From: Cenococcum geophilum
Taxonomy: Eukaryota
Assembly: GCA_050273025.1 (NCBI GenBank)
Contig: CP158635.1
Coordinates: 9,052,001 to 9,116,000, forward strand
Reading direction: 5' to 3'
Length of the DNA: 64,000 nt
Under the pieces are notes generated by a model. It ran no database searches. It was given only the letters and a program-made list of their open reading frames with translations, and was not told the origin of the DNA. Positions 1 through 64,000 of this stretch are shown here, piece after piece. Position 1 is the first letter of the stretch, and each line of letters opens with the position of its first letter. The position numbers and the translations under genes were made by a program.

Positions 1-1830
1 AGTCTAGTTATAATCATATTAGTTAGGCGGGTCAATTAAAGTAGGTTAGAGTTAGGCGTTAAATTGCTGTACTTCTTAAGAGCGTAGAGTGGTGCTAATA
101 GAAGATCTTAATTAAGCATATACTCCTTTATAAGTATTTATAGGATTAAAGAGAGTAAGGTTATATTCTTTAACACCTTAGCATACGCTAATGACTTAAT
201 TACGTAGGCTAAAGTCCTCTTAATATAATTCGGATAAACCACGCTAAATTATCTAAAGTTAATTAAAGAGCTTTTAAAGATAATTAAGCCGAGGGATACC
301 TGGGTTTATAGCAATAATCCTTAAAAAGGTAGTCTCTCTTTATTCTAATATATACTGCTACTTATTCTCTTCTATTTTAAAGTAGTATCTTAACTTATAT
401 ATTATGCGGTTAAAATCGTATCCTTTTCCTGCCAAATAATTATAATAGAAGGTACTAGCTTGGCCCTTAAGCATAACGGAATAGGCGTTATAGTATTAAT
501 TAGACTCTATTCCTACCTTCTAGCAACAGTTATAGAAGATATATAGTTTCGAATTAAGAACATTATATAATTCCCCACTAAACTTCCTCTCCTAATCTAA
601 ATAGAGCTTCGTAAGCTCTATAAGCAATTTTAAACTGCCTCTAATTTAAGATTAAGATAGAGGAAGTAGGGGTTGTATTATAGGCTGTAGTAGGGATATA
701 GGTCTAGTTGGTAAAGTCTAAAGGTTATTAAATTGCGAAGTAATAGAATCCTATGCCTGCTCTCGTTAGGGTATAGTATCCAATATTAAGGTTACGGGTT
801 AAATTAGATATAGAGGAGTTGAAGGCAGAGGTAGGTTTGTCTCTAGAGGTATATTGCTTAGGTTCTATTATAAGTTAAGCTTTCTTATAGTGCGTAGTTG
901 GTGCTTAATCTCTTATAGAGTCTATTTATGCTCTTCTTTTGCGTCAATAACCTACTCCTAAATATTGTCTCTAATAGTACCCCCGTCCTTAGGGATAAAT
1001 ACTTTATTCTCCTAAAGGAAGTTACGGAAGTCCTATACAATATCCTTATTTATAGGGGCCTATATTTCCTTTATCCATCTAATAAAGTCCTCCTTTATAT
1101 ATTCCCATAGCGCGGTATTATTGTATTTACTGTCCTTATAATATGCTATACGGTATAATAAAAATCTATTTAAGTCTTATTTATTAGCGTTTATAAGGTT
1201 AATTATAGCTTTATTCTATATCTTTAGGTTAATATCTTCCTTATACTTCTTTGGGTAGGTTAACGCTATAGTAGGTATAGAATTAACGGGGTGTCGTACG
1301 TTAAAGGTAGGTAGGATTTTCGGTTTTATAGGATCTCGTAGGTTCGCTGTTAAAAGGTAGACAATTTAAGATGTAGTTGACGCGTTTCGGACGTTGACTT
1401 AGGACCTTAGGTTTAGTGACACTTCTAACCTAAAGTACTCGACCAAATCTTCGTAAACGTAGTTGTTCTGCGTAATAGACGCAACTTAGTATCTCCTAGT
1501 ACTTAGTGATACTTCTGTTACTAGTTTTCCGTAAGTTTAAGGTAGTATAGTGTTGCCGGGATCTATTCCATATAAGCGCATATAGCACCCCTATATGAGA
1601 CTGTCTCTTCTATTTAAAGACCTAGCTGCTCTATAGTTAACTGTATATTCAACCACTGATTAGTATTGGTCATATAGGGTGACTTACTAATAATGACTAC
1701 TTGAGTAGGGTTACAGTGATATTGGTTAATAAAGCTTATTGATTGGAATGAGGGAGGGCGAGGAGCTTAAGGCTCCTCGCCACGCTAGTGCCGCGGCGTC
1801 ATGTGATGACCGCTTGCCTCATTCCCGACA
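1..1830 (-). mobile_element. Ty1/Copia LTR retrotransposon copy 1 (5' LTR and gag region; remainder lies left of the window)
   Basis: 1-1830 aligns by eye with 60247-62166 of the complete Copia copy. It ends in an LTR (...ATTCCCGACA at 1830) and directly abuts Gypsy RT sequence. Confidence 0.93.
1664..1830 (-). repeat. 5' LTR of Copia copy 1 (167 bp, short variant)
   Basis: TATTGG (RIPed TGTTGG)...CCCGACA. It is homologous to the 208-bp LTRs at 56057 and 61959 but lacks ~41 bp of the internal tandem units. Confidence 0.92.
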
Positions 1831-4457
1831 ATAGTACTTAGAGTTCGTTTTAGGACATCCTATATAGGGGTCTAAATCTAGGCTGTTTTCCTTCTTTAAG
1901 TATGATCTTATGGTTATATAATTAGTGTTTTAGTAGCTTATCGGCTTTCTTTTATAAGAATACCTTTAGGCGGTTATAATACTCTACTAATACCTTTATA
2001 GCAGGGTTGGTGTGCTGCTTTAGTGCTAAGGCCTTTTTAATATTAGCTATTATAATAGTAAAGATTATATATTTAGGTTTCTTAGTAAGTCGCGCTAGTA
2101 GGGTAGCTCTAATTATACAGATATTTAGAGTGCTAAGCTTACTTAGATTATCTATAGTTTCTTATTTAGGTTTAGGTTCGGTATTAGGTACGAAGTTAGT
2201 ATTAGATTTAGGTTTGGGTTTTTTTAAGAATTCTTTTTATAGTAGGATACTAGTCCTTCTAGTATTTTTATATATTAAGTTTAAGCCTCTACTTTACTTA
2301 GGGCGGCGTAATAGTTGTTTTATATAGTTTAGTATAATTTTTAAGTCCTTAGTAAATGTTAGCGGAAATCTTATAGTAGAATTTAATAGAATTCTCGGGC
2401 TAATGAAATTAAGTGGATTCTTTAGGTATAGGGTGGATATTAGTAGAAATCTTAGGCTAGTAGATCTTAGTAGATTTCCTAGATTTTAATTTAGGGTTAG
2501 GGTAGTGCGTTATAAGATACTTCTACTTATAACGGAAGGCGGTAAATAAAAGCTTAAGGTTATCCTAATTAATAGTTACCTTATATAGCTTTATTTAGGG
2601 TTGTTTAAGGATTATTAAGTAACCTAAGGTAGTTATAAAGAGCTTAATTAATTCTTTATAGTTTAGGTATTAGAGTCTTAGGGCCGCTACATAAGTAATA
2701 CGGCCTAAGATAGTACGTTTACTATTAAATCTAAATACGTTAATATACCGGTTAAGGGGTATTAGGGTAAGCCTATTATCTTATATAAAGATCTTATTAA
2801 TAAATCCTATGCCGCTTGCTCCTATATTAATTAGGACTTAAGCATTAGCCTATTAACCTTTCTACTAAAGATAGTAGTTAATAGTTATACTACGGTCCTA
2901 AGAGTTAGGGTTTATAATATTTAATGCGTTTAATAAGATCCTATAATATAGCTATCCTAAAAAGCGACTTAACGCTAAGACATGCCTTTTAGTGGCGAGT
3001 GGGAAGGGGTTCCTATAGAGCGTCGGTAGCTTTGCCCTTATAAGTAGTACTTACTAAACATAGGGCTGGAGCTATGTGAAGACCGGGGACAGTAACTAGA
3101 AGATCGATACGGTAAACGGTTATTAGTATTGGCTGTTTATAAATCGTGTTAGGGTATAAGGATAGAGCAATATTTTAAGATATAAGCCTTACTTCTATAT
3201 TTAAAATAAAGGCCTAGCTTAATACGTCGTTCTTATTTAAAGGACCCTAGTAAAGCGTACTCTAGGGTTCTAGAGTTAATGTCTATAGCGTTAAAGTATT
3301 TAGGCTAGAAAGATGACTTAATAGGGGCTTATAGGGCTGTTGTATTATCCCTTGCACGGATAAATACGTCCTATAAAATGTGGCCCGTGCGCACCAATCA
3401 ATAAGGTGCATATACGGGCGGTAAGTTGTTCTGCCATATCACCAAAGGAGAGGCTTGAAGGCAGGTAATGGTTCAGGCTCTGGCGGTGGCCTTTTTGCGA
3501 CCCGATTTTTGGAAATAAGATATTAAATGGGCTGCGCAAGGTCTATATCATTGGATGTATAGTTACGCACCATCTTAGTAGTGTTATTTGTTTACATTTG
3601 GACACCAAAAAGTTGATGTTCTTGACCCCGCGCACGGGCCACAAAATATAGGACCCTATCCGTGCAAGGGATATTAAGGGGTAGGTGTTAATAATAGACG
3701 TAGTATATTATTATACCGTTTATCAATAACGTTTACGTAGGCGTTAAGGGCTTTTAGTAGGTCTATACCTATTAGGGAAGTTTTTAGTTTGGACTTAAGG
3801 ATTTAATAAGACTGTTAATTAGTGCGGAGTTATTCTAGCCTATTTCCCTTCTATAGCGGTTAAATTTAGAGAAGTATACTAGAGGGCTTTTCTTTTTTTT
3901 ACTATATAGTTTATCTTCCTTTAAGTATTAGCTTAGCGATTTGGGTTACTATATATAGCTTTAAGAAGTCTAACTAGGCTTTATACTAAGTTTAGCTAAA
4001 AAAGTTTAATAAGGTTAGCTACCTCTCCTTCTAGTTAACTTAGGGCGTAGTAAAGTTAGTTAGCTTTAGTTAGGTAGCGGTTAGTATTACTAGTTAGCTT
4101 ATTCTTAAGCCGGCTTAAGAATAATTAAAGCTTTTATTATTTACTGGTAAATACTAAAGGGTCTAGTAGTTTCTTGGATTAATACGGTATAGTAGTTAGT
4201 TTGGGGTGGATAGTAGCTACTAGTTTAGGGCTTACGTTTTATATAATAGCCTTTAGGGATAGCATTTGGTCTTAGGGCCCTAGCGTAGGTATCTTAAGGA
4301 TGCGGATTTCTTCTTAAAGGGCTTTAATTAATTCTTAGTGTTAGGCCTTTTATTATATAAAGGCGTTGGCAAAGGACGTCTATAGGCCTATTATTTGCTC
4401 TTTAAGCATAGTAAGTATATCGGCTGCCATTATAGGAGCTTTAGGTGCGTTCTGCAT
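1831..4457 (-). pseudogene. gag-protease-RT(start) of Gypsy family B, RIP-inactivated, with a MITE inserted in gag
   Basis: Gag, zinc-knuckle, protease and RT motifs in order on the minus strand, with many TAA/TAG stops. Confidence 0.88.
3348..3671. mobile_element. MITE (324 bp) with ~45-bp imperfect terminal inverted repeats
   Basis: Left end TCCCTTGCACGGATA..GTCCTATA....TGTGGCCCGTGCGC; right end GCGCACGGGCCACA....TATAGGAC..TATCCGTGCAAGGGA. Both sides are flanked by TA (extendable to TATTA at 3343-3347 and 3672-3676). No transposase; CpA/TpG retained. Confidence 0.93.
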
Positions 4458-4491
4458 TTTAGCGGTAGTATAGGTATTTAACGCAATATAG

Positions 4492-4694
4492 TGTTACGGA
4501 GTAAGCATAAGCGGCGATAATATATAGCAAAGTAGATATTATTAAGCTATATATATAAACTAAGTAATAAGGTTAAGACGTTGCGTAAGGAGAAAAGGTA
4601 GGAAAATAGGAAGAAAGGGTATATATTATTAACTTAGGTATATTTATAAGAGTAAATCTACATTAGGAAATGGATGCTTCCTTTACGGGTAACA
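4492..4694 (-). repeat. 5' LTR of Gypsy family B (203 bp)
   Basis: TGTTAC...GTAACA inverted termini immediately upstream of the gag ATG. The partner LTR is not in the window. Confidence 0.8.
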
Positions 4695-4959
4695 CGCCCT
4701 CGCTTGTTGGCTCGCCGCTTTATCCTGGCCCGTACTTTAACCTCATTATATAAAAGCGTCCACCTCTTACCGTTTTACTTTCCCTCCTTTATCTTCTTTT
4801 TCTCCCTAACGCCGCGTATCCCTCTTATTAGATATTATCGCCTCAGTTAAACCTCCTCGCTCCGCCCCTAAGCTATTTTATTCCCCTATTAGCGTCCGCG
4901 CATATATAAGCCCTACTACTTCCCTTAATTTCTATATCTTAGACTAATAGTAGTATAGT

Positions 4960-6319
4960 ACCTTTTATACTCTCTAATAACGACTTCCTTTATACTCTCT
5001 TTATAGTAATAAATAAAACGGCTCTTTCTACTCTTGTCGCTAGAGTAGTAATTACTATTTATTCTTTCTATAGCCCAACCTTAAGAGACTTGTCCCACTT
5101 ATACGTATAGGTATTTATAATATTTAAAGCTTTCCCCCCTTTTATTTAAGTTATTTCTTTACCTTTAGGGAGCTACTACCCGTAGCTGCTAATTGACGGG
5201 ATCTATAGGAATTACTACGCTAGTAATACTGCCTGCTTAATTTTTCTAGGAGAGTTTTTTTTAAAGTAATAGCGCCTAGTCCTTTACTGCCGTAAGCCCC
5301 CTTATATTACTAGATAGGCCTTATATCTTATTACATTTTAGCTAGTAACCCTACTTAATTATACAGATATTCTCTCCCTAAAACTGGCTGTATGCTATTA
5401 GCCCTAAGTTACCTTAAGTTAAGAATTTATAACTTAGTCCCTATTAGTATAGCTATAAATAGCTATAGGGGGCTATATTAGGCATTATTCGAATAGATAT
5501 TATATAGAGTATCGCCTAGGTGGCTATATATACCTACCTAATAGTATAGTTATATTACTACGAATGTTTCGAAGACGCCGTTTAATCTACTAGTTTAGGG
5601 CTAAGGGGCTATTAGCTTTACCTAACCGCTTAGCGGTAAAGTAGTAAAGAATTAATAATCTGGGCTCCTAAGCTATAGGGCTATAGTAGAAACCACCCAG
5701 ATTAAAATTAAAAGGTTATAGCTTTTAGGCGTATAATAGTTTAGCGGTATAACTATAAAGGAATCTCTAACGCTAGCTAGCTATATTAGGAGGGCAAGTA
5801 TTAAGCAGCACCTTATATAGTCTTTTATCTAGTATATTTATAGACATATATACGATTACCGTGTAAGTGGTAGGCGTATCTGTTACTAGGCGGTTAGTAT
5901 TAGAGAGCCCTATCCGCTACTAATAAGGATACTACTTTCTTCCGTTATAGAGAGCTTATAACACGCATATATAAGTAGGGCTTTACCTATAAATATAAGC
6001 GGCGCAGAAGATAAGCTGGGTTAGTATTATTAGGAAGCAAATAGATATATTAGCGCTGCCCTTTACTAAGGAATAAGGGTAGAGAATTCGCGCTATTAAC
6101 CTCCTAATAAGGGGCTAAATGTAATAGCTGTGTTAAAGCTAAACATGCTAGCTTGGATAGGCGGATATAGTTTAAGCGTAATTTGCTAAGGGTGTTAATT
6201 AGGCGCTAGAATTTAAGCCCTTATAAACCTTACCCTATAAATAGTAATTAACCCTAGTTTATACCGGAGGCATATATATTAAATACTTTAATTCGATAAG
6301 AAACCTAGATCAGGGGTAA
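4960..6319 (+). pseudogene. RIPed hypothetical protein gene (~400+ codons)
   Basis: One long frame is interrupted only by TAA/TAG. It lies downstream of a TATA-like TATAAAAG (~4750) and a pyrimidine-rich leader. No recognisable domain; boundaries approximate. Confidence 0.5.
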
Positions 6320-6366
6320 GGGGTAAGGGGCAATAGGCGAAAGCTAGTGGCGAAGGGAGGACTAAT

Positions 6367-6431
6367 ATGCACTTAAAAAGACCTTTAATTCCCCTCTAAA
6401 GCTTTTAAAAGCTATAAAGCAATAGTAACTC

Positions 6432-6463
<32 letters not shown>

Positions 6464-8472
6464 GTACTATCTTAATCTTTATTTTAAATCCCTCCTAAAA
6501 TTTCGCTTAATAATAATAATTTCTATACTAGTCCTCCTAAAAAATTAACAGCTTTATTTTAGCACCATATAATTATAGCCCCTAAGAAAAACGCGAGTAG
6601 TAAGCCTAAAAGAAGGAGTAGGGGAGTACCTCTTTTCCCCCTATAAAGTTAAGAAGTATTATAAGCTTAGGTAATTAACGGCACGTTATTCTACCTAGGA
6701 TTTTAGTTTAGAGATTCTGTTTAATAAAGCGCCTATAGACCATATATATAATTACGAGAAAGCTTATAATAAGTATTATAAGAATAATAAGGATAATGAG
6801 GATAACGAGGAAGATTTCTATAGGGATAGAAATAATAGTTAAGTCGCTGGAGGAAGTAGTTAGTAATTATCCTAACGATTACCTTACTATTTTCTCTTTT
6901 TCCCTAGCAGTTCTAAATATATAGTTTTAATAACTAGTAGTAAATCTAATAGTTATTAAAGATAATATAGCCGATCTAGATTTGGAAGCTAAAGGTAATA
7001 AAGCTAGTAACGCTAATAATAAAGCTAACGGAGCTAGCGAAGCCAATAATTAACTAATACCTTATAGATTAGGTATACGCTTCCCTTTTTAATTTATAAT
7101 AGCCTTATTTAATAATCAGTAGATAATAGGAATAATAGTAGTAATAAGGGCGATAAAGATAATAAGGAGCTGCCTTTGTTAGAAGCGCTAGAAGAGGAGG
7201 TATATATATTTATATATAATTATACTATACCCTTAACGCCAGATAGTAATTAAACGGATAATTTAGTAGAGGGGTATTACATTAAAACCGTTCCGTAATT
7301 TAGGTAGGAGTTTAGGATATTAGTTATTACTAGTTAAGAGCCCTTAAGAGCCTAGATATTAAAGAAGCGGAGGTTTAATTATATTAAGTAACTAGATAAT
7401 ATTAATTATATCTTTAATACTTCTATTAGCGAGAGTAGTAAAAGCTTATAACCTAGGAAGTAATAAAGCTTACTAGCTTTTTAAAAGACCTCGCCTTCTA
7501 GCCTACCTACCCTTAGCCTTAATAATAGCGATAAATATATTAAGAAGCGAGTAGCCTTCGCTACGTAGTCTACTAGCCCTTCCCTTTAGTAATCTTTATC
7601 TTTTTATAATGTTAGATTACTATAAGATAAGGTTAATAATAATTATAATTAAATTCTTAACGATCTTGTTAATGGCTCGGCTAAAGAATGCGATTATAGT
7701 AATAATACTAAGGACGGCGAGGTTGTAGATAAAGGTAATGCTGAGAACTGCAACTACGAAAGCAACGATAGCGGCGATATAGATAATAACGACGCTAGGG
7801 ATAGTAATAGTAGTAGTAGTGATAGTAGCGATAATAATAAGGGTGACGAGGCCTATGGGTATATAAGGTAGTGAGAATCACTAGCGTCTATTGGTGGTAA
7901 ATTGGAAATAAAGCGTATAGTAAAGCATTATCATTAGCGGTCTTACTTTTCCCCTTTAATTCCATCTATATACACGCCCAGCTAGAGCACTACGCTTAGC
8001 AGCGATTATTATAAGTAGGTTAGATCCCCTATATATAATCACCTCTATACCTAAAAGCCGCTATTAAACTTAGCTTTTAACTCTAACTCTAGTAAAGTAA
8101 TACTAGGGGCCGTCTTAAATACTAATTTAGAAGAATAGTTAATCTAAGTAGCTCTTTAGCGCTAGGAAAACGGGTTATATATACTAGATATTCTTCCTTA
8201 ATAATTCCCTATACCTTTTAACCTAGTTAAGCAGCCTTAGAAGCTAAAGCCCTAAGAGCTAAAGTTTAGAGTAAAATTTAGTGAAGTAGAAGACGCGCTG
8301 CTTATTAAATTAAAGAAGGAATATAATCTTTTATGGAAATAGATTAAAGACTACTTTTTAAAGAGAAGTCTTAGGTTACTACAGGCGTATTATTATTTAA
8401 AATTAAAGGCCCGGCCTACTGTAAAGAAGAGAAGAGGGTAGCCTACTAGGTAAAAGAGATAGTAATAATAGT
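6367..8472 (+). pseudogene. Acidic low-complexity protein with C-terminal Myb/SANT-like domain
   Basis: ATG at 6367, a poly-Asn (de-RIP poly-Asp) tract and putative introns. At ~8265-8410 it reads RVKFSEVEDALLIKLK..YNLLWK*IKDYFLKRSLRLLQAYYYLKLK, matching the F(S/T)xEEDxLLxxLKE..LxWxxIxxxFPxRSxGSLQxxYxxKLK Myb/SANT pattern (one apparent frameshift). Confidence 0.75.
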
Positions 8473-8499
8473 AAGGCCCTTCTTTCTAGCTATATATTC

Positions 8500-9760
8500 T
8501 ATTTCTAGCTTTATCTATTTATAGCGCACTTTTTATAACGTCTTATAATTTCCCACTATTAACCCTTTTCTTAGTACTATAGTTGTAAAGCGGTTATAGC
8601 TTTAGTATATATTGCAAACCTAAGAGGTATAAAGATATAGGCTTAGTGAGTTTCTATATAAGCTTCTAATTGTTTACAGAGACTATAGTTTTATTATTTT
8701 ATAGCGTTTAAGGCGTAATAGGAATTTAATATTAGTGTTTTAGGAGGTATAAGCTTAAGATAATATGCTAGGTCTTAGGCGTGTCTAGTTATATAGTAAT
8801 ATATATTATAGGGTAGAGCTAATATCCGTACCTAGTATATAGTAAGAACTTACTAGTATAGAAAGGAAGTGGATTTTTAGGAGGTTAAGGTAACGTCCAT
8901 CTATATATAGCGGAAAACTACCTATACTAGAAAATATAAGGGGTACTTTAACTTTACGCGACTATAACTCTATATATATGTTAAGCTTTACTAGAATATT
9001 ATATAAATAGTTTACTATGGCTACTTTTGAATATTAAGGACCCTTTTAACTTATAATTTATATTTATATGGTTGCTATTCTTGCCTAATTTGCTTAAAGC
9101 CTTCTTTTATAGCGAAATAATATCCTTTATTTATAGCGCCACTATTAACCTTTTACCACTTATAATATATATATAAGGGCCGTATATAAACCTTAGAGCC
9201 TTATTACGTTAGTAAGAAGTTACTATTAGTAGTATACCTGCTATCGCGCGCAAATTTATATAACGTTGCTACCCCTATTGGTATTTCTAATAAAAGTAAT
9301 TACTAATCCCGGGCTAGTATAAAGCGATCCTATATATTAGACGTAATTATTATATTATAATTTATACTTATATTATTTAAAAGCTAAGCTTATAGCTATT
9401 AGGCTTATAGCTGTAGTAAAGCCTAGAGAATAGTTGCCCTAAGGTGTTACTGGTACTGCTATAGAGAACGCCCTTACTAGCGCCGTTTTTAAAACCGCCG
9501 CGTACTCCTGGACTGCGTAACGGCTAAGGTCCTACTACCTTTTAAACTTTACTTCCTTTATTGCTAACTTAATTTAATAGGCCCTCTAGTACCCTAAAGA
9601 TTATCTTATTATCTATAGCGACCTTACGCGTTTATAATTTGTTATAGACTAATTCTATTGCTAAAGCGGCGTGGCTTAGCTCCTTATAGGGGGCCTAAAG
9701 TCTATAGGTAGCCTAATATAGGTACCTTAACTTATTTTAACGCTTTGCTAATATTTGCTT
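8500..9760 (-). pseudogene. RIPed hypothetical multi-exon gene
   Basis: Minus-strand frame with TAA/TAG-only stops and an intron-like GT...CTAAC...AG near 9200-9240. No domain recognised; boundaries approximate. Confidence 0.35.
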
Positions 9761-9859
9761 TTACCTAGACCGATTAAATACGCGACTAGTAAAAGTAATA
9801 TTACCACTAATATACCTTCTTAACGCCTACCCTTTCGAAGTATAGCTAATCTATAAATA

Positions 9860-10618
9860 ATATCTATTTAAGATCTTTCCCCCCTATATAAAGCCTTCTC
9901 TAAGGAAGATAATAATTAGGGCAATCCGATATTTTTATACTTGTTATTTAGGTTTATTACTAAAGAATATAATGCCTACTTTGGTAAGTCTAAGCTTAGA
10001 AAGTTTAATTTAACCCTAAAGGATATTAGGAAAAGCTTAGAACTCCTTTTAGACGAAGATGTGTACCCTAAGGCGCCCTTAAATATTATAAACTTTGCGA
10101 TACTAATAAGCGGTAACGTCTTTATAAAAGGATTAAAGCTCTACTTAGACTTTTAGGGTATAGGATTATTACTAAAGCTTATTCTATAAAAAGTAGAGAT
10201 TATAGAGCTCCTAATATATAAACTACATCTAAATATTATACGTTATTATGGCTGCTTAATTAAATATAGTTATATTATTAGTATTGTCTTAAACTAATAT
10301 TTTATACCCTTAAAGGAAAGACTAAAGAATATTATATAAGATTTTAACGTTAATAAATTTATAAATAGATTAACCTTTATAGTCTACTATCTTTACTTAC
10401 TTAAGCTAGCCTATAATAACCTCTGCCTTATAAATATAATGATTAACAAAGCCAATAATAATACGCCTACTATTATTAATTTTAGCTCTTGCTAGCTATT
10501 TAGCCGCAAACTTATTACTACTAGTATGCTAGGATAGATTAATAAAGATTTCGTTAACTTGGCGCGGGATTATAATAATATTGCTTTAGGTAAAATTTAA
10601 ACCTAGCTTAAAGCGTAA
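9860..10618 (+). pseudogene. Ser/Thr protein kinase-like gene (253 codons, single frame), RIP-inactivated
   Basis: FIKGLKL, KLHLNIIRYYGCLIK (HPNIVRYHGC), LAYNNLCLINIMI (LAHNDLxPxNIM catalytic loop), IINFSSC (IIDFGSC), TSMLG*INKDF (GTPGWIDEDF). Includes the supplied ORF 9941-10156. Confidence 0.9.
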
Positions 10619-12149
10619 TGGTAAGGTAGAAATATTAGATAAATAAGGTACTAGGAGGATTAAGATAGTAATACTATAGTATTATTATGCTTATCTATTC
10701 CTTTTTATACCTAAATATATCTATTATATCTTAATTATAACTTAACTCTATATGTACGTATTCTACTTATCTATCCTATATATCGCTGGCTAGGACGAGG
10801 TATTTATTAAGGTATTTATTGGTATAATATATCGCGAAGATATATAATAAGTTGTGCGTTTATAGTCTCTCTGCGTTTTAACTCTTTATATCTATATATT
10901 ACCTTAGGCATTAATAGTAATTTTAATTATTATATAAAGCTCGTACCTAATACTATTAGACTTGGCGTATATTATATAACTAATGAACTAATATCTTAAG
11001 GGGGTATAGTGAGATGAAAACGGATATAGAGTGGCTGGAAGTTTGTCTTTAGAGGAGTAGAGTAGGGCGAGGAAGCTAAAGGCAGCCTTACTAAGCCTAC
11101 TCGCTTCGCTTATATATTAATAATAGCGATAACTACTTTTATAGTTCCCCTTAAATAAGGGCTAATTCTTATTAAAGCGTATATAATATTTAGTAGAGTA
11201 AATAAGTAGATGGCTAATAAAGACCTAATAAAGACTAAGTGCTAAAAATAGCTAACCCGCTCGCAACCGCTTAAGTAAGAAAGAAAGTTTTTAGAAGAAC
11301 GCGCTATAACTAACTTATTTTAGTAAAGTATAAAATATAATATAATTAGCTAATATTTTATTACGTAAGCTTACTAAATCCCTACGCTAAAATATAAAGT
11401 ATATATCGGCACGGAGAAACTTTTTAGTGTATACTTTTTAGGGGCTAAGTGTTAGCGACTTAGTTAAGGTATGGGTACGGCATAAGGGACGCGTAAGTCT
11501 GTATAATTGGATTGTCTATAAATAAGAATCTAAAGCTAAAGAAGAGGAAAGGAAAAGATAAGTAGTAACGCGAGGAGTTATATATAATCCCTAGTTACGT
11601 AAGAGTTATATAAGCTCTGTGTCTACTATAGCGTCTACTATAGCTACTGCTTTTTGCTAGTGCCGTAATATTAAGCGTCTTTAAATATTAAAACTTTTCT
11701 TTTCTTCTTATAGGAGTATTATATTAAGGTACCGAAATAAATTATTATATAAATAGTTTTGGTAGAGTAGGGGTGTAAAGTAAAAGTAGTTTTAGACGTA
11801 TTAAAAAGAATAACTAATAGTGTAATTAAGAGCGCTGTATTTTTTAAGCTGTATAATAGCATTTTAGGGAGAAATATATAAAGAATAGTACTATATAGTT
11901 ATAACTTAATAAAAGGGCTAGGGAGAGTGTTAAGTTAGCTAAATAATAGATTAATTTTAGCATAGGTGGTTTTCCGCTATATATAGATAGACGTTATATA
12001 GGAAATAATTACAGTAATTAGTGGGAAGAAGAGTTAGCCAATCTATAAAATTTTATATTTGCTATATTATTAAGAACTATAAACCTGCTAATTAATCTAT
12101 ATACTAGAGTTAGACTACCTTTAGGTTAATCTTTACCTATTCTTTAATA

Positions 12150-12916
12150 TTAGATTAAAGGACTGCTTATACTACTATACTAGTCTATAGATTTTAGACT
12201 ATTACTTTCGCACTCTAGAAGTAGTTGGACTATTATAGTATCTCTATATACTTTAGTTATAGATAATAGCGTTCTACCTAAGGAGTCCCTTAAGTTAATA
12301 TTAACACCCCTATACTTAACTAGAAGTTATACTTATAATTGACAGCCTATAATAATAGTATCTAACTAAAGCGGTCTCTTGTATTAATATAAATATTTTT
12401 ATATTTTAGAAGTAGTTAAACTATATCTTTATACCCCTTTTCTGCGGCTAATAATAGCGGTATCCGGCTGTTTTCCTACTTATAGTTTATATTAACGCTT
12501 TTTAAGAGTAGTTATACTACTACCATCTACCTAAACCTTGCGGCGTATAATAGCTTATAAAAAAAGTCCTCTAGGTTAAAACTGCTAAGCCTACTTTTAA
12601 TTAATAGCCGTATTACTAATTTGTGTCTATTCCTTACTGCCTATAATAAATCCGCACGCCCGTAGTATTGATATTAAGTTATTACTCTAATTTTAGCAGC
12701 TTTAAGAGATTTTTAAGCAGTTATATCTTGTCCTTGTTTTACAGCCTATATTAGTGCCGTACTATCCTCCTATTTAACGTTGTAGTAATAAAGGTAGAGA
12801 TTTAAAATACTATAGAGGCTGTTATTTATTTGGGCGAAAGCATTAATATCTCCCTCCACTTATAGGTTCTTGGCTATTAATAATAGTATTTTATTTAGTA
12901 GACTAAGCAGCAACAT
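12150..12916 (-). pseudogene. F-box-like + ankyrin-repeat protein gene, RIP-inactivated
   Basis: ATG at 12916: MLLLSLLNKILLLIAKNL*VEGDINAFAQIN (LLSLPNEILLxIAxxL..DINAF F-box-like), followed by ankyrin repeats STALI*AVKQGQ, LLYAARFR*MVVV*LLL, IPLLLAAEKGYKDIV*LLL and VNINLRDSLGRTLLS. Confidence 0.88.
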
Positions 12917-13689
12917 TCTCTGTAACTATTAATTAGGACTATAAGTAGTTATACTTAAGCAGCAAGAATACTTACTGCTAAAGTGGAAAATCTAGCTAGG
13001 GTAATTATTATAGTTTAATTAAAGGACCTATTATATCCCTTAAAACTAAGAGTTAATTTTTCTAAAGAATAAGTTTATATTAGCGTAAATTAAAATCGAG
13101 ATTCCTTAAGCGCTGTGGCTTTAGGCAGTACGTCCTTAGCACACTACTATTAACTACTTATTGTTCCCGCTAACGCTATAGTACGCGCTAAGCAGAAATC
13201 TAATTTAAGATTTTTAAATCTATTCTACGCGCATAAAATAAAGTAGTAGTTATTAGTGGTCCTTATATTCTAATTTATAAACTCTTTATTCTAATCTTTA
13301 CTCTTTCCCCTTATACGTCTTTTATAAGTTTGGAATATATAGTAAGCTTTTATAATTCTTTAACGACCTACATAAACTTTATAAAATAGTATATAAGTCT
13401 ATAAAGAATCCTTAAATGCTAGATTATATTACTCTATAGTCTAAAAGATAAAAGAAAAAGTATGCTATTAATTTAATAAATTCTCCGCTTCTTAAAATGT
13501 TACTAAAATTGTTACCTATTAGTATATTTTATTCTATGCCCCTTAAAGGTTCTTTATAGGTGTTACCTATTAAGTAAATTCCGTCCTTTTTAGAAGGCGA
13601 GGTAACTAGAACTTCTGTATAATAATATAACACCCTAAGAATAACCCTATAGCTAATACTAAGATAGTTAAGCTATAGTAATGTTATAT

Positions 13690-14093
13690 TAGATAAATAG
13701 GGCCCTAATAGATCTCTAATAGGCAATGCTTTTAAAGAAGATGGAATAAGACCTAGAATTAAAACAACTCTATTAGATAAGGGTAAAGTTTATATATAAA
13801 CTCTAGAAAAACGGCAATAACTTAGGTTTAGTAGACGAAGTAGTATATTATTTAAAAAAGCTATAAGCTTAGCGGTCTGATTAAAGCTAAAATATTTATA
13901 ATGGTGCGTTATAAGGGAAAGTACTTTATCTATATTTCTAATAAGAGCTCATTCTGGCTAGAAAAGCTTTTATAAGTAAAAGATCTCCTTAGGAATTTCT
14001 TAATATACTATTACTAATCTATTAGAGGGATCTGAGGTTATTATTATCCCTACTAATATTAAAGCTATTAAAGCTTGGGAGTGTATGTTTTAA
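13690..14093 (+). pseudogene. Small MADS-box/SRF-type domain gene 1
   Basis: KRQ*LRFSRRSSILFKK/YKLSGLIKAKIFIMVRYKGKYFIYISNKSSFWL (1-nt frameshift), then a GT..CTAAT..AG intron and a short second exon. The start is approximate. Confidence 0.7.
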
Positions 14094-14416
14094 GTTAAGC
14101 TTTAATAGGTATTTTCTAGGGGATTTAATAAGGATATTAAGTTACTGCTTTAGACTATCTATATATTTACTATAAATTTAAAATTTAAGTTCTATTTTAT
14201 ATTTAATAGATATAGTTTTTAATTAGTAAAGCGTAACTATGCTTTAAATTTATAAGTTATAATTTAATCTACTAAATTTTTTACTGCATAATTTAGAACC
14301 TAATTCGCTATTAAATAATTAATATATCTATATAGGTGGTGTATATTTTAATTTTACCCTTTAGTAATATAGGCGGGCTTATAACTATTAGCTAATTTTA
14401 AACCTAGTATAATATA

Positions 14417-15240
14417 TAGAGACTTCCTCTAACTAGATCTTTAGGGAGAGTAACTTCTATTTTATACCACAAATCGTTCCCTTTAAAAGACTTATAATGC
14501 TACTGTGGTAAAACCCTCCGGCGGTGCAATTCTGGGCTACTATTAATTTAGTAGTAGGTACTATTATTAAATAATACTTCTTTAAGAAGATGTCCTTTAG
14601 TATTACTGCCGTTACTATCCAGTGTCTATATATTATAAATCCCCTTAAGAGTATCTAATAATAAAGACTAATCCGTTCTATAGACGAAGATATTTCTAAA
14701 GGAAATTTTACTAAAGGTCTAATTAAGTAGGGTAATATAGCTATTCTCCTAATATATTAGTAGTAAAGTACTACCGGAATAGGCAGATAATATTAAACTT
14801 CCTACTATCTAATTAGGCTGTAATTAACTATCTTTATATAAGATTAGTAAATAGAAGAATATTATTATTATAAGTATTAGGAGGAAGAAGATATATTATA
14901 GACAGATCTTTAAATTTGGGGGTCTATGGTACTTATAATAAGTTTAGCTAAATATTAGAGTTTTTATAATAAGTATTTCTTACTATATACTTAAGGAAAT
15001 CTAGGAAATCCTTTAAGTATTCCACCAGTAGCGAGAACTAGTATTCTCTCTACCTATATATACGCGGATGCGGATTATAAAAATTAAATAGCAATATAAA
15101 ATATCTAAGCTATATATAATATGGCTATTAGTATTAATAAGGTGGTGTTATAAGATACTATAGGGAAGACTACCTTAGAATAAGTTTATAATACTACTAT
15201 AAAAGAGCTTAAAGGGAATGCGTAGAATTTATATAGGTAA
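14417..15240 (+). pseudogene. RIPed hypothetical gene
   Basis: A long frame with TAA/TAG stops follows an intron-like segment at ~14557-14586. No domain recognised. Confidence 0.35.
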
Positions 15241-15599
15241 TATTAGACTAAATATATAATATAGTTTACTATTCTATATTCCTAGTAATTTTATTAACTT
15301 TTTTATTTTTAGTCTTTAGGTTATTTAATAGATATAATAAGTATAAAAAGTACTCTATTTACTCTTAGGGGGCTATATTAATAACTAATATAGAATTAAT
15401 AGGGATATTGTTTAGTATTAGTTATATAAGGCACTAAATTTATAAGCCCGCTTACCTATAAATAAAATGCGTTCATACTAGATATCTATCTACTTTTATT
15501 AAACCAACCCTTTGCGTAAGAATTGTTAAGTATTTACCCTAATTACTGCTTAGATATACCTCTACCTTAAGTATAATATACTTATTAGAGCTAGTATCT

Positions 15600-17150
15600 C
15601 TACGCTTTCTCTACTACATTTTATTTATAATTCCCCTTTTTCTTTTAAGAGATATTACCTCCTTTTTTAGCTTCTAGTTAGCCTTCTCTAGTATCTTAAT
15701 TTTAATTTCTATCTATAGATAGCTTATCTATAGAGCGATAGCGTAACTAGGATTGCTGCTATTAAATATATTATTAGTAATATCTAAGACGGTAAGTCCT
15801 AACCTAACTGCGATATATATGTATACTTATAATAACTTCTAGGCTATAACGCTAAGTTAATCTCTTTTATACTTTAATTTAGAGCCTTAGTAGTTCCGGT
15901 TTTAGCTTTAGCTTTAGTACCCTATTAGTAAGGCCTCTTACTACTATAGTATGGGAAGCATTCCTTATCTTTAGAAGCGCCTTTCCCCTAATAGACACGC
16001 CCTTTGCTCTAGATCTCTCTACATATCTTTCTCCGTCACTTATTATTTCGCTATTACTTATATTAATTATTCTTTTTGCGTCCTTTATTATTAATGTTTA
16101 ATTAGCTAACTTTAGGACGGAATATATACTGTAGATTACTTAAGAAGTGTTTTATATAGGCTCCTAATAAGGGGATGTAAGGTCCTTTTATATTCTCCTT
16201 CCTATTTATATACAAGGCTAGACGGAGCCTTAAACCCTACTAGTAGTATAATTAATGCCTATTACCTAGGCTAATATAAAACGTATAGGTTATAATATAT
16301 AAGCTTACTCCGCCTTTATAGGAGTGAGGTATTATATAGAAGAGGCTATTACTACTTTCTTTTTAATACGCTAGACCGTATTCTATATATAGCTAAGCCC
16401 ACTTTACTAATATCCTAATATTTGGTTAGATAAGATTTTAATCTATATATCTTAGACCGCAGCTTCTTATACTATAGCTAAGACGTTTATAGATTTATCT
16501 GTAACGGTTAAAGGGGCTTAAAGTATTACTATAAAGTTATTATTAAACGCTATTTTACTTAGCTGCCTTTAAGAGTAACGGAGTACTAAATTGTAATAGG
16601 TGCAAAGAATCCTAGCGCTTTATACTTAGAGCTGCTTTTAGTGACTTTAGTAGTATATTAAGACTACTTATAATTTAATAAGTAATAGTAGCTAAGTACT
16701 GCTTATAAAGCTAGAGACTAGTACGTTAATTCTTCTACACTAATGCAATATATTTTAGTTAGGTATTTATATTTAGTAACAGCTTAGCCAATAATTACCC
16801 CTAGCAATGCCTCCTTTAATTTAAACAGCTACTATTAGATTTAGTTAAGCAGCCTATACTTTTAGGTGTAGATAGTATACTAAGTAAGGAGTAATTATAG
16901 CTAACGGATATTACGCGCCAGCTTTAGAGTAAAGGGGCCGCTAATATACTTTGCCTTATTTAGGTAATATTAGTCTCCCATTTTAAACTTAGCCTTAGCT
17001 CTATTAAGTAGTAGAGGAAATATTATAAAGGTAGCATTTACCTTACCTCTAAATGTCCTTAGATTAAGCTACCTTTCCTTTAAATACTAAGCCTTGCTAA
17101 AATATAGTTCTTTTCTATGCTTGTTAAATAAGTCCTATTATATATAATAC
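15600..17150 (-). pseudogene. RIPed hypothetical gene
   Basis: Protein-like minus frame (MGD*YYLNKAKYISGPFTLKLARNIR*L*...) with a GTAAGC intron near 16260-16310. Boundaries approximate. Confidence 0.35.
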
Positions 17151-17926
17151 CTTAGATAAACCTAAATTAGATTACTAATAATTCTTATAGGTCTGGAGGA
17201 AGAGCTTAGGAGACGATCTATATATACCCTAGCTTTATATATTTTATACCTTATAATTAAGAATGGGAAGAGGATAGTAATAAAGATAGTGATAAAGAGA
17301 CGGTGGTTTTAAACTATAGTAATAAGTTACGGAGTTCTGGCTACCCTATTAATAGATTATACCAAAATAACCTAGTAGAAGGGCGAATTAATACTACTAA
17401 TATCGATAAACTAAGCCGGAGCGATGATAACGGATTATTAAGTAACAATAGAAAACTTAGGATTTGGTATAATTTAGTAGGTAAGACTCTATAAGTGTAA
17501 TACTATATAAAAGAATAAAGTAGAAATTTAATAAGAAATTATAGGACGCCTATAGAACGCCTAATGGTTCATCTATATCTTAAAATCCCTACTTTTATCT
17601 TTTTTAGCTTAATCTCTTCTAAGGTCTATATAATTTACGATAATCTTTTAAGTCTTTTAATATAGGCAGAAAATTTTATTTACTGTATTACCGATAAAGG
17701 ACAACTAATATATAATAATAACCCCTAAACTCTATAAGTTTTTTTAAGCTTAAACACTTATATTCTAAGTAAGTACCAGTTATATTTAAGGTTAGTAGGC
17801 TTATAGATTTATATATTAAAGAGTTAAAGAATAATATCTAGTATATACTCTTTAGCGCTTATTTTATCTATTGCAATCTACTAAGTAGGATTATATATCT
17901 CTACTAATGTAGTAGAAAAGGGTTAG

Positions 17927-18351
17927 TGTTACGGACGCTTTAAGTACAATATTACGACTACTTGGAGAAGAGACGGAAGAAGCTAGTTGGTTAATTCAGG
18001 CATAGTCCGGAATGGAGCCGATAGAACTATGTGATGAGGAATAGTAACTGAGGTTATATAATATGCTATGTATTAAACGAGAGGAATAAGAGGAACTTAC
18101 GTACCTTATATATAAGACGTATATCACGTATAAGAAGGATTTTATAGGAGTACGGTTGTGTATTTAAGGACCCTTAATCCCTACCTAGATAGTTCCTTCT
18201 TTATAGTAATTCTCAGAATATAATTGGAGTTAATCTGTTAGGCAACCACTCCACCAGTTGTTATTACGTTGTTAACTTTTGTACTTGCATTTCCTACACA
18301 CCTAGCCCATTAACGAGCCTATCGTAGTTCTTGCTACAAGGTTCCGTTACA
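17927..18351 (+). mobile_element. Solo LTR of Gypsy family A (425 bp)
   Basis: TGTTACGG...CCGTTACA, homologous to the LTRs at 35090 and 48972. Perfect 5-bp TSD GTTAG at 17922-17926 and 18352-18356. Confidence 0.97.
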
Positions 18352-18599
18352 GTTAGAAGGAAATATAGTAGGATTTTTACTTATCGCCAAATTTGTAGGG
18401 CTTCTCCTATAGGAATTTCTCTAGTTCTTTAAGATTAAAGTTATTTTTATTTTTATATATCTACTATTAGTACTTTCTTAGCACCTGCTTTATATATATA
18501 CTTGCTAAAATAGTTTTCTAATTATTACCCTTTTCTTTTAAAGAAGCTTCTTAAATTAGGGCTTAAAAATTAGTTTACCCTCTATTAAGGGTTCTAATG

Positions 18600-20163
18600 C
18601 TATGCGATTAGTTAGATAAGAAGACTATTAGGAAGTATAACTATCGATAAAAGTACTTTCTCTATTACTTTTATTTAGTTCTTAGCTAAAATATAGCTGC
18701 CTTTTAATCGTATTTAAGCTTTTTATAATATAATCGTGATGCTATTACTCTATATTACGAAGCTTCTAGATTTCTATACGCAAAGAGCGTATAACTATAG
18801 TTTATTTAATAAGTATATTAATCTTACTTTTTTATAGTATACTTTTATTTAATAAAGTTATATTAAAGCTATAAAAACAATTTACCAATTCTAAGGCTAA
18901 AGCTTTGCTTACTTATCCATTATTTCTAGTAATCTATACCTATTTTACTAATAACCCTACGCTAAACTATTTTAAAGCTAAGAAATTTAGCAGTATTTCT
19001 AGCTCTTATTAGTATTAATATAAAGAAGCTTATATAAATACCGCACATTTTAGCGGCTAGAGAAGAGTTACTCTAAGATTAATATTTCTACCTAAATCTA
19101 TATAACGTAGGTAAAAGTAATACCACTTTTTAAGCGCTATGCTATGGTTTCTAAGGTATATAGTGTAAGTAAGAGTTAGGAGATAAAGCCGTGGCGTATT
19201 TAGCCAGCTCTGCTATAATTAAGAAGAAGTTTAAGAATATAGTTCTTACTTTATCTAGAATTAAATAAGGGGCTCTACATATTAGTATTTAGGGGTAGCC
19301 CTAATAAGTTAATTATTGCTTAAAGCTAATAATCTAATTAAGCTAAGTTTTACACTCGGAATTAAATAGGGGACTTATTTAATATTATAAGAAGCTTATA
19401 TATTCTATATAACCTTATCTTTATAACTCTCTTAAATATAGTATATACTCATGTTTAGTAAATTAAGAAACTGTTTCTAACTACTGGTGGCTATAGATTA
19501 TATAAGTCTTGCCGCTAGCACTAAAACTCTTTCTACAAACTTCTAGCCCCTAATAATATAGAGAGCAGCTTAATTTTAAAGCGCTTAAAAGTGGCTAAAG
19601 TACCTAAAGAAGAAAGCCTAAAGCGTGTAAAGGTTTTTAAAGAAGCTTTCTAGCGTTACCCTTGGCCGTAAGGTTATAAAGTCCTTACTAAGGCAGTACT
19701 TTTACAAAATTCTTTAAAGTATATTAAGCTTCTACTAACTAGCTAAAATCCCGATTGTAGTGCCTTTAGCTCCCTATTTATACCTTTTAGTGCAAATCCG
19801 GACTTAAATATATAGCCTTATAATCCTTAAAGAGCTCTAACGCGTCTTAGAGATCTTATATAAGGAAATTAGCTATAGATAATTTGTGTTAATAAGGGCA
19901 TAAATAAAATAATAATAGTAAAAAGGCTAGAAGTGGAGAAAGGCAAGGTAAAACTTATAAAATTTTAACTGCTTTATTACAGAAACATTTCTTAACTAGT
20001 TAAGTATTCTTAGATAACGATTGGATATACCTTAGCTATAAATATTCTTATTTTACTCTAAAGGAGATTCTTTATATTTACTTACGTTTCTAAAAACGGC
20101 AGATATAAGTTATTACGATATTAGTAAGTTAAATAATATTACTAAAGCTTATTAAAGCACTAA
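18600..20163 (+). pseudogene. RIPed hypothetical multi-exon gene(s)
   Basis: Extended protein-like frames (e.g. KVFKEAF*RYPWP*GYKVLTKAVLLQNS..) and an intron at ~19110-19163. No domain recognised. Confidence 0.4.
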
Positions 20164-20365
20164 ATTAGTATAAATCTTTAATGTAATTAAGTATATTAAT
20201 ACGGTAGGGTTATTTTATAGATCCGTTACTCTAAACGCAGTTAGAATTTGCGGCCGTAGTAGGTATATCTTTTTGTATAGCCACTTTAATTAATTCTACC
20301 TTTATATTAAAATCTAACGTTTTATAGCTAATTTTAAAGAATATACCTAGTAATTAGCGTCCTTA

Positions 20366-20662
20366 ATGTTAAACTTAAACCTAGAATAACTTAAATATAT
20401 AGTGCTTAAATATATAAACGGGTGGCCGTGGAAAGACCTTCGCGAAGTTAACTTTATTAGATAATAAAGGGCAAAGAATAGGGTTTTTAGTCTTAAATAG
20501 CTAGATAGGTGGAGCGGATATAAAGTTTTAAATAACTTTTTAGAGGAGCTTTTTAATACTAAGAAGCTAGTAATCGTAAAGTTAGATAAACTAGTATATT
20601 ATACTAGTTTTAATATTTATAGACTGCTTATTATAAAAGCACCTATATATATTACAGTATAA
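20366..20662 (+). pseudogene. Small RIPed hypothetical gene (99 codons)
   Basis: ATG..TAA single frame (..YINGWPWKDLREVNF..LDRWSGY..) with only TAA/TAG internal stops. Confidence 0.45.
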
Positions 20663-21548
20663 CCTTAACTACTTTTACCTACTACTATTTATTAAGCTTG
20701 TTTCACTAGAGTAATTTAAGCTTTAGCGTGTATTAGAAGATAGCTTAGCTAAGTAAAAGGGATAATTTAGATATACTTAGTTTATAAAATATAAAACATT
20801 ATATTTTATAATATTTAAACTTAATAATATTTAAGATTATTTATATCTAATGGGGTTTTCACTAATACCCTAGTTTTGACTGAGCTAGCGTACCGCCTCT
20901 ATTTTTATTGTTTAGCTAAAATTAAAGTAACGTATATTTAAAAGGTAGTATTATGCTAAGGCTTACCTAGGTATAATAGATATAACTTAAATAAAGCTTT
21001 AATATTCCTTTTAGTTAAATCTAGGGTATTAGTCAAAACCCATTACCTACGCTATTTTTACTTAGCTTTAGATACTAAAATCTATTAAAATTATTTTAGT
21101 AAACGTTAGAGAAAAAAGAAAATAGAAAATAGCTCTATAGCATCCTATTACCTTTAGTAATTAGCGCGGCTATATCTACATGGCCTTTTTATAGGGGAAG
21201 TTTTAGTATTTTTATAGTTTAAGGGAAAGTTAATAAAATACACTAACTACCAGATACGCTAGGAGGCTATAGTATAAATTTATATTTTATACCTATAACC
21301 CCGCGCGTTTATAAATATAAATAATAATTTAGCCTAAGTAAGGGGTAAGCAATTTAATTATTTTTATAGTAAAGAGTTATATAATATCTTAAAGGAGTCT
21401 ATAGAGTATTACCCAACAATTAGTTTTAGATTACTTTTAGTCTTTAATCCTTTATTTACTATAAACACTCTTTCTCTATAATGGATTATTTTAATAGCTT
21501 TTTTTAGGAATGGAATCTTAAAATTTTAATAATATAACCATTACTATA

Positions 21549-22024
21549 ATGCCAATGAAACTTAATCCGGAAGCCGAAGACTTCACTCCTTACTCTCTAT
21601 CTATAAGAGAAATTAAAAGATTTTATTCTAATATACCTTTAATTAACTGGCTTTAATAAGATACTATAGAATTAAACCTATTTTAAGGCGACTTAGCTAA
21701 ATCTAATAACCTTTATAAGTAAGTGGAAGACCTTACTAGGTATAATATTAAAATCTATATCTGCTAATCCTGGAACCCTAATATAAAAATAGATAAGTAA
21801 GTAAGATGTAGGCCATAACTAAGTGTTTAAGACGCGACCTTAATACCTTAGAGGATTGGATTTGCTAGATAGTAAAGTTTAAAAAAATAATAGCTAAAAG
21901 TTTTTGCCAAATTGTAGAGTTCGAAAAGACTATAAATAAAAGTCTTAACTATATAGGAGAGGTAGAAAAGATGATAGCTAAAATTACGGAAGCTTTTAGT
22001 AATAAGTATACTAATAGAGACTAA
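21549..22024 (+). pseudogene. Small protein with N-terminal PAM2-like motif and coiled-coil-like C-terminus
   Basis: MPMKLNPEAEDFTP matches the PAM2 consensus LNPxAxEFxP. Downstream is heptad-like RDLNTLEDWIC*IVKFKKIIAKSFCQIVEFEKTI. Confidence 0.5.
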
Positions 22025-22209
22025 TTTGCTTATAGGGCAAGTTAATAGTATAGAGCTATTAGAGGAAGCTTTCTAGTTATTTAATTATATGTCCTATATC
22101 TGCTTGCGTATAATATAATAATTAAAATCACTTCTAAGTTTTAATTAGTAGCTATATAGTTTTAGCCTACGCGGAAGAAATTCCTATAGTTTTTAATGCG
22201 GTAAGGCTA

Positions 22210-23260
22210 TTTTATTTATACGGAAAGGCATTTTTTAGTAAATAGAAGTTATATAGGACTCTATTCCGTATAGGAACTAAAAAACTAAAATTAAAAGTTT
22301 AAGGGGTACTTAATCCGTATAGGATTAGCAGACTTACTTAAATAGAATACTTAGTATTTTTGTCCGTATGGGTATAAAAAAATCTAAATTTAAAAGTTTA
22401 AGGGTAGTAAGTCCGTATAGGATTAGTCGGCTTACTTAAAATAAATTATTTAGTATTTTTATCTATATAGGAATTATTATAAAACGGTATACGGAAATTA
22501 TAAATAAAAAGGATTTCTACTAAAAATCCTATATGGGATATTTTCTTTTACGCTTATGTACTAAAAATAAGATAGAGAAACTAGAACTTTATTATTTTTT
22601 TGGATATACTATTTATACGGGATGGCGTAGAAAATAAGAAAAGAAAAGCTAGTAAATTTAAATAGTTTTAAATAAAGTTCTGTATAGGATAGAAAATAAT
22701 AAAAGTATTATTTTTATAGCCACTTTTCCCGTATGGGAGAATGTTAAAAGAGGTATTTAAAAGCTGAATATAAGAAGGGAATTTTAGTAGAAATCCTGTA
22801 TAAAATATTATCTTTTATAAATATATTTTTAAAATGGAATACATATTCCTAGTTGCTATAAAAAATTTTATTAAATTATTCCGTATAGGAGAATGTTAAA
22901 AGAGGTATTTAAAAGCTAGATATAAAAAAAGAATTTTAGTAGAAATCCTATATAAAATATTATCTTTTATAAATATATTTTTAAAATAGAACACAAATTC
23001 CAGTTTTTATAAGATTTTTTTATTAAATTATTCCGTATGGGATATTATAAAAAATGGGATATAAAATCTAGGTAATTAAGTTTTAATATAGGATTAAAAT
23101 TTAGTAAATTATTATATTTATTAGCTGTTTATACTATACGGGATAAAATTAAAAATAGTACTAAAGATTTAGTAGTTAAAGGAATTATATATAAAAGTTT
23201 CCTACAGGATAAATAATCTATTAGTTAAAAGGGTTATAAATATATATCTCGTACGGGCAG
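22210..23260. repeat. Periodic array of a degenerate 12-bp palindrome (consensus TCCCGTACGGGA) in AT-rich spacers
   Basis: Copies at ~22264, 22313, 22362, 22411, 22461 (49-bp period), then 22527, 22611, 22678, 22727, 22794, 22879, 22946, 23031, 23132 and 23247. Higher-order duplications of ~98 bp and 152 bp (22727-22878 vs 22879-23030). Confidence 0.85.
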
Positions 23261-23292
23261 TTAAGCTAGTAATATTCTATACTCTATATATA

Positions 23293-24062
23293 ATGGTAAG
23301 AAAACAAGTAAGATTATTAGATTTAGGGGAGACTAGAAATATATATAGTTAGTATTACCTTTATTATACTACTTATAGCTAAAGAATATAGTGATAGCAT
23401 TGGAATAATATATAAACGCTCTAGTAGAGTGAGAGATATAATAGCATTTAGACTGCTTAAAGTAACTAAAGGAATTGCGGGCCTTTATAAGACGTTCCTA
23501 AATCTATACTAAGAGGATAAAAATTAAAGACGATAATTAATACCGTATATAAGATGACTTATTTTCTAAGTATAAAACTTATAGCTTTTAGTAGGGAAAG
23601 ATTTAAGAACTCCTCTTAAATCCGTCGCACGCATAATAGCGTTATAAGTTTTTTACTTTTTTATTAAAGAAGCTTATATAAAGAAGAATTATAAGTCGTT
23701 TTTTAATAATAAGTTAATAGCGCGTTACTAATAAATACAGTTTATCTTAGTTAGAGGAGTGTGCTTAAAGGTATTAACTTTAAGCGTCTAGCTTAGAATA
23801 TAATAAGATATAACTAAATTAGGCTATAAACAGCGAAGTTTATTCCTTAGAAAGAAATAAAATTAAGGACTTATATGGTTTCTTTATAGTATAATAGGGC
23901 TTTAGCTTCGGCATTTGTTCTAATAGGGTACAGCTTAAAGCTATAGAGGATAGCTATATAAAGGTGACTAGATCTAAATTAATAAGATAGTAATTAGAAA
24001 GTAATAGTAAGTAGAATTAACTCTTAGATAATAAAAGCCCTATATTTAATAACTCTCATTAA
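23293..24062 (+). pseudogene. RIPed hypothetical gene immediately downstream of the palindrome array
   Basis: ATG followed directly by a GTAAG donor, then a ~220-codon frame with only TAA/TAG stops (DCLK*LKELRAFIRRS..GFSFGICSNRVQLK..). Confidence 0.45.
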
Positions 24063-24314
24063 ACACCCCCCTTTAAAACTTACTTCCTATACTTATAGAT
24101 ATAAGCTTATAAAGCGATACTATATTTAATAATAATTTATCCTAAAACACTACTTAAGGACTTATAAGGATTGTTAGTAAGTTTTTTAAGGTTAATAAAG
24201 GTAATATATATAATTTAATATTATTAAAAGACTATACTTCTATATAACCTATAGGTATAGAGCTTTATAGCTATTTCTACTAAGTATTTTAGAGGTATGT
24301 AATATATAGCACTT

Positions 24315-24398
24315 AGTCCTCGAAATCGGACTCTGCACCTATACGTGGTAAGGCCTACGAACCTACTGGTCTTCGGACTCAGTAGAGCCAACGCAGAG
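24315..24398 (+). ncRNA. HDV-like self-cleaving ribozyme fold at the 5' end of the retroposon
   Basis: P1 AGTCCTC(24315-21)/AAGGCCT(24350-56); P2 CTCTGC(24331-36)/GCAGAG(24393-98); P3 ACC/GGT; L3 TATACGT; P1.1 partner AC(24357-58); P4 CTACTG-GTC-TTCG-GAC-T-CAGTAG; J4/2 GCCAA with candidate catalytic C24388. Three TpA>TpG de-RIP reversions give G.U at the cleavage site and restore P1 and P1.1; one P1 mismatch remains. Confidence 0.8.
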
Positions 24399-25327
24399 AC
24401 GTCGTATAGCTACGGGTAGGACCTGGTGGTGGTTGTGAGCGTTATAGGCGGTAGTGAAAATTTTTCAGATGGTGAGATCTTGAAAACCACTACTGTTAGC
24501 CCTCTACAATTCAGCTACTATACTATTCTCCTATTCCAACCCTGTATAATCCTTACGGATACATACGGAATCCAACGTCCCCTAACCCTCAATTAAAAGC
24601 ATTAACGACCTTATATTAATAAATAAGCGCGGATAAACAAACAAACGAGTAAATATACGGCCCCTCCTAACCCCTAGGGCGATCGCCCGCGGAGCATACG
24701 GTCACTCGCCGCCTTACTACCGTACTGACTAGCAGCTGGGTCACAAGATATGGTTATCCTCGTCTCCTCTCGACGGAGTAGTAACCCTTAGAGAGGGCCT
24801 AGCAACCGGGGCCTAGGTATAAAAGATACCCGGAGTACACACACATCCCGCTCACTATTTAGTATTAGGTAGTTAGAACGGATAAATCCCTCTTACGCCT
24901 TTAATAGGCCCTAGGGGGGGGAAGGCATGGCGTATATAGTAATAGTCAATAAGAGATAGCATATAGGGGACGGTTAATAATATAGGAAACGACAATAATA
25001 ATACACAGCGATCGATCGGTAAGGCCTAGCTGGGACGTAGTAAACCCCAGCTTAGAATAAGCTAGAGAGGGAAGTAGTAGTACCTAAGGAGTTTAAAACA
25101 TCCAAGGAGACAGGACGTAGCCGTAGGCCCGTAGGGCCGCCGCTACGGACGGATATGGCAAATCGGGGTTTTTTATCCTACTGAGGTGGCTTATAGGGTT
25201 TTTCCTCCCCTAACCCAACTGCAGGGTTTTCTTCCTGTAAATACATAAGTTTTCCCCCTGTGACGGAGTAGTCTGCGTGGGCCTAGATAGGATCCGTATT
25301 AGACGTTAATTAAAGAACTACTACTAC
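24315..25327 (+). mobile_element. Non-autonomous non-LTR retroposon (SINE/SIDE-like, ~1.0 kb)
   Basis: Flanked by the direct repeat TAATATATAGCACTT(A) at 24300-24315 and 25328-25343. It has the 3' tail AAGAACTACTACTAC, a 3' stem-loop (GTCTGCG..GTATTAGAC) and GC-richer sequence than its flanks, and no ORF. Confidence 0.9.
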
Positions 25328-26062
25328 TAATATATAGCACTTATAATAGAAAGTATAGCTGCCTATACTAAGGCGTTATATACTAAGCGCTAAGCTTAGA
25401 TTAAGACCGAATAAGCCTATCTACGTATTAGCCATCGTAATTTAGCGTTTAGTGTAAATTAATAGTTTTAATAACTCTATAAGCTTAGAAAGCCTCTAAG
25501 GGCTATATAGTTAATCTACCGAGGGTTAAAGCATTCGCTAAGAAGCTTCAAAACTTAAGTGTTTTATTAAGATGTATTATATCTATATAGAGTGCTATAA
25601 ACTCTATAAATAGAGCCTGAGTAATTGGATGGTACCTCTTATAGGTTAAATACTGCCTTTAGATAGGCTCTAGAACCCTAGATATATAAACGCCTTAGGG
25701 TTAGTAGTATAATTATAAACTAATAGATGTCCTGCGTCCTTAATAATAGCATAGTTTCCTATAAATTAGAAGATAAAGACTAAGAGATTTTTGGATAAGC
25801 TATTAAGACCTAAGTAAATAAGAAACCTGCTAAGATAAGCCTTATACTTAAGGAAGGACACCTTTAGCGGCAAAAAATTATACGTTAGTAGTCTATATAA
25901 CGCAACTTTTGGAGAAATATACTTAAAGATATAGCTAGAGCTCTATGCTGTATAAAAGAGGCGTTGCCTTACTATTTATTCCTCCTCTATATTTTTTATT
26001 CCTCTTCTATTCTCTAAACTCTTTTAGTTTTAGTATATATTAATCTTATAACCTTACTAATA

Positions 26063-26790
26063 ATGTCTTTTATAGTTAAATAACAGCTATAGACTTCTAA
26101 TCCTAAATAGAAGCAAATATCCTCCGTGCCCAATTAACTATTTAATATAGTTTCTTTATATAGTAACGGCGGTAATACTATTGCGGATGAGACTATATAT
26201 GCCGCTAAGGTATATTATAGTAAGGCCAATGCCTAAGTTTTAGTAATTAGTTTATAATAGTGTTAATATAATTATAGGGGTAAACTTAAAGAACAAATCT
26301 CGTTTTAGTAATATTAGAGGAATTGCCTATACTAGGGTTATAAACAAAAGCTTAGAGTTTTTTATGTTATAAAAGCCCGGGTAGATATCCGCAGTAGAGT
26401 ATTATAAAGGCCTAGAGTACCTAGTATATATCGCTATTAATAATAATAATAGCACGGCGTTAGTATATTAGAATCCTACTTAGGAGCTACCTACGAATCT
26501 GCTATATAATAAGATTTAATTATACTACACTCGGGAATCGACTTAACTTAATTAATATGCTAAAATATATAAAGAGCTTAAATAGATAATAAGAGGTGGA
26601 GTAAGGTAAAAATACTATTTAAAAGAGTAGTCTAAAGAGTTATTAAAGGAAAGGGGATATAAACAGAAGGCAGATAAGCTGTTAGAGAAAGCCGTATATA
26701 AGTAGAAGGTAAATGCTAATACCTATAACAGAGGTAAGGAGATAGAGGCTTAATAGTGACATAATAGGAGACAAAGCTAAATTTAATCTA
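26063..26790 (+). pseudogene. RIPed hypothetical gene
   Basis: An ATG after a pyrimidine-rich leader opens a ~240-codon frame with TAA/TAG stops only. No domain recognised. Confidence 0.4.
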
Positions 26791-27984
26791 ATTAAACTAT
26801 TACGGAATATTGTATAAATTGTTAAAACGGGGAAACTATGTAATTAAGTTAAGTAGCTTAATAATCTAAAATAATACTAGGCTCTTCTCCTTATCTTTCT
26901 AGCAAGTCTTATTAAGATTATTAACCTTTAATATATAATTATTCTAATGCCTAAGAGCCTTTAATTAGCTAAGTAGTAATTCCAAAGGCTTAGTATAATA
27001 GTAAAAAGAATAACTAGTTTCTAAACTATCTTTATATTAATACTCTTGTAAATAGGAAGTTTAATGCTTATAAGTTTTATAGAATAAAATAAGTAATTAT
27101 TAATTTAAGGTATATAAGGATAAATCTAGCCTATAAAATCCGAGATCTAAGCATTTATTCTCTTTAATAATTCTATACTAAAATTTAAAATGGCTTAGAG
27201 TTTTACTTTGGTGTTATTATTGTTATATAAGTGAACTGGATTAAACCCTTTTACCCCTAAGCTTAAGTTCTTAAAGATTAGGTTAAATTCCTAGGGATTC
27301 CTAGTATGTTTCGCTAAAGTATTAAGGGAATCCTTTATAAGTAGCTCCCCTTTTAAGTATCCGGCTTGTTTAATATATACTAGGCAATTTAAAATAGGGT
27401 GATTTAAGTAAAAGTAAAGGATAATAGACTTTGCCTATATATGGACTAGTAGAAAAGATTGCATTATAATATTGCCGATAAAGGATTTTAATTTAAATAA
27501 GTAATAAAATTAAAGTTTGTATAGGCAAAATATTCTATCTATAAAGCTTTATTTATATAGCTAGACTAAGAATAGTATAGGTTTTTTTTTGAAAACGCCA
27601 CTAATGGTTACTCCGTAGAAAAGATTACGCGCGCTTTATAACCGCTATATTATTTTATAAATAGTTTTTAAGAGTGAAACTTGAAACTTTTATAATCCGC
27701 CTAAAAGTAGAGCTGTAGCTATTCTTACGATATAGATATATAGGAGAAGCATCTATAATATAGTATTAGTAGTAGATTTAAACTATATTCCTAGCTATAA
27801 TAATAAAATAGAAATATCTAATATAAGACGTTAACTGGGAAATTTATAAAGTATAAATTTGGATATAAGATCTTAAAATTTATTAGCTTAGCTAAAACTA
27901 AATAGCTTATTATACTACCTAATTCTACTTTTACAACTAGAGGTCTTTCTCCTACCTTATTACCTTAATCTTTATACTATTATA

Positions 27985-28335
27985 AATTTTAAAGGCTAAG
28001 AGCGCACTCTAATTTATTAATTCTTTCCTATTTATATTAGTTATCCTATTTAAGATCTTAAAGGTAAAATTTAAGCTTAGCCTTATTATTAAAGATCCGC
28101 TCTATTACTTACCTAAGCTAATCCTTAAACTGCTTTAACTTTTTAAACCTTATCCATCTTATATTTTTAACCTCTTTACAATACTTAAGTAGTGCAGCTT
28201 TTGCCTCTAAATATTAATCATAAAGTACACTAATTATTACTCTTACTTTATCTAGTTCGGTTTTAAGATTTTAAATTTAAAGTGTAGAGTTCTGCTTGCG
28301 AAGAAAGAATTCCTTAAGAAACTCCTAATTGGTAT
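27985..28335 (-). pseudogene. Small coiled-coil protein gene
   Basis: KEFFLRKQNSTL*I*NLKTELDKVR..LEAKAALLK..ERINKLECALSL; heptad-like and E/K/Q-rich after de-RIP. Confidence 0.4.
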
Positions 28336-31300
28336 AGCTGTTAGACTTTTAGTAGAGAGAGTAATAGCTTATACTCTTTTCCTTATTAGTAAAGCTATTA
28401 GTAAAAAAAGAATTTAAACCTACTAGAGTGCTTAAATTAGTACTAAAAGAGTCCATTTTAGGTATTAAGCTATTATTTCTTAAGATAAAGTAAAATTTTA
28501 AAATTAGTATATAACCTCTTATATTATAAGATAAAGGAGAGAGCGTACCTTAAAAGACCCTAAAAATCTAATATATCTTAAAATTTAAAATCTATTTCTA
28601 AGGACCGCTATAGAAGATATTAGCTAAAGATAGGGCTTATATATATAGGTGCTAGGACTTAGTATCGTTAAGAAATCGCTTATATATATTTTAGTTAGAC
28701 CTTAAGAAAACTAAATAACCAGCTAAAGGTTATATAAGGCTTATAAATAATCTGCTATTAAAGGCCAATTAGGGGCTTTTATAATAGCTATGCCCCATAC
28801 CTACTAAATATTAATTAATTATAAATCTTAGCGATTGCGTAAATCTAAAGCTTATATAAGCCACCTCTAGCAATTCTAGTTCTGGACCTTAGCTTAATGT
28901 AGAATAACTACCCACAGCTCTATCGTTGTATAATTTAGTCAGAATTTACCTAAGCTTATTGTAGTTTATAAGAATAATTTTATAATAAAAATGGTTTATT
29001 ATTTAAGAGGTGTACCTAATTGTTAAAACCTAACTCGACGGTATCTTATTGGGCTGAAAGTCTATACTAAGGAGCGTAATATTATATATATTTAAGCAAA
29101 GGGCTTTTCTTATATAGGTCTTAAACTTAGGCGTTCTATAAACTATCGGCCGTTAAATTAAAAAGTATTATTACCTTTTAAAGGAAACTTACCCGATATT
29201 ATTATATTTCCCACCTTAGTAGACTATTCTTAGTTAATAATCTATACTATATCTAGTGGATATAAAAGCTTATAAAGCCTCTTTCTAAGAATCTTATCTT
29301 CTTTATTTAGTTCTTCTATAGACCCAGCGACTTTATATAGGAAAAAAAATAAAAATAGTGAAAATCTGGCGGTGGTCTATATTATATAGAGCTAGAATAC
29401 ACTCTTTTACCCATTTATATTAGTCTTTATAGTTAGCAATACCCTTATTTTTTTAGTATACTATAGATTCTTACCTTTCGTTTCTAAGAATTATACTAAT
29501 AATAGCCTTTATATATGGGCAGTCCAATTATTATATGCTATTAGAAGATATTGAATTAATAATAAATAGCTTATAATTTTAATACTATTTACTATAAATA
29601 GTACCTTATTATATTGGCTTAGGTAATAGTACTAAGCACCTCTATATAGTCCATCTAATATAACTAAAGTTGCTTTACTATATAGCCTTAGTCTACTACT
29701 AAACCCTTACTTAGTTTAAATAAGGAGTACTATAGTTTGCTTAAGGTTAGTCTTATTATCTAAGACCTATGCTATTATATAAGGATGTGCTTAAATAAGG
29801 CCGAAACTATACGGAATAGTAATGTAGATAAATTGCCCTAGTAGTACTTTTTAGGAGCGTTTTACTATAACTCTAAGTTAAACAGCGTTTTTTAAATCCT
29901 TACCTCCTTAGGGATAGTAAACTATAGATACTTAATAAAAAGGACCCGATTCTAGATTTTGATATAATATAAATCTAGCCTAAAGTACTTTCTAAAGAAC
30001 CTAAAGCGATAATATAACTAAGAGATAAGCTATAGGATAGCTTCGCTTTAGTTTAATATATAACCATAATATTCCTATTAAAGCTAATATAAGAAGGTAA
30101 GTACGGAGGAAAATTTCGTAAGTGTAATAATAAATAATAAAAAAAGAGAGAAGGTTAATAGCGGAAATAAATATAATAAGCTATTTATAATTAAGCTTAG
30201 TAGGAATAAGGGAGTTTTAAATAAACTATAATTTTAATATTTGCCACACGCGAATGCTTTAAAGATACTATTAGAAGTATATAAAGCACTTCTTCTAAAA
30301 TATATACTCGACCAATCTAGTAGTAAATTAAGCTATAATTATATATCAGCAAGCGTAGGACTTTATTGCTAACTAAATTAGTTCTGCCCTTAAGGAATAG
30401 CGGAACTACATTAATAGCGAATAGATATCCTAAACGCTGCGTAAATTAAATGCTTATGAACAAGCCTAAAATAAAGCTAATAATATTTGCAACTATATAA
30501 AGAAAGATATAAAATGCAGCTAAAAGACTAACGTTTAATGTACTTTTTTACCTAGGAATAATTAAAGTATATAAAGTCTATTTCCGGATATTTAATAGAA
30601 GTTTTTTATAAGCCTAAGAGTTAATAAGTTTAGAAATCCTCTAAATAGAAAAGATGGCAATAACTGCGCTATACGAAACGACGTAAATAGTAGTTATATT
30701 TATTTTCTTTCCCTAAGAATTTTATAGGACGGTTAAGCATTATAAAGATATATTTAGTTCTTTATTAAAAAAAACAAGTTTACTAAAAAAAATAATAAAT
30801 TTTAATAAATTCTATAATAAGATATTATTTTAGCGCTCTAATATAAGATCGGGTACTAAAAGAAAATTAAAGAAGCTATAATTAGAAACTAAAATTTAAG
30901 TAAAAAGCTATTTTAGGCTTTAATTAATACGCTATAAAATAGTTAAACTCTAATTAGTAAACTAGCCGCTCGCTAAATATAGAACTAGTAAATTACTTTA
31001 CACCGCTTATTTTTTAGCTAAGGGTATATTTAATAACTATTACTTAGCTAGGTGGCTTTACTAAGTAGGCGCTCTAAAAAAGCTACCTAAGCCTATTTAG
31101 GTCCGCTAGTCGCGAACGGGCTACTAATATTAATATCCGCCTAGTGGATATTGTCCGTTTAACGCCGTAGGTAGATTTAAGCAAATTAGTCGTCTTAGTA
31201 GTTAAATAGGAGGTTTTATCTGGCTAGGTAGAGGCGTTTGCGCTAACTATAATTACGCTTATAGCGGCGAGTTTTATTAGCAATTTAAGCCACCTAGGTA

Positions 31301-31771
31301 GTCTACTTAGGCGAATTCTGCTAGTACCTGCCGTTTTAAGGGGGGTATTAATGGAATACTAATATGACCGGGTTAATTGATCCTGCCCTTTATAATATTT
31401 TTAACCTATTTTTACCATCTTAGGATCTAATTCGACGCTAACTATTTAGTAACGCTCCTTTCTTACTAAATAAACCCCTTTTACTAAGTGGAAAGTATCC
31501 CTACTTTAATGTTTAGAAAAAGCGCTTATATTTTAAAGATTATGCCTAGGTAGAGTTAACCTAGCTAAAAAAGTTATTAAATATGACCTAAGGCGTATAA
31601 CTTGCATATAATATATATACTGTGCTATTTATATTATCTCTAGCAGAATTAAATATAAATATTACTAGGAACACTTTTAATTACTATAAACTATTATTTT
31701 ATTAGTCTTACTTTATTTAGAGACTATTACGTATATTTACATTTAAATATTATTAAAAGGGTGTTAATACT

Positions 31772-32150
31772 ATGCCTCGCCTAAGAAAATAACCCTATAT
31801 GTCTTTATATAGACCTTTAGAAGCTAGTAATTAAATATTCGCAACCTAATAGGAAGGTATTTTTAAGAAAGCTTCTATTTTTACTTAACTAGTGCCCGGA
31901 ATAAGAGTTGCTATTTTTATAAAGAGGAACTAAGAAATCTTTACGTTTTAATTTAATAAAAAGTTAACTTCTTAGCCTCCCTTTATGGAAGAGATTATAA
32001 GCACTATCCTTATTTACCGTCTCTATAAGCTTATATAGAGTAGTAAAGGGAAAGTAACCTAATTAATAAATTTCCCTGCTATTATTAAAGTGCTGCTAAA
32101 GTACGCTTATAGGGGGATAAAACTCCCCTATTTAGCCAGAGCTCCCTAAA
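31772..32150 (+). pseudogene. Small MADS-box/SRF-type domain gene 2
   Basis: MPRLRK..IFAT**EGIFKKASIFT*LVPGIRVAIFIKRN*EIFTF*FNKKLTS*PPFMEEI matches F..RR.G.FKKA.....L....VAIFI.....FTF.S......WPP..EEI. The 3' end is approximate. Confidence 0.72.
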
Positions 32151-32249
32151 ACATTTTCTATTTTTAAGTAAGGTCTACTATAATCTAAATATTAGGGTTA
32201 AGAGCAAGCCTATTTACTTATCCCCTATTAGAAGCATTAATTAATTAGA

Positions 32250-34650
32250 ATAGTTTTTATTATATTTTATTTACTATAATAGAATAGAGTTTATAGACTG
32301 CTATAGTAAAGCGTTACCCCCTATTAGTAATTAGGTATTACCTAACTATAATAATATATACAACTCTCCCGCCCCTTTAAGTGAGATTTTTTTATACATT
32401 ATATAAGGATCCCTATTAATAACCTTACTATTATAGTTAAAGCCTAAGCCGGAACTTAACTAACTATATAATTCTCCCTCCTCTTATAGTACCTGTATTT
32501 AGTGCTTTACCTTTAAAGAGATTATTAGAATAATTTAGGGAATTTAGATTATATTATATATAATACTTAGTGAATTATATATAAGGATAGGGAGCCTTTA
32601 TTGTTAGAATCTAGTACCTAGCCTTTTAAATATTTTTACTATAGCGCAAGTAATTAAATATTTAATTTATTATTAGGATTATATAAATAATAAACCTCTT
32701 TCCTTAATTAAACCTTAAATGGCGCGTATAGTGCTAGCTAAAGTGATATTTTAGGGAGGCGCTTTATTTCTATAGAAGGCGCTAGCTAATGTAATATTTT
32801 AGAAAGACGCTTTATTTTTATTAAAATAGTTATAGGTATATACTAAAGTAAGGGTATCTCCTATTATATAGACTTCCTATTAAAATAGAGTTGCCTTTTT
32901 AAGAGTAATACGTCCTTAGATCTATTATATAATCGTTTTCTCCCTAACCTGGACCTTCTAAGAAGCCTAGTATTGCTGTTTACGGTAAATATACTCCTAT
33001 ATTAGTTTATAAAAGCATTAATATCTTTTTTAGTGCCTATATAGTAATACCTATATCTTTTATATGCCTTTAAAAGATATTTAGGGTTATAAGATGTTAT
33101 AATAGTAAGGTTAGAAGCTAGAAACTTTATTATTCTCTAAAATACCTTTTTATATTACGCTACCTGCTTAATTAAAAAGACTTTAAAGCTCTTAAGCACC
33201 TAAGTTAGCTTAAATAAGAACTCTACTCTTTAAAAGCTACTATTTTTTTCTAATTAAATTATAATAATCTAAAGGTTATTAAATATATCTACTTTAGTAA
33301 TAAAGCCTAAATCTAGCTCCTTTTTATACTCCTTAAGTTCTTTTAATTTTTGAAAACCTTGGCTAATAAGGTTATCTTTAAGTCGCATATTATATTTAAG
33401 GCCTATAATCTTTATCTTCGCCGCAGAAAATATATATTCTGCTTAGCCTTAATATACCGCTATACTTTAATTGGCCTAGTTTTATAATTTACATTATTAA
33501 CGTTTATGCTTAGTTTCTGCTATCTGTTTTAACTGCTCTTATTAATACTTATACTCTTTTTTTAATAATTTAAGGACCTAAAGATACTTGGATTGGGCTT
33601 ATGTTATTAGCTAATCTACTACCTCTTAAACTACTTTTTCCTTTTAAGACTTGGCTAACTCTAATGCTTAATATAGTCTTTCCTCTTCTTGCTGTTAGCG
33701 TACTTACTCTAATAACTTAAGAGCTTTTAGATGCTTAGATTGGGCCTATAATTTTAGCTAATCTACTACCTCTTAAACTGCTTTTTCCTTTTTAGACTTG
33801 GCTAACTCTAATACTTAACGTAGTTTTTTATTCTCTTATTATTTACGCACTTACTCTAATAACTTAAGAGCTTTTAAATGCTTAGATTGGGCCTATAATA
33901 CTACCTCTTAAACTACTTTTTCCTTTTTAGGCCTAGCTAACTGCAGTGTATAATGTAAGTTATTATTTTATCTCTATTTATATTACCTTTAGACATTAGG
34001 TTAAAGTAGTAGTTTTATTCTTTAAAGTATTAAATGCTTTTATTAACTCTATACTTTTTTCTTTTATTTTAATTCTTACCTTCTTTATACTTTGTTAGAG
34101 CGCTTTATAATCTCTTTCTTTTATTTATAATTTATTCCGCATTTCTTCTTAAATATCCTTTAATTTTTTTAGGCCGTTATTTAGTTCCGAGACTATAGCC
34201 ATCTAGGCCTCTAAATTATATTATAATTACTTAATTTAGGTATCCTTCCCATTACCTTTTATAGAGTCCTATTAATATTTATTTTCTACTATTACGCTTT
34301 AAAAATATTTCTTCTTAGCTATAGCTGTATTAAGTATTAACTGTTATTATATAAACTGGGATTCTAGCTTTTTTTAGAAATCTCAAATAATATACTTTAA
34401 GCTATTATCTCTTCTAGCTTATTACTAACTAGAAAGTACTTTTTCTTAAAATCCCTAATTTAAGATTTTACCTTCGCCAATTAATTCTCTATTATTATAG
34501 AAGTGGAAGCTATTAACTTCCTAGGGGTTTTTAAACTTGTTTTACTATCTTCTAACTCTTTAATTTATAAATTTAATTGGTTTATTTTAATTTGCAATTC
34601 TTTAACCGAGTAGTAATAGGTATAGTTATACGCATTAGTAGGACTCTATA
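32250..34650 (-). pseudogene. Large coiled-coil protein gene with internal 45-49-aa repeats
   Basis: E/K/Q-rich minus-strand frames. Tandem units ELAKS(Q/E)KEKAVQEVVDQLKLQAQSKHLKALKLLEQVR.. of 147 and 135 bp at 33590-33940, plus a ~42-bp duplication at 32735-32820. Confidence 0.6.
33590..33942. repeat. Coding tandem repeat (147/135-bp units, ~2.5 copies)
   Basis: The anchor GACTTGGCTAACT/GGCCTAGCTAACT recurs at 33648, 33795 and 33930. Unit lengths are multiples of 3. Confidence 0.85.
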
Positions 34651-35089
34651 TTAGTGTAGTATTTTGGATTAATAGCGACTAAGTTTTTAAGGTAAAATAT
34701 ATATCCTTCTCTTAATTAGTTAAGTTTATATATAAAAAAGGGGGGTGGGTATACCTTAAATAACTTAAATCTAAAAAAGGTTATAAAGAAGTTACGTTTT
34801 ATAAAAAAGGGTATAATATTGGCACTAGGATAAACCTTACTCCTATAAATATATGGGATAAAAAGGCAATCGTTATATTTTTTATAATTATTATTAAAGG
34901 GCCTTCCACACCTTTTGTTAGTGGGGAAGGGTTTAAAACTAGTAAGGTATAGTAATTAAATACAGTTATTTTAATCTTTTAACTACTTAAAAACTAAAGC
35001 AATAGCTTTAACTATTACGGACGCTTTAAGTACAATGTTATAACTACTAGGAGAGGAGTTAGAAGAAGTTAATTAGTTAATATAGGCAC

Positions 35090-35515
35090 TGTTACGGACG
35101 CTTTAAGTACAATGTTACGACTACTTAGAGAAGAGACGGAAGAAGCTAGTTAGTTAATTTAGGCACGGTTTAGGATAGAGCCGGTAGAACTATATGACGA
35201 GGAATAGTAGCCGAGGTCACATAATGTGCTACGTATTAAACGAGAGGAACGAGAGAAACTTACGTACCTTATATATAAGACATGCATTACGTATAAGAAG
35301 GATTTTATAGAAGTACGGTTATATATTTAAGGACCCTTAGTCCCTACTTAGATAGTTCCTTCCTTATAGTAATTCTTAGAATATAATTAGAGTTAATCTA
35401 TTAGGCAACCGCTCCACCAGTTATTATTACGTTGTTGACTTTTATACTTGCATTTCCTATACACCTAGCCCAATAACAGGACCTACCGTAGTTCTTACTA
35501 CAAGGTTCCGTTACA
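35090..35515 (+). repeat. 5' LTR of A2
   Basis: TGTTACGG...CCGTTACA, 426 bp. Confidence 0.96.
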
Positions 35516-35559
35516 CAATCACTACCTAGTTATAGTATTAATATAAGAAGTTAAATAAC

Positions 35560-38555
35560 ATACTACCAAAAGCAGCCACTATAACGCTATTAACGGCAGC
35601 AATTACATTAAGGTCAGGTAACGACACTAGTATAGCAGACACTGACTTACAGCAACCTATAACGGTCAGACAGCTACAAGAAATAGTCGACTAGTTAACA
35701 GAAAATAATACAGCGTTAAAAAATAGGATTAACGGAATAGGCGCAGTAAAGGTTAAGTTACTATCAATTAAAAGATACTTAGGAGAGAGATCAAAGCTTA
35801 AAGGATTCCTTACGTAAATGCACTTTAAGGTAGCGCAAGAGGGAGCTAAGCTGGCAATACCTATGGATTAAATAGCATATGCAGGATTGTTCTTAATAGG
35901 AAGAGCACTTAAGTAGTTTAAGCCTTACCTTACGGAGATCTAAGTAAACGGAATAACAACTACAAACTAAGAGGTACGGTTTATGTTCTTAAGCTAAAAT
36001 AGATTTATAGAGCGACTTATATAAATGTTTAGAGACCTAGAGGCAGTAACTACGGCGGAAAGAAAACTCTAAGACATTACGCAATAAACCTTAGCAATTA
36101 AGTATATAATATAGTTCTAAACGTTAGCAATATAAGTTAAGTAAAATAATAGGGCGCTTATAGCACAGTATAAATAGGGACTTAAGGCTAAAGTCTAGGA
36201 CGCAATTATCCTAATAGAAGATGCGGATACCCTAAGGGAACTAATAGATTAAGCAATTAAGATTAATAATCGAATCTACTAAAGGGAGCAGGCTAAGAAA
36301 GGTTAGGATAGAGTTCTATAGTTATATAAGGCGCAAAGTACGCAACAACTAAAGCTAAGTTAAAAACTATGGTATAGCGCAGAGCTAATAGACCTAAGTG
36401 GTACTAAAGAAGCCTATAAGAGATAAAGCAAAAAACCGTAGAAACCTAGGGGATAAGGATTAAGTAATTAAAGGTCTAAGGAGCAGAGGCTAAACTAAGG
36501 ATCTTAGCAGCAGAAGATGTTTAGGCAGACTCTATAGCAAAAGTAATAGTTTAGAGAGGAAGCTTATATAAATTATAGGAAATAAGGTTACTTTGCAAGG
36601 GATTATAAGGATAGTTAGAGATACTATATAATAAAGGGAACTAGACTAATAGTAGACAATATATATATATAGAGGGACGATAATATACTGCGAGGAACAA
36701 AAGAATATTTAATTAAAAGTTTCGCGTTTTATTACAATAACGTATACCAAATTTATAAGGACGCTAAGTACGGCGTAAGCTACTAGCTATAGGAGCTAGC
36801 ACCTACAGGATATAGAGGAACTAATAAACCAGTTCGTAGATCGGACATTAAGGACGATAAATTTAATATAGGCAAAACATTTCGTAACAATAAGGTAATA
36901 AGAGCGGTTTACTAGGAACACGTAGCCATCGGAGATATTACACTAAAGGTAGAGGATAATTCTACTACAGAATAGGGAATATTAGTAGGGATTAAGACCC
37001 TACTAAATATAATGTCTATCGCTTTACAAGACGCAAAAGAAGTAGGATAGTAAACTACTTCGGCACTTAATAAAGGCAAAAGGCCAAAGGCTTAAGATTC
37101 TTAAGATAAGATAAAAGATAACTAAGATTCTTAAAATAAGATAAGGTAAGCTTAAGGACCCACAACGGATAAAAACCAATAGAGTAGAGTAGTAGCTTAG
37201 TTTAAGAATATACAAATAAGCTTAGGATAGAGACTCCTATAGGTATAAGACTCTTAAGACGAAATAAGTAAGATTTAAGACTTTTAAGACGAGATAAGAA
37301 CACTAAGTAAGCCTAGTTGGACTAAGGCTGGAGCTAAGCTTAAGTTAGAAGTAAGCTTGGGATTAATAAATCTAAGGGACTAAGAATTCGGGGTATAAAT
37401 TAGGACACCTATAGGTAAGAGGCAAGGAGCTTCTTTATAGATTAGAGAATCTGTAGTATAAATAGTAACTAGACTAGGAGACAGACATATAGACCCAGAG
37501 GACTTATTAGTAGAACACAGTATTCGGACTAAAGATTGAAGAGTTAATACCAAGATTAAGAAGTAAGAAGACTTTAAGGATCTATTAGCAAGACGTAAAC
37601 TAAAAGAAACCATAGAAGAATTTAGGTAAAGAATTATCGTATAGCAAGAACAGAAACTAGATAAGAGATCTAGCATATTAGGATATATAAAGGATAGAGC
37701 GCTAGTGTAAAGAATTACCAATAGGCCTAGAATAGGCACACTAAGAGCTAAGTGGCTTACCAAACTAGAAAACAAAGAGGATTTAGGAATTCCTACTAGG
37801 TTTAAAAAACGACACATAAGGGGCTATTATAACGCAGTAATAAGAAGATACTTCCTTACGGACAGACCGTATATACTCTAGCAGTTGTACTAAAAGTAGT
37901 ATAGGCAGCGACATAACGATAAGTAGGAAGATTTCTACATATAGTTGGATAAGAAAGTTATTTAAAACCACCTAATTATAAAGAAGGCTATAACTTATAT
38001 TAAAGGAGCCTTAATTATAACGTTAAAGGATCTAGAGGAATAATTAGAGGATTAGAGAAGTAAGAGACGTATTTTAATACCTATAAATAAAGTTATAACG
38101 TTTAGATCAGTATAATAGAGGTTTAAACTTAAGGATAAAGATAAGCCGAGAGTTAACCTAAAGCACCTAGCATACTACACGTTATTATAGATTGCGTGCG
38201 TAGACGATATATATAAAATATATAAGAATCCAAAAGAAAAGAATCGGAAATACCTTATAAGGATATACTAGATAACGGATAAGTAATAGTATAGGAATAC
38301 TAAATATATATATAGATGGCATCCAGCAGAAGTCCAAAAGGAAGGAAATTTAATACTTTAACTAGGAAGATTCCTTACGGAAGAATGCTTAGACGGATAA
38401 TAATAATAGAAATGCCTAGAAAATACGTATCTATAGTATATTAAAGATAAAAAGCGAACTAGGCATTAGCTAAAGAATGAGCTAAGTGCGTAAGAATTAA
38501 GTAGCTAATAGTTAGGAAAAGTAGAGGCCTATAGGACTAGAGGGAGCTAGTAATA
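35560..38555 (+). pseudogene. gag: Very long gag of A2 (capsid, CCHC knuckle, ~650-codon C-terminal extension)
   Basis: ATA (ATG in A1) at 35560; GERSKLKGFLT; knuckle AYINYRK*GYFARDY near 36560-36610; candidate gag/pol frameshift TTAGGAAAAG near 38512. Confidence 0.75.
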
Positions 38556-39504
38556 AAGCCTTAGACCCTTAAAGGAATTTAAGGACAACACCTAAATTTA
38601 TAAGTTAATTGGCAAGATTAGTAGTTTAAGGCATTAATAGATAGTAGAGCAATAAGAAACCATATCTCGTTAGCAGCAGTTAAAAGGATGGGATTACCTC
38701 ACAGACAAAAGGAGGAACCTTACCTATTAGTGACAATTTTAGGAGATCCAATAGCCTACGGAGGAAGGATTATTAATCTTAAAACAGGACCTATTTAGTT
38801 AACTATTAAAGGGAGATAAATCGAGATGTCTTTTAATATCTTACCATTAGGACAGGACGAGGCAGTATTAGAAATGCTTTAGTTATAGGAATACAATCTA
38901 AAGATTGATTAGATTATAGGTTAGGTCGATATTAGAGATACTTAACGCCATAAGATATAATAATAAGCCAAGTTAATATAGTACTAAGTCGGAGCAATAT
39001 ATAAAAAGACTAAGTAAGGCTTAAGTTATATACTAAAGAGATATCATAAGTATAGTAAGAAACTATAGTCACCAAAAAGTAAAAAGCTGTTAAAGTATAT
39101 AGTATAGGACTATAAGATAGAATTAGAACTAGGAATAAGTCCAAAGTTCTTTCCAATCTATAAGCTTACTAAAGAAGAAGGTAGAGCATTAAAAGAGTTT
39201 ATTTAAGAGAACTTATAAAAGGGATATATTAGATCATCGCAGTTATTAGCGGGATATCTAATATTGTTTATACTAAAGAAGAATAGCAAACTAAGACTGT
39301 GTATCAACTATAGACAGTTAAACAGCATTACTAAAAAGGATAGGTATTCTTTACCCTTAATTAGCGAAATCTAAGACAGGATAGGCAATATATAAATCTT
39401 TACGAAGATAGATCTAAGATAGGCGTACCATTAGATCAGAATTAAGGAAGGCGATAAATAGAAGGCAGCCTTTAGGTTAAAGGAAGGACTGTATAAACTA
39501 TTAG

Positions 39505-39696
39505 TGTCACGGAACCCCACCGCAGGGGCCTCCATAGGAGAGCCCCGTGCTCTCACGTACACCTCACGTACAGCTTATGTCAGCTACGCGTAGGTATATC
39601 ACCTCCTTACGCCCTCGACCCTTACGATTGATCGCGCAACGTCTTGTAGACTCCTCGAATATATACGTCTTGTAGCCACTGCCCCGTCCCGTGACA
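39505..39696 (+). repeat. 5' LTR of family C
   Basis: Near-identical to 45657-45848. Confidence 0.97.
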
Positions 39697-42600
39697 TTAC
39701 GTTGCGCCTTTTTACTACCGACACCTAGCCTATGACCAATTCTACGTCTCTGTAATACTATAGGCGCTGCTAGAAGCAGCGTGCCTATAAGTTACCTCAC
39801 TTTATACTTCCAAGGAACCCATAATAGTAAGATGATATTCCTTACTAGCCACTATATTAAACCTAAAGAACAATCTAATACCTATACTTAACCTACGACG
39901 CCAATTAATCCCAGGAGAATTTGATTTATTAGCCCTAGCCTTAACCCCTAAGGAGATGGACACTAATAATGTCTTATCTTTTATTGACTATATAACTACG
40001 GACAAGCAAGTGGAAGGGCTACTACCTATTGAAATCGAAATACGAGACGCCGAGATATTTGTAAAAATGGTAGCATAAGAACCTGATAAATACTACCGCC
40101 TTCTATAGAACTACTACCTAAAGCTTATATAAGCCGAGATGCGTACTGCTTAAGATTATAATATTATCTAAGACCTACAAGCTTATAAGGCGCTCGCCGA
40201 TAATATATGTTAAGAAACTAAAGACGACCTCTGTGTGTCTAAACGCGACGTCTAATAGTTAAAGAAGGCTAAGATTGCACTTATTGCTACGGTTACTAAA
40301 AGAGAAGGTATAATTAAATACCTATAATCTTAGCTTAACGAGCATATTCATAATAACGCCAGACACCTCTCTACTGTATATAACGCCACTTAAGTCTCTA
40401 CGCCCCCGGCAACTTCACCTACTTAACGCTTGACGGAGGGTTAGCGCCAAGCAGCCTTACCTAACAGGAACCCCTACTAAAGTGATGATAAAAGCTATAA
40501 CGACTAAACCTAAGCTGCTACTGTAGGGTTTAATGCATATTACCCTAATCCCCTAGTTTTCTAGGGAGACCGTAAAGAATATAGCCACTAGAAGATGTAA
40601 ATCCGCGAAAAACTAACTTAAAGCGCCTGCCTTTTTCCTATAAAAGACACTAAGATTAGCTATATTATTAGGCGAATAAAGGGTACACTATTTAATAGAC
40701 TCTTCGCCCGATGGGAGACCAATGGCCCCTAGAAGTGGTAGTCCTACTAAGAAGTCCTTAACGATCTTAACCTAATATACCGCGACTACGACCTACTAGC
40801 TACTAACTAAGCTAAACTATATGCCCTAAAAATAAGCCCTACTGAATTATTTAATAAGTTCTATGTTAAATTCCAGGAATATACCGGAGCCCTCGCCTGA
40901 GACGATACTGAAGACTAGGAAGATCTCCTTAAAAAAGTCACTTATTGCCTTAGTTACGCAGCTGCTAGCTATAACTATAATAATGTTTATAATATAGTAG
41001 CAGCTATACGGAAGATTAAACGACGACTAAATTAGATTGCTACTGTAAACCCCCGCCCGAAGACCTCCCTATAGAAGCCCTCCGGACCTACTAAACCACT
41101 AACGCCTACTACCCTAAGCAACACTACTAGTCCTAATATTAACCTTTCTATACTAACCTTCCCGTAGAAGCTACTAGATAGAGAACGCGAGCTACTCTAA
41201 AAGCTAAAGCGTTGCTATAGATATCGTTAAGAAGGCTGTTATAGCTATAGCCTAAACTGCCTAATGGCTAGGTTTAGTAGCCGCCGCCTAATATTTAACC
41301 TAGCACCTCGAACACCAAATACGTTATTATATGCCACTACCGTATAAGACGAAGACGTAGTAATAGCGGTAGAGTTAGATACGGAAACGGAAAATGCTAA
41401 GTCCTAGCCCTAAGTTGTAGGTTAGGACGCCCTAATAATAAGGGGATCTATATATCGGCCTGCTTAATAAATAACTTAGTAAAGATAAATAGACGGAAAT
41501 AGATAGTTTTACCCATAATAGGAACTACTGCTAAAAAACAATATAAAAGCCGTTCTATAATTAATTATAGAGCTATTAATAAATTTATAGATACCTAATT
41601 TGTGCGTACTTATAACCTACCTACCTTACCCCTTACTAAAGCCCGCGCCCTATAACTCGCCGACGGTAGTTGTATTATATAGAAGATTACCTACATAGCA
41701 CAACTCTACCTAGATATAAATGGGCACTAGGAAGAACTCTAGGCCTATATTATACTACTTACTAACTACCCTATTATCCTTAGAATGAACTAGCTTAAAT
41801 AACATAACCCTACCATTAACTGGAAAAAGAGAGAAGTAACCTTTAACTTTAAATACTGTAGAGAGACCTGCCTAGGATATAGCCTAGCCGCCTTTATCTA
41901 CTCCCTAAGATACCAACCTAAGGAACCCCTTATTACCCTACCTATAACTAACTGCTACTATATAAGTGCCGCGGCCTTCTACCGTATAGTACGTAGGAAA
42001 GGCTAGACCGTTACCGTAGCCTCCTAATTACAACTATATAAGCTTAATAAAGAATAGGACTACGTCCTTTATAGTAATAGGATAGATATAGTTGACCTCC
42101 TAGAAAATAATGCCCCCGTAAAACTCTACGGACTTTTACCTTTAGACTTTAAGAAGTTTATAAAGCTTAAAAAAGGACTTACTAATAAGGAACTCCGTAA
42201 GCTCCTCCCTAAGAGGTACTATAACTTTATTAATATATGCTTATAAAAGAGCGCAGATATACTCCCCCCATATTAACCTAATAACTATGCCATTAATATT
42301 AAATAAGGAAAAACGCTACCCTATAAGAGACCCTACCTAATATTAAAAGACGAACTTTTAGTTGTCAAAAAGTATATCAACAAATACCTCAATAAAGGGT
42401 TTATTCGCCCTAGTATGTCCCTAGCAGCCGCCCCTATCCTCTTTACTAAGAAGCTAGGAGGAGGTATTTAATTCTACGTTAACTATAGAGGACTTAACAC
42501 TATTATGATTAAGAACCGATACCCTATACCGCTTATATATAAGACTCTTAAACAGCTTAGCTAAGCCAAAATCTATACCAAGCTTAATATTATCGCCGCC

Positions 42601-45600
42601 TTTAACCACCTTTAAATACGAGAAGGTAACGAATGGAAAACCGCATTCGTATTGCGCTTTAGCTAATTTAAATATACCGTTATGCCCTTTAGCGTATGTA
42701 ACGGCCCAGGCAGCTTCTAAAGCTATATTAATAACGCCTTATAGGACTACCTTAACGACTTCTGCTCTGCGTACCTAGACGATATACTTATTTATAGCGA
42801 TGACCCTTTTAAGTATACTAAGCACGTTTAAAAGGTCCTATAGCGCCTTAGGGACGTAGGACTTTATATTAATTTAAAGAAGTGTGAATTCTTAGTTACA
42901 GAAGTAAAATACCTTAGACTAATTATTACTACTAAGGGTGTTTATATGGACCCTAAGAAGGTATATATAATTACCGAATAGTAAACCCTTAACTGCATTA
43001 AAGACGTATAAGCTTTCCTTAGTTTCGCTAACTTTTATCAAAAATTCATATATAACTTCTCGGGTGTTATAGCACTACTTATAGCAATAATGCGAATAAA
43101 GGGCCTTTCTGCGAAAGGAAGAAAAATATATTTATATTTTATCTAGACGCCTAAATGCAAGAAGGCGTTTTAAGACCTTAAAGATGCTTTTACCAAAGTA
43201 CTTATCCTAGCTTACTTTATACCAGGACAATAACTCTATCTTAAGACTAACTCTTTAAACCATATTAACGTAGGCGTCCTTTCCTAGATAGGCGACAATA
43301 GTTTCCTCTACCTAGTCGCATTCTATTTATCTAAGCTTATACTATAAGAATATAATTATAAGATTTATAATAAGGAACTTCTTGCGATTGTATAAGCGTT
43401 TAAGGAATTCTAACCGGAACTTTCCTTAGTAGAACCTGACTAGCTAACTAAAGTCCTTACAGATTATCGTAACCTTAAGTACTTTATAACTACGAAACAG
43501 CTAAACCGACGCTAAGTACGCTAGAACGAGTTCCTCTCTAATTTTAACTTTAAAATTATATATAGGCTAGAAGTATAAGGTATTAAGCCTAATAGTTTAA
43601 TACGCCGCTTATAAGACCTTCCTTAGTCTAAAGATAACCCCTATAACCAGTTCCAATAATAAACAATCCTAAAAGCACGGAATTTGGCCTAAGGTATGCT
43701 ACCTATAATAGAGCCAACTATACCTTAGCTCCACACTATAGAACTAAAATTACCTCCCAAAATTAACGAGCTTATTACTACAGCATATAACACCTCTATT
43801 GACCTATTACTGTATTAACTTATTGCCGCAAAGACTGCTAGCGCCTGTATGTTGCCAACTAAACTCTAAAGCTTAGGCTAGATTAATATAGCAGCCTTAA
43901 AAGTAAAAGAAAACAGGCTCTATTATAGAGGCCGTCTATTTATCCCTAACTTAAAAAATCTACAACGGTAACTAATCTAAATAGCCCACGACCTCTAATT
44001 AAGCGGCTATCTAGATAAAGGAGGAACCTATAAGCTTCTTAGCCGATACTACTTCTGGCCTAAAATAATAAACTTAGTTAAACGCTTTATAGGCGCCTGC
44101 TACGGTTATAAGCGCGCTAAGGCCTTTAATATAAAGTACTAAGGACTACTACACCTTCTACTAGTACCTATACGATAATAGGCAGATATCGCTATAGATT
44201 TCGTTATTAACCTACTACCCTATAAGCGACATGGCCGTACCTATAAGAATATTCTTATAATAATATACCGACTTATAAAAAAGCGCCACTACGTCCTAAC
44301 CGAAGGCGTAGCCGTTAGCAACGTCACTAATGCCTTTCTTCGCGAAATCTACCGATTATATAGGTTACCTAACTCGATTACGTCTAACTAAGGCATATAG
44401 TTCGGCTCTGATATATAGAGACGAATCTACTAACGCCTTGGCATCTCCGTTAAGATATCTATATCCTTTTACCATAAAACTACTAGGCAACTAGAAAACG
44501 CTAATGCTAGTATAAAAGCGTACCTACAACAGGTAGTTGCCTATAGTTAAGATAACTAGGTGGATTACCTCCCACTAGGTGAATTCGCAGCGAATAACCA
44601 CGTCTTAACTACTATAGGACTTACCCTATTCTTCGCGAACAAGGGATATTACCCCTAATTTAGCATAGAACCACCAGAACCTATTAATAAGAAACTGCCA
44701 TATAGAAAACGCCTTAAGATACTACTTACTAACTAGTATACAGACCATATAAAAAATCTACTTAACTACTATAAGGGAGAAATGGCCTGGGCTTAAGCAA
44801 AGTAGGCTTACTTCGCCGACCATTATAAAACGCCACCACTGGAGATACGTATTAGCGACTAGGTATGGCTAGATATACGCAATATCTCTATATAGAGGCC
44901 TATAAAGTCACTCGATTATAAGAACCTTAGCCCCTACCTAATTAAATAAATTATTAATAGGGGAGCCGTATACGAGCTAGAGCTCCTACCTACCCTAGCC
45001 ACCCGCGGGATATAGCCTGTATTTTACCTATAGCTACTACACCTTCACCAGCCTAACCCCTTACCGGGGCAGATATAGCCCGAACCCCTATTAGTACTAA
45101 TCCGAGATAAGAATAAAGATGAGAACTATAAGGAGTGGACTGTTAAACGAATTATTAACTCTAAATACTTTAGTAAAGGCAGAGGACGATGGCTCTACTA
45201 CAGAGCTATATACACAGGATTCAACATAGATTAGCCAGAATGGCAACTATAGGAAGACTTCAAAAATGCAAAGGATCTAATTAGCGACTTTTACTACGCG
45301 AACCTATAGAAACCGGGCCTAAGCAGAGATTTTATACCTAATCCTCTATAGGAGCCCTTATAGAGTTAAACCGTTATACATTACCACATAGGGGCAAATT
45401 GCCGTTAGATTGCCGTTAGATTGTGATAAAGTGCGATCACGTAACTAGAATATCGTTAAGATGTCCAGGAACTTTAACCGGCGGTTAAAGTTATCTAATT
45501 GGTCGGATTCTTAGATGCTAAGCCTTATTATATAATATTGTTTTAAGCCTTTAGTAATACCCCCCTTTCTTCTTTTCTATACCCTAAGTGTCCCTTCTAT

Positions 45601-45656
45601 ATATATATAGTAACCACAGCGTCGCCGGAGCTCCGCCTCTATAGGAGGGGGGGTAG

Positions 45657-45848
45657 TGTTACGAAACCCCACCGCAGGGGCCTCCATAGGAGAGCCCCGT
45701 GCTCTCGCGTACACCTCGCGTACAGCTTATGTCAGCTACGCGTAGGTATATCACCTCCTTACGCCCTCGACCCTTACGATCGATCGCGCAACGTCTTGTA
45801 AACTCCTCGAATATATACGTCTTATAGCCACTGCCCCGTCCCATAACA
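45657..45848 (+). repeat. 3' LTR of family C
   Basis: Near-identical to 39505-39696 and preceded by the PPT. Confidence 0.97.
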
Positions 45849-48211
45849 ATTAGTTATGCAATTTAGGCTTATAAACGCACCAGTAACGTTCTAGAAGTGT
45901 ATTAACAATATATTAGGAGAACACTTGGATGAATTTATTATAGTATACCTTAACGACATTATTATCTACTTAATGACTAAGGAAGAACACGGGGAATATG
46001 TTAAATAGGTTTTAAGGAGACTATAAGAAGAATAGATGCTAGTAGCAATTAAGAAATGCAAGTTCTTTACTAGGAAGACCAATTTCGTCGGATTTATTAT
46101 TAAACTAGGCTAACTTAGTATAGATCTAAGGAAGATCGAGGCTATAGTGAATTAGTAAGAACTAGAGAACGTCACGCAGTTAAGATCGTTTTTAGGGTTT
46201 TGCAATTACTGCAGAAGGTTTATAGCGCAATAGTTAAAGAATATTAAACCATTTACGCGATTAATAAAGAAAGAAGAACTATAGGCATAGGGAGAGGAAC
46301 AAAGAGAACTCTTTAAGAAAATTAAAGAGTTATTTACCCGAGAGCTAGTTCTTAAAATCTATTAACTAGGACTAGAAACGGTTATAAAAATAGATGCATT
46401 AGACTATATACTAAGAGCATGCTTTATATAGAAACATTAAGATAGATAGCACCTAGTAGCATATTATAGTCGGAAGATAATACCACTAGAGTTAAACTAT
46501 AACATCTATAACAAGGAGTTGCTAGGTATAGTTACAGTATTAAAGGAATAGAGAGCATTCTTATAAGGTATAGAGAAACTATTTATAGTTAAGACGGATT
46601 ATAAAAACCTAATAGGATTTTTAACAATAAAGGAGCTTAACTAAAGACAGGTTAGATAGGCAGAGATACTTATAGAATACTATTTTAAGATTTAGTATAC
46701 TAAGGGTATAGATAATACGCGGGCAGATACTCTAAGCTGTAAAGCTAAACTATAAAATAATAAGAAGCCATTAGGGGCTTTACTGCGAAAAAACACAGAC
46801 GGATTAATTAGGTATAATTATCCAAAAATCATAGCGACTTAAGAAGATAATAAATTAGATAAAGTCTATAAGACACCAGAGAGCTTTTAGGCGTAAAGAA
46901 TTCTAGAAGAATAGCTAGAAGATCTATAGACGGATATATATAAAAATTAAGAAGTAAAGTATATCCTAAGAAGCATAGCAGAGCAATTTATAGAAGAATT
47001 CTATAAGGGATTAACTTAAGGACATAATAGAGCTACGGGCTTAGTGTTAAGACTCTAAAAGGAGTATATTATTAATAAAATCTAGGGAATAGCTAGGAAA
47101 GTTATAAAAGAGTATCTAGATTGCTAAAGGAATAAACTAATAAGGCATAAGCCATATAGAGGGCTATAACCTATTAAAATACCAGAGAGACCATAGGAGG
47201 TCATATTATAGGACTTTATTGTTAAGTTACTAAAGTTAAGAGACCCTATTATTGGACAAAATTATAACGTAATTTTAGTAATAGTAGACAAGCTTATAAA
47301 GTGGGGATACTTTATAGCATATACAGAAGAAATCTCAGCGGAAGATGTCGCTAGAATCTATATTAAAGAAGTGTTTATAAGATATAGAGTACTAAGTAAG
47401 ATTATATCGGACAGAGATCTAAGATTCGTAATAGTATTCTAGGAAGTATTCTTAGCAAAGTAAGGAGTTTAAGCAGCAACTTCTACCGCATATTATCTAC
47501 AGACAGACGGTTAAATGGAAAGATTAAATTAGACACTAGAACAGTATCTAAAGTATTATATTAATCATGCATAGAACAATTAGGTATTATTATTACTAGT
47601 TATACAGTTTATATACAACGCAACGCTATAGGAAGGTATAGGTATATTACTATTTAAGGCAAATTACGGATATAAGCTAAGAATATTATTATTACTAAGA
47701 TAAGTAAAGAAAACGAGTAGCACAGCTAAAGAAAGAATAAAGATATTAATAAATCTTTATATAGACCTTATAGAATTAATAAAGAAAGTACAAGAGAGAA
47801 TAAAAAGGTACTATAATACTAAGAGATCTAAGGGACTAGATTTTAAGGAGGGAGATAAAGTATGGCTACTATATAAAAATTTTAAGAGTCAATAACTAAG
47901 TAAGAAGTTAGACTATGTTAAACTAGGACCTTTTAAAATTATATAAAGGATTTTATAGGTTATATTTAAGTTAAACCTACCAGCTAAAATAAAGATCTAC
48001 CCTATATAGCATATCGCAATGCTAGAGCTAGCATATAGGAATATTAAGCTACCGGTCTATAAGGCAGATATATATAAAGGATAAGAAGAAGACAAATAGC
48101 AAGTTTTAAAGATTATTAGTTATAAGGATATTAACAATAAAACATAGTACGAGGTTAAGTAAATAGGTTACACTAAGACTACCTAGGAGCTACTAGAGAA
48201 TTTAAAAAATA

Positions 48212-48863
48212 TTATAAGAAAGGTATAGGAGTATCAAAAGAGATTAGGTTAGGTAGTATTAACAAAAAAGGATTACTAAAGAACGAGTCACCTAAGGGGG
48301 ACCTAAGAAGAGCAGTTGCCGAGCTACTCGGATCTATTTCCTTCTCTATTAGAAGAGAATCCGTTTTTTTATCGCCAAGTTCCTATAAACCTTATTCTAT
48401 AAGTTTCTACTCCTTAAAACAACCCTTCTTACGAACCTTCTTAAGACGAAGTAAACGAGTAGATGCCGCGATCTAAGTATCTAGGGCCTTCTATTCCGCA
48501 TTATAAGAACATTTTAACTTAGTAAGGGCTTAAGACAGTTTACTATCTAGCTGCGCAGTAGTAGATTAAATATAAAACCCTAAGAGAAATTAATTAGGGA
48601 ACCAGATAACTATTAAGAGTAATAGGTCGCGTATATTTAGTATTAAAGGTAGAGCAAACGTCGCAGGACAAATAAATATTCGCTTTAGTATACTCTAAGT
48701 AAGAGGACGGTTATTACAAAGATGGACTTACTAACGTAATATAAACTAACCCCTTTTTTAAACAGCGAGAATACGGAGACGGTATAATCTCACTAAGAGA
48801 TAATATTATAGCAATAGTACGAGCACAACGTTGGGCGTGTAAAGAAGAAATTACTTTAGGTAT
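48212..48863 (-). pseudogene. Antisense intron-containing Zn2Cys6-like + coiled-coil gene of A2
   Basis: Exon 1 (48863-48635) de-RIPs to C-x2-C-x6-C-x13-C-x2-C-x8-C. A 55-bp intron (48634-48580) creates DAE-W across the junction, and exon 2 is coiled-coil-like. The 3' end is uncertain and overlaps the pol end. Confidence 0.8.
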
Positions 48864-48971
48864 AATAAGCAATAATATTAACCAAATTAATTAGACGGAT
48901 ATTACACCTTTAGTAAATAACTTAGAGATATTTTAAATCTTTAAGAACAAAGATAAAGGGGAGGGGGATAG

Positions 48972-49397
48972 TGTTACGGACGCTTTAAGTATAATATTAT
49001 AACTACTTAGAGAAGAGACAAAAGAAGCTAATTAGTTAATTTAGGTACGGTCCAAGATGGAGCCGGTAGAACTATGTAACGAGGAATAGTAGCTAAGGTT
49101 ATATAATATACTACGTATTAAATAAAAGGAATAAGAGGAACTTATGTACCTTATATATAAGACGTACATTATATATAAGAAGGATTTTATAGGAGTACGG
49201 TTGTGTATTTAAGGACCCTTAGTCCCTACCTAGATAGTTCCTTCCTTATAGTGATTCTTAGAATATAATTGGAGTTAATCTATTAGGCAACCACTCCACT
49301 AGTTATTATTACGTTGTTAACTTTTGTACTTATATTTCCTATACACCTAGCCCAATAACAGGACCCACCGTAGTTCTTACTATAAGGTTCCATTATA
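48972..49397 (+). repeat. 3' LTR of A2
   Basis: 426 bp, homologous to 35090-35515, followed by TSD GGCAC. Confidence 0.96.
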
Positions 49398-52300
49398 GGC
49401 ACGGTCTAGAATAGAGCCGATAGAACTATATAACGAGGAATAGTAGCTAAGGTTATATAACGTGCTATATATTAAATAAGAGGAACGGAAGGAACTTACG
49501 TACCTTATATATAAGATATATATTATATATAAGAAGGATTTTATAGGAGTATGGTTATATATTTAAGGACCCTTAATCCCTACCTAGATAGTTCCTTCTT
49601 TATAGTAATTCTTAGAATATAATTAGAGTTAATCTATTAGGCAATTACTCTACCAGTTATTATTACGTTATTAACTTTAATTTACATTACCTATATACCT
49701 AGCCTAATAACGAGCCTATTATAGTTCTTGCTATAAGGTTCCGTTATATAATTACTACCTAGTTATAGTATTAAATATAAAAAGTTAAATAATATGCCAC
49801 TAAAAGCAGCCACTACAACGCTATTAACGGCGGCAACTACTTTAAGGTTAGGTAACACTAGTATAGCAGATACTAACTTATAGTAACCTATAACGGTTAG
49901 ATAATTATAAAAGATAGTTAACTAGGTAATAACTAATAATACAGCGTTAGAAGAAAGGGTTAATAGGATAGAAGCAGTAAAGATTAAGCTATTATCAATT
50001 AAAAGATATTTAGGAGAGAGATTAAAGCTTAAGGGATTTCTTATATAAATATACTTTAAAGTTACATAAGAAGGGGCGAAGCCACTAATACCTATAGATC
50101 GAATAGCCTATGCGGGACTATTCCTATTAGGAAGAGCACTTAAGTAGTTTAAGCCTTACTTTACGGAAATATAGGTAAATGGAATGATGACTACTAGTTA
50201 AGAGGTGCGATTTATATTTTTAAGCTAGGAAGGGTTCGCAAAGCGACTTATATAGATATTTAGAGACCTAAAGGTAGTAACTATAGCGGAAAGAAGACTC
50301 TAAGATATTATATAATAAACCTTAGCAATTAAGTATATAATATAGTTCCAGACGTTAGCTATATAAGTTAAGTAGAATAATAAGGTGTTTATGGCATAGT
50401 ATAAATAGGGACTTAAGGCTAAAGTTTAAGACGTAATTATTCTAATAAAAGATATAGATACCCTAAGGGAACTAATAGATTAAGTAATTAGATATACTAA
50501 AAGAAATAGGCTAAAAGAGGTTAAAATAGAGTTCTATAGTTATATAAGACATAGAGTACACAATAACTAAAGCTAAGTTAGAAACTATAGTATAGCGTAG
50601 AGCTAATAGATCTAAGTAGTACTAAAAAAGCCTATAAAAGATAGAGTAAGAAACTATAAAAACCTAGAGGTTAAGGATTTAGTAATTATAGGACTAAGGA
50701 GCAGAGGCTAAACTAGGAATCTTAGTAGTAGAAGACGTTTAGGTAAACTCTATAGTAAAGTTAATAGTTTAAAGACGGAGCTTATATAAATTATAGAAAA
50801 TAAGGTTACTTTATAAGGGATTATAAAGATAGTTAGAGTTACTATATAATAAAGGGAACCTAACTAATAGTAGAAGATATATATATATAGAGGGATAATA
50901 GTATACTGCGAGGAACAAAAGAATGTTTAATTAGAAGTTTTGTGTTTTATTATAATAATATATACCAAATTTATAAAAACGCTAAGTATAACATAAGCTA
51001 TTAGCTATAAAAGCTAAACCCTATAGCGTATAGAGGAACTAATAAACTAGTTTATAAATTAGATATTAAGGATAATAAATTTAATATAGGCGAAATATTC
51101 TATAATAATAAGGTAATAAGGGTAGCTTACTAGGAGTATATAAACCTTAGAGATGTTATACTAGAGGTAAAGAATAATTCCACTATAACATAGGGAATAT
51201 TAGTAGGGATTAAGACCCTACTAGATATAATATCTATTACTTTATAAGACGTAAGAAAAGTAGGATAGTAAACTACTTTGGCACTTAATAAAGGCAAAAG
51301 GCTAAAAGCTTAAGATTCTTAAGATAAGATAAAAGATAACTAAGATTCTTAAGATAAGATAAGGTAAGCTTAAGGACCTATAACGGATAGAAACCAATAG
51401 AGTAGAGTAGTAGCTTAGTTTAAAGATATATAAATAAGCTTAGAATAGAGTTTCCTATAGGTATAAGACTCTTAAGATAAAATAAGTAAGATTTAAGACT
51501 CTTAAGATAAGATAAGAATACCTAAGCCTAGTTAGACTAAGGTAGGAGCTAAGCTTAAGTTAGAAGTAAGCTTAGGATTAAGAATTCTATAGGACTAAGA
51601 TTTTAAGATATAAATAAGGACTATTAACGAGATTAAGAAGTAAGAAGACTTTAAGAATCCACTTATAAGACGCGAAAAGAAAGAAACCATAGAGGAATTT
51701 AGAGTAAGAATTACCTTATAGCAAGAATAGAAACTAGATAAAAGATCTAGCATATTGGAATGTATATAAGATAGAGTACTAGTATAAAGAATTACTAATA
51801 GGCCTAGGGTAGGCACATTAAGAGCTAAGTGGCTTACTAAACTAGAATAAGAAGAGGATCTAGGGATTTTAACTAGGTTTAAGGAATAATATATAAAGGG
51901 CTGTTATAATATAGTAATAAGAAGATACTTCCTTACGGATAAGCCGTATATACTTAAGGGGTTATACTAAAAGTAGTATAGATAACGATATAATAACGAG
52001 TAGGAAGATTTCTATATATAGCTAAATAAAAAAGTTATTTAAGACTACCCGATTATAGAGAAGGCTATAACTTATATTAAAGGAGCCTTAATTATAATAT
52101 TAAAAGATTTAGAGGAGTAATTAGAGGACTAAAGAAGTAAAAGGCGAATTTTTATACCTATAAATAAAGTTATAACGCTTAGATTAATATAAGAAAGGTT
52201 TAAACTTAAGAATAAAAATAAGCTAAGATTTAACCTAAGATACTAAGTATATTATATATTAGCATAGATTATATATATAAATAATGCATATAATATATAT

Positions 52301-52750
52301 AGAGTACCTAAAAATAAAAACTAAAAGTATCTAAGAAGAATATATTAGATAACGGATAAGGTAAAATATAAAAACGCTAAATATATATATAGTTAGTATC
52401 TAGTAGAAGTATAAAGCTAAGGGGACTTAATACTTTAGCTAGGAAGATTTCTTACAGAAGAATACCTAGATAGATAGTAGTAGTAGGAATGCCTAGAGAA
52501 TATATATCTATAGTATATTAAAGATAAAAAGTAAACTAAGTATTAGCTAAAAGTGGACTAAGTATAAACAAAATTAAGCAGCTAATAGTTAGGAAAAGTA
52601 GAGGCCTATAAGACTAGAGGGAACTAGTAATAAAGCCTTAAACCCTTAAAGAAATTTAAGGATAATACCTAAATTTATAAGTTAAGTGGCAAGATTAACA
52701 GTTTAAAGCATTAATAGATAGTGGAGTAATAAGAAATTATATATTACTAG

Positions 52751-53183
52751 TATAACGGAACCTTATAGCAGGAACTACAATAGGCTTATTATTAGGCTAA
52801 GTGTATAGGTAATATAAATTAAAGTTAATAACGTAATAATAACTAGTAGAGTAGTTACCTAATAGATTAACTCTAATTATATTCTAAGAATTACTATAAG
52901 GAAGGAACTATCTAGGTAGGGACTAAGGGTCCTTAAATACACAACCATACTACTATAAAATCCTTCTTATATATAATATACGTATGCTCCATTTGCTTTA
53001 TTATAGATCTTATAAATTATATAGATTATATAGATTATATAGATTATATTATATAACCTTAGTTACTATTCCTTATTATATAGCTCTATCGGCTCTATTC
53101 TAGACTATACTTTAATTAACTAACTAGCTTCTTTTAACTCTTCCCTAAATAGTTATAATATTATACTTAAAGCGTCTATAACA
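52751..53183 (-). repeat. 3' LTR of A3 (433 bp, with an internal replacement)
   Basis: TATAACGG...CTATAACA is the reverse complement of the family-A LTR; ~52984-53048 is non-homologous. Confidence 0.92.
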
Positions 53184-53291
53184 CTATCTCCCTCCTCTCT
53201 ATCTTTATCCTTAAAGATTTCTAATATCTTTAAGTTATTTACTAAAGGTATAATATCCGTCTAATTAATTTAGTTAATATTATTACTTATT

Positions 53292-53964
53292 ATACCTAAA
53301 GCAATTTCTTCTTCCTTAACTGCTCGTTATATTCGCACTATCGCTATAATACTATCTCTTAGTGAAATTATACCGTCTTCGTATTCTCGCTGTTTAAAAG
53401 AGGGGTTAGTTTATATTACGTTAGTAAACCCATCTTTACAATAACCGTTCTCTTATTTAAAGTGCACTAAAGCAAATATTTATTTGTCCTATAACGTTTA
53501 CTCTATCTTTAATGCTAAATATACATAACTTATTACTCTTAATAGTTATCTAGTTCCCTAATTAATTTATCTTAGGGTTTTATATTTAATCTACTAATAT
53601 AAAGCTAAATAATAAACTGTCTATTACTCTAGCAGAGTTATATTATTTTTATAACGCAGAATAGAAGGCAGCTAATACTTAGTAAAGGGCCCTTAAGTCT
53701 TATCTTACGGCGTCCGCTTAGTTAATCTATCTTAAAAAGGTACGTAAGAAGGTTTATTTTAAGGAGTAGAAGCTTATAAAATAGGGTTTATAAAAACTTA
53801 GTAATAAAAGAATGGATTCTTTTTTAGCTGAGAAGGAAATAGATCTAAATAGCTTAGCAACTGCTCTTCTTAGGTCCCCCTTAGGTAACTTATTCTTTAG
53901 CGATTCTTTTTTATTAATACTGCCTAACCTAATTTCTTTTAATACTTCTATACCTTTTCTATAG
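53292..53964 (+). pseudogene. Antisense intron-containing Zn2Cys6-like + coiled-coil gene of A3
   Basis: Exon 1 at 53292-53520 (229 nt, same as A2) and intron at 53521-53575 (55 bp, ends TTAG). It retains Cys2 (TGT) and Cys5 (TGC), whereas A2 retains Cys2 and Cys6. Confidence 0.8.
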
Positions 53965-56056
53965 CGTTTTTTAAATTCTCTAGTAGTTTCTAGGTAGTCT
54001 TATTATAGCCTATCTACTTTACCTTATACTATATTTTATTATTAATGTCCTTATAGCTAACAATCTTTAAAACTTATTATTTATTTTCTTCTTACCCTCT
54101 ATATATATCTACTTTATAAACTAGTGGCTTAATATTCCTATATACTAGCTCTAGTATTACAATATACTATATAGGGTAGATTTTTATTTTAGCTAGTAGG
54201 TTTAACTTAAATATAACTAATAAAATCCTTTAAATAATTTTAAAAGGTTCTAGTCTAACATAGTTTAACTTCTTACTTAATTATTAACTCTTAAAATTTT
54301 TATATAGTAGCTATACTTTATCTCCCTCCTTAAGATCTAGTCTCTTAGATCTCTTAGCGTTATAGTACTTTTTTATTCTCTCTTATACTTTCTTTACTAA
54401 TTCTATAAGGTCTATATAAAGATTTATTAATATCTTTATTCTTTCTTTAGCTGTACTACTTATTTTCTTTACTTATCTTAGTAATAATAATATTTTTAGC
54501 TTATATCCGTAATTTACCTTAAATAGTAATATGCCTATTCCTTCCTAAGGTGTTATATTATATATAAACTGTATAACTAGTAGTAATAATATCTAATTAT
54601 TCTGTACGTAATTAATATAGTGTTTTAAATACTACTTTAGTGTCTAATTTAGTCTCTCTGTTTAACTATCTATCTGCGGATAATATATAGTAAAAATTGC
54701 TACTCTAACTCCTTATTCCGCTAAGAATACCTCCTAAAATACTGTTATAAATCTTAGATCTCTATCTAATATAGTCTTACTTAGTGCTCCGTATTTTATA
54801 AATACTTCCTTAATATAAATTCTAGTAATATCTTCTGCTAATATTTCTTTTATATACGTTATAAAGTATTCCTACTTTATAAGCTTATCTACTATTACTA
54901 AGATTATATTATAATCTTATCCGGTAATAGGATCTCTTAATTTTAGTAACTTAATAATAAAGTCCTATAATATAACCTCCTATAGTCTCTTTAGTATTTT
55001 AATAGGTTATAGCCCTCTATATAGCTTATGCCTTATTAGTTTATTTCTCTAGTAATCTAGATATTCTTTTATAACTTTTTATACTAAGCCCTAGATTTTA
55101 TTAATAATATACTCCTTTTAGAGTTTTAATACTAAGCCTACGGCTTTATTATATCCTTAAGTTATCCCTCTATAGAAATCTTCTATAAATTACTCTGCTA
55201 TACTTTTTAGAATATACTTTACTTCTTAGTGTTTATATATATCTATCTATAGATCTTCTAGCTATACTTTTAGAATTATTTATACTTAAAAGCTTTTTAA
55301 TAACTTATAAACTCTTTCTAGTTCTTCTTAAGTTATTATAATTTTTAGATAATTATACCTAATTAACCCATCTATGTCTTTTTACAGTAAAGCCCCTAAT
55401 AGCTTTTTATTATTTTATAGTTTAGCTTTTTAACTTAGAGTATCTGCTTATATATTATTTATACCCTTAATATATTAAATCTTAAAATGGTATTTTATAA
55501 GCATCTCTACCCATTTAACCTATCTTTAGTTAAGTTCCTTTATTATTAGAAATCCTATTAAGTTCTTATAATTTATCTTAACTATAAATAGTTTCTCTAT
55601 ACCTTATAAGAATGCTTACTATTCTTTTAATACTATAACTATACCTAATAACTCTTTATTATAGATATTATAGTTTAACTCTAGTGGTATTATCTTCTAA
55701 CTATAGTATACCACTAGGTGCTATTTATTTTAATATTTTTATATAAAGTATACTCCTAGTATAAAGTCTAATATATTTATTTCTATAACTATTTCTAGTC
55801 CTAGTTAATAGATCTTAAAAACTAGCTCCTAGGTAAATAATTTCTTAACTTATTTAAATAATCTTAGCTATTCTTCCCCCTATACCTATAGTTCTTCTTT
55901 TTTTATTAATTACGTAAATAGCTTAATATCCTTTAACTATTACGCTATAAACCTTCTATAGTAATTGCAAAACCCTAGAAATAATCTTAACTATATAACG
56001 TTCTTTAGTTCCTACTAATTTACTATAGCCTTAATTTTCTTTAAATCTATACTAAG

Positions 56057-56264
56057 TGTTGGTTACATAGGGTGACTTACCAATAACGACTACTTGAGTA
56101 GGGTTACAGTGATGTTGGTTAATAAAGCTTTTTAATTGGAATAAGGAAGGGCGAGGAGCTTAAGGCTCCTCGCCACGCTAGTGCCGCGGCGACACGTAAT
56201 GGCAACTTACCATTACGTGACGGCAGTTTGCCGTACGTAACGGCAAATTGCCTTATTCCCGACA
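56057..56264 (-). repeat. 3' LTR of Copia copy 2
   Basis: TGTTGG...CCGACA, with an adjacent purine tract on the minus strand (AAAAGAAGAG). Confidence 0.96.
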
Positions 56265-59200
56265 CTAGCAACTCTTCTTTTATAGTTGCCCTCTATATAC
56301 AAATACTGCTTAACTATTATAATAAATATAGATCCTCCTTATTTACTATTGCCATTATAATATAAGTCTCGCTATCCTAAAATTTGCTTTTTAGCACGTG
56401 GTGCTTTCTTACTAAGGAGTCGTGGGTAGACATTATATTAGGGCCGTTAGGGCCGCTAAGGCGCTAGCTATAAGCGAGCTAATAGCAATTTTCCATGCCA
56501 GGTATAGAAAATCCTAATTAGCTGGTTAAAATTAGGGTCTGTAAAGCGTTATACTCTTACTCCCTTTTAACCTAACCTTTAACTCATACGTGTAAAGTAT
56601 TTGTATTAATAAACGTTTCTAAAGCCTTATTTAGGTTTGCCTTCGTTATTATATCTACTAGGTTATTTTAACCGTTAATCTATTAAATCTTAAAGAGTTC
56701 TCGCCGTTTATAGGATTAATAAAGTGCTATAATATCGATTATAAGGCGCTTCTCCTTTATAGTACTAAGCTTAACTAAGCACTTATAGAGGGAGTATAAG
56801 TTAGTACATACAATTATAGGGATAATAGGAAGTTTAAGTCGATCTATAATTATCTTTAGGGTAGTTCCAATTGCAATTACTATATTAACTCCGCTAACCA
56901 TTCTATATATCTCTGACGCTAGAACGCTTTAAGTAACGCGCTTACTCTTGGTTAAGCTCTAATAGATAAGATTGCCGTAGATTGTGAAGTTATTCTCTCT
57001 GGTAGATTTATTCATAATAATGATTTTATATTCTAGCTAGGAGCTAAAATCTTTATTATTTATAAACGATCTATTAATAAATATAAAGAGCTTAGCGGTG
57101 GGAAGATTAATAGGCATATAGAGTAGTCTCCGGTTAAGATAGTTTATTTACTAGGAGAGACGCTTATTTAGGGTAAGGATGTTATCCTTAGTTGGTTCCT
57201 AGTATTAAGTGGTAATAGAGAGATTAAATAAAGCCTTAGGTTGATAGATAGAAGTAATATAAGCTCTATAAGCGCGTTGCTCTATATATCCTTATTTTGG
57301 AGAATTAACGTTAATAACGTTAATCTTTTTACCTTAACCCTTCTGGCACAAAGCAATAGAATCCTTATTTAGGGAGAGGACATATTTATTAAAGAGTAAT
57401 AGTGTTATTAAATTAAGCTTTTCCTTTGGCTTTGCTATAAGATTTGCCTTTACTAGCTTATCTTCTTTAAGAGCTAAGAATTAGTCATCTCCTAAGATAA
57501 TTATATCGTTAGTTTATATGCCGATAATTCTAAATAGAGTTCCTGTAGTTGTAATAAGGAAGTATAAATTGAATATAAAAGTAGTTATTAAAAGCTTCTC
57601 TTTATGGTGCTTGCTATAGGTAGCCTACTAGTAAGTTCCTGCCTCTACGATTTTATACAATGGCTTGAGCATAACTATAATTGTATCTTCGGAGTATTAG
57701 TGGTAAATTTGCTCTAGAAGGTATGCTAATATTAAGTACTAAAGGTGCGTCTCTGATTAGGTGTAGGCCTAAGTAATATCTTATAGATAGACTGCTATTC
57801 CATTCTTTATTAGGGAGGGAGCTAGTGCAATAATAACTCGCTAACTAGCTCGTTAAATTATAAGAGATTGTATAAGAATTACCTCCTTACTATTGTTATT
57901 ATAGCCTTAGATAATAAGCCTTAATTTCTTAAATAGGGCGTTAGTAGCTTTGCCTTTAATCTCGTTAACTATTCTTGACTTAAAGATACGAACTTTATTA
58001 AACTTAGTAGGGTTATACTTCTTGAATTTAAAGACCCCTCTTATAATAAGACTATCGATCTTCTACTTATTGGATGCTTAGAAAGGAGCTTTTAGAGTTA
58101 TAATGCGACCTTTCTTTTAAAGCTATTTTGCGAGTTTAAAGTTAGCCTTCTCCTTAGCTGTTATAAAGGCCATTAATAGCTCGACTCTATTCTCGATAGT
58201 AGCAATAAATTACTCTTTAAAATTAATAAGATATTAGCAATTTCGTAATCCCTTTAGGCGACCTCTACCGCGTTGTAGTTGCGGCGTATCTACTATAATT
58301 GTATTAGGATTATAATTGCCTTCTAGAGTATGTTAGTTATAGCTCTTCTTTAAGGTATCTTCTATGGTATTCTACAAAGGCTTAGAACTGTTATCTTTAT
58401 AGTAAGGCTTAATAATAGTTAAATAGAATTAAGTAGGTCCGTAAGGCATCTAAATAGTATAAGTTTAACTATTAATTGTAATAAGTTGATGTGGGCCTAA
58501 CTATTCTCCCTTTTTACGCTATACGCGTACCTTAGACTAAAGTGGTAGATTAAGCGTAGTTAAGGTGTTTAGGCTATTTCTTATTCCTAGTGCGTTATTA
58601 ACCTAGCGTGTAGCGTAGAGACGTTGTACCTCCTTCATTGCCTTATGAATAGCCTTAGCTCGTTATACGACGGAGGGAGATAGTAGAGAATTGTTAGTTA
58701 TTTAAGGGTAGGCGCTAAAGACTAGCAATATAGGTATAAGTCTATCCGGGCTAGCGGAATTGTTAATAGCTTTAATAGCTATTTATAAGGTAAGTTCTTT
58801 ACTAGCATTTTCTAGTTCTAAAGAGATAATCTTATATACGCGGCGTAATGGTATATAATATCGTTTTACTTTTCCGATACTATTATATGCCTTAATAGGG
58901 ACTTTCTTAACCTTAATTGCTATTACCTTTATCTATTATTAAAACTCTATAAATAAAAAGTTCTTTCCTATGTTATAGACGATTTAATTAGGGGGTCCTA
59001 GGTAGATATTAATCTAGTATAATTAAAGGGTATCCTATGCATTCCTAGCTAATATATCCTTTAAGAATCGTACGGCTTAGAAGGAGGTTAAGAAGTTAAT
59101 AACTTAGAGTACTGGCTTGCCGCTAAAATATATAACGTTAATAATAATATAGAAGTTAAAGTTGTAGTTATCTTTAAGGGTAAACTTAAATTGGCTAGGG

Positions 59201-61958
59201 GACTTTTGGTTTATTTAGCATTAATAGTAGTACTTTATAAGATACTTAATTACCTTAACCTCGATTTTATGGCCTACCCGCTAAAAAACCCTAAGTAATT
59301 GGTGAACGGATAGGTGGCTAAAACAACGGTGTAGTTGATGTAACTCTAACTTAGTTAAATAGCTCTAAGTAACACTCTTTTCTAGTTAATAAAGGAGTAA
59401 CTAGGGGTAACCCTACTTACGTATAACGGGCACCTAATTATCTCCCTAAATAAGTATATTTTTAAGGTTATTAAGCTTAACGCCTAATTTGTTTATATCT
59501 TTAATACAAAATAGAAATGGGGTGTTTATAGGAACGACGTGAAAGGTAATATACCCTAAGGGGGTTTGGACCCTAATTGTGCCAATAAAAATCGCAGTAC
59601 CCTTACTAAAACAAATTATGTATTAGCCTGCTGTTAAATAGTTAATTTAAACAGAGCTATTAAGCTGCTAAAGGGCTTGAACTTAAGGTTCTCCTGCTAT
59701 AGATACTCCTGCGGCTTTAGTATCTGGTATAATACTATAGAAGATGTTTGCCGAGTATTTGTTATTAAAGGAGAACGCGGAACTCTCTCTTAGCTTATTA
59801 AAGATATCTAACTTTATGGTAAAATAGAGCGTAGATTGGTTATTAAGAATAGTGACGGTTTATATACCATCTACCTTACTATACTTAGTGAAGTATTAGT
59901 TGGGTAAGTACTCCTTAATTTCTATATCTATAAGGAGCTATTTAGCCTTATTAACCTTACCCTTAAGATCTTCTACGCCTTTATATTGAACTAGGAAGCT
60001 TTAGAAGTAGGCTGTAATAACCTTATAATTTCTAACGTTTCTTATACTCTAGCGGAACTTATTATATACCTCCTTTTATTTATTAAGAGAATGCTTAGTT
60101 AACTAGTAATTTAGTTTCTTATAAATGTAGTACTTCTTTTAGCGATTACTTTAAAATGAACCTTTATAAGGACCTCTACCTTTGCCTTATAGTTATTAAT
60201 TGTACCTTCTACCGTATTGCCTACCCTGGCCACTATATGTTTAATTAGTCTAGTTATAATTGTATTAGTTAGGCGGGTTAATTAAAGTAGGTTAAAGTTG
60301 GGCGTTAAATTGCTATACTTCTTAAGAGTATAGAGCGGTGCTAATAGAAGATCTTAATTAAGTATATACTCCTTTGTAAGTATTTATAGGATTAAAGAGA
60401 GTAAGGTTATATTCTTTAACACCTTAATATACGCTAATAACTTAATTATATAGGCTAAAGTCCTCTTAATATAATTTGGATAAACTACGCTAAATTATCT
60501 AAAGTTAATTAAAGAGCTTTTGAAGATAATTAAGCTAAGGGATACCTGGGTTTGTAGCAATAATCCTTAGGAAGGTAGTCTCTCTCTATTCTAATATATA
60601 CTGCTACTTATTCTCTTTTATTTTAAAGTGGCATCTTAACTTATATATTATGCGGTTAAAATTATATTCTTTTCCTACTAAACGATTATAATAGAAGGTA
60701 CTAGCTTGGCCCTTAAGCATAATAGAATAGGTGTTGTGGTATTAATTAGACTCTATTCCTACCTTCTAGCAACAGTTATAGAAGATACGTAATTTTAAAT
60801 TAAGAATATTATATAATTCCCCGCTAAACTTCTTCTTCTAATCTAAATAGAGCTTTGTAAGCTTTATAAGTAATTTTAAACTGCCTCCGATTTAAGATTA
60901 AGATAGAGGAGGTAGGAGTTATATTATAGGCTACAGTAGGGACGTAGGTCTGGTTGGTGGAGTCTAAAGGTTAGTAAATCGCGAAGTAAGGGGATCTTGT
61001 ACTTGCTTGTGTTAAGAGGTAGTAGTTAAAGTTATAGGTTAAATTAGTGGATTCTGGGGAACTAAAGATAGAGGTAGAGGCGATGGATATAGAACGGAAG
61101 AACTTGCGCCTAGAGCAATAGAATTAGAACGTATCTCTTATAGTATATTACTTAGATTCTATTATAAGTTAAGCTTCCTTATAGTGCATAGTTAGTGCTT
61201 AATCTCTTATATAGTCTATTTGTGCTCTTTTTTTACGTTAAGAACCTGCTCCTAAATATTATTTCTAATAGTACCCCCATCCTTAAGGACAAATACTCTA
61301 TTCTCCTAAAGGAAGTTATAGAAGTTCTATATAATATCCTTGTTTATAGGGGCCTATATTTCCTTTATCTATTTAATAAAGTCCTCCTTTATATATTCCT
61401 ATAGCGCGGTATTATTATATTTACTATCCTTATAATATACTATATAGTGTAATAAAAATCCATTTAAGTCTTATTCATTAGCGTTTATAAGGTTAATTAT
61501 AGCTTTATTCTATATCTTTAGGTTAATATCTTCCTTATACTTCTTTAGGTAGGTTAACGCTATAGTAGGTATAGAATTAACGGGGTGTCGTACGTTAAAG
61601 GTAGGTAGGATTTTCGGTTTTATAGGATCTTGTAGGTTTGCTATTAAAAGGTAGGCAATTTAAGATATTGTTTAACGCGTTTTAGACGTTAACTTGGGAC
61701 CTTAGGTTTAGTGATACTTCTAACCTAAAGTACTTAACTAAATCTTCGTAAACGCGGTTATTCTGCGTAATAGATGTAACTTGGTATCTCCTAGTACTTA
61801 GTGATACTTCTATTACTAGTTTTTCGTAAGTTTAAGGTAGCATAGTATCGCCGGGATCTATTCTATATAAGCGTATATAGCACCCCTATATAAGACTATC
61901 TCTTCTATTTAAAAACCTAGCTGCTTTATAGTTAACTATATATTTAACCACTAATTAG

Positions 61959-62166
61959 TGTTGGTTATATAGGGTAACTTACCAATAACGACTACTTAAG
62001 TAGGGTTATAGTGATGTTGGTTAATAAAGCTTTTTAATTGGAATGAGGAAGGGCGAGGAGCTTAAGGCTCCTCGCCACGCTAGTGCCGCGGCGACACGTG
62101 ATGGCAACTTGCCATCACGTGACGGCAGTTTGCCGTACGTGACGGCAAATTGCCTTATTCCCGACA
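61959..62166 (-). repeat. 5' LTR of Copia copy 2
   Basis: TGTTGG...CCGACA, 208 bp, followed by TSD CTAAG. Confidence 0.96.
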
Positions 62167-64000
62167 CTAAGTTAGCCTAGTTTAATAATAAATTTAACGA
62201 AACTAGTCTTCCTTATAAAGAACTTATATTTCTTAATTGCTACTAGTATTTGTTCTTTTTATAGTCTCTTTAAGACCTATTTAACGTGTTCCCTGTATTT
62301 TTCCTTAGTTATTAAGTAGATAATAATAATATTAAGATATACCATAACAAATTAATTTAAGTATTCTCCTAATATATTGTTAATATACTTTTAAAATATT
62401 ACTAGTATATTTATAAGCCCGAATTATATAACTAATAGTTTATATAGTCCTTCTTTTAATTTAAAGGCTGCTTTTTATTTATTGCCTTCCTTAATCCTAA
62501 TCTAATAGTACGCCCATCTTAGATCTATCTTTATAAAGATTTGCATATTACCTATCCTATTTTAAATTTCGCTAATTAAGGGTAAAGGATACGTATCCTT
62601 CCTAGTAATGCTATTTAACTATTTATAGTTAATACACAGCCTTAGTTTACTATTTTTCTTTAGTATAAATAGTACTGGATATCCCGCTGATAACTATAAT
62701 AGTCTAATATATCCTTTTTATAGATTTTCTTAGATAAACTCCTTTAATGCTCTACCTTCCTCTTTAGTAAGCTTATAGATTAGAAAGAACCTTAGACTTA
62801 TTTCTAGTTCTAATTCTATTTTATAGTTCTATGCTATATACTTTAATAGCTTTTTACTTTCTGGTAACTATAGTTTCTTGCCGTATTTATGGTATCTTTT
62901 TAATACGTAGCTTATCCCTTTTTCTGTTTCTTCGTAAGTTGCCCCTACTTAGTACTATACTATCTTAGCCTATTGTTATATCTTACGGCGTTAAGTATCC
63001 CTACTATTAACTTAACCTATAAACTAATTAATTTTTGGATTATATTCCTATAACTAAGGCATTCCTAGTACTGCCTTATTATTCCCTAATAGTAATATAT
63101 TAAAAGACATCTTAATTCATCTCCCTTTAATAGTTAACCAAATAGGTTCTGTTTTAAGATTAATAATACCTCCTCTATAGGCTATTAGATCTCCTAAAAT
63201 TGTTACTAATAGGTAAGGATGCTCCTTTTTCCTATATAGTAAACCTATTCTTTTTAACTGCTGCTAGTAAGATATAGTTCCTTATTACTCTACTATCTAT
63301 TAGCGCCTTAAACTATTAATCTTACTACTTAACTTATAAGTTTAAATATTGTCCCTAAATTTCTTTAAGGGTCTAAGGCTTTATTACTAGTTCCCTCTAA
63401 TTTTATAGGCCTCTACTTTTCCTAACTATTAGCTACTTAATCCTGTTTATACTTAGTCCAACTTTAGCCAATACTTAGTTTACTTTTTATCTTTAATATA
63501 CTATAGATATATATTCTCTAAGTATTCCCACTACTATTATCTATTTAGGCATTCTTCCGTAAGGAATCTTCCTAGCTAAAGTATTAAGTCCCCTTATTTT
63601 TATACTTTTACTAAATGCTAACTATATATATATTTAGCGTTTCTATACTTTGCCTTATTATATATTTAATATATTCTTCTTAAATACTTATAATACTTAT
63701 CCTTAGGTGCTTTATATATATTATATATATTATCTATATATGCGATTTATACTAATATATAATATACTTAGTATCTTAGGTTAACTCTTAGCTTGTTCTT
63801 ATTCTTAAGTTTAAACCTTTCTTATATTAATCTAAGCGTTGCAACTTTATTTATAAATACTAAAATTTATCTTTTACTTCTCTAGTCCTCTAATTACTCC
63901 TTTAGATATTTTAATATTATAATTAAGGCTCCCTTAATATAAGTTATAACCTTTTCTATAATTAGGTGGTCTTAGATAACTTTTTTATTCAGCTATATAT

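Follow-up and report, generated by a model that had tools for sequence, protein, structure and literature searches.

The region described here is very probably what RIP has left of a genuine accessory gene carried by a fungal Ty3/Gypsy chromovirus. The window, by which is meant the whole 64,000-nucleotide stretch of DNA that was analysed, contains two copies of the gene, A2 and A3, both of which are dead and RIP-degraded. Comparison of family copies and database relatives supports a real protein-coding gene that runs antisense to gag-pol and is interrupted by one 55-nt GT-AG intron. An antisense, spliced coding gene had been put forward by the original prediction and is borne out by transversion-only purifying selection in both exon frames, by an ancestral ATG, GT and AG, and by relatives joined at the predicted splice. 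Few accessory genes of LTR retrotransposons are annotated and hardly any are understood, and this fungal antisense gene is recognisable even in RIP-ruined copies.

Layout of the element and the antisense gene

The element has the pol domains, LTRs, polypurine tract and C-terminal chromodomain of a Ty3/Gypsy chromovirus, the chromodomain by way of its relatives. Pfam matches within the window pol comprise RVT_1 (30.5 bits), RT_RNaseH (70.9 bits) and SH3_Tf2-1 (36.8 bits), with Integrase_H2C2 reaching 14.9 bits only. In A2 the integrase SH3_Tf2-1 domain (PF24626) lies at 47851..48027 on the plus strand, equivalent to residues 651-709 of the frame starting at 45901. The chromodomain follows at 48082..48243 (plus strand), where it is assigned solely by 55% collinear identity to relatives carrying PF00385 and PF00665, a Chromo match to the RIPed A2 translation being absent from Pfam at E <= 1. 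The A2 polypurine tract (48943..48971, plus strand), read directly from the sequence, adjoins the start of the 3' LTR at 48972..49397 (plus strand), which starts TGTTACGG and matches the window at 35090-35513 and 17920-18352. Within the pol-frame ORF this tract encodes an 'acidic tail' motif. The A3 3' LTR (52750..53183, minus strand) was located as a within-window LTR match, and LTR pairs of ~420 bp are present in family loci L001-L004, L016 and L041.

Running antisense to gag-pol, the gene takes up the last ~650 nt ahead of the polypurine tract. Its start is 108 nt internal to the 3' LTR boundary (in A2 the gene begins at 48863 and the LTR at 48972), and at its 3' end the final ~32 nt overlap the last codons of the chromodomain. 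Exon 1 is 229 nt and exon 2 about 365-390 nt long, with the 55-nt intron between them. On the minus strand in A2, exon 1 (48863-48635) contains a six-Cys module and aligns with database protein P0160 (E 5e-16), the intron spans 48634-48580, and exon 2 (48579-48212) encodes a long-helix region and a C-terminal tail, closes with a stop codon at 48214-48212 and aligns with P0163 (E 3e-14). On the plus strand in A3, exon 1 (53292-53520) and the 55-nt intron (53521-53575) were placed by alignment with A2 and the family copies, and exon 2 (53576-53964) aligns with P0163 at E 1e-12. The exon 1 and intron lengths first noticed in both copies were reproduced from these coordinates, and the reported 21-nt excess of A3 over A2 in exon 2 proves to be a single indel, the sole difference in gene length between them.

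Both window copies now read ATA at the start site and AT at the donor while keeping AG at the acceptor, and each carries 9 internal stops in addition to its terminal stop. The six-Cys module (codons 31-67; 48663..48773, minus strand, in A2) has the spacing C-x2-C-x6-C-x13-C-x2-C-x8-C. Its six positions read Y,C,Y,Y,Y,C in A2, where 2/6 are still Cys, and Y,C,Y,Y,C,Y in A3, and as originally noted each codon in both copies is TGY or TAY. Within the window alone this C/Y pattern is at chance level and the gene is unproven: a six-position C/Y regular expression finds 7 matches, 5 of them elsewhere than in the gene copies, against 1.7 expected from Markov-simulated windows.

Ancestral states, selection and joined relatives

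The case for the gene is built on an alignment of 68 rows, made up of A2, A3 and 66 further copies from metagenome data. The metagenome loci fetched were the best 80 of 408 confirmed relatives, all of them RIPed, and 15 of the 80 were left out for want of one full-length match to the pol end. About 63 of the 66 extra rows stem from one metagenome assembly (L067 is the sole aligned locus from a second assembly, L051 and L077 having been dropped), so that most of the extra copies represent independent RIP outcomes but not independent lineages. Scans of viral contigs and genome contigs for family relatives found none.

Un-mutated states are scattered through these copies. The start ATG is preserved in 9/68 and the GT donor in 13/68, the AG acceptor and the terminal TAG are each present in 67/68, and the intron measures 55 nt in 68/68. 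TGY is found at the six Cys codons in 21, 45, 26, 35, 60 and 34 of the 68 copies, in order. Judged from the aligned copies, ATG, GT and AG are the ancestral states. RIP-aware column reconstruction, which by construction removes stops in every frame, yields a fully open spliced ORF of 76 + 128 codons, and the remaining two antisense frames of exon 2 hold 4 and 7 stops in the same reconstruction. De-RIPing of the family had been proposed as a check alongside the original prediction, and it recovers ATG, GT and the six Cys together with the open spliced ORF. That an antisense intron persists through retrotransposition is established logic: every new copy keeps the intron because it is antisense to the genomic RNA and is never spliced from the template.

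Codon periodicity and omega were calculated across the family copies from transversion polymorphisms only, because RIP cannot make transversions. In a pol control these fall 36, 21 and 67 times at pol-frame codon positions 1, 2 and 3. Over the exon-2 region the counts are 24, 45 and 25 (chi-square p 0.011), and the peak at pol-frame position 2 is antisense position 3; over the exon-1 region they are 4, 15 and 31, corresponding to antisense positions 2, 1 and 3. The constrained frame thus shifts between exon 1 and exon 2, and the shift is that predicted by the 55-nt intron. Omega, given with a binomial p for the excess of synonymous changes, is 0.20 for the pol control in sense (p 1.2e-17). It is 0.22 in the proposed antisense frame of exon 1 (p 2e-7) against 0.59 in the pol frame (p 0.066), and 0.44 in the proposed antisense frame of exon 2 (p 1e-4) against 0.94 in the pol frame (p 0.45), the alignment of the indel-rich part of exon 2 being uncertain. 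Other antisense frames give 1.1-3.8, and neither of the two exon-2 frames put to the test is significant. Selection was another check proposed at the outset, and in both exons it is purifying. The exon-1 antisense frame and the pol frame share wobble positions, so each antisense Cys mirrors a pol-frame Gln or His and the conservation of the Cys is partly automatic.

A search of 1.84 billion representatives, with a profile built from the natural exon-1 translations of the 68 copies, gave 210 proteins at E <= 1e-3, of which 113 reach E <= 1e-10, and many of these homologues start at the same Met. Of 176 database homologues, 130 retain the six-position pattern when Y, the RIP product, is allowed in place of C. 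Un-RIPed P0160 and P0163 read ..SDAE-W-SRV.., contiguous exactly across the predicted splice with no intron, and the C-terminus ..TPVPFP of P0163 is the same terminus as that of the window model. The DAE-W junction originally proposed is therefore literal in these two proteins, whereas the window itself reads NTK-W in A2 and NAK-W in A3. Among the 112 homologues that extend far enough past the sixth Cys, 2 have the joined exon 1-exon 2 form, and examples among the other 110 show the reading running on into the intron; P0182 and P0183 start inside it. P0160 and P0163 would most simply be transcript-derived, although intron-less DNA may also be their source. The 210 matches are representative clusters, unannotated and from Ascomycota, so that homologues number in the hundreds, and 'hypothetical proteins' of ~85-110 aa in fungal repeats may be the unspliced first exon of the antisense gene. 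The nearest ESM Atlas clusters are likewise Ascomycota hypothetical proteins without names (scores 0.78-0.89), the nearest named cluster scores 0.77 with PF12511 on 28% of its members, all of these being leads only, and no informative protein names were found among the cluster members of the homologues.

Linkage to the element extends to the database. In 27 homologues the sequence ahead of the first Cys runs to 75 residues or more; a mirrored polypurine-tract motif is present in 19 of these and a mirrored pol tail in 8. Read by eye, the mirrored Cys block also occurs in two distant pol proteins, P0005 and P0006, whose identity over the region is 38-40%. The proposal that the gene is element-encoded is in this way sustained by its presence in 68/68 aligned copies and by the polypurine-tract context of 19/27 testable homologues.

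Overlap with pol and competing readings

The gene had been described originally as lying between pol and the 3' LTR. This placement has to be abandoned, as the pol frame runs through the gene and ends 121 nt inside the LTR. In A2 its continuation past the chromodomain (48244..49092, plus strand; stop codon 49090-49092) spans the antisense gene, the polypurine tract and those 121 nt. Window positions 47701-49100 are collinear with P0002, an un-RIPed pol protein, over its residues 932-1391 (55% identity, E 6e-171). In 6/6 close un-RIPed pol proteins, with 98-99% coverage of the query region, the frame remains open as far as this end. The RIP-aware ancestor retains pol-frame stops at 48442, 48583 and 48595, where CAA or CAG occurs in 0-2 of the 68 copies, and the openness of pol in this element family therefore rests on its relatives. 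In simulation the pol frame opposite exon 2 is expected to hold 3.5 stops and stays open in 1.4% of cases. There the pol frame is under no amino-acid constraint, yet it avoids stops far above chance, so the region looks dual-coding. The overlap is present as ORF structure, and translation of the pol tail across the gene is somewhat favoured. The antisense protein would be the constrained partner and the pol tail a long, probably disordered, overprinted one. DNA apparently shared with an open pol extension in this way would be a rare instance of opposite-strand dual coding in a eukaryotic mobile element.

The first reading of the region was a C-terminal extension of pol alone, with the antisense ORF open by chance, and it was overturned by the family states, the periodicity, omega and the joined proteins. 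It could still be argued that only the pol extension is real and that the antisense frame is a mirror artefact, accidental opposite GC-rich coding sequence, its Cys being reversed Gln and His. The pol frame is open in all six un-RIPed relatives with which the window is collinear, the six antisense Cys pair one-to-one with pol-frame Q/H, a preceding Glu codon forces TGY at 3/6 of them (as read by eye) and an open frame opposite exon 1 has a simulated chance of 35%. However, periodicity and omega favour the antisense frames over the pol frame in both exons, the change of constrained frame coincides exactly with the 55-nt intron, the ancestral states are ATG, GT and AG, and the predicted splice is precisely where two proteins are joined. 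An artefact is by these results already largely refuted and is considered very improbable.

A regulatory antisense RNA, or cargo, could have been mistaken for an accessory gene of the element. As an RNA, the transcript would be a source of dsRNA or siRNA or a means of copy-number control, with an incidental ORF, and roles of this sort for LTR retrotransposon transcripts are discussed in the review PMC7264820. In the RNA run X22, of which about 12% was read, 58 reads were found, mostly under 90% alike; over 47662-48343 their first mate is always on one strand, and 0/58 lie at 48406-48715, with no joints and hence no coverage of the splice. Two frames with an intron between them are both under purifying selection at the amino-acid level, and the six Cys (C or Y) are conserved in 130/176 homologues. 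These results speak against an incidental ORF and make this explanation a most unlikely one, although an RNA role may exist alongside the protein. A host gene transduced once into the element family, and carried since without serving the element, would agree with the weak resemblance of the Cys module to the fungal host-gene family DUF3716 (15-17 bits), with PF12511 in the nearest named Atlas cluster and with documented retroelement transduction of host genes (PMC7264820). Such a passenger would not be expected in every one of the 68 aligned copies and in pol relatives as distant as P0005 and P0006, nor to undergo purifying selection during family diversification and keep its polypurine-tract context in 19/27 testable homologues, and its probability is judged to be slight.

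The predicted protein and its known counterparts

The accessory gene would encode a product of about 200-240 aa, with a short basic N-terminus, the six-Cys module, a ~100-residue helix and a conserved acidic-hydrophobic C-terminal tail. AlphaFold2 predicts a single long helix with pLDDT above 90 at residues 98-197 of P0163 and 77-151 of P0160, in keeping with the helix originally expected from exon 2, and the models support an N-terminal six-Cys module joined to an exon-2-encoded long helix. The Cys module itself reaches only pLDDT 47-72 in the models, which is insufficient for fold searching. Across Pfam, every family falls short of its threshold on the antisense protein. Foldseek of the predicted structure found no match in the PDB, a wide VIA-align search returned only generic single long helices (Z about 7), and a Cys-module profile found no Gal4-type chain among PDB sequences at E <= 10, the best match (E 0.02) being a chance likeness to C2H2 linker motifs.

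Membership of the Gal4-type (Zn2Cys6) family, as originally suggested, is not upheld by these searches or by Zn_clus (PF00172), which reaches at best 17.5 bits (L001) against a gathering cut-off of 21. Its matches, limited to profile positions 16-36 around the first three Cys, appear in 11/68 RIPed copies at E <= 1 (best E 0.0017) and score 13.6, 16.5 and 8.1 bits in un-RIPed P0160, P0176 and P0163, respectively. The Gal4-type cluster is spaced C-x2-C-x6-C-x5-12-C-x2-C-x6-8-C. The fungal protein shares the six Cys, as C-x2-C-x6-C ... C-x2-C-x8-C followed by a long helix, and five spacings fit, but its middle loop of 13 residues is one beyond that range. DUF3716 (PF12511) is the sole family with a near end-to-end profile match to the Cys module (positions 3-59 of 59). 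At 17.4 bits (L001), 14.5 (L068), 15.4 (P0168) and 16.4 (P0176) it stays below its cut-off of 22, with matches at E <= 1 in 4/68 RIPed copies and 2/5 database proteins, and the likeness may be taken as a lead, not as membership. The REP9-1 and REP9-2 accessory genes of a class II transposon in Zymoseptoria include DUF3716 members (PMC8232023), and a Fusarium member is the reported orthologue of a Neurospora telomeric-sequence-binding protein (PMC10776026).

It is possible, if short of probable, that the product is a zinc-binding, dimeric, nuclear DNA-binding factor with its own promoter in or beside the 3' LTR, and that its target would be the expression or chromatin state of the element that carries it. 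Transcription from the 3' LTR and the LTR-transactivator or anti-silencing role of the original prediction are likewise conjectural. If the protein is a DNA-binding regulator, it would give access to the ways in which fungal retrotransposons regulate their expression or silencing. A wider and rather doubtful proposal is that a widespread ascomycete chromovirus clade encodes a zinc-cluster-like dimeric DNA-binding regulator from a 3'-LTR-driven, intron-bearing antisense gene, that pol is overprinted across it to give ~650 nt of two-strand coding in which the pol tail is constrained only to stay open, and that the Cys module is a new branch related to DUF3716 or Zn2Cys6. If the last of these is true, transposon accessory proteins would be linked to host DNA-binding proteins, including telomere-binding ones.

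The gene appears to belong to an already known kind, the antisense additional ORF (aORF-3R) exemplified by brtn: it is coding, antisense to gag-pol in the 3' internal region and present in all 68 aligned copies. According to citing papers, brtn is an antisense gene in Boty-like fungal Gypsy elements (Zhao et al. 2011, Virology 417:248, via PMC7264820, PMC8365987, PMC4227169, PMC5987419), and that of Boty is likewise an extra antisense gene borne by the family, sited at the 3' end of pol in a chromodomain-bearing fungal LTR retrotransposon. A Monilinia transcript is reported in PMC5987419 to match truncated Pol plus BRTN, which fits a gene adjoining or overlapping the pol end. No homologue match carries the BRTN name, and the likeness drawn here is one of description. 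Zhao et al. may already describe the Cys module, the intron or the overlap.

Plant antisense additional ORFs, reviewed in PMC7264820, lie between pol and the 3' LTR in maize Grande (gene23), rice RIRE2, Silene Retand and Phaseolus PvRetro13. The review gives them the same position and orientation, presence in most family copies and a suspected regulatory role, with their own promoter upstream in Grande and nuclear localisation reported for some. So far as those descriptions go, the plant ORFs sit between pol and the LTR, whereas the fungal gene is overrun by the pol frame. The plant elements also belong to a different kingdom and to non-chromovirus lineages. We know of no sequence similarity between the plant ORFs and the fungal gene.

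HTLV-1 HBZ is a spliced, dimerising nuclear regulator of the bZIP type, and HIV-1 ASP overlaps a sense gene. In layout both resemble the fungal gene, being antisense and placed at a retroelement's 3' end, and neither is homologous to it. The HTLV antisense promoter lies in the 3' LTR (PMC7264820). LTR expression of the fungal gene is only proposed, and where HBZ has a bZIP the fungal protein has a Cys module and a long helix. If an antisense DNA-binding regulator does define this chromovirus clade, it would be the fungal counterpart of HTLV-1 HBZ.

The antisense gene in the window and across family A

The antisense gene is real, yet dead in the window. Re-reading of the sequence bears out every coordinate and length originally predicted for its two copies within family A, a Ty3/Gypsy chromovirus: A2 48863-48212 on the minus strand (exon 1 48863-48635, intron 48634-48580, exon 2 48579-48212) and A3 53292-53964 on the plus strand. 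Both gene models are broken, with an ATA start, an AT donor, an AG acceptor and 9 internal stops each. The exon 1 module C-x2-C-x6-C-x13-C-x2-C-x8-C was proposed to be encoded by TGY or its RIP product TAY; each window copy has Cys at just 2 of these 6 positions, and Tyr at the rest as that reading predicts. On window evidence alone the pattern is not above chance, as a C-or-Y regular expression over the six positions matches 7 times, with 5 of the matches at unrelated sites, where simulated windows give an expectation of 1.7.

Family relatives were obtained from a metagenome scan, the best 80 of 408 confirmed being taken (77/80 from a single assembly). RIP has affected all of these best 80 loci, with GC of 0.34-0.46 over the stretch and 21-38 stops in the pol frame. 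After exclusion of the 15 loci without one full-length match, the alignment over window 48028-49122 comprises 68 rows: 66 full-length rows from 65 loci, plus A2 and A3. All 68 carry the antisense gene, and the intron is 55 nt in each. Exon 1 is 229 nt long in 53 rows and 232 nt in 13; of the other two rows, one has 241 nt and one 247 nt. Exon 2 length differences are all multiples of 3. The start codon is ATG in 9 rows and ATA in the others, the donor is GT in 13, and acceptor AG and terminal TAG each occur in 67. For the six Cys codons in order, TGY is kept in 21, 45, 26, 35, 60 and 34 rows, with TAY in all others. A RIP-aware reconstruction, choosing C where C and T mix and G where G and A mix, yields an open spliced ORF of 76 + 128 codons; 4 and 7 stops stay in the other antisense frames of exon 2. 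As such reconstruction by design clears stops in every frame, tests beyond RIP bias were sought.

RIP produces transitions only, and therefore only purine/pyrimidine polymorphisms present in at least 2 copies were scored. At codon positions 1, 2 and 3 a 1.5-kb pol control has 36, 21 and 67 of these. By pol-frame position the exon 2 region has 24, 45 and 25 (chi-square p 0.011), its peak at pol position 2 being the third position of the antisense exon 2 frame. Exon 1 has 4, 15 and 31 at antisense positions 2, 1 and 3, the usual order for a coding frame. The peaks differ between exons and thus the constrained frame shifts from exon 1 to exon 2, as the 55-nt intron demands. Transversion-only synonymous versus non-synonymous comparison (binomial p for excess synonymous change) gives omega 0.22 (p 2e-7) for exon 1 and 0.44 (p 1e-4) for exon 2 in the antisense frames, 0.59 (p 0.066) and 0.94 (p 0.45) for the same exons in the pol frame, and 0.20 (p 1.2e-17) for the sense pol control. 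The exon 1 pol-frame value is on a par with the 0.67 that the pol control gives for its mirror frame, which shares wobble positions. The remaining antisense frames range from 1.1 to 3.8, not significant for the two exon 2 frames tested. It was the antisense frames, then, that experienced purifying selection, a further expectation for the gene, during diversification of the family.

A profile of the 68 natural exon 1 translations, searched against 1.84 billion representatives, finds 210 proteins at E <= 1e-3, including 113 at E <= 1e-10. The majority of the 210 are short ORFs of RIPed DNA starting at the same Met. The six-position C/Y pattern is present in 130 of 176 stored matches, and all six Cys in 6. 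In two un-RIPed homologues, P0160 (152 aa) and P0163 (239 aa), exon 1 is joined directly to exon 2 without the intron (..SDAE-W-SRV..), at exactly the predicted junction, and P0163 terminates in ..TPVPFP as does the window model. Alignments of the window exons with these proteins have E values of 5e-16, 3e-14 and 1e-12. Among the 112 matches whose length permits a judgement, 2 have the joined form; examples from the remainder continue into the intron, and homologues P0182 and P0183 start within it. The simplest reading is that the 1246-nt and 1423-nt contigs behind P0160 and P0163 are transcripts. Beyond the 68 aligned rows, carriage by the element is also seen among database homologues: of the 27 that extend 75 residues or more upstream of their first Cys, custom-made regular expressions detect a mirrored polypurine-tract motif in 19 and a mirrored pol tail in 8. 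By our own reading of the alignment, P0005 and P0006, distant pol proteins whose identity across the region is 38-40%, also contain the Cys block in mirrored form.

Overlap with the pol frame

The gene does not occupy a spacer between pol and the 3' LTR, as had been supposed. In A2, RVT_1, RT_RNaseH and SH3_Tf2-1 Pfam domains lie in a single plus-strand frame starting at 45901, with the chromodomain at ~48082-48243. Querying with residues 600-1066 of this frame, stops read as X, finds six un-RIPed pol proteins (P0001-P0006, 602-1402 aa) spanning 98-99% of the queried residues, and window 47701-49100 is collinear with P0002 residues 932-1391 (55% identity, E 6e-171). The pol frame therefore goes ~280 codons beyond the chromodomain, through the antisense gene, to a stop at 49090-49092. 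The 3' LTR starts at 48972 with TGTTACGG, and this stop falls 121 nt into it, so that the last ~38 codons of the frame recur in every 5' LTR; in most loci tblastn matches them upstream of the pol match, at a distance of ~3.2 kb (window 48972-49092; metagenome locus L001 8082-8197). The 'acidic tail' of the pol ORF is the translated polypurine tract (48943-48971, directly before the LTR), and its conservation is therefore no evidence of a functional peptide.

The pol frame running through led to a first judgement that the antisense gene is an artefact; family states, periodicity, selection and the joined proteins overturned that judgement, and the original observation is confirmed. Exon 1 and the pol frame have their wobble positions in common, and every antisense TGY Cys codon thus faces a Gln or His codon of pol. 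That the pol frame is open opposite exon 1 is no surprise, with a simulated chance of 35%. For exon 2 this chance is 1.4%, with 3.5 stops expected, yet the frame is open in 6/6 close un-RIPed pol proteins, from which we infer selection for openness that is indifferent to residues. The pol frame opposite the gene would represent an overprinted, probably disordered tail, kept open regardless of its residues. In the RIPed family, pol-frame stops at 48442, 48583 and 48595 have the un-mutated state in only 0-2 of 68 copies. A third frame, belonging neither to pol nor to the antisense gene, is open despite heavy RIP for 99 aa in A2 (48177-48476, plus strand) and 81 aa in A3 (53754-53999, minus strand), and is probably compositional because the strand is purine-rich there.

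Nested and mutated surroundings

The window is AT-rich (GC 0.23-0.40) and made up of nested LTR retrotransposons. Self-comparison places the family A 3' half twice, at A2 46113-49397 (plus) and A3 56057-52751 (minus), with 84% identity. Differences among family copies in sequencing run X1 fall at 112 A>G, 113 G>A, 103 C>T and 89 T>C places versus 36 transversion places, and this transition excess, together with TpA/ApT of 1.55-2.09 in aligned copies, is the signature of RIP. Other LTR elements split both copies in or near the RT region, at 39502-45848 (LTRs 39502-39696 and 45654-45848, 95% identical) and 56055-62169 (LTRs 56055-56267 and 61957-62169, 96% identical). Self-BLAST finds no mutual similarity of these inserts; the latter is akin to window 1-1818 (87%). 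Another family A element (49396-52742), its 5' LTR without the first ~70 bp, begins immediately past the A2 3' LTR, the A2 element's 5' LTR matches the 3' LTR from 35090 on (equivalent to 48972), and 17920-18352 is an LTR fragment with a short bit of internal end. Taken jointly, such arrangements point to arrays that are tandem or recombined.

The family is very abundant in the source organism and relatives, with 51,818 run X1 contig pieces on a 1.85-kb stretch at >=80% likeness, and near-identical words occur in root and soil metagenome runs (X1, X17 and X14 examined). RNA reads of run X22 on 47662-48343 and 48964-49335 are few and strand-consistent. First mates over 47662-48343 all map to the plus strand, and those over the LTR are mixed. 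Depth peaks at 9 over 48158-48281, the antisense gene 3' end and would-be 3' UTR. The reads are 80-95% alike with G/C-richer variants, so they stem from other, less mutated copies.

The encoded protein and known antisense genes

In the AlphaFold2 models a single long helix (P0163 residues 98-197, P0160 residues 77-151) is predicted at pLDDT above 90, and the Cys module, in which a short helix begins at each C-x2-C, at only 47-72. The proposed Zn2Cys6 membership is not upheld, since Zn_clus reaches at best 17.5 bits against a cut-off of 21 and over half of the profile only. DUF3716 reaches 17.4 bits against a cut-off of 22, yet is matched end to end; the nearest named Atlas cluster (score 0.77) has DUF3716 on 28% of its members. 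Both profile likenesses may serve as leads, rather than as membership. A Zymoseptoria DNA transposon is reported to have DUF3716 in its accessory genes (PMC8232023), and one member, from Fusarium, is reported to be orthologous to a protein of Neurospora that binds telomeric sequence (PMC10776026). By analogy, the Cys module, long helix and acidic-hydrophobic tail would resemble the layout of a small dimeric DNA-binding regulator.

This kind of antisense gene is already known. Boty-like Gypsy elements from Botrytis and Sclerotinia are described as carrying an additional antisense gene, brtn (Zhao et al. 2011, cited in PMC7264820, PMC8365987, PMC4227169 and PMC5987419), and plant LTR retrotransposons have antisense ORFs at the same position, as reviewed in PMC7264820. 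With brtn likened by its description in citing papers rather than by sequence, new details may lie in family A itself, in the six-Cys module, in the signature of selection and in the way the gene overlaps the pol frame.
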